Shown: positions 1 through 32,000 of the stretch, piece after piece
Numbering within the stretch: position 1 is the stretch's first letter
Layout: every line of letters begins with the position of its first letter
Assembly (NCBI GenBank): GCA_030549845.1
Contig: JAUQQN010000002.1
Coordinates: 1 to 32,000 of the forward strand
Source: Patescibacteria group bacterium
GTDB lineage: Bacteria; Patescibacteriota; Minisyncoccia; UBA6257; HR35
DNA: 32,000 nt
Reading direction: 5' to 3'
Notes under the pieces: generated by a model
Told to the model about the DNA's origin: nothing
The model's input: the letters and a program-made list of their open reading frames with translations, nothing else
Database searches by the model: none
Position numbers and translations under genes: made by a program

Positions 1-670
1 AAAGTAAAACATATATTCCATAATTTAAAAGAAAATTGCTAACTAATGCCATGTATTTTGTAAAAGTGGGCAGCTCTAAATTATTTTCTTCAAAAATTCC
101 TGCTATTTTAGGAATCACTTGGGTAAACAGAACAAACATTGTTACTAAAAAAATTAAAAGCACTAATGCTGGGTAAATCATTGCTCCTATTATTTTGTTT
201 CTTAATTTATTTTGATTTTCATAATGATTCGCTAAGTTATCTAAAATCTCTTCTAAATTACCAGATATTTCTCCTATTCTTATAAGCCTTACCATTGTTT
301 TTTCAAAGATATCTGAAAATTTTTCCAAAGCTTGAGAAAAAGGCAAGCCTGCTAAAACACTTTCGTAAATTTCTTCAATTATTCTTCTAAATTGGGGTTT
401 AGATACTTGTTGTGCTAGTGCTTTTAGTGATTCATCTAAGGAAACACCACTTTTTAAAAGAAATTTTAGTGCTCTACAAAAAAATGCTAAATCTAAATAA
501 GAAACACCTCCTAAAATAAGCAGTGGTTTTATTTCGCTAATAGGTTTTATATAAGTTACTAAAATTCCTTGATTTTGTAAAACAGATATAGCAGTATCTT
601 TATCTTTAGCACTTATGATACCAGATTTAAAATTTCCTTCTTGATCAAATCCTCTAAATTCGAATCTCAT
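1..670 (-). CDS. pilC: Type IV pilus inner-membrane platform protein PilC (GspF/T2SS-F family). The N-terminal part is present and the gene runs off the window at position 1.
   Basis: Not in the ORF track because it has no stop in the window. Reverse-complement translation from the ATG at 670..668 gives MRFEFRGFDQEGNFKSGIISAKDKDTAISVLQNQGILVTYIKP...LDLAFFCRALKFLLKSGVSLDESLKALA...IGEISGNLEEIL, which is typical of PilC/GspF. The ATG overlaps the pilT stop (ATGA at 667-670). Confidence 0.85.
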   Translation of the reverse strand, partial: MRFEFRGFDQEGNFKSGIISAKDKDTAISVLQNQGILVTYIKPISEIKPLLILGGVSYLDLAFFCRALKFLLKSGVSLDESLKALAQQVSKPQFRRIIEEIYESVLAGLPFSQALEKFSDIFEKTMVRLIRIGEISGNLEEILDNLANHYENQNKLRNKIIGAMIYPALVLLIFLVTMFVLFTQVIPKIAGIFEENNLELPTFTKYMALVSNFLLNYGIYVLL

Positions 671-1725
671 TTTAATAAGCTCTTTAATCTATCTATATTA
701 ATTGCAAAGTGTAATGCAGTATCAATATCTATTTCCCCTAAATTTACTAAAGTTGCTAAAGATCTTTCTAACGTTATCATTCCTTGCTCTAAACTTGTTT
801 CAATTACTAAATCTATTTGATAAATTTTATTTTCTCTAATAAGATTTCTTACTGCAGGATTTGCAATTAAAACTTCGCACGCAGGCAATCTTCCACCTTT
901 TAATCTTGGAACTAACCTTTGAGAAACTATACCTATTAAAGTAGATGCTAGCTGAAATCTTGCTTGATTTTTTTGGGCTTCAGGTAATACATCTAAAATT
1001 CTATCAATTGTTTGTGAAGCTGAGTTTGTATGCAGTGTTCCTAAAACTAAATGTCCTGTTTCTGCAGCAGTTAAAGCAATTTGTATTGATTCTGGATCTC
1101 TAAGCTCACCTATCATAATGACGTCAGGATCTTCTCTCAATGCAGATCTTAAAGCTCTATGCCAATTTGGAGCATTTGTAGGAATTTCTCTCTGAGAAAT
1201 TAAGGATTGTTTAGGAGTAAAGATATACTCAATAGGTTCTTCAATTGTAATAATATGAGCTGGTCTTGTATTGTTTATTTCCTCTATTAAAGCTGCTAAT
1301 GTTGTAGATTTGCCCATCCCAGCAGGTCCTGTAATTAAAATAAACCCTTGTCTTTTTTTGACAAATTCTTTTAAAACTGGTGGTAGATTTAATTCTTCTA
1401 CGCTCTTAATCTCTGATGGGATAAGCCTAAATGCTGCAGCTAGCCCTGTATTTTGAAAATACACATTAGCTCTTATTCTAATATAGTCACCTACATTAAA
1501 AGAGAAATCTAAATCTTTAAATCTTGAAAGATAATCCTTTTGAACATCATTTAGTAAACTAAGAATCATTTTTTCAGTATCTTTTGAAGTTAAAATTCCC
1601 TCCTCTTCGAGAGGCATTAATTCTCCATCTATTCTTAACGTAGGATATCTTAACGGAACTATATGAACATCAGAGGCATCTCTCTGGCTAGCTATATCTA
1701 ATATTCTTCTTAATTTTTCATCCAT
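667..1725 (-). CDS. pilT: Twitching-motility / pilus retraction ATPase PilT
   Basis: 352 aa. Walker A ITGPAGMGKSTT, Walker B-like VIMIGELRD, and the GHLVLGTLHTNSA His-box typical of PilT/GspE-family hexameric ATPases. It has the short PilT-type length and lacks an N-terminal GspE_N domain. Confidence 0.9.
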   Translation of the reverse strand: MDEKLRRILDIASQRDASDVHIVPLRYPTLRIDGELMPLEEEGILTSKDTEKMILSLLNDVQKDYLSRFKDLDFSFNVGDYIRIRANVYFQNTGLAAAFRLIPSEIKSVEELNLPPVLKEFVKKRQGFILITGPAGMGKSTTLAALIEEINNTRPAHIITIEEPIEYIFTPKQSLISQREIPTNAPNWHRALRSALREDPDVIMIGELRDPESIQIALTAAETGHLVLGTLHTNSASQTIDRILDVLPEAQKNQARFQLASTLIGIVSQRLVPRLKGGRLPACEVLIANPAVRNLIRENKIYQIDLVIETSLEQGMITLERSLATLVNLGEIDIDTALHFAINIDRLKSLLK

Positions 1726-1742
1726 ATTATTTAATTATAATT

Positions 1743-3458
1743 TTAAGTTATTTTGATAACTTCTTCTATTGTTGTTAAACCATTTAAGGCTTTAATTATT
1801 CCATCTCCTCTTAAATTAACAAAGCTTTGGTTTTTGAGCAATTCTTCAATTTCTAATTCACTTTTTCCTTCATAAATTGCATTTTGTATTTCTTCTGTAG
1901 CTAGTATTACCTCAAAAATACCTATCCTTCCCATATAACCTTTGTAGTCGCACTTTTCGCAACCATTAGGGTGGAATATTTTAATTTCTTTTGGAATATA
2001 CCTTTCCTTTATTTTTTCATCAATTTTATTAATTTCCTCTTTTATAACCCTTTTTATCTCATCAGGGGGTTCAATTTCTTTTTTGCAATTATCACATAAT
2101 TTTTTTACCAATCTTTGAGCAATTATTAATTTAATTGTAGGAGGAAGTAGAAATCTTTCTATTCCTAAATCTATAAGCCTTGTTATTGCTCCTATAGCTG
2201 TATTTGTATGTAATGTTGATAAAACCAAATGCCCTGTTAAGGAAGCGTGTATAGCAAGTTCTGCGGTTTCCAAATCTCTTATTTCTCCTACTAATATAAT
2301 ATCAGGATCTTGTCTTAAAATTTCCCTTAAGCCCGTAGCAAAAGAATATCCTATCTCTGGTCTTACTTGAGATTGATTAATTCCCTCAATTCTATATTCC
2401 ACAGGGTCTTCTAAACTTATTATATTAACATTTTCTTTATTTAATCTTTGTAGTATAGAATATAAAGTTGTTGTTTTACCAGATCCAGTGGGTCCTGTAA
2501 TCAAAATTAGCCCATAAGGATGTTTAATACCTATCTCGACCTTTTCAAAAGTATAATCAAACATTCCTAATTCTTCTATTCTTTTCAACCCTATTAATGG
2601 ATCTAGAATCCTTATTGCAACCTTTTCTCCTTCTGCAGTAGGAAGTGTACCTATCCTTAAATCAATTTCTCTTCCTTGAACTATAGCTTTAATTCTTCCA
2701 TCTTGAGGTATTCTTGTTTCATCTAGCCTAAGTCTTGCTAAAACTTTTATTCTATTTACAATTTGCTCATGAAAATCTTTTGGTAAATAAGCAATTGTTC
2801 TTAACTCTCCCAACAATCTATATCTTATTCTAGTTTTTCTACTTAATGGTTCTATATGGATATCTGATGCTTGATTATAAACAGCTTCTTCAATTAATGC
2901 TTGTACTAATTTAATAATAGGCGCTTCTTCCGAGGGCAACATTTCTTCGCCTAATTCTATGGGTTTTTCAATAGGTGGTGGTGCCTTTTCTCTTAATTGA
3001 TAAACTATATTTTTAAGTGTTTCAGTAAATTCATGATATTGTTTAATCGCTCCATAAAAATCTTTTATTGAAATCAAATAAATTTTAACTTCGGAATTTA
3101 AGGAATTTTTTAGAAAATTAATAACTTCATTAAAGTTTTCAATATCAGGATTTACGATACCTAAATAAACACCATCAGGTTTTCTATCAAAGGCTATTAT
3201 TTTATATTTTTTTGCATAATCTTCATTAATTAATGTCAAGACTTCTTTTGGTATCTTTTCATTTTTATAAAATCTTTTAAACGGCAGCTGATAAAAATCT
3301 TTTTTAATTTCTAAAAATTCTTCTGGCAATTTTCCTAAAATATAAAGATATTCTTCTAAACTAATATTATTAGCTTGAGCTTCTTGTATTATTTCTTCTA
3401 TGTTTTCTATCTTATTTACTAATTTCTCCTTAGCGAATTTTAAAAATTCTAAATTCAT
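1743..3458 (-). CDS. pilB: Type IV pilus assembly (extension) ATPase PilB / GspE family
   Basis: 571 aa. Walker A ITGPTGSGKTTT, ILVGEIRD, GHLVLSTLHTNTA, and a tetracysteine motif CDNC...CEKC typical of PilB/GspE. A long N-terminal domain is present. Confidence 0.9.
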   Translation of the reverse strand: MNLEFLKFAKEKLVNKIENIEEIIQEAQANNISLEEYLYILGKLPEEFLEIKKDFYQLPFKRFYKNEKIPKEVLTLINEDYAKKYKIIAFDRKPDGVYLGIVNPDIENFNEVINFLKNSLNSEVKIYLISIKDFYGAIKQYHEFTETLKNIVYQLREKAPPPIEKPIELGEEMLPSEEAPIIKLVQALIEEAVYNQASDIHIEPLSRKTRIRYRLLGELRTIAYLPKDFHEQIVNRIKVLARLRLDETRIPQDGRIKAIVQGREIDLRIGTLPTAEGEKVAIRILDPLIGLKRIEELGMFDYTFEKVEIGIKHPYGLILITGPTGSGKTTTLYSILQRLNKENVNIISLEDPVEYRIEGINQSQVRPEIGYSFATGLREILRQDPDIILVGEIRDLETAELAIHASLTGHLVLSTLHTNTAIGAITRLIDLGIERFLLPPTIKLIIAQRLVKKLCDNCKKEIEPPDEIKRVIKEEINKIDEKIKERYIPKEIKIFHPNGCEKCDYKGYMGRIGIFEVILATEEIQNAIYEGKSELEIEELLKNQSFVNLRGDGIIKALNGLTTIEEVIKIT

Positions 3459-3742
3459 TCAAACAAATTACCTTTCCCAATCTCTTGAGGATTAATTTCT
3501 GGAATTTCTACTGGTTTAATTACACTAGGCAAAATTTGATCTAGCCGTTGGCCTATTTCTTCAAATTTTCGTTCCTTAATGTAATTTACTTCTGATTGAA
3601 TGGTTAGTATATCTTCAGGAAGTGGTGCTTCTTTTTTAAAAATATTAAATTCCCAAAAGGCTAATCTTAAAATTCCTATCAAAATTATCAGCACTATTAT
3701 TCCTCCTATTACATTAAATAGTTGATTTTTGGTAAAACTCAT
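3455..3742 (-). CDS. Small single-pass membrane protein of unknown family, at the position PilP occupies in pilMNOPQ operons
   Basis: 95 aa. One hydrophobic helix (VIGGIIVLIILIGILRLAF) followed by an acidic/Pro-rich tail. ATGA overlaps on both sides (3455-3458 and 3739-3742) tie it into the pilus operon. I recognise no family motif. Confidence 0.5.
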   Translation of the reverse strand: MSFTKNQLFNVIGGIIVLIILIGILRLAFWEFNIFKKEAPLPEDILTIQSEVNYIKERKFEEIGQRLDQILPSVIKPVEIPEINPQEIGKGNLFE

Positions 3743-4314
3743 TTTCCTTCTAAGGCCTTTGGTTTAATTTGACTAAGATAAAAATAAGCAACTTTCATCT
3801 TTATACCTAATAAATTATCTTCTTTCTTAATATCCAAATTTTCTATTTCAAAGAATCTACTATAGTTTTCAAAATTTTTTAATAAATTAAGTAAATCATT
3901 TAAAGAAGCCTTAAAGCTTACTTCAAAAACTTTCTTTGTAAGTTGGGCACTTGGAATATTTGGCAAGCTAATTTTATCATCAGAAAATTGGTAAATATTA
4001 GGTTCTCCTAGGCCACTACTTCTAAAAATAGTGTTAATAATTAAAATAAGCTCATAATCCTGAAAATCAGTTGGTAAATATAGATCTAGAATGCCTTGCT
4101 TTTTAGTTTCATAAATTTTTAAAGCCATAGGGTCATTTGCAATTTTTTCTATCGCGCTTTTAAAAATTTCTATCTTTTTTAACTTATTCTCTGCTACATT
4201 TTTATCTTCAGATAATCTCAAAAGTTCATTATATTTTGGTACAACTACCCCAAAAAATTGTTGAAGTATAAAAAATATCAAAATTATAATTATTAAATTT
4301 ATTGCCAGCCTCAT
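3739..4314 (-). CDS. pilO: PilO-like pilus alignment-complex protein (bitopic)
   Basis: 191 aa. N-terminal TM helix (LAINLIIIILIFFILQQFF), then a coiled-coil-like segment and an alpha/beta C-terminus. The call rests mainly on its position after the pilN-like gene and on topology. Confidence 0.55.
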   Translation of the reverse strand: MRLAINLIIIILIFFILQQFFGVVVPKYNELLRLSEDKNVAENKLKKIEIFKSAIEKIANDPMALKIYETKKQGILDLYLPTDFQDYELILIINTIFRSSGLGEPNIYQFSDDKISLPNIPSAQLTKKVFEVSFKASLNDLLNLLKNFENYSRFFEIENLDIKKEDNLLGIKMKVAYFYLSQIKPKALEGK

Positions 4315-4832
4315 TTATAAAATTCTTGATAATTCAATTTAAAACTAATTGAAATTAATACCCTTGAATTATTTTTATCAAAATCTAAATTTTCTACTTT
4401 AAGCTCTGGGAATATATTTGGGGTTTGGGCAAAATATTTGTAATACTTAGCGTACTCAACCCAGTTAGGTAAATAACCACTTAAAATTACTTTATCTTCT
4501 TTAGCATCATAGGAAAATTCTTGAATAACAAAATTTTTAGGAAGATACTTCGGAAGGTTCTCTATAACTTTCGATAAAAATTTTTTATTAGTAGCTAAAT
4601 AATCCATAGCTAAAAATTGAATTATTGAGATATAATTTTCTTGTTGCAAAGTACTATAGTATTCATTAACAAAATTATTTACCTTGTTATTTATCTCATT
4701 AATTTTTGTTTTATTATAATTAATCAAATAGTCTAAACCAGTTGAACCTAATATTAAAATTAATAAAATCAAAAGCAAAATAAAGATAACTTTCTTAGGT
4801 ATCAGTTCTAAAAAATCTGAAAACTTACCCAT
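4311..4832 (-). CDS. pilN: PilN-like pilus alignment-complex protein (bitopic)
   Basis: 173 aa. A short cytoplasmic N-terminus with LELIP resembles the PilN INLLP PilM-binding motif. A TM helix (VIFILLLILLILILG) follows. It lies immediately downstream of pilM. Confidence 0.55.
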   Translation of the reverse strand: MGKFSDFLELIPKKVIFILLLILLILILGSTGLDYLINYNKTKINEINNKVNNFVNEYYSTLQQENYISIIQFLAMDYLATNKKFLSKVIENLPKYLPKNFVIQEFSYDAKEDKVILSGYLPNWVEYAKYYKYFAQTPNIFPELKVENLDFDKNNSRVLISISFKLNYQEFYK

Positions 4833-4845
4833 ATAATAAATAATT

Positions 4846-5910
4846 TTAACGCAATAAAAAATTTAAACAACTACCTATGGCTGTGGATAAAACCGGAAGT
4901 TTTTCTTTGTTTTGAATACCTTCACCAATAAGTATAAAATCACTAGGATTAAATATAAAAATTGGTATATTTTGCAGCTTGCTTGCTAAAAAATCCAAGA
5001 AATTATCAGCTAAAGCAATTCCTCCAGTAAAATATATTTTATCTATCTTTTTATCAAAATTTTCTTTTAAAAATCCTACAACCCTATTTATTTCTCCTAC
5101 TAAACTTTCTATCAAAGAATTAAAAAGTATCTTGAGGTCTTCTTCTTCTGGTAGAATTTTAAATCCCTTGTTTATAAAAAAGTTTTCAGCTTCCTCAATA
5201 TTAACATTTAAAATATTAGCTAAAGACCTAACAACCTCTTTTAGGTTAAACTTCATCTTTTGAGCTAGCAAAACTTTACCTTCCCAGATTATTGCAAAAT
5301 AGCTATAACTATAACCTATATTTACTAAAAGAACAATATTTTTAGAATTTTTAAAAAAGCTTTCATGGGAAAAATATTCTATGTCTACTCCTACATATTT
5401 TAATTTAGCAATTTTTGATGCTCTTTGGAGTTTTTCAATAAAATTTAAAGGCAAAGCTGTAAAAAATATAAACCATCTTTCACTTTCACCTTCTATTAAT
5501 GATCTATATTCTAAATTTCTATATTCAATATAAAATTCGGTTTCTTCTAATGGTAAATATTTTTTAGATTCATATCTTACAGCATTTTTTAAGGTATTAA
5601 GAGGCATATGAGGTAAAGAAAAGTATGTTGAAAAAGAATATAAAATTGGAGAAACAAAAATTACTTCTTTGCTTTTAAATCCCTTTATGCTATCTCCTAT
5701 TAATCTTCCTAAGGTTTCTACAAATATTTGCGAGGTTTCTAAAATACTACCTAATCTGTTTTCTGCTTGAATCTCAATTATTATATAATTGTCTAAAACA
5801 AATGTATCCTTATACTTCGAAACTTCGACTATTTTCAAATTTTTTGAACCTAGATCAATGCCTATTACTTTTTTTGCTCCAAATATGTTTAACATTTTAA
5901 AATTATACAA
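4846..5910 (-). CDS. pilM: Type IV pilus assembly protein PilM (actin-like ATPase fold)
   Basis: 354 aa. VIGIDLGSKNLKIVEV phosphate-1-like motif, and a C-terminal IYFTGGIA typical of the FtsA/PilM actin fold. An alternative start is Met6 at 5895. Confidence 0.8.
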   Translation of the reverse strand: MYNFKMLNIFGAKKVIGIDLGSKNLKIVEVSKYKDTFVLDNYIIIEIQAENRLGSILETSQIFVETLGRLIGDSIKGFKSKEVIFVSPILYSFSTYFSLPHMPLNTLKNAVRYESKKYLPLEETEFYIEYRNLEYRSLIEGESERWFIFFTALPLNFIEKLQRASKIAKLKYVGVDIEYFSHESFFKNSKNIVLLVNIGYSYSYFAIIWEGKVLLAQKMKFNLKEVVRSLANILNVNIEEAENFFINKGFKILPEEEDLKILFNSLIESLVGEINRVVGFLKENFDKKIDKIYFTGGIALADNFLDFLASKLQNIPIFIFNPSDFILIGEGIQNKEKLPVLSTAIGSCLNFLLR

Positions 5911-6571
5911 GAAAACATTAGATCTTTTATATCCTTTTTATTGCTTAAGTTGTAAAAATTTTTTAGAAGAAGGTTATTTGTGTAAAAATTGCTTAGAGAG
6001 CTTGGATTTTCATTTAAAGATCATTTGCCCAAAATGTCAAAGAAGAAAACCCGTTTCTGAAGGTTTTAAGTTGCTATGTTGTAATTATTGTTTAAGAAGT
6101 TTAGTTTATTTTGTAGATTATGAGAAAGAAGTAATTAAAGAACTTATAAAATTAGGGAAGTTTTCTGGATATTATAAAATTTGGGAATTCATAGGTGATT
6201 TAATTTCCAATGAATTAAATAAATTTAACTTAGAAAATTTTTACATAACTTATGTTCCTATGACTAAAAAGGAATTAATAAATAGAGGATTTAATCAAAC
6301 CAAAATTTTAGCAAAAGTTTTAGCAAAAAGATTAAATTTAAAAATATTTGATGGATTAGTTAAAATAAAAGAAACAAAGCAGCAAGCTTTGTTGGATTTC
6401 AAAGAAAGATTTAATAACATAAAAGATGCATTTAATTGCAAAAAATCAGCTCCTAAAAATATAATATTAATAGATGACGTTTTTACAACAGGAGCAACCT
6501 TAGAAGAAATTTCAAAAACTTTAAAAAAATGTGGAGCAAAAATAATAATAGGAATAACTTTTGCTAAATGA
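5885..6571 (+). CDS. comF: ComF family protein (competence-associated phosphoribosyltransferase-fold protein with an N-terminal zinc finger)
   Basis: N-terminal Cys pairs CLSC...CKNC...CPKC...CCNYC, and a C-terminal PRTase signature ILIDDVFTTGATL. The track ORF opens at 5789, but Met33 (5885) is the plausible start because the upstream part is antisense to pilM. Confidence 0.8.
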   Translation: MFNILKLYKKTLDLLYPFYCLSCKNFLEEGYLCKNCLESLDFHLKIICPKCQRRKPVSEGFKLLCCNYCLRSLVYFVDYEKEVIKELIKLGKFSGYYKIWEFIGDLISNELNKFNLENFYITYVPMTKKELINRGFNQTKILAKVLAKRLNLKIFDGLVKIKETKQQALLDFKERFNNIKDAFNCKKSAPKNIILIDDVFTTGATLEEISKTLKKCGAKIIIGITFAK

Positions 6572-7248
6572 AAAGAAAAATTTTTATTGACACAGACTTA
6601 AGCGAGGTTGAAATAATAAAAATAACTGATAAAGATATTATTGAAAGAATTAAAAAGGTTTATAAATTAAAACCTCAAGATACCATTATTTTTGTTGGAA
6701 AAGACTTAACTGAAGGTATTTTCATTTTTAAAGACCCTAAAAATTTTATTTTCCAAAAAATCAAATCTTATCAAAGGAAAGTTTTCCCCAAAAGGCTAGT
6801 TAATTTATACATAAGTTTTATAAAAAAAGAAAATTTTGAATTAGCATTAAGAAAATGCTCTGAATTAGGAGTGTATAAAATAACTCCAGTAATTTGTGAA
6901 AGGTCTCCATGGCGTTCTGAAAAAATATCAGAAAGATGGATAAAAATTATAAAAACTGCTTTAGAAGTAAGTGAATGGGGGTTTTTGCCAATTCTTGAAA
7001 ATCCTATTTTTTTAAAGGACTTACCTAAAAATATTTTTGTTCTAGATAAAAATGGGAAAGTCTTTGATGAAAAATTGTTCAAAAATGAAACTAATGTCCT
7101 CATTGGGCCAGAAGGCGGTTTTTCAGAAAAAGAATTAAAATTATTAGAGGAAAAAGAAGCAATTTTTATAAGTTTAGGGCGAGTTACCCTTAGAAGCGAA
7201 ACAGCGGCATTTGTTATTTTATCACTTTTAAACTTCCCATGTTGGTGA
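6568..7248 (+). CDS. rsmE: 16S rRNA (uracil1498-N3)-methyltransferase RsmE
   Basis: 226 aa. C-terminal SPOUT-family signature LIGPEGGFSEKEL...ISLGRVTLRSETAA typical of RsmE. ATGA overlap with comF. Confidence 0.8.
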   Translation: MKRKIFIDTDLSEVEIIKITDKDIIERIKKVYKLKPQDTIIFVGKDLTEGIFIFKDPKNFIFQKIKSYQRKVFPKRLVNLYISFIKKENFELALRKCSELGVYKITPVICERSPWRSEKISERWIKIIKTALEVSEWGFLPILENPIFLKDLPKNIFVLDKNGKVFDEKLFKNETNVLIGPEGGFSEKELKLLEEKEAIFISLGRVTLRSETAAFVILSLLNFPCW

Positions 7249-7958
7249 TAACAAATTGGAAAATGAATCCGTTAAGCTTATCACAAGCTTATAAGCTTTT
7301 AGATTTCTATCAAAAATTGAATTATAAAATTTGGGTAGCTCCACCATTTTTATTTTTACAAGATTTAATTAAAAAATACCCAGATTTTATCTTTGGAGTA
7401 CAAAATATTTATTTTGAAAAAAGAGGTGCTTATACGGGTGAAATTTCTCCCTGGATGGTAAAAAATATAGGAGGTAAATTTACAATTATTAACCATTCGG
7501 AACGAAGAAAATTAAAGGAAGATTTAAAAATAGCAAATCTTAAATTAAAATCTGCATTAAAAGCAAATTTAATTTCAGTTGTTTGCTTTGGAGAGGATAA
7601 TATAATAAAAGATAAACAAAGCCTTATAAAAGAATGGAATAAAGAATATAAAATTTTGTTTAGAGATTTAAACATCAATTCATTTAAAAATAAGATAATT
7701 ATTGCTTATGAACCTAGTTGGGCTATTAGTACAGCTAAAATCGGTCCAGTACCAAAAGAGCAGGTTGTTCTTTTTATAAATTGGATCAAAAAGAGATTTA
7801 GAGGAAAAATTCTTTATGGAGGCTCTGTCTTTCCTGAAAATATTGAGAACTATCTTGATATTTCATTAGATGGGTTTTTAATAGGCTCACATAGTTTAAA
7901 ACCTAAAAATTTTAGAATCATTATTGAAAAAATTAAAAAATTTAGTATAATTAAATAA
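7239..7958 (+). CDS. tpiA: Triosephosphate isomerase
   Basis: 239 aa. NWKMN (catalytic Lys), INHSERR (catalytic His) and AYEPSWAI (catalytic Glu) are in the canonical order and spacing. Confidence 0.85.
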
Positions 7959-7962
7959 TAAA

Positions 7963-8250
7963 ATGGCTGAGAAAAAAGCTTCAGGCTCAGCAAAATCGAT
8001 AAGAGATTCAGAGAGTAAACGACTTGGTGTAAAAAGATTTGATGGACAATTTGTAAATGCTGGAGAAATTTTAGTAAGGCAAAGAGGTACCAAATTTTTG
8101 CCTGGTGAAAACGTGGCTGTTGGGAAAGATGATACCTTGTATGCAAAAGTGGCAGGAATTGTAAAATTCAAAACTATAAGAAAAACTAATTTTGACGGAA
8201 GCAAAAAATGGAGAAAGGTTGTTAATGTAATTCCTATATATCAACAATAA
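7963..8250 (+). CDS. rpmA: 50S ribosomal protein L27
   Basis: 95 aa. [45 protein letters not shown] closely parallels bacterial L27 N-termini. Confidence 0.95.
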
Positions 8251-8629
8251 ACTCTGCTATATACTTATTGCCTATTTTTTCTAATTTCGCCTGATGATAG
8301 GTCACAGCTTTTATTTCTTTTTTCAACGATTCAAATTCTCTCCCTTCTAAATTTGCTTTTAAAAAATAATTAAACTTAATTTCTTTAATTTTAAAAATAG
8401 CTTTCTCAATATAAATTTTTAACAAAACTTCTGAGAGGAAATCAATTAAAATATCTGGAAATTTACTTTGAGGTAAAGTAATTTCTATTTTTTTTATTTT
8501 GGAACCCTTTTTTATTTTTGGCCCTAAAAATTTATTAATAGCTTCAAGGGAATCTTTAAAAATTCCTTCAATAGAATTACTTTCAACATAAATTTTTGCA
8601 TCTGCTGTATGCCTTAAAAATTTAAACAT
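8234..8629 (-). CDS. Archease family protein
   Basis: 131 aa. N-terminal [12 protein letters not shown] and C-terminal [11 protein letters not shown]...AEFIVDI match the two archease signature blocks (HTAD and KA-TYH...vDv). Confidence 0.8.
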
Positions 8630-9041
8630 TTTTCTCTATTAAAAATAGCGGCTCTTTAGTTTTTATGAATCTTTTAATTTGATTTGGAAGAAGCTTTATT
8701 TTATTCAAATCTTTGAGATCTACCCAAAAGAAAGCGATATAGTTTTCTTTACTTTTTATTGTATTTTTGTTAATTTTACAATCAAATATAAAATTTATTT
8801 CATGAACAATTTTTTCTTCTTCAAGAAAAAAATTTTCTAAAATACCTAAAAACTTAGAAATTTTTAAAGAAAGACCAGTCTCTTCATAAAATTCTCTTTT
8901 AAGAGCATCTTGTACATTTTCATCAAATTCAATATGGCCTCCTGGCAAAAAATAATGCCCTTTTTCTAAATTCTTACACAAAAGAACTTTATTCCGATTT
9001 TTTATAAGAGCCCGCACCAAAAGTTCAATTTCTTTTTTCAT
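8622..9041 (-). CDS. NUDIX hydrolase
   Basis: 139 aa. Complete Nudix box GGHIEFDENVQDALKREFYEETGL (GX5EX7REUXEEXGU). The substrate cannot be determined. Confidence 0.85.
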   Translation of the reverse strand: MKKEIELLVRALIKNRNKVLLCKNLEKGHYFLPGGHIEFDENVQDALKREFYEETGLSLKISKFLGILENFFLEEEKIVHEINFIFDCKINKNTIKSKENYIAFFWVDLKDLNKIKLLPNQIKRFIKTKEPLFLIEKNV

Positions 9042-9058
9042 TAGATTATAATTATAAA

Positions 9059-10180
9059 ATGGATAAGCTTTCGTTAATTATAAACAATTTGGAGGAGGTT
9101 TTAACTGAAGATGATCTCAAAAACTTAATTCGGAATAAAAATAGATTGGTTCATTACATAGGCTTTGAAATATCTGGCTTGATACATCTAGGAACAGGAC
9201 TTATGAGTTCTTTAAAAATAAAAGATTTTCAAAAGGCTGGCGTAAAGTGTCATATCTTTTTAGCAGATTGGCATAGTTATATTAACGATAAATTAGGTGG
9301 GGATTTAAAAATCATAAAAGAAACAGCAGTTAAATATTATCAAGAAGCTTTCAAGGTTTGTTTAGAACAAATTGGTGGGAATTCTCAAAAATTGGAATTT
9401 ATTTTAGGGAGTGAACTTTATCATAATAATGATTTATATTGGTTAACTTTTATTGAAATTTCTAAAAATACTACTTTAGCAAGGATCCAAAGAAGTATCG
9501 ATATAATGGGAAGAAAGCTTAAAGAAGAGATTGATTTTGCTAAATTGTGTTATCCACCAATGCAAGTTGCTGATATTTTCGCGATTGGAGCTAATTTAGT
9601 TCATGCAGGCTTAGATCAAAGAAAGGCCCATGTTATAGCAAGAGATGTAGCTTTAAAACTTAAATTTAAACCCCTTCTAGATAAAAACAAAAAACCTATT
9701 AAACCTATAGCTTTACATCACCATATACTTTTGGGACTTGCAAAACCTCCAAAATGGCCGATTACAGAAAGTGAATTAAAAGAAATTTTAGTTGAACTTA
9801 AAATGAGCAAATCAAAGCCAGAATCTTGTGTTTTTATTCATGATTCTAAAGAAGAGGTAGAATCGAAAATTTTAAGAGCTTTTTGCCCACCTAAAGAAAC
9901 ATTGTTTAATCCACCTTTGGATTGGTTAGTAAATTTAGTTTTACCAATAAAAAAAGAAATTTCTATTAAAACTTCGGAAGGAATAAAAAAATATAAAGAA
10001 CATGATAAAGCAAAAATTTTAAAAGATTATCAAAATGGCTTAATTCATCCTTTAGACTTAAAGGAGGTTCTTATTAAAAATCTTTGGGAAATTTTAGAAC
10101 CTATTCATAATCATTTCAAAAATGAAAAATTTAAAAAAATAATACAACAACTAGAAGTCAAAAAGCACGATGGTAAGTAA
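9059..10180 (+). CDS. tyrS: Tyrosyl-tRNA synthetase, archaeal/eukaryotic type
   Basis: 373 aa. Collinear by eye with the Methanocaldococcus jannaschii TyrRS recalled from memory: HYIGFEISGLIHLGTG vs AYIGFEPSGKIHLGHY, YPPMQVADI vs YPIMQVNDI, GLDQRKAHVIARD vs GMEQRKIHMLARE, KMSKS, LHPLDLKEV vs LHPMDLKNA. The Tyr and Asp residues that read tyrosine are conserved. Confidence 0.8.
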   Translation: MDKLSLIINNLEEVLTEDDLKNLIRNKNRLVHYIGFEISGLIHLGTGLMSSLKIKDFQKAGVKCHIFLADWHSYINDKLGGDLKIIKETAVKYYQEAFKVCLEQIGGNSQKLEFILGSELYHNNDLYWLTFIEISKNTTLARIQRSIDIMGRKLKEEIDFAKLCYPPMQVADIFAIGANLVHAGLDQRKAHVIARDVALKLKFKPLLDKNKKPIKPIALHHHILLGLAKPPKWPITESELKEILVELKMSKSKPESCVFIHDSKEEVESKILRAFCPPKETLFNPPLDWLVNLVLPIKKEISIKTSEGIKKYKEHDKAKILKDYQNGLIHPLDLKEVLIKNLWEILEPIHNHFKNEKFKKIIQQLEVKKHDGK

Positions 10181-10199
10181 AATTTAAAATAAAAACAAA

Positions 10200-11171
10200 A
10201 TGAAGAAAATACTTACAGGTATTAAACCAAGCGGGGTGATCCATCTTGGAAATTATTTAGGAATGATTAAAGAAGTTATTGAATTTCAAGGAAAATATGA
10301 AATATTTCTCATGATAGCTGATCTTCATGCTCAAACAGTACCCTATTCTCCTAAGGAATTAAGGAAACTTACACTGGATATAGCCAAATCTCTAGTTGCG
10401 CTAGGGGTGGATCCTAAAAAGACTGTTTTATTTAAACAATCTGATGTTCCCGCACATTTGTATCTTTATTGGATTTTAGGATGCTTAGTTTCAGAAGGAG
10501 ATTTAAGAAGAATGCATGAATATAAAGAACAAAAAGAAAAACACAAAGAAAATGTTGGTGCTGGAATTTTGATGTATCCTGTTTTGATGGCTGCAGATAT
10601 ACTTATTTATAATGCTGATTTAGTACCTGTTGGCAAAGACCAAGAACAACATTTGGAACTTACAAGAGAGTTGGTAAGAAAATTTAATAATAAATTTGGA
10701 AAATTATTTAAAATACCTCAGGTTTACATTCCTTCTGAAACTTCCAAAATAATGAGCTTAACAAATCCTCTCAAAAAGATGTCAAAATCTGAACCTGAGG
10801 GGTGTTTAGAAATTTTTGAAAACGAAAAAAGAATAAAAGAAAAGATTCTTAAAGCTGTTACAGATTCAGAGGCAGTTGTAAAATATGATCCAGAAAAAAA
10901 ACCTGGAATTTCTAATTTAATGACAATTTATAAATATTTAACTAAAAAATCATATCATGAAATTGAAGAAGAATTTAAAAATAAAGGATATTATGAATTT
11001 AAATTAGCAGTTTATAAAGCTTTTATGAATTTCTTCAAAGAAAAAAGAGAGAGAAAAAAGAGACTCAGCGATTCATACATTCAAAAATTATTAATTTTAG
11101 GAGCAAAGAAAGCAAATAAAGTAGCAAATGAAAATCTAGAAAAAATTTTAAAGGCTACAGGTTTAAGATAA
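10200..11171 (+). CDS. trpS: Tryptophanyl-tRNA synthetase, bacterial type
   Basis: 323 aa. TGIKPSGVIHLGNYLG (HIGH region), VPVGKDQEQHLELTRE and KMSKS are all typical of bacterial TrpRS. Confidence 0.9.
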   Translation: MKKILTGIKPSGVIHLGNYLGMIKEVIEFQGKYEIFLMIADLHAQTVPYSPKELRKLTLDIAKSLVALGVDPKKTVLFKQSDVPAHLYLYWILGCLVSEGDLRRMHEYKEQKEKHKENVGAGILMYPVLMAADILIYNADLVPVGKDQEQHLELTRELVRKFNNKFGKLFKIPQVYIPSETSKIMSLTNPLKKMSKSEPEGCLEIFENEKRIKEKILKAVTDSEAVVKYDPEKKPGISNLMTIYKYLTKKSYHEIEEEFKNKGYYEFKLAVYKAFMNFFKEKRERKKRLSDSYIQKLLILGAKKANKVANENLEKILKATGLR

Positions 11172-11172
11172 A

Positions 11173-11730
11173 CTATTTTTTATATCTTTCTACATATTCG
11201 CCTTTTTCTGTATTTACTACTATCTCTTCGCCAATCTCAATAAAAAGAGGAACTGTAATTTCGGCACCTGTCTCTATTTTTGCTATTTTATAATTAGATT
11301 TTTCTGAATCTCCTTTTACGCCAGGAGAAGTTTCTATTACTTTATAAACAGCTTTTATAGGGAGCTCTATATTAAGCAATTGGTTTTCATAAAATAATCC
11401 TTTTATATCTAAATCTTTTTTTAAAAACTTAAATTTATTGCCTAAAATATCAGCCTTTATTTCATACTTATTACTTTTTTCATCCAAAAAATAAGCTATA
11501 TCATGCTTACTATACAAAAATTTAATGGGCCTTTTTTCTAATTCAATTTCTTCTAAATCTTCATCTGGATTAAAAACCTTTTTCAAAGTATTTCCTGACT
11601 TTATGTTTTTAAGTAAAAATTCTATATCTGCCTTGCCTCTCCCTCTATGAGAATGTTCTATTTCCAAAATTTGCCAAATTTCTCCATTTAAATTTATTGC
11701 ATCTCCTACTTTTAAGTATCTAACTTTCAT
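11173..11730 (-). CDS. efp: Translation elongation factor P
   Basis: 185 aa. Three-domain length, and an N-terminal KOW-like domain with the loop HRGRGKADIE containing the conserved modifiable Lys position. C-terminal ITVPLFIEIGEEIVVNTEKGEYVERY is typical of EF-P. Confidence 0.85.
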   Translation of the reverse strand: MKVRYLKVGDAINLNGEIWQILEIEHSHRGRGKADIEFLLKNIKSGNTLKKVFNPDEDLEEIELEKRPIKFLYSKHDIAYFLDEKSNKYEIKADILGNKFKFLKKDLDIKGLFYENQLLNIELPIKAVYKVIETSPGVKGDSEKSNYKIAKIETGAEITVPLFIEIGEEIVVNTEKGEYVERYKK

Positions 11731-13220
11731 TCTTCTTTAAGCTTTTTTAATAATTCCTTTAATACATCGACCTCTTCTTCTTTTTTAGGATTTTTAAAGC
11801 TTACTATAAGATTTTTTGTTTTTAATTCAGAAAGCTTTATGCCTGATTTAAATTTATCTTCACATTCATAACACACATTTCTTTCAGATTTTTTATCTTT
11901 CCAAAAATTTTCTCCACAATATTTGCATGTAGCAATTTCTTGTTCTTCTGAAACAGCTTCTCTATATTTTTTGAATATTTTTGACTCTACTATTTTTCTA
12001 TTTTTTGTATATTTTATCCTTGTAAGCTTTATTATTTCATCTACATAACTTATCTCTGGAATTTGTTTTGGAGGAAATGTTCTTGCTAAAAATGGTAAAG
12101 CAGGAGTTCCATCTATTGTTATTTTTGCATAGATGTGATATTTTGGTAAATTAATAAATTCATAAGCTTTTATTGTTACAAATTCTTTTTCTAGCCTCTC
12201 TGCATCTAAACTACCAGTTTTAAAAATCAAAAAATTCCCAACATTTCCAAAAACTGCTTTTAAAATAGATTCTGGTACTTGATCTAAATATTGATGAGAT
12301 AGAATCAAATTTAATCGATATTTCCTTGCTTCTGACAAAATATTAACAAAAGAATCTGTAGCAAAATTTTGAAACTCATCTATATAAAGATAAAAATCTT
12401 TTCTTTTTTCTTCTTCTATATCAACTCTACTCATAGCTGCGAGTTGGAATTTTGTTATTAAAAGCCCTCCTAATAAAGCTGAGTTTTCTTCACCAAGTTT
12501 TCCTTTTGATAAATTGGCTAGAAATATTTTTCCTTCATCCATCATCCTTCTTAAATCAAAAGAGCTTTTTTCTTGACCTATTATATTTCTTATAAGAGGA
12601 CTTGTTATGAATTGACCAACCTTATTTTGTATAGGAGCTATTGCTTCTGTTCTAAAAGTAGAATGGTATCTTGCAAATTCATTTTCCCAGAATGCTCTAA
12701 TTACAGGGTCTTTTAAGTTTTTAATAACCTCCTTTCTAAAATTATCATCCCCTAACATTCTATTTATATCTAATAAAGTTGAGTTTGGAAATTCAAGTAA
12801 AGCTAATAAAGTATTCATTAGGATATACTCCATCCGTGCCGACCAAGCATCTACCCATATTTTTTTCAAAACTGACAAAATACTTGATGCTACAATATGC
12901 CTAAATTCATAAGAAACATTTTCAAGGGGATTAAAGGATAAAGGATATTCTATATCTCCTGGATCAAAATAAATTACATCTTCTAATCTACTTTTAGGAA
13001 TAAATTTGAGCACCCTCAAAACACTATCACCATGAGGATCTATATAACCAATTCCTTTATTAGTCTGGATATCATAAAAAATCATATTTTCAATCAAAGT
13101 GGTTTTTCCTGAACCAGTTTTTCCTAAAATATAGACATGCCTTCTTCTATCTTCTGTTTTTATACCAAAATTGATTTCTTTATTTCTAAAAAAAGCCACT
13201 CCTATTGGTAAAATTTCCAT
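11727..13220 (-). CDS. Soluble P-loop ATPase of the VirD4/TraD/TrwB (type IV coupling protein-like) family with a C-terminal CxxC-X14-CxxC zinc ribbon
   Basis: 497 aa. Walker A ILGKTGSGKTT, GYIDPHGD, Walker B YLYIDEFQNF, and LILSHQYLDQV (a sensor-like SHQ block). No N-terminal TM helices. C-terminal CKYCGENF...CYECEDK plus a Lys/Glu tail. ATGA overlap with efp, and a 1-nt gap from the ATP-cone gene. Confidence 0.6.
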   Translation of the reverse strand: MEILPIGVAFFRNKEINFGIKTEDRRRHVYILGKTGSGKTTLIENMIFYDIQTNKGIGYIDPHGDSVLRVLKFIPKSRLEDVIYFDPGDIEYPLSFNPLENVSYEFRHIVASSILSVLKKIWVDAWSARMEYILMNTLLALLEFPNSTLLDINRMLGDDNFRKEVIKNLKDPVIRAFWENEFARYHSTFRTEAIAPIQNKVGQFITSPLIRNIIGQEKSSFDLRRMMDEGKIFLANLSKGKLGEENSALLGGLLITKFQLAAMSRVDIEEEKRKDFYLYIDEFQNFATDSFVNILSEARKYRLNLILSHQYLDQVPESILKAVFGNVGNFLIFKTGSLDAERLEKEFVTIKAYEFINLPKYHIYAKITIDGTPALPFLARTFPPKQIPEISYVDEIIKLTRIKYTKNRKIVESKIFKKYREAVSEEQEIATCKYCGENFWKDKKSERNVCYECEDKFKSGIKLSELKTKNLIVSFKNPKKEEEVDVLKELLKKLKEE

Positions 13221-13221
13221 T

Positions 13222-13497
13222 TTATTTATTTTTTACTTCTTTTTCATAATTTAACCAAGCTTCAGCAACTTTTGGATATTTTTCTTTTAGATGATCTAAA
13301 ATTAAATTTCTTATATCCTCTGTAGAAATTATTTCTTTTTCTTCACAAAATTCAAAAACTACTCTACTTACTTCTTCAACTATCTGAAAAATATTATTCA
13401 TTCCTGCATCTTTTGCAGCTTTTTCTATTGAAATTTTTATTTTTTCAGGTTCAAAATCTTCCTCGTAACCCTTTCTTTTTATTACTTTTTTCATCAA
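13222..13497 (-). CDS. Stand-alone ATP-cone domain protein
   Basis: 91 aa. VIKRKGYEEDFEPEKIKISIEKA...ISTEDIRNLILDHL...AEAWLNYEK follows the ATP-cone pattern (V.KRdG..E.F...KI..si..a ... ist..i...v...L ... a..y..y). There is no zinc ribbon, so it is not a full NrdR. Confidence 0.7.
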   Translation of the reverse strand: MMKKVIKRKGYEEDFEPEKIKISIEKAAKDAGMNNIFQIVEEVSRVVFEFCEEKEIISTEDIRNLILDHLKEKYPKVAEAWLNYEKEVKNK

Positions 13498-13515
13498 TTA
13501 AAATTTTAACCTAAG

Positions 13516-13797
13516 TTACTCAAAAATAGAAATAGAGTAGCCCTGTTCTAGTTTTACATAAGCTTTTTTAAATCTTGGTCTTACATTTAAAATTTTTGTT
13601 CTTCCTCTTTTACGCTTAGAATAATTTATCACCCTTACTTCCCTTACTTTTACATTAAATTTTTTCTCTATTAAGCTTTTTATTTCTACTTTATTTAAAT
13701 CAGGTGGAAAAATTTTAAAAACATATGTATTTTGTGAGGTTGATAAATTTCTTGATTTTTCTGAAATTACTGGTAAAATTTTAGCTTCTTTTTTCAT
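13516..13797 (-). CDS. rplW: 50S ribosomal protein L23
   Basis: 93 aa. Position after rplD, and the typical motifs YVFKI....NK.EIK..IEK.F.VKV..V. Confidence 0.9.
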
Positions 13798-14446
13798 TTT
13801 TTTTCAAAAAGGTATTAAGAATTACTTCTAAACTTTTGGGCTCTAGGAATAAATATTTATGATTTAATAATGCCAAAATATTAATATTTCTTGCCTCTAT
13901 TGCATCAGCATAAGGTAAATTTCTAACGGATTTTATTAGTGCTCTATCGTTTTCTGGTATAACAATTAATGCAGATTCATATTTCTTTTTTGTTTTCCTT
14001 TTTTCTAAAAATCTTGTTAAAATTTCATGCATTTTCTTAGTTTTATATTCTTCTGGCCTTAAGCTTTCTAACATCTTTACAAAATTATTTTTAAATTTTT
14101 GTGCTAGTACTGTTAAAATAGCTTTTCTTTTCATTTTTTTATTTATCTTAATGGCTCTTACTTTTTCCTTTCTTGGTCCAAAGGTAACTCCACCACCTTT
14201 CCAGATAGGAGACCTAATTGAACCATGTCTTGCTCTTCCTGTATGCTTTTGGGGCCAAGGTTTTCTACCGCCACCTCTAACTTCAGCTCTAGTCTTTGTA
14301 TGAGCCCAAGGATAATAAGAATTTAAAATCTGCCATCTCATAACTTGATGCACTAGTGCAGGATTCCATTCTAAATCCTCTAAAACTTTGGGTACTTCAT
14401 ACTCTCCTATTATTTCCCCTTTTTGATTATAAATAGGTACTTTCAT
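13781..14446 (-). CDS. rplD: 50S ribosomal protein L4
   Basis: 221 aa. [42 protein letters not shown] is the L4 signature. Confidence 0.95.
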
Positions 14447-15084
14447 CTTATTTTTCCTTTATTTGTTAAATTAGCACTTCTAATTTCTAATAAGCCTTTT
14501 CTGTTCCCAGGTACGCTTCCTTTGAGCCCTAATATATTGTTTTCTTTATCAATATAAACTATTTCTAAATTTCTAATGGTTATCCTTTTATTGCCTTCTC
14601 TTCCTGCCATTTTTAAGCCCTTTATAACTCTTTGGGGGGTTGTAGCACCTATTGAACCAGGATGTCTATATTTCGTTGTTTGTCCATGGGTTCTAGGAGC
14701 ATCCCTAAACCCCCACCTTGAAACAACACCTTGGAAACCTTTCCCTTTGCTGATACCAGAGACATTTACTAATTCTCCTTCATTAAAAATAGAGATGTCA
14801 ATTTTATCGCCTAATTTAAAGTTAGATAAATATTCCTCTGGAACCCTAAACTCTTTTATAAACCTAAATTTACCCAAATTATGAACTTGGCCTAAAACTG
14901 GTTTTTTTACCTTTTTCTTTTCACCACAACCCACTTGAATAGCTGGATAACCATCTTTTTCTTTTGTCTTAATGTTTGTCACAACACAAGGCAAAATTTC
15001 AACTAAAGTTACAGGAATAGCTTTAAAATCCTTAAATAAAGTTGTCATACCTAATTTTTTACCAAGGATAAACTTAATCATCAC
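14443..15084 (-). CDS. rplC: 50S ribosomal protein L3
   Basis: 213 aa. [29 protein letters not shown] and [14 protein letters not shown] are L3 signatures. Confidence 0.95.
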
Positions 15085-15105
15085 GTATTAAATTTTTAAT
15101 AATTT

Positions 15106-15432
15106 TTAAATTATTTTTAACTCAATCTCTACTCCTGCTGGTAGATCAAGATAAGAAAATAACTCTACGACCCTTTGGGTTGGGTTTATTACGTCAATTA
15201 ATCTTTTATGAATCTTTAATTCAAATTGCTCTCTTGAATCTTTATATATAAAAGGAGAACGATTGACTGTATAAATCTTAGTTTCAGTAGGTAAAGGAAC
15301 AGGTCCTCTTATTTGCATTCCTTCCTTCAACAATAAATCAACAAGTTGTTTTGCATATTTATCAATCAATCTATGATCATATGACATCAATCTTATTCTT
15401 AGTCTTTGCTCTTGTTTTTGTTTTGAGTTCAT
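15106..15432 (-). CDS. rpsJ: 30S ribosomal protein S10
   Basis: 108 aa. RIRLMSYDHRLID...GPVPLPT...YTVNRSPFIYKDSREQFE...HKRLIDV is typical of S10. Confidence 0.95.
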   Translation of the reverse strand: MNSKQKQEQRLRIRLMSYDHRLIDKYAKQLVDLLLKEGMQIRGPVPLPTETKIYTVNRSPFIYKDSREQFELKIHKRLIDVINPTQRVVELFSYLDLPAGVEIELKII

Positions 15433-15471
15433 TTTTGAGTGTTCGAAATATCGTCAAAATATTATTGTCTT

Positions 15472-16671
15472 TTATTTTATTATTTTTGTAACAACACCAG
15501 CACCTACTGTTTTTCCACCTTCTCTTACTGCAAACCTTAAACCTTCTTCTAACGCTACAGGATAGATTAACTTTACTTTAAATGTGGCATTATCACCTGG
15601 CATTACTGCTTCTATTCCTTCTGGTAAAACTATTTCTCCTGTAACATCTGTTGTTCTAAAGTAAAATTGAGGTTTATAGCCGGTATGAAATGGAGTATGC
15701 CTTCCTCCTTCTTCAGGAGTTAAAACATATACTTCTGCTTCAAATTCTGTGTGAGGTGTAATAGTGCCTGGCTTTGCCACAACCATTCCTCTTTCAACTT
15801 CTTCCTTTGCAACACCTCTTAACAAAAGACCTACGTTATCTCCCGGATGAGCTTCGTCTAAGTCTTTATGAAACATTTGAATACCTGTTACAACTGTCTT
15901 TAATGGTTTTTCTCTCAAGCCTACAACTTCAACTTCTTCATTGAGCTTTAGAATTCCTCTTTCAACTCTCCCTGTAACAACTGTACCACGACCAGCGATT
16001 GAGAAAACATCTTCTATTGGCATTAAAAATGGTTTATCTATCTCTCTTACTGGTTCTGGAATATAAGTATCTAGCGCTTCCAGTAGTTCTAAAATTGGCT
16101 TTGCCCATTCGTCATCTAAACTTTTTGCTTCTAATGCTTTTAATGCTGAACCTTTTATAACAGGAACCTCATCACCTGGATAGCCATATTTTTTAAGCTC
16201 ATTTCTTACATCTTCTTCAACAAGTTCTATTAATTCTTTATCAGGTACCATATCAATTTTATTTATAAAAACAACTATAGCAGGTACATTTACTTGTCTT
16301 GCCAAAAGTATATGTTCTCGTGTTTGAGCCATGACTCCATCATTAGCTGCTACAACCAAAATAGCACCATCCATTTGAGCTGCTCCAATAATCATATTTT
16401 TTACATAGTCAGCATGCCCAGGACAGTCGATGTGTGCATAGTGTCTTTTTTCTGTTTCATATTCTGAGTGGTGAATGTTTATAGTAATACCTCTTGCCTT
16501 TTCTTCAGGCGCATTATCAATTTCTTCAACTGTTTCTGCTCTTTCAAGTAATCCTTTAAGTTTAAGTATATATTGAATTGCTGCGGTTAAAGTAGTTTTC
16601 CCGTGATCAATATGACCAATTGTGCCTACATTAATGTGTGGTTTTACTCTTTCAAACTTTGCTGCTGCCAT
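15472..16671 (-). CDS. tuf: Translation elongation factor Tu
   Basis: 399 aa. [18 protein letters not shown] and NKID GTPase motifs, with full-length EF-Tu collinearity. Confidence 0.98.
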
Positions 16672-16720
16672 TTTTTTAAATTTTTAAAAAATAATTTAAA
16701 ATACCGACCTTTATCTTAAA

Positions 16721-16749
16721 ATTTTACTAAATTGTTATCATAAAGTCAA
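16721..16749 (-). promoter_or_regulatory. Sigma-70-type promoter in the rpoC-tuf spacer: TTGACT-N17-TAAAAT
   Basis: On the minus strand the -35 TTGACT is at 16749..16744. A 17-nt spacer follows, then the -10 TAAAAT at 16726..16721, about 50 nt upstream of the tuf ATG. Confidence 0.55.
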
Positions 16750-16758
16750 TAATTCATG

Positions 16759-19700
16759 TTAAATAAAAACTTCTTTTTTAAAGTTTGAACCAATGTAGGG
16801 TTTTCGTCCTATTATTATATTTTCTTTTAAGCCTCTTAATTTATCTTCTTTGCATTCTAATGCGCTTCTGACTAAAACTCTAGCAGTTTCTTGAAAAGAT
16901 GCTGCAGATAAAAAGCTTTCTGATGTTAACGCTACTTTTGTTATTCCTCTTAGAAGCAAAATACCCTTTGCTGGTTTTTTACCTTCCTTTTTAAGATTTT
17001 CATTAACAGTTAAAAATATAGGCTTTTCTACTACATCATTGTATGCAAATGAAGAATCACCAGGGTCTTTTACTTTTACTCTTGAAAACATTTTTCTTAT
17101 AACAATTTCAACATGTTTATCATGTATCTCTGCTCCTTGGAAGTTATATACTTTTTTGAATTCATTTAAGATGTATTTAAATGCAGCTATTTTGCCTTTA
17201 TAAGCATAGATTGCTTTTGGATCTTGAACACCTTCATTTAATGGATCTCCTTTTTCTATTCTACTTCCTTTTTTAACTAACAAATTAAATGCTCTAGGAA
17301 CATGAATAATAAACTTCTTTCTTCTAGGTCCTCTAATTGTTATTTTCCAATATTTTGGCATTTCTTCTATCGATTCAACAACACCATTAACTGGAGATAA
17401 AATACTTTGATTTTTAGGCGTTCTTACCTCTAACAATTCTTCTGCCCTAGGAACTCCTTGAGTTATATCAGCAGCCCCTGCAATACCACCTACATGAAAA
17501 GTTCTCATCGTAAGCTGAGTAGCTGGTTCCCCTATAGATTGTGCTGCTATAATTCCAACTGCTTCGCCTAATTTAACAGGTCTATCATATGCTAAATCAA
17601 ATCCATAACATTTAGCACAAACCCCCCATTTTGCTTTACAAGTAAATGGCGATCTTACTTTAACTTTATCTATATTTTTTAAGTTTTCTATTTTTTTAGC
17701 TATATCTCTTGTTATGTATTCTCCTTTGTTTATAACTATATTTCCATCCTCATCTTTTATTGTTTCTAAAATCACTCTTGAATAAATTTTATTTGCAAAA
17801 GATTCGTTTGTTTCTTCTGCTTCCTTTTTCGTAATAATGATTCCTTCTTCATCTTTACAATCTTCTTCTGTAACTATTACATCATGTACAGCATCTATCA
17901 TTCTTCTTGTAAGATAACCAGCTTTTGCTGTTTTTAATGCAGTATCAGAAGCTCCCTTTCTTGCGCCATGAGTGCTTATAAAATATTCCAAACAAGAAAG
18001 CCCTTCGTGATAACAACTTTTAATAGGTAAATCAATTATCTCACCTTTAGGGTTTTCAACTAATCCTTTCATCCCGCACATCTGCCCTAATTGAGCATAA
18101 GACCCCCTTGCTCCTGAATCTATCATTCTTCTTGGATTGTTGTACTCTTCTAAGGTCTTCTTTATTAAATTATTTACTTCTTGCGTAGCCTTTATCCAAA
18201 TATCAATAGTTAACATTTTCTTTTCTTCATCACTTAAAAGCCCATTCTCATAGCTTTCTCTTATTTCCTTTTCTTTTTCCTCTGCTTCTTTAATTACCCT
18301 TTCTTTTTCTTCAGGTACCTTTAGGTCAGAAAGAGCCCAAGATATTCCTGAAATAGTAGCGTATTCAAATCCAAGATTTTTTATCTTGTCCAAAATATGA
18401 GATGTTTTTTCGGCTCCATACTTGTGATAAATATCCTCTACTAAACCTGATAATAATTTCTTTGTAATAGTTTGATTAATAAATTGATAATCTGATGGTA
18501 ATACTTCATTAAATATCAATCTTCCTACAGTGGTTTCGATATTTTCTTCGTTTTTGTACTTTTTCACAATAATTTTTGCATTCAGATCTATCTCACCGTA
18601 TTCATATAAAAGCTTTGCTTCTTTTATGTCATATACCTTTTTACCTTCCCCTCGTGCTCCTTTAATTATCTGTGTTAAAAAGTAACAACCTAAAATTATG
18701 TCTTTTGTAGGAGTTGTAATAGCTTCACCAGTCCCCGGCTTTAGATGATTTTTAGAAGCCAGCATAATTTCTTCAGCTTCTTTTTGTGCTTCCTCAGAAA
18801 GAGGCAAAAAGATAGCCATTTGATCTCCGTCAAAGTCTGCATTATAAGCCGTACAAACTAAAGCAGGAATTCTTAAAGATGGACCTTCAACTAAAATAGG
18901 TTTAAATGCCTGAATACCAAGTCTGTGAAGTGTGGGAGCTCTATTTAAAAGTACATATTTATTTTTAATTATTTGGTCTAAAATCTCAACAGCTTCAGGG
19001 TCTTCTGCTTCTATAATGTAATTAGCTTGTTTAATAGTTAAAGCTATTCCCCTTTTGATAATTTCATGAATAATAAACGGCTTAAATATCTCTAATGCCA
19101 TTTTTTTAGGTACTCCACATTCATCAATATTCAATTCTGGCCCTATTACGATTACAGCCCTTCCAGAGTAATCTACTCTTTTACCTAAAAGATTTTGCCT
19201 AAATCTTCCCTGCTTTCCTCGCAGCATATCTGCCAACGATTTCATAACTTTTCTTTGCCCAACTACTAATCTTTCTTTTTTAATAGTATTATCCAGCAAA
19301 ACATCCACGGCTTCTTGAAGCATTCTTTTTTCATTTCTAATTATTATTTGAGGAGCTTTTGTTTCATATAATTTCTTTAATCGATTATTTCTGTTAATTA
19401 CTCTTCTATAAAGATCATTTAAATCAGAGGAAACTAATTTCCCTCCTTCCAGTTGCACTATTGGACGTAGATCAGGTGGTATAACTGGTAAAACTGTAAG
19501 AACCATCCATTCTGGTCTTATTTTATTTTCTATGAATGATTTTAAGAATTTAAGCTTTAAGGATAATTTTCTTTTTTCGATTCCTTTAGCTTTTTTAAGT
19601 CGTTGGGAGGTTTCTTTATATTCTTTTTCTAAATCCAATTCTTCCAAAAATCTTCTTATAGGTTCTGCTCCGGTATCTACCTCAAAAATACCTGGGTATT

Positions 19701-20301
19701 TTCTTGATAGAGTGTAATATTCTACATCGCTTAGAACTTTTTTAATCTTTATCGAATTAAGTTCTTCTTTTATTTTCTTAAATGTTTCCTCTATTTGTGC
19801 TTTTATTTCTTTCTTTTCAATTGTCTGAATTTTTTCTTTATATTCTTTTTCTATACTTTCTAGTAGTTTTTTCTTTTTCTCTTCATCGACGCTTGTTATT
19901 ATATATGCTGAGTTATAAACAACTTTTTCTAACTGATAATTAGGAATTTCTAAAAGAAGAGAAATTGGGTATGGATATACTTTCAAAAACCATATGTGAA
20001 CAACTGGAGCAGCAAGCATGATATGTCCCATCCTTTCTCTTCTTGCTGTAGACCTTATAACCTGAACTCCACACCTATCACATCTATGCCCAGCATATTG
20101 AGACCCCTTATATTTACCACAAGAACATTCAAAATCTTTAACAGGACCAAAAATTACTTCAGAGAATAAACCATCCCTATCAGGCTTTCCAGTTCTATAA
20201 TTTATTGTCTCAGGTTTTGTAACTTCACCATACGACCAACTCAAAATTTCTTCTGGTGAGGCTAACTTTATTGAGATTGATTTAATATCATATGGCTTCA
20301 T
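16759..20301 (-). CDS. rpoC: DNA-directed RNA polymerase subunit beta-prime
   Basis: 1180 aa. N-terminal zinc motif CSCGKY...CDRCGV, and the catalytic NADFDGDQM. ATGA overlap with rpoB. Confidence 0.98.
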   Translation of the reverse strand: MKPYDIKSISIKLASPEEILSWSYGEVTKPETINYRTGKPDRDGLFSEVIFGPVKDFECSCGKYKGSQYAGHRCDRCGVQVIRSTARRERMGHIMLAAPVVHIWFLKVYPYPISLLLEIPNYQLEKVVYNSAYIITSVDEEKKKKLLESIEKEYKEKIQTIEKKEIKAQIEETFKKIKEELNSIKIKKVLSDVEYYTLSRKYPGIFEVDTGAEPIRRFLEELDLEKEYKETSQRLKKAKGIEKRKLSLKLKFLKSFIENKIRPEWMVLTVLPVIPPDLRPIVQLEGGKLVSSDLNDLYRRVINRNNRLKKLYETKAPQIIIRNEKRMLQEAVDVLLDNTIKKERLVVGQRKVMKSLADMLRGKQGRFRQNLLGKRVDYSGRAVIVIGPELNIDECGVPKKMALEIFKPFIIHEIIKRGIALTIKQANYIIEAEDPEAVEILDQIIKNKYVLLNRAPTLHRLGIQAFKPILVEGPSLRIPALVCTAYNADFDGDQMAIFLPLSEEAQKEAEEIMLASKNHLKPGTGEAITTPTKDIILGCYFLTQIIKGARGEGKKVYDIKEAKLLYEYGEIDLNAKIIVKKYKNEENIETTVGRLIFNEVLPSDYQFINQTITKKLLSGLVEDIYHKYGAEKTSHILDKIKNLGFEYATISGISWALSDLKVPEEKERVIKEAEEKEKEIRESYENGLLSDEEKKMLTIDIWIKATQEVNNLIKKTLEEYNNPRRMIDSGARGSYAQLGQMCGMKGLVENPKGEIIDLPIKSCYHEGLSCLEYFISTHGARKGASDTALKTAKAGYLTRRMIDAVHDVIVTEEDCKDEEGIIITKKEAEETNESFANKIYSRVILETIKDEDGNIVINKGEYITRDIAKKIENLKNIDKVKVRSPFTCKAKWGVCAKCYGFDLAYDRPVKLGEAVGIIAAQSIGEPATQLTMRTFHVGGIAGAADITQGVPRAEELLEVRTPKNQSILSPVNGVVESIEEMPKYWKITIRGPRRKKFIIHVPRAFNLLVKKGSRIEKGDPLNEGVQDPKAIYAYKGKIAAFKYILNEFKKVYNFQGAEIHDKHVEIVIRKMFSRVKVKDPGDSSFAYNDVVEKPIFLTVNENLKKEGKKPAKGILLLRGITKVALTSESFLSAASFQETARVLVRSALECKEDKLRGLKENIIIGRKPYIGSNFKKEVFI

Positions 20302-23300
20302 TTTTCTTCTTTTTCTAAGTTTAATTGACTTTGATCAAGTGGTGCTTTAACTTTTTCTGCCTCTTCTTTAATTTCTTCTGTTGGAGGGGGTGTGATTTCT
20401 TCTTTTTTAATTTCTAATGAAAATCCTAATCCATTTAATTCTTTCACTAAAAGATGGAAGGATGAAGGAATATTCGGTGTTTGAATTGGTTCACCTTTTA
20501 CAATACTAGTATAAGCCTTACCTCTTCCAATTACATCATCAGATTTTATTGTAAGCATTTCTTGTAAATTATTAACAGCACTGTATGCTTCTAATGCCCA
20601 AACTTCCATTTCTCCTAATCTTTGACCACCAAATTGAGCTTTACCTCCTAGTGGTTGTTGAGTAATTAAAGAATAAGGTCCTATAGACCTTGCATGCATT
20701 TTATCTTCTGCCATATGAATTAATTTCATAACATACATAATACCTACACCAACTTTTTCTTTAAATGGTTCACCTGTTTTGCCATCATACAAAACAACTT
20801 TTCCATCTTCGGGTAATCCTGCTTTTTTAAGCTCCTCCTTAACTTCCTCTGAACCTATTCCTGATATTGAAGGAATTATAGCTCTATAACCTAAAATCTT
20901 CGCTGCATAACCAAGATGCATTTCTAAAATTTGTCCTAGGTTCATTCTTGAAACAACTCCTAGGGGGCTTAAAACTATATCTAATGGCCTGCCATCTGGT
21001 AAAAATGGCATATCTTCTTCTGGCAAAATAATAGAAATGACACCTTTATTACCATGCCTATTTGCTAATTTATCTCCTATCTGAAGTTTTTTGAGTTTAG
21101 CAACTTCTACTGCTATTCTTTTAATAACTCCAGGTTCAGCTATTTCTCCTTTTTCTCTTTCCAAAACTTTTACTCTTATTACTCTTCCTGATTTACCTGG
21201 TTCTAAATATAAAGAAGTATCCTTCACTTCCTCTGCTTTTTCACCAAAAATAGCTTTTAATAATTTTTCTTCTGGTGTAAGCTCGACTTCTTTTTTAGGC
21301 GTGATCTTACCAACTAAAATATCACCTGCTCTTACTTCTGCGCCTATTCTCACTATTCCTTCTTCATCTAAATTCTTCAACTTCACCTCAGGAACTCCTG
21401 GAATATCTGCTGTAGTTTCTTCTAGCCCCAATTTTGTATCTCTTACATCAATAGAAAATTCCTCAATAGAAATAGATGTAAAGGTATCATTTTTTAAAAG
21501 CCTTTCAGAAATAACAATAGCATCTTCAAAATTGTATCCTCTAAAGCTTAAAAAGCCTACCAAAAGGTTTGCTCCTAGCGCCAAGATTCCATTTTTTGTG
21601 CTAGGACCATCTGCTAAAACTTCTCCTTTTTTGAATTTATAACCTTTTTGTACAATTGGTTTTTGATTTATACAAGTAAAATCATTTGTTCTTCTATATT
21701 TTTTCAAAATATAGGTTTTTGTTTCTTTCTTTCCATTTTTCTTATAATATACTACTTTTATATGTTCTCCATCTACTTCTAAAACTTCTCCATCATCTTC
21801 AGCAATTACTAAATAACCACTATCTCTTGCTACATATTCCTCAATACCTGTGCTAACTATTGGTACTTCTGGTTTTATCAAAGGAACAGCTTGTTTTTGC
21901 ATATTAGAACCCATTTGGGCTCTATTAGCATCATCATGAGCAAGAAAAGGAATTAAATTAGTTGCCACAGAAAATGGTTGTATAGGGGAAATTTCTATCA
22001 ATTCAACTTCATCTTTATGTATTATTGTAGGCTCCCCATTCACCCTACCTTCTACATATTCATCAACAATATTTCCATCTTTATCTAATTTCGCACTTCC
22101 ACTTGCTATTTTATATTTAAGTTCTTCAAGGGCTGTTAAGTAAATTATTTCTTTTTTATTAACTTTTCCATTATTTACTTTGTAGTAAGGTGTTTCTAAA
22201 AATCCAAATTCATTTATTCTAGAATATATAGCTCTATAAGTAATAAGCCCTATATTTTGACCCTCGGGAGTTTGCACTGGACAAATTTTCCCATAGTGCG
22301 TAGGATGTACGTCTCTTACATCAAAGCCAGCTCTTTCTTTCGTCAAACCACCAGGCCCAGAAGCTGTTAATCTTCTTTTATGTTCAAGCTCTGTCAAAAT
22401 ATTTATCTGAGATGCTAATTGAGAAAGAGGCGATAGGTTAAAGAACTCAGAAATTGCGTTAGAAAAAGTTTTTGCATATATTAATTGTCCAGGATAATTC
22501 TTTTGAGATTTATCTAAAGACAAAAACCTGTCTTGGATTGTTCTTACCATTCTACTTAATGCAATTCTAACTTGATTTTCTAACAAATCTTTTACACTTC
22601 TTACTCTTCTATTCCACAAAGCATCTATATCATCAGGTTGGGCTTTGGGATTTTTTTGCAATCTTAATATTTCTTTTACAACTTCTAATAAATCTTCTTT
22701 TTCCAAAATTAAAGAATTAGAGTTTCTATTTAACCTTCTGTTTATATGGTATCTACCAACCTCAGAAAGTGAATATCTATCTTTTCTTTTGAATAAGTTC
22801 TCCATTAAAGAAAGAGCATTATCATATGTATTAGGTTCGAAACTTCTAAGTTTTAAATGAATATATAATAAAGCTTCTTCTTGGGTTTTTGTTTCGTCTT
22901 TTCTAAGTGTTGTTTTTATAACGTCTAAACTTTCATCTAGTTTTAAAAGTTCTTTTTCTAGCTCTTCATTAGTAAATCCGAAGGCCTTCAATAAAATCGT
23001 TGCAGGTACTTTTTTACGTCTATCAATTTTTACTTGCAAAACATTGCTTGGCTCTATTTGAAACTCTAACCAAGCACCTCTGAATGGTATTATTTTAGCG
23101 CCAAAAAGATTTCTTTCACCAAATTTAATTGCTGTAAAGTAGACACCCGGAGATCGAAGAAGTTGATTTACTATTATTCTTTCATTTCCATTTATAATAA
23201 ATGTTCCTCTTTCTGTTATAACAGGAATATCTCCAAAATAAACATCTTGCTCTGTTTCTTCTCTTTTAGGAATATTTACCAATCTTAATTTTACTCTTAG

Positions 23301-23546
23301 TGGGGCGGAATAAGTCCATCCTTTTTCTTTGCATTCCTCTTCAGAATATTTAGCTTTACCTACGTAACAATCAATAAAATCCAATCTAAATTCTTTCCCA
23401 CTATAATCAAAAATTGGAAAATATTCCATGAAGACCTTTTTCAGGCCTTCTTCTACAAATTTATTAAAGGATTCTATCTGATAAATTATCAGATTTTCAG
23501 GAGGTACAATATTATAAATGCTTAGAAATTTTTTTTGTAAAATCAT
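20298..23546 (-). CDS. rpoB: DNA-directed RNA polymerase subunit beta
   Basis: 1082 aa. Rif cluster I-like block SQLASQINILTELEHKRRLTASGPGGL, plus GANLLVGF, NRHGNKGV and GGQRLGEMEVWALEAY. Confidence 0.98.
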   Translation of the reverse strand: MILQKKFLSIYNIVPPENLIIYQIESFNKFVEEGLKKVFMEYFPIFDYSGKEFRLDFIDCYVGKAKYSEEECKEKGWTYSAPLRVKLRLVNIPKREETEQDVYFGDIPVITERGTFIINGNERIIVNQLLRSPGVYFTAIKFGERNLFGAKIIPFRGAWLEFQIEPSNVLQVKIDRRKKVPATILLKAFGFTNEELEKELLKLDESLDVIKTTLRKDETKTQEEALLYIHLKLRSFEPNTYDNALSLMENLFKRKDRYSLSEVGRYHINRRLNRNSNSLILEKEDLLEVVKEILRLQKNPKAQPDDIDALWNRRVRSVKDLLENQVRIALSRMVRTIQDRFLSLDKSQKNYPGQLIYAKTFSNAISEFFNLSPLSQLASQINILTELEHKRRLTASGPGGLTKERAGFDVRDVHPTHYGKICPVQTPEGQNIGLITYRAIYSRINEFGFLETPYYKVNNGKVNKKEIIYLTALEELKYKIASGSAKLDKDGNIVDEYVEGRVNGEPTIIHKDEVELIEISPIQPFSVATNLIPFLAHDDANRAQMGSNMQKQAVPLIKPEVPIVSTGIEEYVARDSGYLVIAEDDGEVLEVDGEHIKVVYYKKNGKKETKTYILKKYRRTNDFTCINQKPIVQKGYKFKKGEVLADGPSTKNGILALGANLLVGFLSFRGYNFEDAIVISERLLKNDTFTSISIEEFSIDVRDTKLGLEETTADIPGVPEVKLKNLDEEGIVRIGAEVRAGDILVGKITPKKEVELTPEEKLLKAIFGEKAEEVKDTSLYLEPGKSGRVIRVKVLEREKGEIAEPGVIKRIAVEVAKLKKLQIGDKLANRHGNKGVISIILPEEDMPFLPDGRPLDIVLSPLGVVSRMNLGQILEMHLGYAAKILGYRAIIPSISGIGSEEVKEELKKAGLPEDGKVVLYDGKTGEPFKEKVGVGIMYVMKLIHMAEDKMHARSIGPYSLITQQPLGGKAQFGGQRLGEMEVWALEAYSAVNNLQEMLTIKSDDVIGRGKAYTSIVKGEPIQTPNIPSSFHLLVKELNGLGFSLEIKKEEITPPPTEEIKEEAEKVKAPLDQSQLNLEKEEK

Positions 23547-23555
23547 ATAAAAATA

Positions 23556-23576
23556 CGCTTAAAAAGCGCTTAAAAA
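23556..23576 (-). repeat. Tandem 11-nt direct repeat in the rpoB leader. On the sense strand it reads TTTTTAAGCG-C-TTTTTAAGCG, ending 9 nt before the ATG.
   Basis: On the plus strand, cgcttaaaaa occurs at 23556-23565 and again at 23567-23576, separated by g. The centre, AAGCGCTT, is also palindromic. Confidence 0.5.
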
Positions 23577-23648
23577 TTTAATTTAAATCTAAATTTCTAA
23601 AAGGTATGTAAAAATTTTCTGCAAGGAAAATTTAATATAGGCACTAAA

Positions 23649-23677
23649 ATTATAAATCAAAAAAATTCCCATGTCAA
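23649..23677 (-). promoter_or_regulatory. Perfect-consensus sigma-70 promoter upstream of rpoB: TTGACA-N17-TATAAT
   Basis: On the minus strand the -35 TTGACA is at 23677..23672. The spacer is exactly 17 nt (23671..23655), and the -10 TATAAT is at 23654..23649. The predicted leader is about 95 nt. Confidence 0.75.
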
Positions 23678-23734
23678 GATTGCAAAGGAGTACACCCGGG
23701 AAGTTCGCTATGCCTGTAAAACAATTATAGCTTG

Positions 23735-25783
23735 TTATTTTTTCAGAATAGTATCTAAAATCTTCAAAGATTCGGAGTCATTAAATTTACTTTTATACTC
23801 ATTCAAAAATCTATAAAATTTTTCATTATCTCTATCTTTTAATATTCGAAGTACTATAAGATATTGAATTTGGTTTTCTGGATATAAACCTCTTGCTATT
23901 GTTTCTTCCATTAAGTTGAAAGCTTTTTCTTTTTCGTCAATTAAATAATATAAGTTAGCTAATAAAAATAACACTCGTGGTGATTCTCTATATTTTATTC
24001 TAATTCCTTCTAGAATTTTAATCGCTTTTTCTTTTTCTCCTAAGCCTTGTAAAAATCTAGCATAATCTAAATAAATATCTGGATAATTTGGATATAAAGT
24101 TAAATAATTTTTATATAGATTTAAACTTATATTTTTTTCAAATGTATAATCCATTTTATTGGCTTTCTTTGCATTTATTATTCTACTTAAATGAATTAAT
24201 ACAATGTTATAAAGCCTTGAATCATAAGGATCTTTTTTTAATGCTTCTAAATATATCTTTGTAAATTCATGAGCTTCTTTTATGGTAGAAATTTTACTTA
24301 TGTTTGCTTCTAAATATCTTGCTGTCATATTTGCGATTTCCGGAATAAAGTTTGAACCAATCGATATTAACCTTTGAAATTTATAAAAACCTAGGGGGTA
24401 TGGCGAGTTTAAGGCATTTATTATCTCCATAGCAATATAGAAGTGATAAAGATTTAAAAAAATACCAATTAAAGTAAGCCCCATAACTAAGATTTTTAAA
24501 CTTAATCTTTCAATTTTTACTTTTTTTTCTGATTGTATAGGAATTGACACTAAAGAAAGCCCAAAAAACAAAGGTAAGTAGCTTGCTTGAATATCAAAAA
24601 GAGTTAAATTTTGTCCTAAATAACCTAAAAATAAACCCAAAAGAGTTGATTTAAGATACCTGTCTTTTTCATCTCTAAAAATACTTATAAAAACTGATAA
24701 ATAAAATAGAAACCAAAAAATAGCCCCTATTATTCCTGTTGTTACTAAAATTTCGATATATTTATTGTGCGGTCTATCAAATATTACTTCTTCATAGTTA
24801 TATATTTCTGGATTAAAAGCCTTAAAGTAAGCTATTGGTGAATTTTCTAAACCATAGCCAATAATAGGTTCTTTTTCCCAAGCATTTATAAATATATTCC
24901 AAGCAAGCCATCGTGCCATATAAGCTTTAGGGTCATATAATGTATCATGTAATCTTCCAAAAAGTGGTAAATTTTTAGCATATGGAGATTTTATAAAAAG
25001 AAAAAGGAATATGATTAAAGAAAAAATTAAAATAGTTGAAATTATTTTTACCGACAATTTAACCCTTGAAGAAAGAAAATAATATAAGACTGAAATCGGA
25101 ATAGCTATAATTAAAGCAACAATTGAACCCCTTGTTTCACTGATAAAAATATTTAATATGGAAAATAATATACCAACAAATATTACAGATTTTTCAAAAT
25201 AATTTGAATCTTTAAGAAAATATAAGCATAAAAAGAACATCAAAACTGAAAAGAAACCAATATATGTAGGGTTTCCAAATGTAGAATCTGGTCTTATTGT
25301 CCCTTTTAATTTTTGAGATATTTCGATCAAAGAAACTATATAGAGAACAATCAAAAAGGAGTAAAAAATAGTTTTTTTATATTCTGGATCAATTTTAAAT
25401 AATATATACAAAACCCAAAACCACATTAAAAAGTGAAGTAATCCCCAAAATCCTTCCATTCTTTCAGCATTTCCCCAAAAAGAAAGATAGGGCCTATAAG
25501 AAAAAGGAATTAATAAAAGCATAACTAAAATTAGAATGATAGAACCCCAAAAAATATATTCTTTTTTCGAGGGAATTAGATTTATGTTTTTGAAAATCAA
25601 AAACAAAGTTAAAGCAAAAGATATTTCAACTAATATTCTAAAAAATATTGCTTTTCCTGTAATATAGGGGAAAAATAAATTGAATATACAAAAATAATTT
25701 GGACAAACTAAGATCAAACTAAAAGGAATCAGAAAAGTTAATATTTTCAAAATAAATAGTATATTTTTTTCTTCCTTAGACAT
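23735..25783 (-). CDS. Polytopic membrane protein of the O-antigen ligase / Wzy_C family fused to a C-terminal TPR-repeat domain (possible O-oligosaccharyltransferase or polymerase)
   Basis: 682 aa. At least 10 hydrophobic helices lie in the first ~450 aa. RPHNKYIEILVTTGIIG resembles the Wzy_C signature (HN.yLe.l.e.GiiG). The last ~230 aa have TPR-like repeats (YLEALKKDPYDSRLYN; YLDYARFLQGLGEKEKAIKILE; LLANLYYLIDEKEKAFNLMEE). Confidence 0.7.
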   Translation of the reverse strand: MSKEEKNILFILKILTFLIPFSLILVCPNYFCIFNLFFPYITGKAIFFRILVEISFALTLFLIFKNINLIPSKKEYIFWGSIILILVMLLLIPFSYRPYLSFWGNAERMEGFWGLLHFLMWFWVLYILFKIDPEYKKTIFYSFLIVLYIVSLIEISQKLKGTIRPDSTFGNPTYIGFFSVLMFFLCLYFLKDSNYFEKSVIFVGILFSILNIFISETRGSIVALIIAIPISVLYYFLSSRVKLSVKIISTILIFSLIIFLFLFIKSPYAKNLPLFGRLHDTLYDPKAYMARWLAWNIFINAWEKEPIIGYGLENSPIAYFKAFNPEIYNYEEVIFDRPHNKYIEILVTTGIIGAIFWFLFYLSVFISIFRDEKDRYLKSTLLGLFLGYLGQNLTLFDIQASYLPLFFGLSLVSIPIQSEKKVKIERLSLKILVMGLTLIGIFLNLYHFYIAMEIINALNSPYPLGFYKFQRLISIGSNFIPEIANMTARYLEANISKISTIKEAHEFTKIYLEALKKDPYDSRLYNIVLIHLSRIINAKKANKMDYTFEKNISLNLYKNYLTLYPNYPDIYLDYARFLQGLGEKEKAIKILEGIRIKYRESPRVLFLLANLYYLIDEKEKAFNLMEETIARGLYPENQIQYLIVLRILKDRDNEKFYRFLNEYKSKFNDSESLKILDTILKK

Positions 25784-25810
25784 CTTTAAATTAAATTTTA
25801 AAAAATTTAT

Positions 25811-25849
25811 TCAAAAAATGAAGAGCCCCGGCTTTTGCCGGGGCTCTTC
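25811..25849 (-). terminator. Rho-independent terminator after the 640-aa surface-protein gene
   Basis: A perfect 13-bp GC-rich stem (25820-25832 pairs with 25837-25849: gaagagccccggc / gccggggctcttc) with a tttt loop. On the minus strand it is followed by AUUUUUUGA (25819..25811). It begins 17 nt after the stop codon. Confidence 0.85.
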
Positions 25850-25865
25850 TAAGGGGGAATATTCT

Positions 25866-27788
25866 TTATCTACTTATATAAACAGCATTTGTAAGGGTAT
25901 TAGTTTCTACAGTGCCTGGGAAGTTAGTTGTGATTTCACCATTATTAGAATCGTTATCATTATCCCAGGTCATACTTACAAGTTTAACTCTATGATAACC
26001 AGCATTCCAGCTTGATGGAGTTACAGCAAATTGTACATCTAATGTCCCAGTGTTTCCATTTCTTACAATGTAGTAAGCTCCGCTAGTTTCTACCCCACTC
26101 ACAGGAGTTAAAACAGGAGTACCCATGCTGATTTGAGTTGCTCCTGTAGTAGTAGCTGCAAAGCCATCTTGTGGAATATAAACATCGCCTCTTTGAGCTG
26201 TTATTTGGATTCGGAATGTAGCAGTCAAGGTAGAAGTTCCTGTATCTGGCGTATTAACAGAAGCATTTGAGCTTACAACTTTCCAATTTGCAGCTACTAC
26301 ACGATAAATGTATTGAGTTTCACCTGCAACTGTTCCAGACCAGGTAGCGCTACCTCCATCACTTCTTTCAGCCTGAGCTCCTGTTACAGAAACTCCGACT
26401 GTAGCAGCTGATGTGGTACCTAATGAAGCATCTACTTTCAAATCTGCTAATACTTTAAGCGTAACAGTTTGATCTTTATTTACTGTAACAAGAGGAGTAT
26501 TAAAGTCTACACCTTGGAAAGTAAAGGAACTTCCTGGGTTAGCAACAGAATCTAATACATTCCCGCTCATATCTAGTAACTTAAGACCAGAAACAGTTAC
26601 GTTTGAAGAAACTGTTAGGCTTCCATTTATTGATTGAACTTTTAATGTATCATTATCTGCTCTCAATACAAATCTTAGAAGCTCAAGATCTTTTACATCT
26701 CTATTTGAATCAGCTGCGTAGTTATTTGATTGTGGTGTATTTTGATCTCTATATACTACTAATGCTACACCTGTTGGAGTTGATTTTTCAACAGTAAAGT
26801 CTCTTGCAACTGTCCCAGACACATTTGGTGTGTGCTGAACCCCAACTCCATCTACTGCTCTTACATCTCCATTTCTTACCTGAATAGAGAATGTAACATT
26901 TTGAATATCTGCAGAATCTACAGTTGGATTTACAACTGCTCTTATAGTTAATACCTTTTCGCCATTTGCAGGTACTCTTACGCTAAATCCTGTAAAGGTA
27001 TATTCGTACTGGCTTACATTGATTCTATTATAAGAACTTGCAGGAAGTGATGCTAATTTTGTTTCTCCGTCATAAAGCTCGAAAGCTTGAAATACTTTTG
27101 TTATAAGAGGAGTTGAAGTTACAACGAATCTTACTCTTTGGACATCAGAATAGGCGTTTCTGGAAATTACTCTTATTCCTAATACATCCTTTGCTTCACC
27201 TTCTTTAACTACAACTCCACTTGCTGGAGAGGCTGCTAATCTTACTTCAACTACTGCTTCGCCAGCTTGTTCTGTTGGCTGTGGTTGTGGTTGTTCAGCA
27301 GATGGTGTAGTAGGAACTTGAGCTCCTAAAGCACCAAGAAGTAGAGCTAAAGCACCTTGTAAATCACCAGCTTGAATTTTTTGAAGTACTTGTGCTAAAA
27401 CATCAGCTGAAATTCCTGATGGAACTTGAGGTGTTTGAGCTTCTTCTTCAGGTGCAGGTGCTTGAGCTAAAGCAGATTTTAATGTTTCAATTCCTTGAGG
27501 ACCAACCCAGTTTCCATGCCAAGACATATTCAAGTAATCTTTATAAAAGTTTTTAACAGCAGTTCTTGTTTGAGAACCATAATATCCTGTTGCACCTGCT
27601 GGAATGTTATATCCAAGCTCCATCAAACAAGCTTGTAAGTTTTTAACAGCAGCACTTCTTTGACCATATCTTACTTGGGTTAAAGTATCTGGGTTGCAAG
27701 TTTGTGCCTTTAATGAAGCGACTGGCACAAATAGAGAAATAAGAGTAGCTGTTATTACAAAATAGGTTAGGTATTTTTTCATCTCCAT
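25866..27788 (-). CDS. Secreted cell-surface protein: signal peptide, a PG_binding_1-like peptidoglycan-binding domain, Pro/Ala/Gln linkers, then a ~460-aa Thr/Val/Ser-rich beta-rich region. Candidate S-layer or wall-anchored surface protein.
   Basis: 640 aa. Signal peptide MEMKKYLTYFVITATLISLFVPVASLKA/Q. GQRSAAVKNLQACLMELGYNIPAGATGYYGSQTRTAVKNFYKDY fits the PG_binding_1 pattern. Linkers are AQAPAPEEEAQTPQVPSG and QVPTTPSAEQPQPQPTEQAGE. The remainder is poor in Lys/Ile/Glu, unlike every neighbouring protein. Confidence 0.7.
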   Translation of the reverse strand: MEMKKYLTYFVITATLISLFVPVASLKAQTCNPDTLTQVRYGQRSAAVKNLQACLMELGYNIPAGATGYYGSQTRTAVKNFYKDYLNMSWHGNWVGPQGIETLKSALAQAPAPEEEAQTPQVPSGISADVLAQVLQKIQAGDLQGALALLLGALGAQVPTTPSAEQPQPQPTEQAGEAVVEVRLAASPASGVVVKEGEAKDVLGIRVISRNAYSDVQRVRFVVTSTPLITKVFQAFELYDGETKLASLPASSYNRINVSQYEYTFTGFSVRVPANGEKVLTIRAVVNPTVDSADIQNVTFSIQVRNGDVRAVDGVGVQHTPNVSGTVARDFTVEKSTPTGVALVVYRDQNTPQSNNYAADSNRDVKDLELLRFVLRADNDTLKVQSINGSLTVSSNVTVSGLKLLDMSGNVLDSVANPGSSFTFQGVDFNTPLVTVNKDQTVTLKVLADLKVDASLGTTSAATVGVSVTGAQAERSDGGSATWSGTVAGETQYIYRVVAANWKVVSSNASVNTPDTGTSTLTATFRIQITAQRGDVYIPQDGFAATTTGATQISMGTPVLTPVSGVETSGAYYIVRNGNTGTLDVQFAVTPSSWNAGYHRVKLVSMTWDNDNDSNNGEITTNFPGTVETNTLTNAVYISR

Positions 27789-27810
27789 TTTATTTTTTAA
27801 TTTACCGACC

Positions 27811-27838
27811 TAGCTCTATCACATTATGGATAGAGCTA
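27811..27838 (-). promoter_or_regulatory. Perfect 10-bp stem / 8-nt loop hairpin in the 5' leader of the surface-protein gene
   Basis: tagctctatc (27811-27820) pairs with gatagagcta (27829-27838) around the loop acattatg. It lies 23-50 nt upstream of the ATG and downstream of the predicted promoter. Confidence 0.6.
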
Positions 27839-27847
27839 TTCTAATTT

Positions 27848-27874
27848 GTTAATTAATTTTGGTTAATTAATTTT
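27848..27874. repeat. Tandem direct repeat (14-nt period) containing the palindrome TTAATTAA, with a third degenerate copy at 27885-27896
   Basis: gttaattaatttt occurs at 27848-27860 and again at 27862-27874, and cttaattaattg at 27885-27896. All copies lie in the transcribed leader or at the transcription start region of the surface-protein gene. Confidence 0.5.
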
Positions 27875-27898
27875 TTAATTCGACCTTAATTAATTGTA

Positions 27899-27926
27899 AT
27901 TATAATTTACTTAAATTAAAAGTCAA
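27899..27926 (-). promoter_or_regulatory. Sigma-70-type promoter of the surface-protein gene: TTGACT-N16-TATAAT
   Basis: On the minus strand the -35 TTGACT is at 27926..27921. A 16-nt spacer follows, then the -10 TATAAT at 27904..27899. The predicted leader is about 105 nt. Confidence 0.6.
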
Positions 27927-28017
27927 GTGAAATTGTGGATAATTTGAAATTAAAAAATCCTAATAAAATTTTAATTTTTTTAATTTTTCTTGTCAAGTTT
28001 TATAATAATTTTATTCA

Positions 28018-30126
28018 ATGGCAAAAAACAATAAAAATAAAACTTTAAATTTAGAGAAAATTTCTAATTTTTTGAGCGCTATTAAGGAGAAGTATTTTGT
28101 ATATGATATCTTGGCATTAATTTTTGTTTTTTTAGGTATATTTACAATTTTAGCTGACTTAGAAAAAGGAGGACGTTTCGGATTTTTCTACAAAGAATTT
28201 CTAACTAATGTTTTCGGAATTTCTCATTTAGCTTTGATAATAATCTTTTTAATTTTAGGCATAGGCTGGCTTTTAAAACTAAATCTTGTATGGAAAATCA
28301 CAAGTACTATAGGATGGATTATATTGTTTTTGATTTTTGCAACTTTTTCTGAAATGTTATTTCAAAGTGGGGGGATTATTGGTAAATGGATTTTAAGTTA
28401 TGAGATATACTTAGGAAGGATAGGGTTTGTTGTTTTTCTTATTTTATTGTCTTTTGTTTGCATAAGTATTATTTTTGAAAAACCATTACGAGATATATTT
28501 TTAGAAATTTATGAAAAAGTAAAAAAAGAAAAGAAAGTTGAAGTAGAAAGTTACATAGAGAAAAAAGAGAAAGCAGAAAAAACTTTTCTAAAAGAAAAAG
28601 TTAAGATGCCCAATGTTATAAAGCCTACAAGGATCAAACAGGAAATAAGTGGAGAAATAAGATTGAAAAAGCTACCTATAAAAACTAGCTGGGAATTACC
28701 TCCTATATCTTTATTGGATAAAACAGAAACCCAACCAGATAGTGGGGATATAAAAGAAAACATCCAAATAATAAAAACAACATTACAAAATTTTGGAATA
28801 AATGCAGAAGTAACAGAAGTTACAATTGGTCCAACAGTTACAAGATATGCAATAAAACCCCCAGAGGGCGTAAAACTTTCAAAAATATTAGCATTGCAAA
28901 ATGATTTAGCTCTAGCATTAGCTGTTCAAAATATAAGAATTGAGGCTCCTATTCCTGGAAGGGCCTTAATAGGGATAGAAGTCCCTAATGTAAAAACAGC
29001 AATTGTAAGATTAAGGTCTTTAATCGAAACTTCTGAATTTTTAGAAAATGATAACCTCTTAATTTTTCCTTTAGGAAGATTAGTAACAGGAGAAGCTTTT
29101 TATGCTGATCTTTCTTTAATGCCCCACCTTCTTATTGCAGGAACAACTGGCTCTGGAAAATCAGTTTTTATTCATTCTTTAATAATATCTCTTTTAATGA
29201 AAAATACACCAGAAACTTTGAATTTGATTTTAATTGATCCTAAAAGAGTAGAGTTAATAAAATATGAAAATATTCCCCATCTTTTAATGGATCCTGTAGT
29301 TGATTTGAAAAAAGTAATACCTGTTATGAATTGGTTGATAGAAGAGATGGAAAGAAGATATAAAGAATTTCAAGCAAATAGAGTAAGAGATATAGAAGTT
29401 TACAATAAATTACAAATTCAAAAAAAGAAAAAAATTATGCCTAGAATAGTATTTGTAATAGATGAAATGGCAGACTTAATGGTAAAGCAAGGTAATATTG
29501 TAGAAGCAGCAATTATAAGACTTGCACAAATGGCAAGAGCTACAGGAATACATCTTGTTTTAGCAACCCAAAGACCTTCTGTAGATGTAGTTACGGGTTT
29601 AATAAAAGCCAATATTCCTAATAGAATATGTTTTAAAGTAGCAAGTCAAGTTGATTCTAGGACAGTACTTGATTACTCTGGTGCAGAAAAATTAATAGGT
29701 GCAGGAGATATGCTATTTATGAGCACTTTATTTGGAGGAATAAAAAGAATACAGGCTCCATTGGTCACAGAAAAAGAAATTGAAAGAATTACTGATTTTT
29801 GGGCTAAGCAAGCTTTAGAAAAAGAAGATTATGAGAGAGAAACTATTCCTTTAGAAGAATATGAAAAATACGGAAAAGAAATTGGTGAAGAAATTGAATC
29901 TGAAGAAGAACTAATAAAGGCTGCGCTTCAGATAATTTTAGAGACAAAAAAAGCTTCTACATCTTTACTTCAAAGAAAATTAAAAATAGGTTATGCAAGG
30001 GCAGCAAGAATTTTGGATATCCTTGAAGAAAAAGGAATAGTAGGCCCTCAAGAAGGAACTAAGCCAAGAAAAGTTTTAATTGATAAACTTGAAGAAAATT
30101 CTAATGACTCAAACAACATACTTTAA
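28018..30126 (+). CDS. ftsK: DNA translocase FtsK/SpoIIIE
   Basis: 702 aa. N-terminal TM helices, Walker A IAGTTGSGKSV, Walker B VFVIDEMADLM, LVLATQRPSVDV, and a C-terminal gamma winged-helix KASTSLLQRKLKIGYARAARILDILEEKGIVG. Confidence 0.95.
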   Translation: MAKNNKNKTLNLEKISNFLSAIKEKYFVYDILALIFVFLGIFTILADLEKGGRFGFFYKEFLTNVFGISHLALIIIFLILGIGWLLKLNLVWKITSTIGWIILFLIFATFSEMLFQSGGIIGKWILSYEIYLGRIGFVVFLILLSFVCISIIFEKPLRDIFLEIYEKVKKEKKVEVESYIEKKEKAEKTFLKEKVKMPNVIKPTRIKQEISGEIRLKKLPIKTSWELPPISLLDKTETQPDSGDIKENIQIIKTTLQNFGINAEVTEVTIGPTVTRYAIKPPEGVKLSKILALQNDLALALAVQNIRIEAPIPGRALIGIEVPNVKTAIVRLRSLIETSEFLENDNLLIFPLGRLVTGEAFYADLSLMPHLLIAGTTGSGKSVFIHSLIISLLMKNTPETLNLILIDPKRVELIKYENIPHLLMDPVVDLKKVIPVMNWLIEEMERRYKEFQANRVRDIEVYNKLQIQKKKKIMPRIVFVIDEMADLMVKQGNIVEAAIIRLAQMARATGIHLVLATQRPSVDVVTGLIKANIPNRICFKVASQVDSRTVLDYSGAEKLIGAGDMLFMSTLFGGIKRIQAPLVTEKEIERITDFWAKQALEKEDYERETIPLEEYEKYGKEIGEEIESEEELIKAALQIILETKKASTSLLQRKLKIGYARAARILDILEEKGIVGPQEGTKPRKVLIDKLEENSNDSNNIL

Positions 30127-30706
30127 GGACTTGAGAGAAAAGAAAAATATAACTAAAGAAAGCTTGGCTAAAATTCTAAAGATTTCAGAAGCACAAATAG
30201 AAATAATAGAAAAAGGAGAGTTTGATAAATTACCATTTTTTGTTTTAAAAGAAATTCTTAGGAGGTATAAAATTTTTTTTAAAATACCTGATGAAATAAT
30301 CAAAGAAATTTATCAACAGCAAAAAATAAAAACTACAGAAGAGAAAAACAAAATCAAAACCCAACCTCGTTTTTTATTGAATTTCCCTCTTCTTTTTGTT
30401 GTATTTTTAATCCTTATATTATTTTTTATTTATCAATTCTATGAATTAATATCTCCTCCTGTAATCAGAATCATTTATCCTCCTAATAATTTTTATTCAC
30501 CATACAGGCAAATTGCTATAAAAGGATATGTAGATAAAAGAAGTAATTTTTTTATAAATAAAGAACAAGTTTTTTATGACAATAAAGGATATTTTGAAAA
30601 AAATGTTATTTTAAGGCAAGGAGCTAATAAATTCGTTTTAGAAGCCATAAATTATTTCGGGGTCAAAAACACAAAAGTTTTAACAATTTATTACATCAAA
30701 TATTAA
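30104..30706 (+). CDS. RodZ-like protein: N-terminal XRE-type helix-turn-helix, one TM helix and an extracytoplasmic beta-rich domain
   Basis: HTH segment ITKESLAKILKISEAQIEIIEKG, TM helix FLLNFPLLFVVFLILILFFIYQF, and a beta-rich C-terminus. The preferred start is Met9 of the track ORF (ATG 30104), which still overlaps the ftsK 3' end by 23 nt. Confidence 0.55.
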   Translation: MTQTTYFKDLREKKNITKESLAKILKISEAQIEIIEKGEFDKLPFFVLKEILRRYKIFFKIPDEIIKEIYQQQKIKTTEEKNKIKTQPRFLLNFPLLFVVFLILILFFIYQFYELISPPVIRIIYPPNNFYSPYRQIAIKGYVDKRSNFFINKEQVFYDNKGYFEKNVILRQGANKFVLEAINYFGVKNTKVLTIYYIKY

Positions 30707-31694
30707 TTTTTATAATATCACCTTCTTTTACTATATAATCCTTGCCCACTATCATGATTTCTCCTTTATTTTTTGCTTCAGTCCAATCTTTTATTTGTAA
30801 AAATTTATCAATATTAATAACTTCTGCTGATTTAAATTTTTTTTCAAAATCGGAATGGATCTTTCTTGCAGCTTCAAGTATATTCGAACCATTTTCTAAA
30901 AACCATGATTGTGTTATTTCTTTTGTAAAGGTATAAAATTCTATAAAATTTATATCTTTTCTGAATTGGTTTAAGAAAATAGACTTTTGTGATTTAAATT
31001 CTTTTTTCAAGCTTTCGTCTTCTTCAATTTCTAATTCAAATTTAAAATCCATTTGATAAATTCTTTTGAAACAAAGGTTTTGGAATTTTTTAATATCTAT
31101 TTCTTCCCCATTAATTATTAGATACCAGTCTTTTGTAATAAGGAGATTATATTCTTTTAATGCATCATTCAACTCAGGAAATCTTTGAAATGGTTTAATT
31201 TCATTTTTTAATTTCAACAGTAATTCAGCTTTTTCTTTATCTTTTGCTTTTTTTTGAATATTTTGTAGGTTTTCTTCTATTATTCTTTTATCTGCTTCTA
31301 TAATTTCTTCCTCTATTATCAAAATATCTCTTTCTGGATTTATGTCCCCTTCCATATGTAAAACCTCTTCATTTTTAAAATTTCTCACTACCTCCAAAAT
31401 CACATCACAAGATCTTAAATAACTTAAAAATTCGTTACCTAAACCTAACCCCATATGAGATCCTTTTATTAATCCTGGAATATCTACAAATTCTAAAAAT
31501 GCAGGAGTAAGTTCTTTTGTGCACGTAATTTTATAAAGATCCAAAAGTTTTTCTGAAATTACTAAAGCAATAGCTATATTTGGTTTTTTTGTGGTAAATG
31601 GATAATTTGCTATTTCAACCTCTTTTGTTGTTAGTAATTTTAAAAGAGTGGATTTTCCAGCATTAGGTAAACCGCATAATCCTATTTTTTTCAT
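30696..31694 (-). CDS. ychF: Obg-like ATPase/GTPase YchF
   Basis: 332 aa. IGLCGLPNAGKSTLL P-loop, YPFTT, FVDIPGLIKG, and a C-terminal TGS-like GKDYIVKEGDII. Confidence 0.85.
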   Translation of the reverse strand: MKKIGLCGLPNAGKSTLLKLLTTKEVEIANYPFTTKKPNIAIALVISEKLLDLYKITCTKELTPAFLEFVDIPGLIKGSHMGLGLGNEFLSYLRSCDVILEVVRNFKNEEVLHMEGDINPERDILIIEEEIIEADKRIIEENLQNIQKKAKDKEKAELLLKLKNEIKPFQRFPELNDALKEYNLLITKDWYLIINGEEIDIKKFQNLCFKRIYQMDFKFELEIEEDESLKKEFKSQKSIFLNQFRKDINFIEFYTFTKEITQSWFLENGSNILEAARKIHSDFEKKFKSAEVINIDKFLQIKDWTEAKNKGEIMIVGKDYIVKEGDIIKINI

Positions 31695-31738
31695 TTTAAA
31701 ATTTTAAGTTATAATTTTATAAATTAAACTTAAAGATA

Positions 31739-31811
31739 GGGCGGTTAGCTCAGTTGGCAGAGCGTCTCGTTGACGTCGAGAAGGTCGCAGGTTCGAGTCC
31801 TGCACCGCCCA
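31739..31811 (+). tRNA. tRNA-Val (anticodon GAC)
   Basis: Hand-folded cloverleaf. Acceptor GGGCGGT/ACCGCCC, D arm GCTC-AGTTGGCA-GAGC, anticodon arm TCTCG-TTGACGT-CGAGA, T arm GCAGG-TTCGAGT-CCTGC, discriminator A. CCA is not encoded. Confidence 0.9.
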
Positions 31812-31835
31812 ATTGTTATTACTTTATTAGTTTTA

Positions 31836-31919
31836 GCCCGGGTGGCGGAATTGGTAGACGCGCAAGGCTTAGGACCTTGTGGGCTTTTGCCCTTGAGGGT
31901 TCGAATCCCTCCCCGGGCA
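31836..31919 (+). tRNA. tRNA-Leu (anticodon TAG), class II with a long variable arm
   Basis: Acceptor GCCCGGG/CCCGGGC, anticodon arm CAAGG-CTTAGGA-CCTTG, variable arm GGGC-TTTT-GCCC, T arm GAGGG-TTCGAAT-CCCTC, discriminator A. Confidence 0.9.
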
Positions 31920-31927
31920 TTTTAAAA

Positions 31928-32000
31928 ATGAAAAAAAGGCCTCCTATCGTAGCTATTTTCGGGCACATTGATCATGGAAAAACTACATTACTTGATACTA
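31928..32000 (+). CDS. infB: Translation initiation factor IF-2. Only the N-terminal 24 codons are visible, and the gene runs off the window.
   Basis: [24 protein letters not shown] matches the start of the IF2 G domain ([20 protein letters not shown]). It is not in the ORF track because it is truncated by the window end. Confidence 0.7.

What the first reader, a model, noticed from the sequence alone, without database searches (positions are those of the whole stretch)
11173..13497. ATP-cone, soluble VirD4/TraD-like zinc-ribbon ATPase and EF-P fused onto the end of the ribosomal-protein operon
Three genes follow rplW with an 18-nt gap, a 1-nt gap and an ATGA overlap (11727-11730).
- The first is a stand-alone 91-aa ATP-cone, a nucleotide-sensing domain normally found in NrdR and RNR.
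- The second is a 497-aa P-loop ATPase with T4SS coupling-protein-like motifs (GKTGSGKTT, IDPHGD, YIDEFQNF, SHQYLDQ). It lacks the membrane anchor of VirD4/TraD and ends in a CxxC-X14-CxxC zinc ribbon plus a Lys/Glu tail.
- The third is efp.

No other conjugation or T4SS genes are nearby. The tight coupling to rpsJ-rplCDW and to efp implies co-expression with the translation apparatus. The module may be a nucleic-acid translocase or remodeller gated by an ATP/dATP sensor. That would be a pairing and context I do not know to be described. It could alternatively be the cytoplasmic motor for DNA taken up via the pilus/ComF system in this window.
Basis: partly seen in the sequence, partly recalled or inferred. 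Interest (0 to 1): 0.7.

Follow-up and report, generated by a model that had tools for sequence, protein, structure and literature searches.

The report
Orphan conjugation-type ATPase beside ribosomal genes
The three genes are real, but the central one is a conjugation-type coupling ATPase that almost all Patescibacteria carry, normally next to a membrane partner and a DNA-binding protein. Its position here after ribosomal genes and an ATP-cone gene is a local rearrangement in one hot-spring lineage, not a conserved sensor–motor module.

Summary
Observation confirmed. On the minus strand, rplW is followed by a 90/91-aa ATP-cone, a 497-aa soluble VirD4/TrwB-like ATPase with a C-terminal zinc ribbon, and efp, all tightly spaced.

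Interpretation partly supported.
- **Family.** The ATPase is a type IV coupling protein (T4CP) homologue. Its model matches TrwB best, and hhalign to TrwB gives 93% probability.
- **Distribution.** It belongs to a very conserved, near-universal Patescibacteria family.
- **ATP-cone and rplW adjacency.** Only 1 of 80 species-level loci shares it. Sister genomes have three opposite-strand genes there instead.
- **Usual context.** In 69 of 78 informative loci the order is Sigma70_r4/HARE-HTH protein, then DUF8128 membrane protein, then the ATPase, often after secDF.
- **DUF8128.** It folds like the VirB4 N-terminal domain. It is fused to this ATPase type in Bacillus and Embleya conjugative plasmids, so the Patescibacteria pair is a split T4CP.
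- **efp.** The linkage is older and recurrent (11 of 80 loci).
- **Other systems.** No T4SS, relaxase or competence linkage is conserved. A canonical FtsK is also in the window.

Function remains untested. The likely role is a membrane-associated nucleic-acid or substrate-coupling motor. ATP-cone gating is unsupported but not excluded.

The parts
13516..13797 (-). rplW (ribosomal protein L23). It is the last gene of a truncated tuf-rpsJ-rplC-rplD-rplW run. No rplB follows it anywhere in the window.
   Evidence: Pfam PF00276, E 5e-21. ORF list.
13495..13515 (-). Intergenic spacer between rplW and the ATP-cone gene. It is 21 nt to the ATG start and 18 nt to the upstream in-frame TTG.
   Evidence: Sequence. 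No terminator-like site on the minus strand, and promoter-like hits at chance level. No Rfam match.
13222..13494 (-). Stand-alone ATP-cone protein of 90 aa (91 aa if the TTG at 13497 is used). It has no zinc ribbon, so it is not NrdR. The N-terminal VIKRKG..E.F...KI motif is intact.
   Evidence: PF03477, 54.8 bits. The best NCBIfam matches are the N-terminal cones of anaerobic ribonucleotide reductases. There are 20 homologues, 55-100% identical and all 89-95 aa.
11727..13220 (-). Soluble T4CP-type (VirD4/TrwB-like) P-loop ATPase of 497 aa. It is the ATPase half of a split DUF8128-type coupling protein and belongs to a family that is core to Patescibacteria.
   Evidence: Pfam T4SS-DNA_transf 27.9 bits, DUF87 28.1 and TrwB_AAD_bind 24.4, all above cutoff. 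AF2 model pLDDT 84.5. Foldseek best match is TrwB at E 2.5e-12. hhalign to TrwB gives 92.9% over 265 columns, but only the P-loop aligns to VirB4/TrwK. More than 8000 homologues.
13101..13124 (-). Walker A motif, GKTGSGKT (residues 33-40).
   Evidence: Translation. G33, T35, G36, G38, K39 and T40 are invariant in the 18-sequence alignment.
12531..12911 (-). All-helical insertion (about residues 104-230). It corresponds to the all-alpha domain of T4CPs and is the most conserved part of the protein (KKIWVDAWSARMEYIL, EAIAPIQNKVGQF).
   Evidence: Secondary structure of the model. Alignment to TrwB across this region. Invariant columns.
12369..12392 (-). Walker B region, YLYIDEFQ (residues 277-284). 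It is followed by the invariant ARKY (298-301) and the HQY..Q motif (309-314), in which Q310 and Q314 are invariant.
   Evidence: Translation. Invariant D281, E282, F283, Q284, R299, K300, Q310 and Q314.
11862..11927 (-). C-terminal zinc ribbon, CxxC-x14-CxxC (C432, C435, C450, C453). A Lys/Glu-rich tail follows it.
   Evidence: The four Cys are at least 90% conserved. Longer relatives score as PF23477 zf_Tbcl_2. The motif is absent from the plasmid-borne fused homologues.
11173..11730 (-). efp (elongation factor P). Its start overlaps the ATPase stop codon (ATGA).
   Evidence: NF001810, 181 bits, plus the three EF-P Pfam domains. efp lies directly downstream on the same strand in 11 of 80 related loci.
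13781..16671 (-). Upstream genes tuf, rpsJ, rplC and rplD, which form the same-strand run leading into rplW.
   Evidence: ORFs. Identical synteny with Pfam labels in L083, L084, L089 and L090.

Best explanation
**What it is.** The 497-aa gene is the ATPase half of a type IV coupling protein (T4CP, VirD4/TrwB family) that Patescibacteria keep as a chromosomal, vertically inherited, very conserved core gene.
- In conjugative plasmids of monoderm bacteria, this T4CP subtype is a single protein of about 820 aa. A DUF8128 domain with a VirB4-N-terminal-like fold is fused in front of the ATPase.
- In Patescibacteria the two halves are separate, adjacent genes, usually preceded by a Sigma70_r4/HARE-HTH DNA-binding protein.

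**How this locus arose.** In the hot-spring lineage of this window, the ATPase-efp pair has been relocated. It now lies behind a truncated tuf-rpsJ-rplCDW operon and away from DUF8128 and the HTH gene. A small stand-alone ATP-cone gene lies in the gap. The contact with ribosomal genes and the ATP-cone is therefore a lineage-specific rearrangement that probably gives co-transcription, not an ancient functional module.

**Inferred mechanism (not shown).** The protein forms a RecA-type hexameric ring. It binds a nucleic-acid or nucleoprotein substrate through its all-alpha domain and zinc ribbon. It uses NTP hydrolysis to hand that substrate to, or pull it through, a membrane machine. It reaches that machine through DUF8128 where this partner is present. 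The machine could be the separately encoded Patescibacteria T4SS or an unidentified channel. The ATP-cone most likely acts as an independent ATP/dATP sensor, for example for ribonucleotide reduction.
For: **Family identity.**
- Pfam T4CP models score above their cutoffs.
- The AF2 model (pLDDT 84.5) matches TrwB best, with TM 0.62-0.65 normalised to the target. Cagbeta and DotL follow, and HerA is weaker.
- hhalign to TrwB gives 92.9%, E 3.7e-7, over 265 columns. Only the P-loop aligns to VirB4.
- The catalytic motifs are invariant.

**Core status.**
- More than 8000 hits, and the top 120 are 52-83% identical.
- 597 of 600 pattern-matched stretches in species-representative genomes encode a relative.
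- T4CP homologues occur in 2,918 of 3,035 Patescibacteria genomes, and only 148 lie near virB4 (PMC12102498).

**Conserved partners.**
- DUF8128 lies directly upstream on the same strand in 69 of 80 loci (69 of 78 informative), with a median gap of 12 nt.
- The HTH protein lies upstream of DUF8128 in 60 loci.
- secDF lies further upstream in at least 40 loci.

**Split/fused relationship.** The B. methanolicus pBM69 833-aa protein and the Embleya plasmid 812-aa protein match the DUF8128 profile at the N-terminus (61 and 20 bits). This includes the ELAxxxHxP motif just before the ATPase domain. They match the ATPase profile at the C-terminus (E 7e-54 and 3e-77). Both sit next to replication-relaxation, PrgI and VirB4-like genes.

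**DUF8128 fold.** The model has pLDDT 85 and an N-terminal transmembrane helix. Its top 11 Foldseek hits are all TrwK/VirB4.

**Rearrangement series.**
- P0017 locus: HTH, DUF8128, ATPase, a toxin-antitoxin insertion, efp, dnaG, rpoD.
- KatS3mg094 and KatS3mg095: rplW, three reverse-strand genes, ATPase-efp.
- Window clade: rplW, ATP-cone, ATPase, efp.

**ATP-cone independence.** The ATP-cone family is narrow, with 20 proteins. Its most distant member sits in an unrelated context without the ATPase.
Against: - No biochemical or genetic data exist for this protein. The substrate, the hexamer and membrane association are all inferred.
- The window holds no DUF8128 or HTH homologue, even at E below 10. 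None of the best 120 DUF8128 hits comes from the large contigs of this clade. The ATPase may therefore work without that partner here, which weakens the membrane-docking step for this genome.
- The very high conservation (over 50% identity across the phylum) is unusual for T4CPs. It hints at a conserved cellular partner that this model does not name.
- In S. epibionticum, the 921-aa T4CP-like protein in the same position, directly after the HTH gene, is non-essential. The T4SS and the adjacent HTH gene are essential. A strict one-pathway model with either of them is therefore doubtful.
- The VirB4-N-terminal likeness of DUF8128 rests on Foldseek alone (TM about 0.35). hhalign found no sequence signal.
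- The tight ATP-cone/ATPase spacing is conserved in all five clade members examined, so a functional link is not excluded.
Confidence: 0.6

Rival explanations
1. The ATP-cone protein is a trans-acting ATP/dATP-sensing subunit that gates the T4CP-like ATPase. The module is deliberately co-expressed with the translation apparatus.
For: The ATP-cone and ATPase genes are 1-2 nt apart, and the ATPase and efp genes overlap or nearly touch, in all five members of the clade examined. No terminator is predicted. The nucleotide-binding motif of the ATP-cone is intact. In this clade the usual DUF8128 partner is not adjacent.
Against: The adjacency occurs in 1 of 80 species-level loci. Within the clade the whole 12-kb region is collinear, so conservation there says little. 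Sister genomes with unlinked ATPases lack the ATP-cone altogether. The most distant ATP-cone homologue lies elsewhere, without the ATPase. The ATPase N-terminus and motifs do not differ from those of relatives that have no ATP-cone neighbour. No interaction test could be run.
Confidence: 0.1
2. The ATPase is the cytoplasmic motor for DNA uptake. It would replace ComFA behind ComEC and the type IV pilus in Patescibacteria, which need imported nucleotides.
For: T4CPs are DNA-dependent motors, and the protein carries a zinc ribbon, as ComFA does (general knowledge). The window holds PilT, PilB, PilM and a ComFC-like gene. In S. epibionticum both the same-position T4CP-like gene and comEC are non-essential. 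NCBIfam gives a weak hit to the archaeal DNA-import ATPase CedD.
Against: No pilus or competence gene appears among the conserved neighbours in 80 loci. In the window the pilus and ComFC genes are 5-12 kb away in other transcription units. The fused plasmid homologues sit in export-type conjugation clusters.
Confidence: 0.15
3. It is a HerA/FtsK-type repair or chromosome-segregation translocase, working with a nuclease partner or as a split FtsK.
For: Pfam DUF87 scores above its cutoff. HerA structures are among the top Foldseek hits. Some related loci have a recJ-like DHH gene and an RNase H gene downstream.
Against: TrwB matches better than HerA, with target-normalised TM 0.62-0.65 against 0.48-0.49. 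The model shows no large N-terminal domain before the P-loop, so there is no room for a HerA HAS-barrel. There is no NurA-like neighbour. A complete canonical FtsK with 4TM, alpha, motor and gamma domains is encoded in the same window at 28018-30126. The recJ-like gene is two genes away, after pgk, and only in a subset of loci.
Confidence: 0.04
4. It is a relic of an integrated conjugative or defence element, for example a MADS-like system, rather than a host gene.
For: The closest non-Patescibacteria relatives lie on plasmids. PADLOC gives a mad8 hit at E 1.8e-16. The Sulfitobacter homologue is flanked by transposases.
Against: The neighbours are all housekeeping genes, and synteny is stable across the phylum. 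The family is near-universal and 50-83% identical. There is no integrase, relaxase or other mad gene nearby. The published core-family flag in S. epibionticum is 1.
Confidence: 0.03

Closest known systems
TrwB (R388), VirD4, TraD: type IV coupling proteins
   Same: RecA-like nucleotide-binding domain with an inserted all-alpha domain. Walker A and B motifs. Best structural match (1e9s, E 2.5e-12). hhalign 92.9% over 265 columns. Pfam T4SS-DNA_transf and TrwB_AAD_bind score above their cutoffs.
   Different: No N-terminal transmembrane domain. It has a C-terminal zinc ribbon. There is no relaxase or T4SS neighbour. It is chromosomal, near-universal and 50-83% identical across a whole phylum. 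Only about 15% identical to TrwB.
Fused DUF8128-T4CP proteins of monoderm conjugative plasmids: B. methanolicus pBM69 BMMGA3_RS16220 (833 aa) and Embleya plasmid OG928_RS01290 (812 aa)
   Same: Their C-terminal halves match the ATPase profile (E 7e-54 and 3e-77). Their N-terminal halves match the DUF8128 profile, including the ELAxxxHxP motif that abuts the ATPase. This shows that DUF8128 and this ATPase type form one functional unit.
   Different: They are a single polypeptide. They lie next to replication-relaxation, PrgI/VirB3-like, VirB4-like and NlpC/P60 genes, so they belong to real conjugation modules. They have no zinc ribbon. The window protein is the ATPase half alone, with no DUF8128 gene in 32 kb.
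S. epibionticum SEML1_0294 and SEML1_0293 (Wang et al. 2023, PMC10633639)
   Same: A Sigma70_r4 plus HARE-HTH protein is followed directly by a 'T4SS DNA-binding domain' protein. Both are flagged as core and Patescibacteria-enriched families. This is the same gene order as in 60 of my loci.
   Different: SEML1_0293 is 921 aa, with its P-loop domain at 361-795. It therefore appears to be the fused form, although its N-terminus was not verified here. Orthology to the window protein is inferred from annotation and synteny, not from sequence. The Tn-seq calls are non-essential for the ATPase (reads fall from 5817 to 1372) and essential for the HTH gene.
VirB4/TrwK with TrsD of monoderm and Patescibacteria T4SS
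   Same: The DUF8128 model resembles the VirB4 N-terminal domain. T4CP and VirB4 ATPases are sister families. A small N-terminal-domain-like protein (TrsD) next to an ATPase is also the Patescibacteria T4SS arrangement (PMC12102498).
   Different: The window ATPase aligns to VirB4 only at the P-loop. The Patescibacteria T4SS lies near dnaA, not at this locus. There is no sequence-level signal between DUF8128 and TrwK.
ATP-cone domains of NrdR and ribonucleotide reductases
   Same: PF03477 covers the full length, and the N-terminal nucleotide-binding motif is conserved. The best matches are the N-terminal cones of NrdD-type enzymes.
   Different: It is a stand-alone 90-aa protein with no zinc ribbon (so not NrdR) and no catalytic domain. 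It is restricted to about 20 sequence clusters.

Membership tests
Type IV coupling protein (VirD4/TrwB/TraD) | RecA-like nucleotide-binding domain with Walker A and Walker B motifs | tested here: met
   GKTGSGKT and LYIDEF are invariant across 18 relatives. The fold matches TrwB.
Type IV coupling protein (VirD4/TrwB/TraD) | All-alpha domain inserted in the nucleotide-binding domain | tested here: met
   The helical block at residues 104-230 in the model aligns with TrwB through this region. PF10412 scores 24.4 bits against a cutoff of 20.5.
Type IV coupling protein (VirD4/TrwB/TraD) | N-terminal transmembrane anchor | tested here: not met
   The model starts with beta strands and has no hydrophobic helix. 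In relatives a transmembrane helix is carried by the separate DUF8128 protein.
Type IV coupling protein (VirD4/TrwB/TraD) | Genomic association with a relaxase and/or mating-pair-formation (VirB4) genes | tested here: not met
   None in the 32-kb window. None among the conserved neighbours of 80 loci. The literature reports only 148 of 5,713 near virB4.
Type IV coupling protein (VirD4/TrwB/TraD) | Hexameric ring with a central channel, and DNA-stimulated ATPase activity | not testable with these tools
   No multimer prediction or biochemistry was available.
DUF8128-type (split or fused) T4CP | A DUF8128 (PF26449) domain immediately N-terminal to, or encoded immediately upstream of, the ATPase | tested here: not met
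   Absent from the window and from clade loci even at E below 10. Present in 69 of 80 related loci and fused in plasmid homologues. Whether it lies elsewhere in this genome is unknown.
HerA (DUF87) helicase | N-terminal HAS-barrel domain and a NurA-type nuclease partner | tested here: not met
   Only about 25 residues of beta hairpin precede the P-loop. There is no nuclease neighbour. The HerA structural match is weaker than the TrwB match. The Pfam DUF87 hit (28.1 bits) reflects the shared ATPase core.
FtsK/SpoIIIE | 4TM, alpha, beta (motor) and gamma domains | tested here: not met
   The FtsK_SpoIIIE hit covers the P-loop only, at E 0.0046 and below cutoff. A complete FtsK is encoded separately at 28018-30126.
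ATP-cone domain (PF03477) | Full-length match above the gathering score, with the conserved N-terminal K/R nucleotide-binding motif | tested here: met
   54.8 bits against a cutoff of 25.8, covering residues 3-87 of 91. The VIKRKGYEEDFEPEKI motif is present. Nucleotide binding itself was not testable.
NrdR transcriptional repressor | N-terminal zinc ribbon preceding the ATP-cone | tested here: not met
   The only cysteine (C51) lies inside the ATP-cone and there is no CxxC motif. TIGR00244 scores only 20 bits against a cutoff of 124.65, aligned to the cone part.
Elongation factor P | Three-domain EF-P architecture above the curated cutoff | tested here: met
   NF001810 scores 181.2 bits against a cutoff of 161. 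EFP_N, EFP and Elong-fact-P_C are all found.

The most novel reading that the evidence does not exclude
In this hot-spring Paceibacteria clade, the phylum-wide T4CP-like motor has become separated from its DUF8128/HTH partners. It has acquired a translationally coupled stand-alone ATP-cone, which acts in trans as an ATP/dATP-sensing regulatory subunit. The result would be a nucleotide-gated coupling ATPase expressed from the ribosomal-protein/efp transcript. More broadly, the HTH, DUF8128 and T4CP triad would be a domesticated conjugation module that became a core Patescibacteria machine for moving nucleic acid.
Probability: 0.1. Interest if true: 0.7.

Novelty: new variant of a known kind. 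Interest (0 to 1): 0.45.

Why it matters
Patescibacteria are a huge, mostly uncultured group with tiny genomes. Any gene kept in about 96% of them at over 50% identity is doing something central, yet this one has no assigned function.

This work shows three things.
- The gene is the ATPase half of a split conjugative coupling protein.
- Its usual partners are a VirB4-N-terminal-like membrane protein (DUF8128) and a sigma-region-4/HARE-HTH protein.
- Fused versions of it sit in real conjugation modules.

Together these give concrete, testable hypotheses about DNA or substrate transfer. They can be tested in an organism that already has genetics, S. epibionticum, where the positionally equivalent genes are SEML1_0293 and SEML1_0294.

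The specific ATP-cone and ribosomal-operon arrangement that prompted the finding is a local curiosity. It would matter only if the ATP-cone protein proves to regulate the motor.

Tried and rejected
1. **Split-FtsK idea.** Rejected, because a complete FtsK lies at 28018-30126.
2. **MADS or other defence system.** The PADLOC mad8 hit reflects the shared ATPase core. No other mad genes are present and the context is housekeeping.
3. **Sequence-level link between DUF8128 and VirB4.** hhalign of the DUF8128 profile against R388 TrwK gave nothing, so only the structural resemblance stands.
5. **HTH protein versus plasmid replication-relaxation proteins.** No signal.
6. **Fused forms through the DUF8128 profile.** The search of 1.84 billion representatives gave 3,884 hits, but the 150 listed are all stand-alone proteins. 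Fusions were found instead through tblastn on plasmids.
7. **Does the window's genome hold DUF8128 elsewhere?** Unresolved. The remaining hits and the full genomes could not be inspected.
8. **Extra domains in long relatives.** C-terminal extensions (600-750 aa) carry only the zf_Tbcl_2 zinc finger and no further Pfam domain.
9. **Local Pfam copy.** It lacks PF26449, so DUF8128 scored 'no family' locally. The label comes from precomputed annotations.
10. **Literature.** There are no papers on DUF8128 or on stand-alone ATP-cone proteins.


Full report
**1. Observation**

The minus strand carries tuf (15472-16671), rpsJ, rplC, rplD and rplW (13516-13797). Three further ORFs follow: 13222-13497 (91 aa, TTG start), 11727-13220 (497 aa) and 11173-11730 (185 aa).

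- The spacings are as reported: 18 nt, 1 nt and an ATGA overlap.
- All 20 homologues of the small protein are about 90 aa, so its true start is probably the ATG at 13494, giving a 21-nt gap.
- Pfam and NCBIfam identify L23, an ATP-cone (54.8 bits against a cutoff of 25.8) and EF-P (181 bits against 161).
- The middle protein hits T4SS-DNA_transf, DUF87 and TrwB_AAD_bind just above their cutoffs.
- No minus-strand terminator-like site separates the genes. Promoter-like matches are at chance, 27 against 26.4 in shuffles. No Rfam family matches there.
- trpS and tyrS converge on efp from the plus strand.

**2. The ATPase**

An AlphaFold2 model built on 18 relatives has mean pLDDT 84.5.

- It starts with short beta strands and has no transmembrane helix.
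- A helical block of about 125 residues is inserted in the RecA-like core.
- The zinc-ribbon region has lower confidence.

Foldseek against the PDB puts TrwB first (E 2.5e-12, TM 0.62-0.65 normalised to the target). HerA, Cagbeta, DotL and the DndH C-domain follow. Profile comparison with R388 TrwB gives 92.9% probability over 265 columns. With R388 VirB4 (TrwK), only the P-loop aligns.

It is therefore a coupling-protein (T4CP) homologue, not a VirB4, HerA or FtsK. A complete FtsK with 4TM, alpha, motor and gamma domains sits elsewhere in the window at 28018-30126. That removes the idea of a substitute FtsK.

**3. How widespread it is**

- The protein search hit its 8000-candidate ceiling. 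The 120 best hits are 52-83% identical, about 480-580 aa (most about 500 aa), and where named they come from Patescibacteria.
- In one-genome-per-species contigs, 597 of 600 pattern matches encode a relative.
- The four zinc-ribbon cysteines are at least 90% conserved, and the catalytic motifs are invariant.
- A 2025 survey found VirD4-type T4CP homologues in 2,918 of 3,035 Patescibacteria genomes, against VirB4 in 2,417. Only 148 of 5,713 were near virB4. The authors remarked that the gene might have been exapted (PMC12102498).

**4. Neighbourhood test**

I called ORFs in 80 related loci and searched them with the window's proteins. I then clustered the four neighbours on each side and re-checked with profiles.

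- **ATP-cone and ribosomal run.** They occur next to the ATPase in only one locus, L001 (Ca. Paceibacter, ATPase 82% identical).
- **Conserved neighbour.** This is a protein of about 440 aa with an N-terminal transmembrane helix. It lies directly upstream on the same strand in 69 of 80 loci. Two of the other eleven have under 160 nt of upstream sequence. The median gap is 12 nt. Precomputed annotation calls it PF26449 (DUF8128). The local Pfam copy lacks that model.
- **Further upstream.** A Sigma70_r4 plus HARE-HTH protein lies upstream of DUF8128 in 60 loci. secD and secF usually lie upstream of that.
- **Downstream.** The genes vary by lineage: pgk, a recJ-like gene, rnhA and murJ; or dnaG and rpoD; or efp and mnmA.
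- **efp.** It lies directly downstream on the same strand in 11 loci, on the opposite strand in 3, and upstream in 1.
- **Pilus and competence genes.** None is a conserved neighbour.

**5. The window's clade**

Context look-ups show three arrangements.

- A 63%-identical relative has HTH, DUF8128, ATPase, an AbiEii toxin-antitoxin insertion, efp, dnaG and rpoD.
- Two near-complete hot-spring genomes (KatS3mg094 and KatS3mg095, ATPases 67-69% identical) have rpoC, tuf, rpsJ and rplCDW. Three opposite-strand genes without Pfam matches follow, then ATPase-efp, then trpS.
- ATP-cone homologues 66-71% identical to the window's (P0129, P0137, P0138) lie in loci with exactly the window's arrangement. 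The whole region of about 12 kb is collinear.

The ATP-cone family itself is tiny, with 20 clusters 55-100% identical. Its most distant member sits in an unrelated context without the ATPase.

The simplest reading has three parts.
- ATPase-efp is the older linkage.
- The pair was moved behind a truncated S10-type operon.
- The ATP-cone gene is a late, lineage-specific occupant of the gap.

Neither DUF8128 nor the HTH protein is detectable in the window or in sister loci, even at E below 10. None of the best 120 DUF8128 hits comes from this clade's large contigs. Whether the partner is lost or merely elsewhere remains open.

**6. What DUF8128 is**

- Its model (pLDDT 85) has one long N-terminal helix followed by alpha/beta domains.
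- The eleven best PDB matches are all TrwK/VirB4 chains from the R388 secretion system (E 1.4e-5 to 4.6e-4, probability 0.99-1.00, TM about 0.35).

Independent and stronger evidence for partnership comes from plasmids.

- tblastn finds relatives of the ATPase on 714 plasmid records.
- In B. methanolicus pBM69 the relative is an 833-aa protein, and in an Embleya plasmid an 812-aa protein.
- Their N-terminal 320-400 residues match the DUF8128 profile (61 and 20 bits). The match includes the conserved ELAxxxHxP motif that directly precedes the ATPase domain. Their C-terminal halves match the ATPase profile (E 7e-54 and 3e-77).
- Both genes sit beside replication-relaxation, PrgI/VirB3-like, VirB4-like and cell-wall hydrolase genes, so they belong to genuine monoderm conjugation clusters.

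The Patescibacteria pair is thus a split version of a fused conjugative coupling protein. The zinc ribbon is an addition not seen in the plasmid forms.

**7. Published genetics**

In Southlakia epibionticum (Wang et al. 2023, Tables S1 and S2):

- SEML1_0294 is a 350-aa Sigma70_r4 plus HARE-HTH protein.
- The adjacent SEML1_0293 is a 921-aa 'T4SS DNA-binding domain' protein with its P-loop domain at residues 361-795. This is consistent with the fused architecture, but I could not check its N-terminus.
- Both are flagged as core and Patescibacteria-enriched families.
- The HTH gene is essential.
- The ATPase gene is called non-essential, although its normalised reads fall from 5817 to 2940 to 1372 over the passages.
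- The paper does not discuss either gene, and states that its T4SS lacks a recognisable coupling protein.

**8. Mechanism**

- **Shown.** T4CP homology and fold, intact catalytic motifs, the conserved zinc ribbon, the conserved DUF8128 and HTH neighbours, the split/fused relationship, and the lineage-specific nature of the ATP-cone and ribosomal context.
- **Inferred.** A hexameric NTP-driven motor binds a nucleic-acid or nucleoprotein substrate through the all-alpha domain and zinc ribbon. It is tethered to the membrane by DUF8128. It delivers the substrate to the separately encoded T4SS or to another channel.
- **Weak points.** The S. epibionticum gene in the same position is non-essential while the T4SS is essential. 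The extreme sequence conservation has no explanation. The partner is apparently absent in this very clade.

The ATP-cone is best treated as an independent ATP/dATP sensor, and its closest relatives are the N-terminal cones of anaerobic ribonucleotide reductases. Its 1-2 nt spacing to the ATPase is conserved in the clade, so regulation in trans cannot be excluded. I give that about 10%.

**9. Verdict**

The finding is real and correctly annotated. Its central idea, a conserved ATP-cone/translocase module tied to translation, fails the conservation test. What lies underneath is more general: an uncharacterised, phylum-wide, domesticated and split coupling protein with defined partners. The window shows an atypical, partner-less arrangement of it.

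I rate it a new variant of a known kind, of moderate interest.

Noticed in passing
window 28018-30126 (+): A complete canonical FtsK (4TM, alpha, motor and gamma domains) is encoded in the same window. This genome therefore has two FtsK/HerA-superfamily translocase-type ATPases.
   Followed up: partly
window 13516-16671 (-); L083-L086, L089, L090: The S10-type ribosomal operon stops after rplW. No rplB, rpsS or later genes occur anywhere in the 32-kb window. The same truncation is seen in all clade relatives, including those without the ATP-cone.
   Followed up: partly
window 11173-11730 (-), EF-P residue 31: By manual alignment to E. coli EF-P, the tip of domain I reads G-R-G (R31) where E. 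coli has G-K34-G. This is an Arg-type EF-P, which raises the question of whether and how it is modified. No EarP-like gene was looked for.
   Followed up: no
window 667-6571: A type IV pilus cluster: PilT 667-1725, PilB 1743-3458, three small ORFs without Pfam matches at 3455-4832, and PilM 4846-5910. An overlapping divergent ComFC-like gene (double zinc ribbon plus phosphoribosyltransferase) lies at 5789-6571. None of these is linked to the ATPase in other genomes.
   Followed up: partly
L085:4737-6879 and L086:4789-6907 (minus strand): In KatS3mg094 and KatS3mg095, three consecutive genes of 219-246 aa with no Pfam match occupy the position of the ATP-cone gene, in the opposite orientation. 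They are not DUF8128.
   Followed up: partly
L087:8558-9443: A DUF6922/AbiEii toxin-antitoxin pair is inserted between the ATPase and efp in one relative. This shows the ATPase-efp junction can be interrupted.
   Followed up: no
(P0001) and record titles: The protein identical to the window's ATPase is labelled 'Candidatus Methanomethylia' at NCBI. Several clearly Patescibacteria-like contigs are titled 'uncultured Gammaproteobacteria' or 'Saccharibacteria'. These are probably binning or taxonomy-label errors.
   Followed up: no
L091:6983-8170 (Sulfitobacter mediterraneus plasmid NZ_CP081110.1): The closest relative outside Patescibacteria (38.9% identity) is a 395-aa ATPase-only protein. It has no DUF8128 and is flanked by a recombinase and transposases. 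It may be a remnant or a transfer.
   Followed up: partly
PMC10633639 Table S1, SEML1_0293: This gene is called non-essential, but its normalised Tn-seq reads fall about four-fold from T0 to T2 (5817, 2940, 1372) while its neighbours stay flat or rise. That suggests an unreported fitness cost.
   Followed up: partly
L056 and L079, downstream of the ATPase: In a sub-clade lacking adjacent DUF8128, three tandem paralogous genes of about 370-510 aa follow the ATPase. The one copy whose sequence I printed (L079, 486 aa) ends in a motif resembling the PEP-utilising-enzyme mobile domain (GGLTCHAAIVARE). I recognised this by eye and ran no family scan.
   Followed up: no

Follow-up and report, generated by a model that had tools for sequence, protein, structure and literature searches.

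What kind of protein is encoded by the one gene whose composition departs from that of everything around it in the window (the whole stretch of DNA analysed here, 32,000 nucleotides long), and does that gene belong to this genome? The Patescibacteria (CPR) make up a large, mostly uncultured share of bacterial diversity and live attached to other cells, and it is at their outermost layer that hosts are recognised, phages attack, and nutrients are taken up. An earlier note had read the 640-amino-acid (aa) product as a wall-anchored surface-array protein. That reading is supported here by a secretion signal, a PG_binding_1 domain, three Ig-like modules, the lack of a catalytic domain, a conserved expression cassette, and a published prediction for the same architecture, known to us in part. 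We consider it probable that the protein is the principal wall-anchored S-layer-type surface-coat protein of a Patescibacterium with low G+C from the Paceibacteria/Parcubacteria lineage. Such a gene-level handle on the coat protein, comprising anchor, modules, and expression signals (Table 1), offers a target for raising antibodies, for quantification by metaproteomics, and for interpreting cryo-ET.

Table 1. Features of the locus, with positions in the 32,000-nt window
Feature	Position	Strand	Basis or remark
Distal promoter P2, TTGACA-N17-TAAAAT	27968..27996	minus	11/12 consensus matches
Proximal promoter P1, TTGACT-N16-TATAAT	27899..27926	minus	11/12 consensus matches
5' leader, about 104-107 nt	27789..27892	minus	transcription start inferred
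AAGGTCG box 1	27881..27887	minus	12-18 nt after -10 hexamer
Leader stem-loop TAGCTCTATC-CATAATGT-GATAGAGCTA	27811..27838	minus	end 22 nt before start codon
Second GGTCG copy	27806-27810	minus	directly after leader hairpin
CDS of 640-aa surface protein	25866..27788	minus	ORF call; stop codon 25866-25868
Signal peptide, aa 1-28	27705..27788	minus	MEMKK n-region, hydrophobic core, SLKA/QTC cleavage motif; read from sequence
PG_binding_1-type peptidoglycan-binding anchor, aa ~30-110	27459..27701	minus	Pfam, AlphaFold
Conserved two-helix motif, aa ~121-157, core ISADVLAQVLQKIQAGDLQGALALLLGALGAQ	27318..27428	minus	AlphaFold, conservation
Beta-sandwich (Ig-like) module 1, aa ~177-336	26781..27260	minus	AlphaFold, pLDDT ~89-95
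Beta-sandwich (Ig-like) module 2, aa ~338-497	26298..26777	minus	AlphaFold, Foldseek, hhalign
Beta-sandwich module 3, aa ~498-640, distal	25869..26297	minus	AlphaFold, pLDDT ~80-96
Intrinsic terminator GAAGAGCCCCGGC-AAAA-GCCGGGGCTCTTC + T-run	25813..25849 (stem 25849..25820)	minus	13 pairs, 10 G-C
682-aa polytopic membrane protein, Wzy_C + C-terminal TPR	23735..25783	minus	Pfam; candidate glycan-to-protein transferase

The reading frame is real, as both the ORF call and its homologues attest. At 0.380, its G+C content exceeded the average of the other 24 ORFs (0.278, sd 0.034; z ~3), and the spot counts given earlier proved exact (26/60 at 26041-26100 and 13/60 at 25201-25260). T+V+S+A+G account for 48% of residues versus 14-35% in the neighbours, and K+I+E+L+N for 24% versus 37-60%, so that the claimed deviation in composition holds both by G+C and by residue counts. 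The G+C excess was confined to codon positions 1 and 2 (GC1 0.521, GC2 0.457), while GC3 (0.162) lay inside the range of the neighbours (0.147-0.229); the deviation thus stems from amino-acid content and not from foreign origin. Horizontal acquisition was ruled out by this neighbour-like GC3 together with conserved synteny with core genes, those around the gene in the window being FtsK, rpoB/C, and EF-Tu. The gene is native, not imported. Log-likelihoods of codon usage, with EF-Tu and ribosomal proteins as the reference, gave no expression signal in this genome, with even EF-Tu not distinct; codon usage is uninformative on expression here because the genome lacks a signal of translational selection.

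The protein is predicted to carry a Sec-type signal peptide cut after Ala28. The sole hydrophobic segment of the protein spans aa 7-25, the family hardly varies at the Ala before the cleavage site or at the Cys-x-Pro-Asp behind it, and the signal-peptide region contains no lipobox; n-region, hydrophobic segment, cleavage motif, and family conservation all bear out the signal peptide proposed earlier. The suspected peptidoglycan-binding domain was likewise recovered, as a match to Pfam PF01471 at aa 45-81 that exceeds the gathering score (E = 8.6e-8, 32.7 bits, cutoff 23). In the AlphaFold model this anchor domain forms three helices (pLDDT ~77-91); it is basic (pI 9.0) and holds both Cys residues of the protein (31 and 54). 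To judge from its domain family, it would attach without a covalent bond to the peptidoglycan of its own cell. Other secreted proteins share this N-terminal anchor (45-60% identity over aa 1-110), among them ~730-aa proteins that join PG_binding_1 to a beta-propeller (PF09826); one of these comes from a MAG that also encodes a three-module protein. These ~730-aa proteins were considered as divergent family members and rejected, being beta-propellers (hhalign probability 0.1%).

The two-helix motif, with helices modelled at residues 127-138 and 142-152 (pLDDT ~72), lies between two Pro/Gln/Glu/Thr linkers that are disordered (aa ~111-125 and ~155-176, pLDDT below 50). The Ala/Leu/Gly-rich helix that the earlier note placed between two linkers belongs to this element, its sequence being located at aa 126-157. 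The motif is also present in the long-form relatives P0051, P0064, P0225, and P0098 and is absent from distant members. The ~65 residues of flexible Pro/Gln-rich linker and the two-helix element may carry the rest of the protein through and beyond the wall.

The remaining residues were modelled as three beta modules, which match the three module starts proposed from the letters of the sequence (aa 180, 341, and 493). Modules 1 and 2 are paralogous (hhalign probability 99.2%, E = 2.2e-19), and module 3 is their distant kin (~78-82%, E ~1e-5). Averaged over the model, pLDDT was 83; it mostly exceeded 90 in the beta modules and fell to ~52 over the last ~20 residues of module 3; the pTM of 0.51 points to a flexible geometry between modules. 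Conservation, as major-residue frequency, declines from anchor to tip: 0.80 in the anchor, the most conserved part of the family, 0.76 in the two-helix motif within the near subfamily, then 0.69, 0.64, and finally 0.51 in module 3, which is also the richest in Ser/Thr (25%). A drop of this kind is what one would expect if the anchor lies close to the wall and the outer face is exposed. On the modelled fold, the three acidic Ig-like modules would be the exposed part, with the variable, Ser/Thr-rich module 3 facing outward in a lattice. S-layer proteins typically have a mass of 40-200 kDa, an acidic pI, and little or no Cys, and are rich in hydrophobic and hydroxy residues. The mature protein (65 kDa, pI 5.05, V+T+A+S = 40%, no Cys outside the two in the anchor) agrees with this chemistry on all of these counts.

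The signals around the gene point in the same direction as its product. P1 lies where the earlier note had put a promoter; P2, a second one, had been missed. Both hexamers of P1 were invariant in an alignment of the window with L001, L005, L007, L008, and L009, as was the -35 block of P2 (AAACTTGACAA). Promoters like P1 stand upstream of most family genes, and a second full TTGACA-type promoter (strict pattern) was present at 5/6 aligned loci (not L009) and at L003, L010, L013, and L063. The ~105-nt structured leader described earlier was confirmed by its fold (-23.1 kcal/mol, z = -5.3, equalled by 0/200 shuffled versions); an Rfam search of the leader found no family at the gathering threshold. 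The stem-loop is conserved, with compensatory double changes in 4/10 pairs, and other subclades have a second, unrelated stem sequence at the same place (5/16 pairs compensatory). Among 18 family loci folded, 13 had leader hairpins with z < -3 and three more had weaker stems, with no hairpin in L063 and L006. AAGGTC[G/A/T] occurs upstream of nearly all family genes, and GGTCG was invariant in the close clade (six-sequence alignment).

The terminator, too, stands out as the earlier note had claimed for the 32 kb: no other terminator-like site on the gene's strand exceeded 8 pairs or 4 G-C pairs, and a comparable GC-rich terminator was found within ~30 nt of the stop codon in 15/15 family loci with downstream sequence. 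A 10-pair plus-strand terminator call at 27811-27838 is the leader hairpin of the 640-aa gene read from the opposite strand. The next gene, a conserved partner, begins 36 nt past the terminator; the 640-aa gene is plausibly monocistronic. Judged from sequence, promoters, leader stem-loop, and terminator form a putative dedicated high-expression cassette that is conserved family-wide. Expression would proceed from two tandem near-consensus promoters to a strong terminator, the leader stem-loop probably stabilising the mRNA.

Far from an orphan insertion, the protein belongs to a large Patescibacteria family, with 52 homologues (full-length ones 589-740 aa, 32-96% identical) and 366 representative clusters at E ≤ 1e-30, mostly of 590-700 aa and with the same layout. 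Apart from one partial sequence (P0009), all full-length homologues carry PF01471. Informative source names were all from Patescibacteria lineages (Paceibacteria/Parcubacteria/Minisyncoccia), and the only UniRef-named member was A0A1G2T0H2 (Zambryskibacteria). Module profiles also detected long forms, in which 5-6 copies of the module-2 type occur in PG_binding_1 proteins of 1,046-1,272 aa.

S-layer proteins of Patescibacteria with six or three Ig-like domains were predicted in a 2024 preprint (bioRxiv 10.1101/2024.05.28.596244), the accessible part of which names three-domain examples from Yanofskybacteria (GMX57981.1, 692 aa), Vogelbacteria (A0A1G2QP48, 643 aa), and Nealsonbacteria DGGOD1a (UMX47672.1, 727 aa) and gives the three-domain form a predicted p6 lattice of 13.5 nm versus 13 nm by cryo-EM. 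The 640-aa protein resembles this class in phylum, signal peptide, three Ig-like modules, and size (640-700 aa), and was assigned to it on the strength of matching architecture, size, and taxon rather than of sequence; GMX57981.1, A0A1G2QP48, and UMX47672.1 were not among the matches of the distant-member or C-terminal-only alignment searches, and cluster look-ups did not yield them either. As far as the accessible part goes, the kind of protein was already predicted in 2024, and ours is a well-supported further member. The C-terminal region, for which the earlier note could name no family, indeed has no Pfam or NCBIfam model, but the three-Ig-like-domain class, as described there, fits it. 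In a metatranscriptome, PMX_810_sub_00350 (2079 nt, signal peptide, PG-binding domain) was among the five most expressed secreted genes (PMC10936435); we equated it with GMX57981.1 (692 aa) by length and citation, and within the accessible text it is for this protein only that the PG-binding anchor common to our protein and the preprint's class is stated. The two-helix motif between anchor and module 1 is specific to the near subfamily of our gene and is not mentioned in the accessible part of the preprint, whose six-domain class corresponds approximately to the long relatives detected by module profiles. The preprint likens its six-domain protein to the csg-type layer of Haloferax volcanii, in which a string of Ig-like domains likewise yields a hexagonal lattice; the latter differs in being archaeal, lipid-anchored via PGF-CTERM, N-glycosylated, and six-domained, without a PG-binding domain. 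By the prediction published for this architecture, the modules of the 640-aa protein may self-associate into a hexagonal lattice.

A different use of the same architecture, which we regard as possible but distinctly less probable, is that of a wall-anchored host-attachment adhesin, whose Ig-like modules would bind the host cell of an episymbiont and form no lattice coat. The 254 Foldseek matches at E ≤ 0.001 were to tandem Ig-like surface arrays only (integrin leg domains, PrgB Ig-like domains, antigen I/II C-terminal domains, and Gram-positive pilins). The best of them, PrgB 8beg, antigen I/II C123 7l0o/3opu, and EbpB 9lr7, are adhesin or pilin arrays, tandem beta-sandwiches on a monoderm surface, although identity was just 7-11% and TM-scores were 0.11-0.21. 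Tandem Ig-like modules are just as typical of non-lattice adhesins, a most variable distal module is what a ligand-binding or host-specific tip would lead one to expect, and highly expressed PG-binding-domain proteins of Paceibacteria were read by their authors as host-attachment factors (PMC10936435). Yet length and three-module layout are very uniform across hundreds of clusters, whereas adhesins usually vary in repeat number. Unlike Gram-positive adhesins and pilins, the 640-aa protein has no LPXTG motif, C-terminal hydrophobic segment, or other covalent sorting signal (its C-terminus is ...TLTNAVYISR), and its anchoring would be N-terminal and non-covalent; proteins of the same architecture, moreover, are predicted in the accessible part of the preprint to tile a p6 lattice that fits the measured lattice constant. 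The two roles are compatible, for attachment can be a function of an S-layer too. A third role, outside lattice and adhesin alike, would be structural or scaffolding at the wall, for example as a spacer in the thick wall zone or a dock for other surface proteins; this appears improbable: sharing of the N-terminal anchor with other secreted proteins means that the anchor alone does not specify an S-layer, and flexible inter-module geometry would suit such a role, but the dedicated cassette and the published expression and lattice prediction, so far as accessible, fit a bulk coat better than an accessory protein. A peptidoglycan-active enzyme or substrate-capturing protein targeted by PG_binding_1 is very improbable and largely refuted, for although many wall hydrolases contain that domain, a relative bears the label 'peptidoglycan hydrolase-like protein' in one source, and NCBIfam returned a weak SleB match (E = 0.0048, 16.8 bits versus a cutoff of 236.5) confined to the PG-binding part, Pfam and NCBIfam searches found no catalytic domain, a PDB sequence search with aa 173-640 found no relative, none of the Foldseek matches was an enzyme fold (a known enzyme family being what the earlier note had set against its own reading), and the three beta-sandwich modules account for the whole C-terminal region.

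The product of the downstream partner gene matches Wzy_C (PF04932, E = 2.6e-20) and, at aa 554-611, TPR_19 (E = 3.1e-8), TPR_17, and TPR_14; a rough estimate gives about 12-13 TM/hydrophobic segments with the TPR domain outside. NCBIfam has no family for it. It is weakly similar to WaaL 7TPG (E = 2.7e-4), and its R218, R277, R291, and H339, invariant among 10 orthologues, fall near R215, R288, and H338 of E. coli WaaL by position number, without residue-by-residue alignment. In ~11/16 lineages, and despite differing flanks, family genes have a Wzy_C + TPR gene downstream of them on their own strand; such a gene is missing at L013, L063, L064, L065, and L069, and in Ca. Yanofskyibacterium it does not adjoin the family gene. 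Wzy_C is found in WsaB and WsfB, and a C-terminal TPR in WsfB and PglL (PMC2943079); O-oligosaccharyltransferase genes lay beside target genes in 21/31 cases, and Wzy_C by itself cannot tell ligases, polymerases, and O-oligosaccharyltransferases apart (PMC3643930). A neighbour with the architecture of WsfB, an S-layer O-oligosaccharyltransferase, suggests a glycosylated S-layer, and by this analogy the 682-aa protein may be what glycosylates the S-layer of this lineage. As a secondary and less certain step, it would O-glycosylate the surface protein outside the membrane, its external TPR domain holding the substrate in the manner proposed for Paenibacillus alvei WsfB.

Paenibacillus alvei (SpaA with WsfB) and Geobacillus stearothermophilus (SgsE with WsaB/WsaA) likewise pair a non-covalently wall-anchored S-layer protein with a Wzy_C membrane enzyme, and the C-terminal TPR of WsfB has its counterpart in the 682-aa neighbour, while the separate TPR partner WsaA resembles the arrangement at L068, where a stand-alone TPR gene follows a long form. 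In contrast to our protein, SpaA and SgsE anchor by an SLH domain to a secondary cell-wall polymer, not by PG_binding_1, and their systems have full slg glycan-synthesis clusters, whereas no glycan-synthesis genes lie within the window; the S-layer proteins share no sequence similarity, and glycosylation is here inferred only. N-x-S/T sequons were not enriched in the 640-aa protein (9 observed versus 6.9 ± 2.4 expected, P = 0.24).

To the published prediction, in the part accessible, the locus adds that the gene is native and stands in a conserved high-expression cassette and, by sequence comparison, that its anchor appears common to other wall proteins and the gene itself appears genetically coupled to a WsfB-like enzyme. 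This coupling leads to the prediction that CPR S-layers are glycoproteins. A joint reading, which we offer tentatively, is that the two genes would form a pair for S-layer O-glycosylation, minimal and conserved within the candidate phyla radiation: the Ig-like coat would be made abundantly from hairpin-stabilised mRNA and the transferase at a much lower level via terminator read-through, the outer modules, rich in Ser/Thr, would be captured by the extracellular TPR so that glycan can be transferred to them, and the AAGGTC box with the leader stem-loop would provide lineage-specific post-transcriptional control for envelope genes. The accessible literature on these proteins makes no mention of the O-glycosylation pair, of read-through, or of AAGGTC/stem-loop control. 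At distant loci, a ~360-aa gene, absent from the window and rejected as a relative of the modules, to which it is unrelated, lies between the two members of the pair.

The 640-aa window protein is probably a peptidoglycan (PG)-anchored, S-layer-type coat protein from a bacterium of the Paceibacteria lineage, and both the description and the interpretation offered in the earlier note, which had flagged it from sequence alone as a candidate S-layer or major surface protein, are supported. Its signal peptide lacks a lipobox, and the PG_binding_1-like domain claimed behind it was matched in Pfam at 32.7 bits (cutoff, 23). The C-terminal region, thought to comprise roughly three beta-sandwich modules, was modeled by AlphaFold from 51 family sequences (mean pLDDT, 83; numbered one below the protein, as the reference is without the initial Met) as three beta modules with pLDDT mostly above 90. 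By hhalign, module 1 is a paralog of module 2 (99.2%, E = 2e-19), and module 3 is related to them only remotely (~80%). Foldseek matches in the PDB were tandem Ig-like surface arrays only (identity, 7 to 11%), with no enzyme fold among them, and no solved structure related by sequence was found. The mature protein is of 65 kDa with a pI of 5.05; both cysteines fall in the anchor domain, which is itself basic (pI 9.0), and the Ser+Thr content climbs from 16% (module 1) to 25% (module 3).

Coordinates of features in the window, in the window protein and at loci of relatives (L numbers) in other genomes
Feature	Position	Strand	Remarks
Surface-protein gene	25866..27788	minus	640 aa
Signal peptide	aa 1-28		cut between SLKA and QTC; sole hydrophobic segment; flanking residues near-invariant across family
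PG_binding_1 anchor	aa ~30-110		Pfam match aa 45-81
Disordered linkers	aa ~111-125 and ~155-176		pLDDT < 50
Two short helices	aa ~128-153		pLDDT ~72
Beta module 1	aa ~177-336		
Beta module 2	aa ~338-497		
Beta module 3	aa ~498-640		
Distal promoter	27968..27996	minus	
TTATCCACAATT box	27931-27942	minus	between the two promoters
Proximal promoter	27899..27926	minus	
AAGGTC(G) box	27881-27887	minus	
Leader hairpin	27811..27838	minus	
Second GGTCG copy	27806-27810	minus	directly past leader hairpin
Interval with terminator	25784-25865		
Wzy_C-TPR gene	23735..25783	minus	682 aa
Long-form genes	L017:1883-5248, L067:6001-9489, L068:6001-9495, L069:6001-9399		
Beta-propeller class genes	L018:6941-9124		also L021-L025, L027, L030, L031, L034, L035, L037
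~360-aa secreted protein genes	L002:8052-9131, L003:8470-9579, L063:5949-7028, L010:~12282-12929		
Toxin gene and 66-aa ORF	L003:8188-8469		
Ribonucleotide reductase gene	L003/L004:12032-end		

The compositional deviance previously noticed in the surface-protein gene is real: its G+C content is 38.0%, the 24 remaining ORFs of the window averaging 27.8 ± 3.4% (a recount of the original spot values gave identical figures), and T, V, S, A, and G account for 48% of the protein. The surplus G+C is restricted to codon positions 1 and 2 (GC1, 0.521; GC2, 0.457). GC3 (0.162) falls within the range of the neighbors (0.147 to 0.229), and in its synonymous codons the gene therefore follows the bias of the genome at large; the deviance stems from the amino-acid make-up of the protein, not from a foreign source. 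Around the gene lie core genes of an ordinary kind (type IV pilus ATPases, PilM, TyrRS/TrpRS-type synthetases, EF-P, ribosomal proteins, EF-Tu, RpoB/RpoC, FtsK, YchF, and two tRNAs). Codon usage proved unusable as an expression proxy in the source genome.

Homologs in relatives form a large family. A first search returned 52, nearly all of 620 to 680 aa with PF01471, and the 2,963 matches of an exhaustive profile search included 366 representative clusters at E ≤ 1e-30, mostly of 590 to 700 aa and matching the three-module region; named sources were Pacebacteria, Paceibacter, Minisyncoccia/Minisyncoccales, Parcubacteria, and Zambryskibacteria. Distant members likewise begin with a signal peptide and the PG_binding_1 motif, conservation drops from anchor to tip (0.80, 0.76, 0.69, 0.64, and 0.51), and the two-helix motif is limited to the near subfamily. 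Long forms of 1,046 to 1,272 aa (proteins P0051, P0064, P0098, and P0225) combine the same anchor with five to six modules of the module 1/2 type and sometimes the helix motif. The anchor is also common to PF09826 beta-propeller proteins of ~725 to 750 aa that have the same signal peptide and are 45 to 60% identical to aa 1-110 of the window protein; their C-terminal parts are unrelated to the modules. One MAG (Paceibacter sp. KUB_Bin06) holds both a beta-propeller gene (L018) and a three-module gene (L008). Some family or anchor-bearing sequences (P0008 and loci L019 and L022) are labeled Thermoplasmata archaeon, Thermodesulfobacteriota, or Omnitrophota, and several close relatives (binchicken MAGs) are labeled “Candidatus Saccharibacteria”; these off-lineage labels probably reflect mis-binning or loose naming of the records, not real occurrence outside Paceibacteria.

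Three Paceibacteria count PG-binding-domain proteins with a similar predicted structure among their five most highly expressed secreted genes (PMC10936435), and one such gene, PMX_810_sub_00350 (2,079 nt; signal peptide present), is expressed far above its neighbors (PMC10936435, Table S2). In bioRxiv 10.1101/2024.05.28.596244, two classes of Patescibacteria S-layer proteins are defined: one with six Ig domains (1,131 to 1,274 aa) and one with three (Yanofskybacteria, 692 aa, drawn from the PMC10936435 metatranscriptome; Nealsonbacteria, 727 aa; Vogelbacteria, 643 aa), the latter predicted to form a hexagonal-pyramid p6 lattice; its 13.5 nm is similar to the 13 nm measured for a lattice by cryo-EM on unidentified Patescibacteria. 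By phylum, length, signal peptide, anchor, and number of domains, the window protein corresponds to the three-domain class, and long forms are common to both; our long-form relatives are probably the published six-domain class. The main rival, that the window protein is a host adhesin that forms no lattice, appears unlikely beside the coat-protein reading. This kind of protein has already been predicted, and it is neither experimentally solved nor curated as a domain family. Absent from the papers cited here are the conserved expression cassette with its AAGGTC box and covarying leader hairpins, the anchor cassette shared with other proteins, and the conserved Wzy_C-TPR partner gene.

The gene has its own promoter, as the earlier note had it, and also a second, distal one. 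Across an upstream alignment of six relatives whose proteins are only 27 to 72% identical, the two hexamers of the proximal promoter, the distal -35 block, and a GGTCG motif are invariant; the distal -10 hexamer varies, and no second promoter passing the pattern was found at L009. The TTATCCACAATT box, the same in five of the six (L009 differs), could be a regulator binding site. Nearly every family gene (L001-L015 and L063-L066) has an AAGGTC(G) box 12 to 18 nt past its -10 hexamer, at a distance from the start codon too great for a Shine-Dalgarno site; the second copy of the box, GGTCG in the close clade, is an AAGGCG-AAATTAA variant in other clades. The structured leader was borne out by folding (z = -5.3); of the 10 pairs in its hairpin, 4 show double changes that compensate each other, and in other subclades an unlike hairpin stands there instead, with compensation in 5 of 16 pairs. 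Among 18 family genes compared, 13 are preceded by a hairpin with z < -3, three by weaker stems, and two (L063 and L006) by none; no Rfam family matched the leader. The terminator is indeed the sole strong one in the window, and an equivalent stands behind all 15 family genes with downstream sequence. Tandem promoters and stabilizing 5' hairpins are classic in S-layer genes of Lactobacillus and Bacillus.

The next gene encodes a polytopic membrane protein (~13 hydrophobic segments) with a Wzy_C domain and C-terminal TPRs, the latter placed outside the membrane by a rough positive-inside analysis. Its start codon lies 36 nt past the end of the surface-gene terminator with no good promoter between, and it may depend on terminator read-through, which would build in a high/low expression ratio. 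The same-strand pair recurs at L066, L001/L005, L009, L002, L003/L004, L010, L011, L012, and L015, and behind the long-form genes of L017 and L067, with flanks that vary by locus (upstream, FtsK or RecG; downstream, rpoB, ribonucleotide reductase, or HU). At the long-form locus L068 the partner is replaced by a stand-alone TPR gene, at L013, L063, L064/L065, and L069 it is absent, and in “Ca. Yanofskyibacterium” it is not adjacent. Wzy_C alone is compatible with a glycan polymerase or ligase. The domain is also carried by the S-layer O-oligosaccharyltransferases WsaB and WsfB, and WsfB, like PglL, has a C-terminal TPR, WsaB having a separate TPR partner, WsaA (PMC2943079); genes for such enzymes usually adjoin their targets (PMC3643930). 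In ten Wzy_C-TPR orthologs, invariant Arg and His residues lie near the positions of the catalytic ones in WaaL, and O-glycosylation of the coat protein by its neighbor is therefore proposed, if only tentatively.

In distant lineages, a secreted protein of ~360 aa with a Cys-rich C-terminal half is conserved directly after the surface-protein gene, and at L002, L003, and L010 its gene sits between that gene and Wzy_C; it matched no Pfam family and is unrelated to the beta modules, and the window contains no homolog of it. At L003, a ParE/HigB-like toxin gene and a 66-aa ORF separate the ~360-aa gene from the surface-protein gene, and the ribonucleotide reductase gene of L003/L004 carries two intein and LAGLIDADG insertions according to precomputed Pfam matches.
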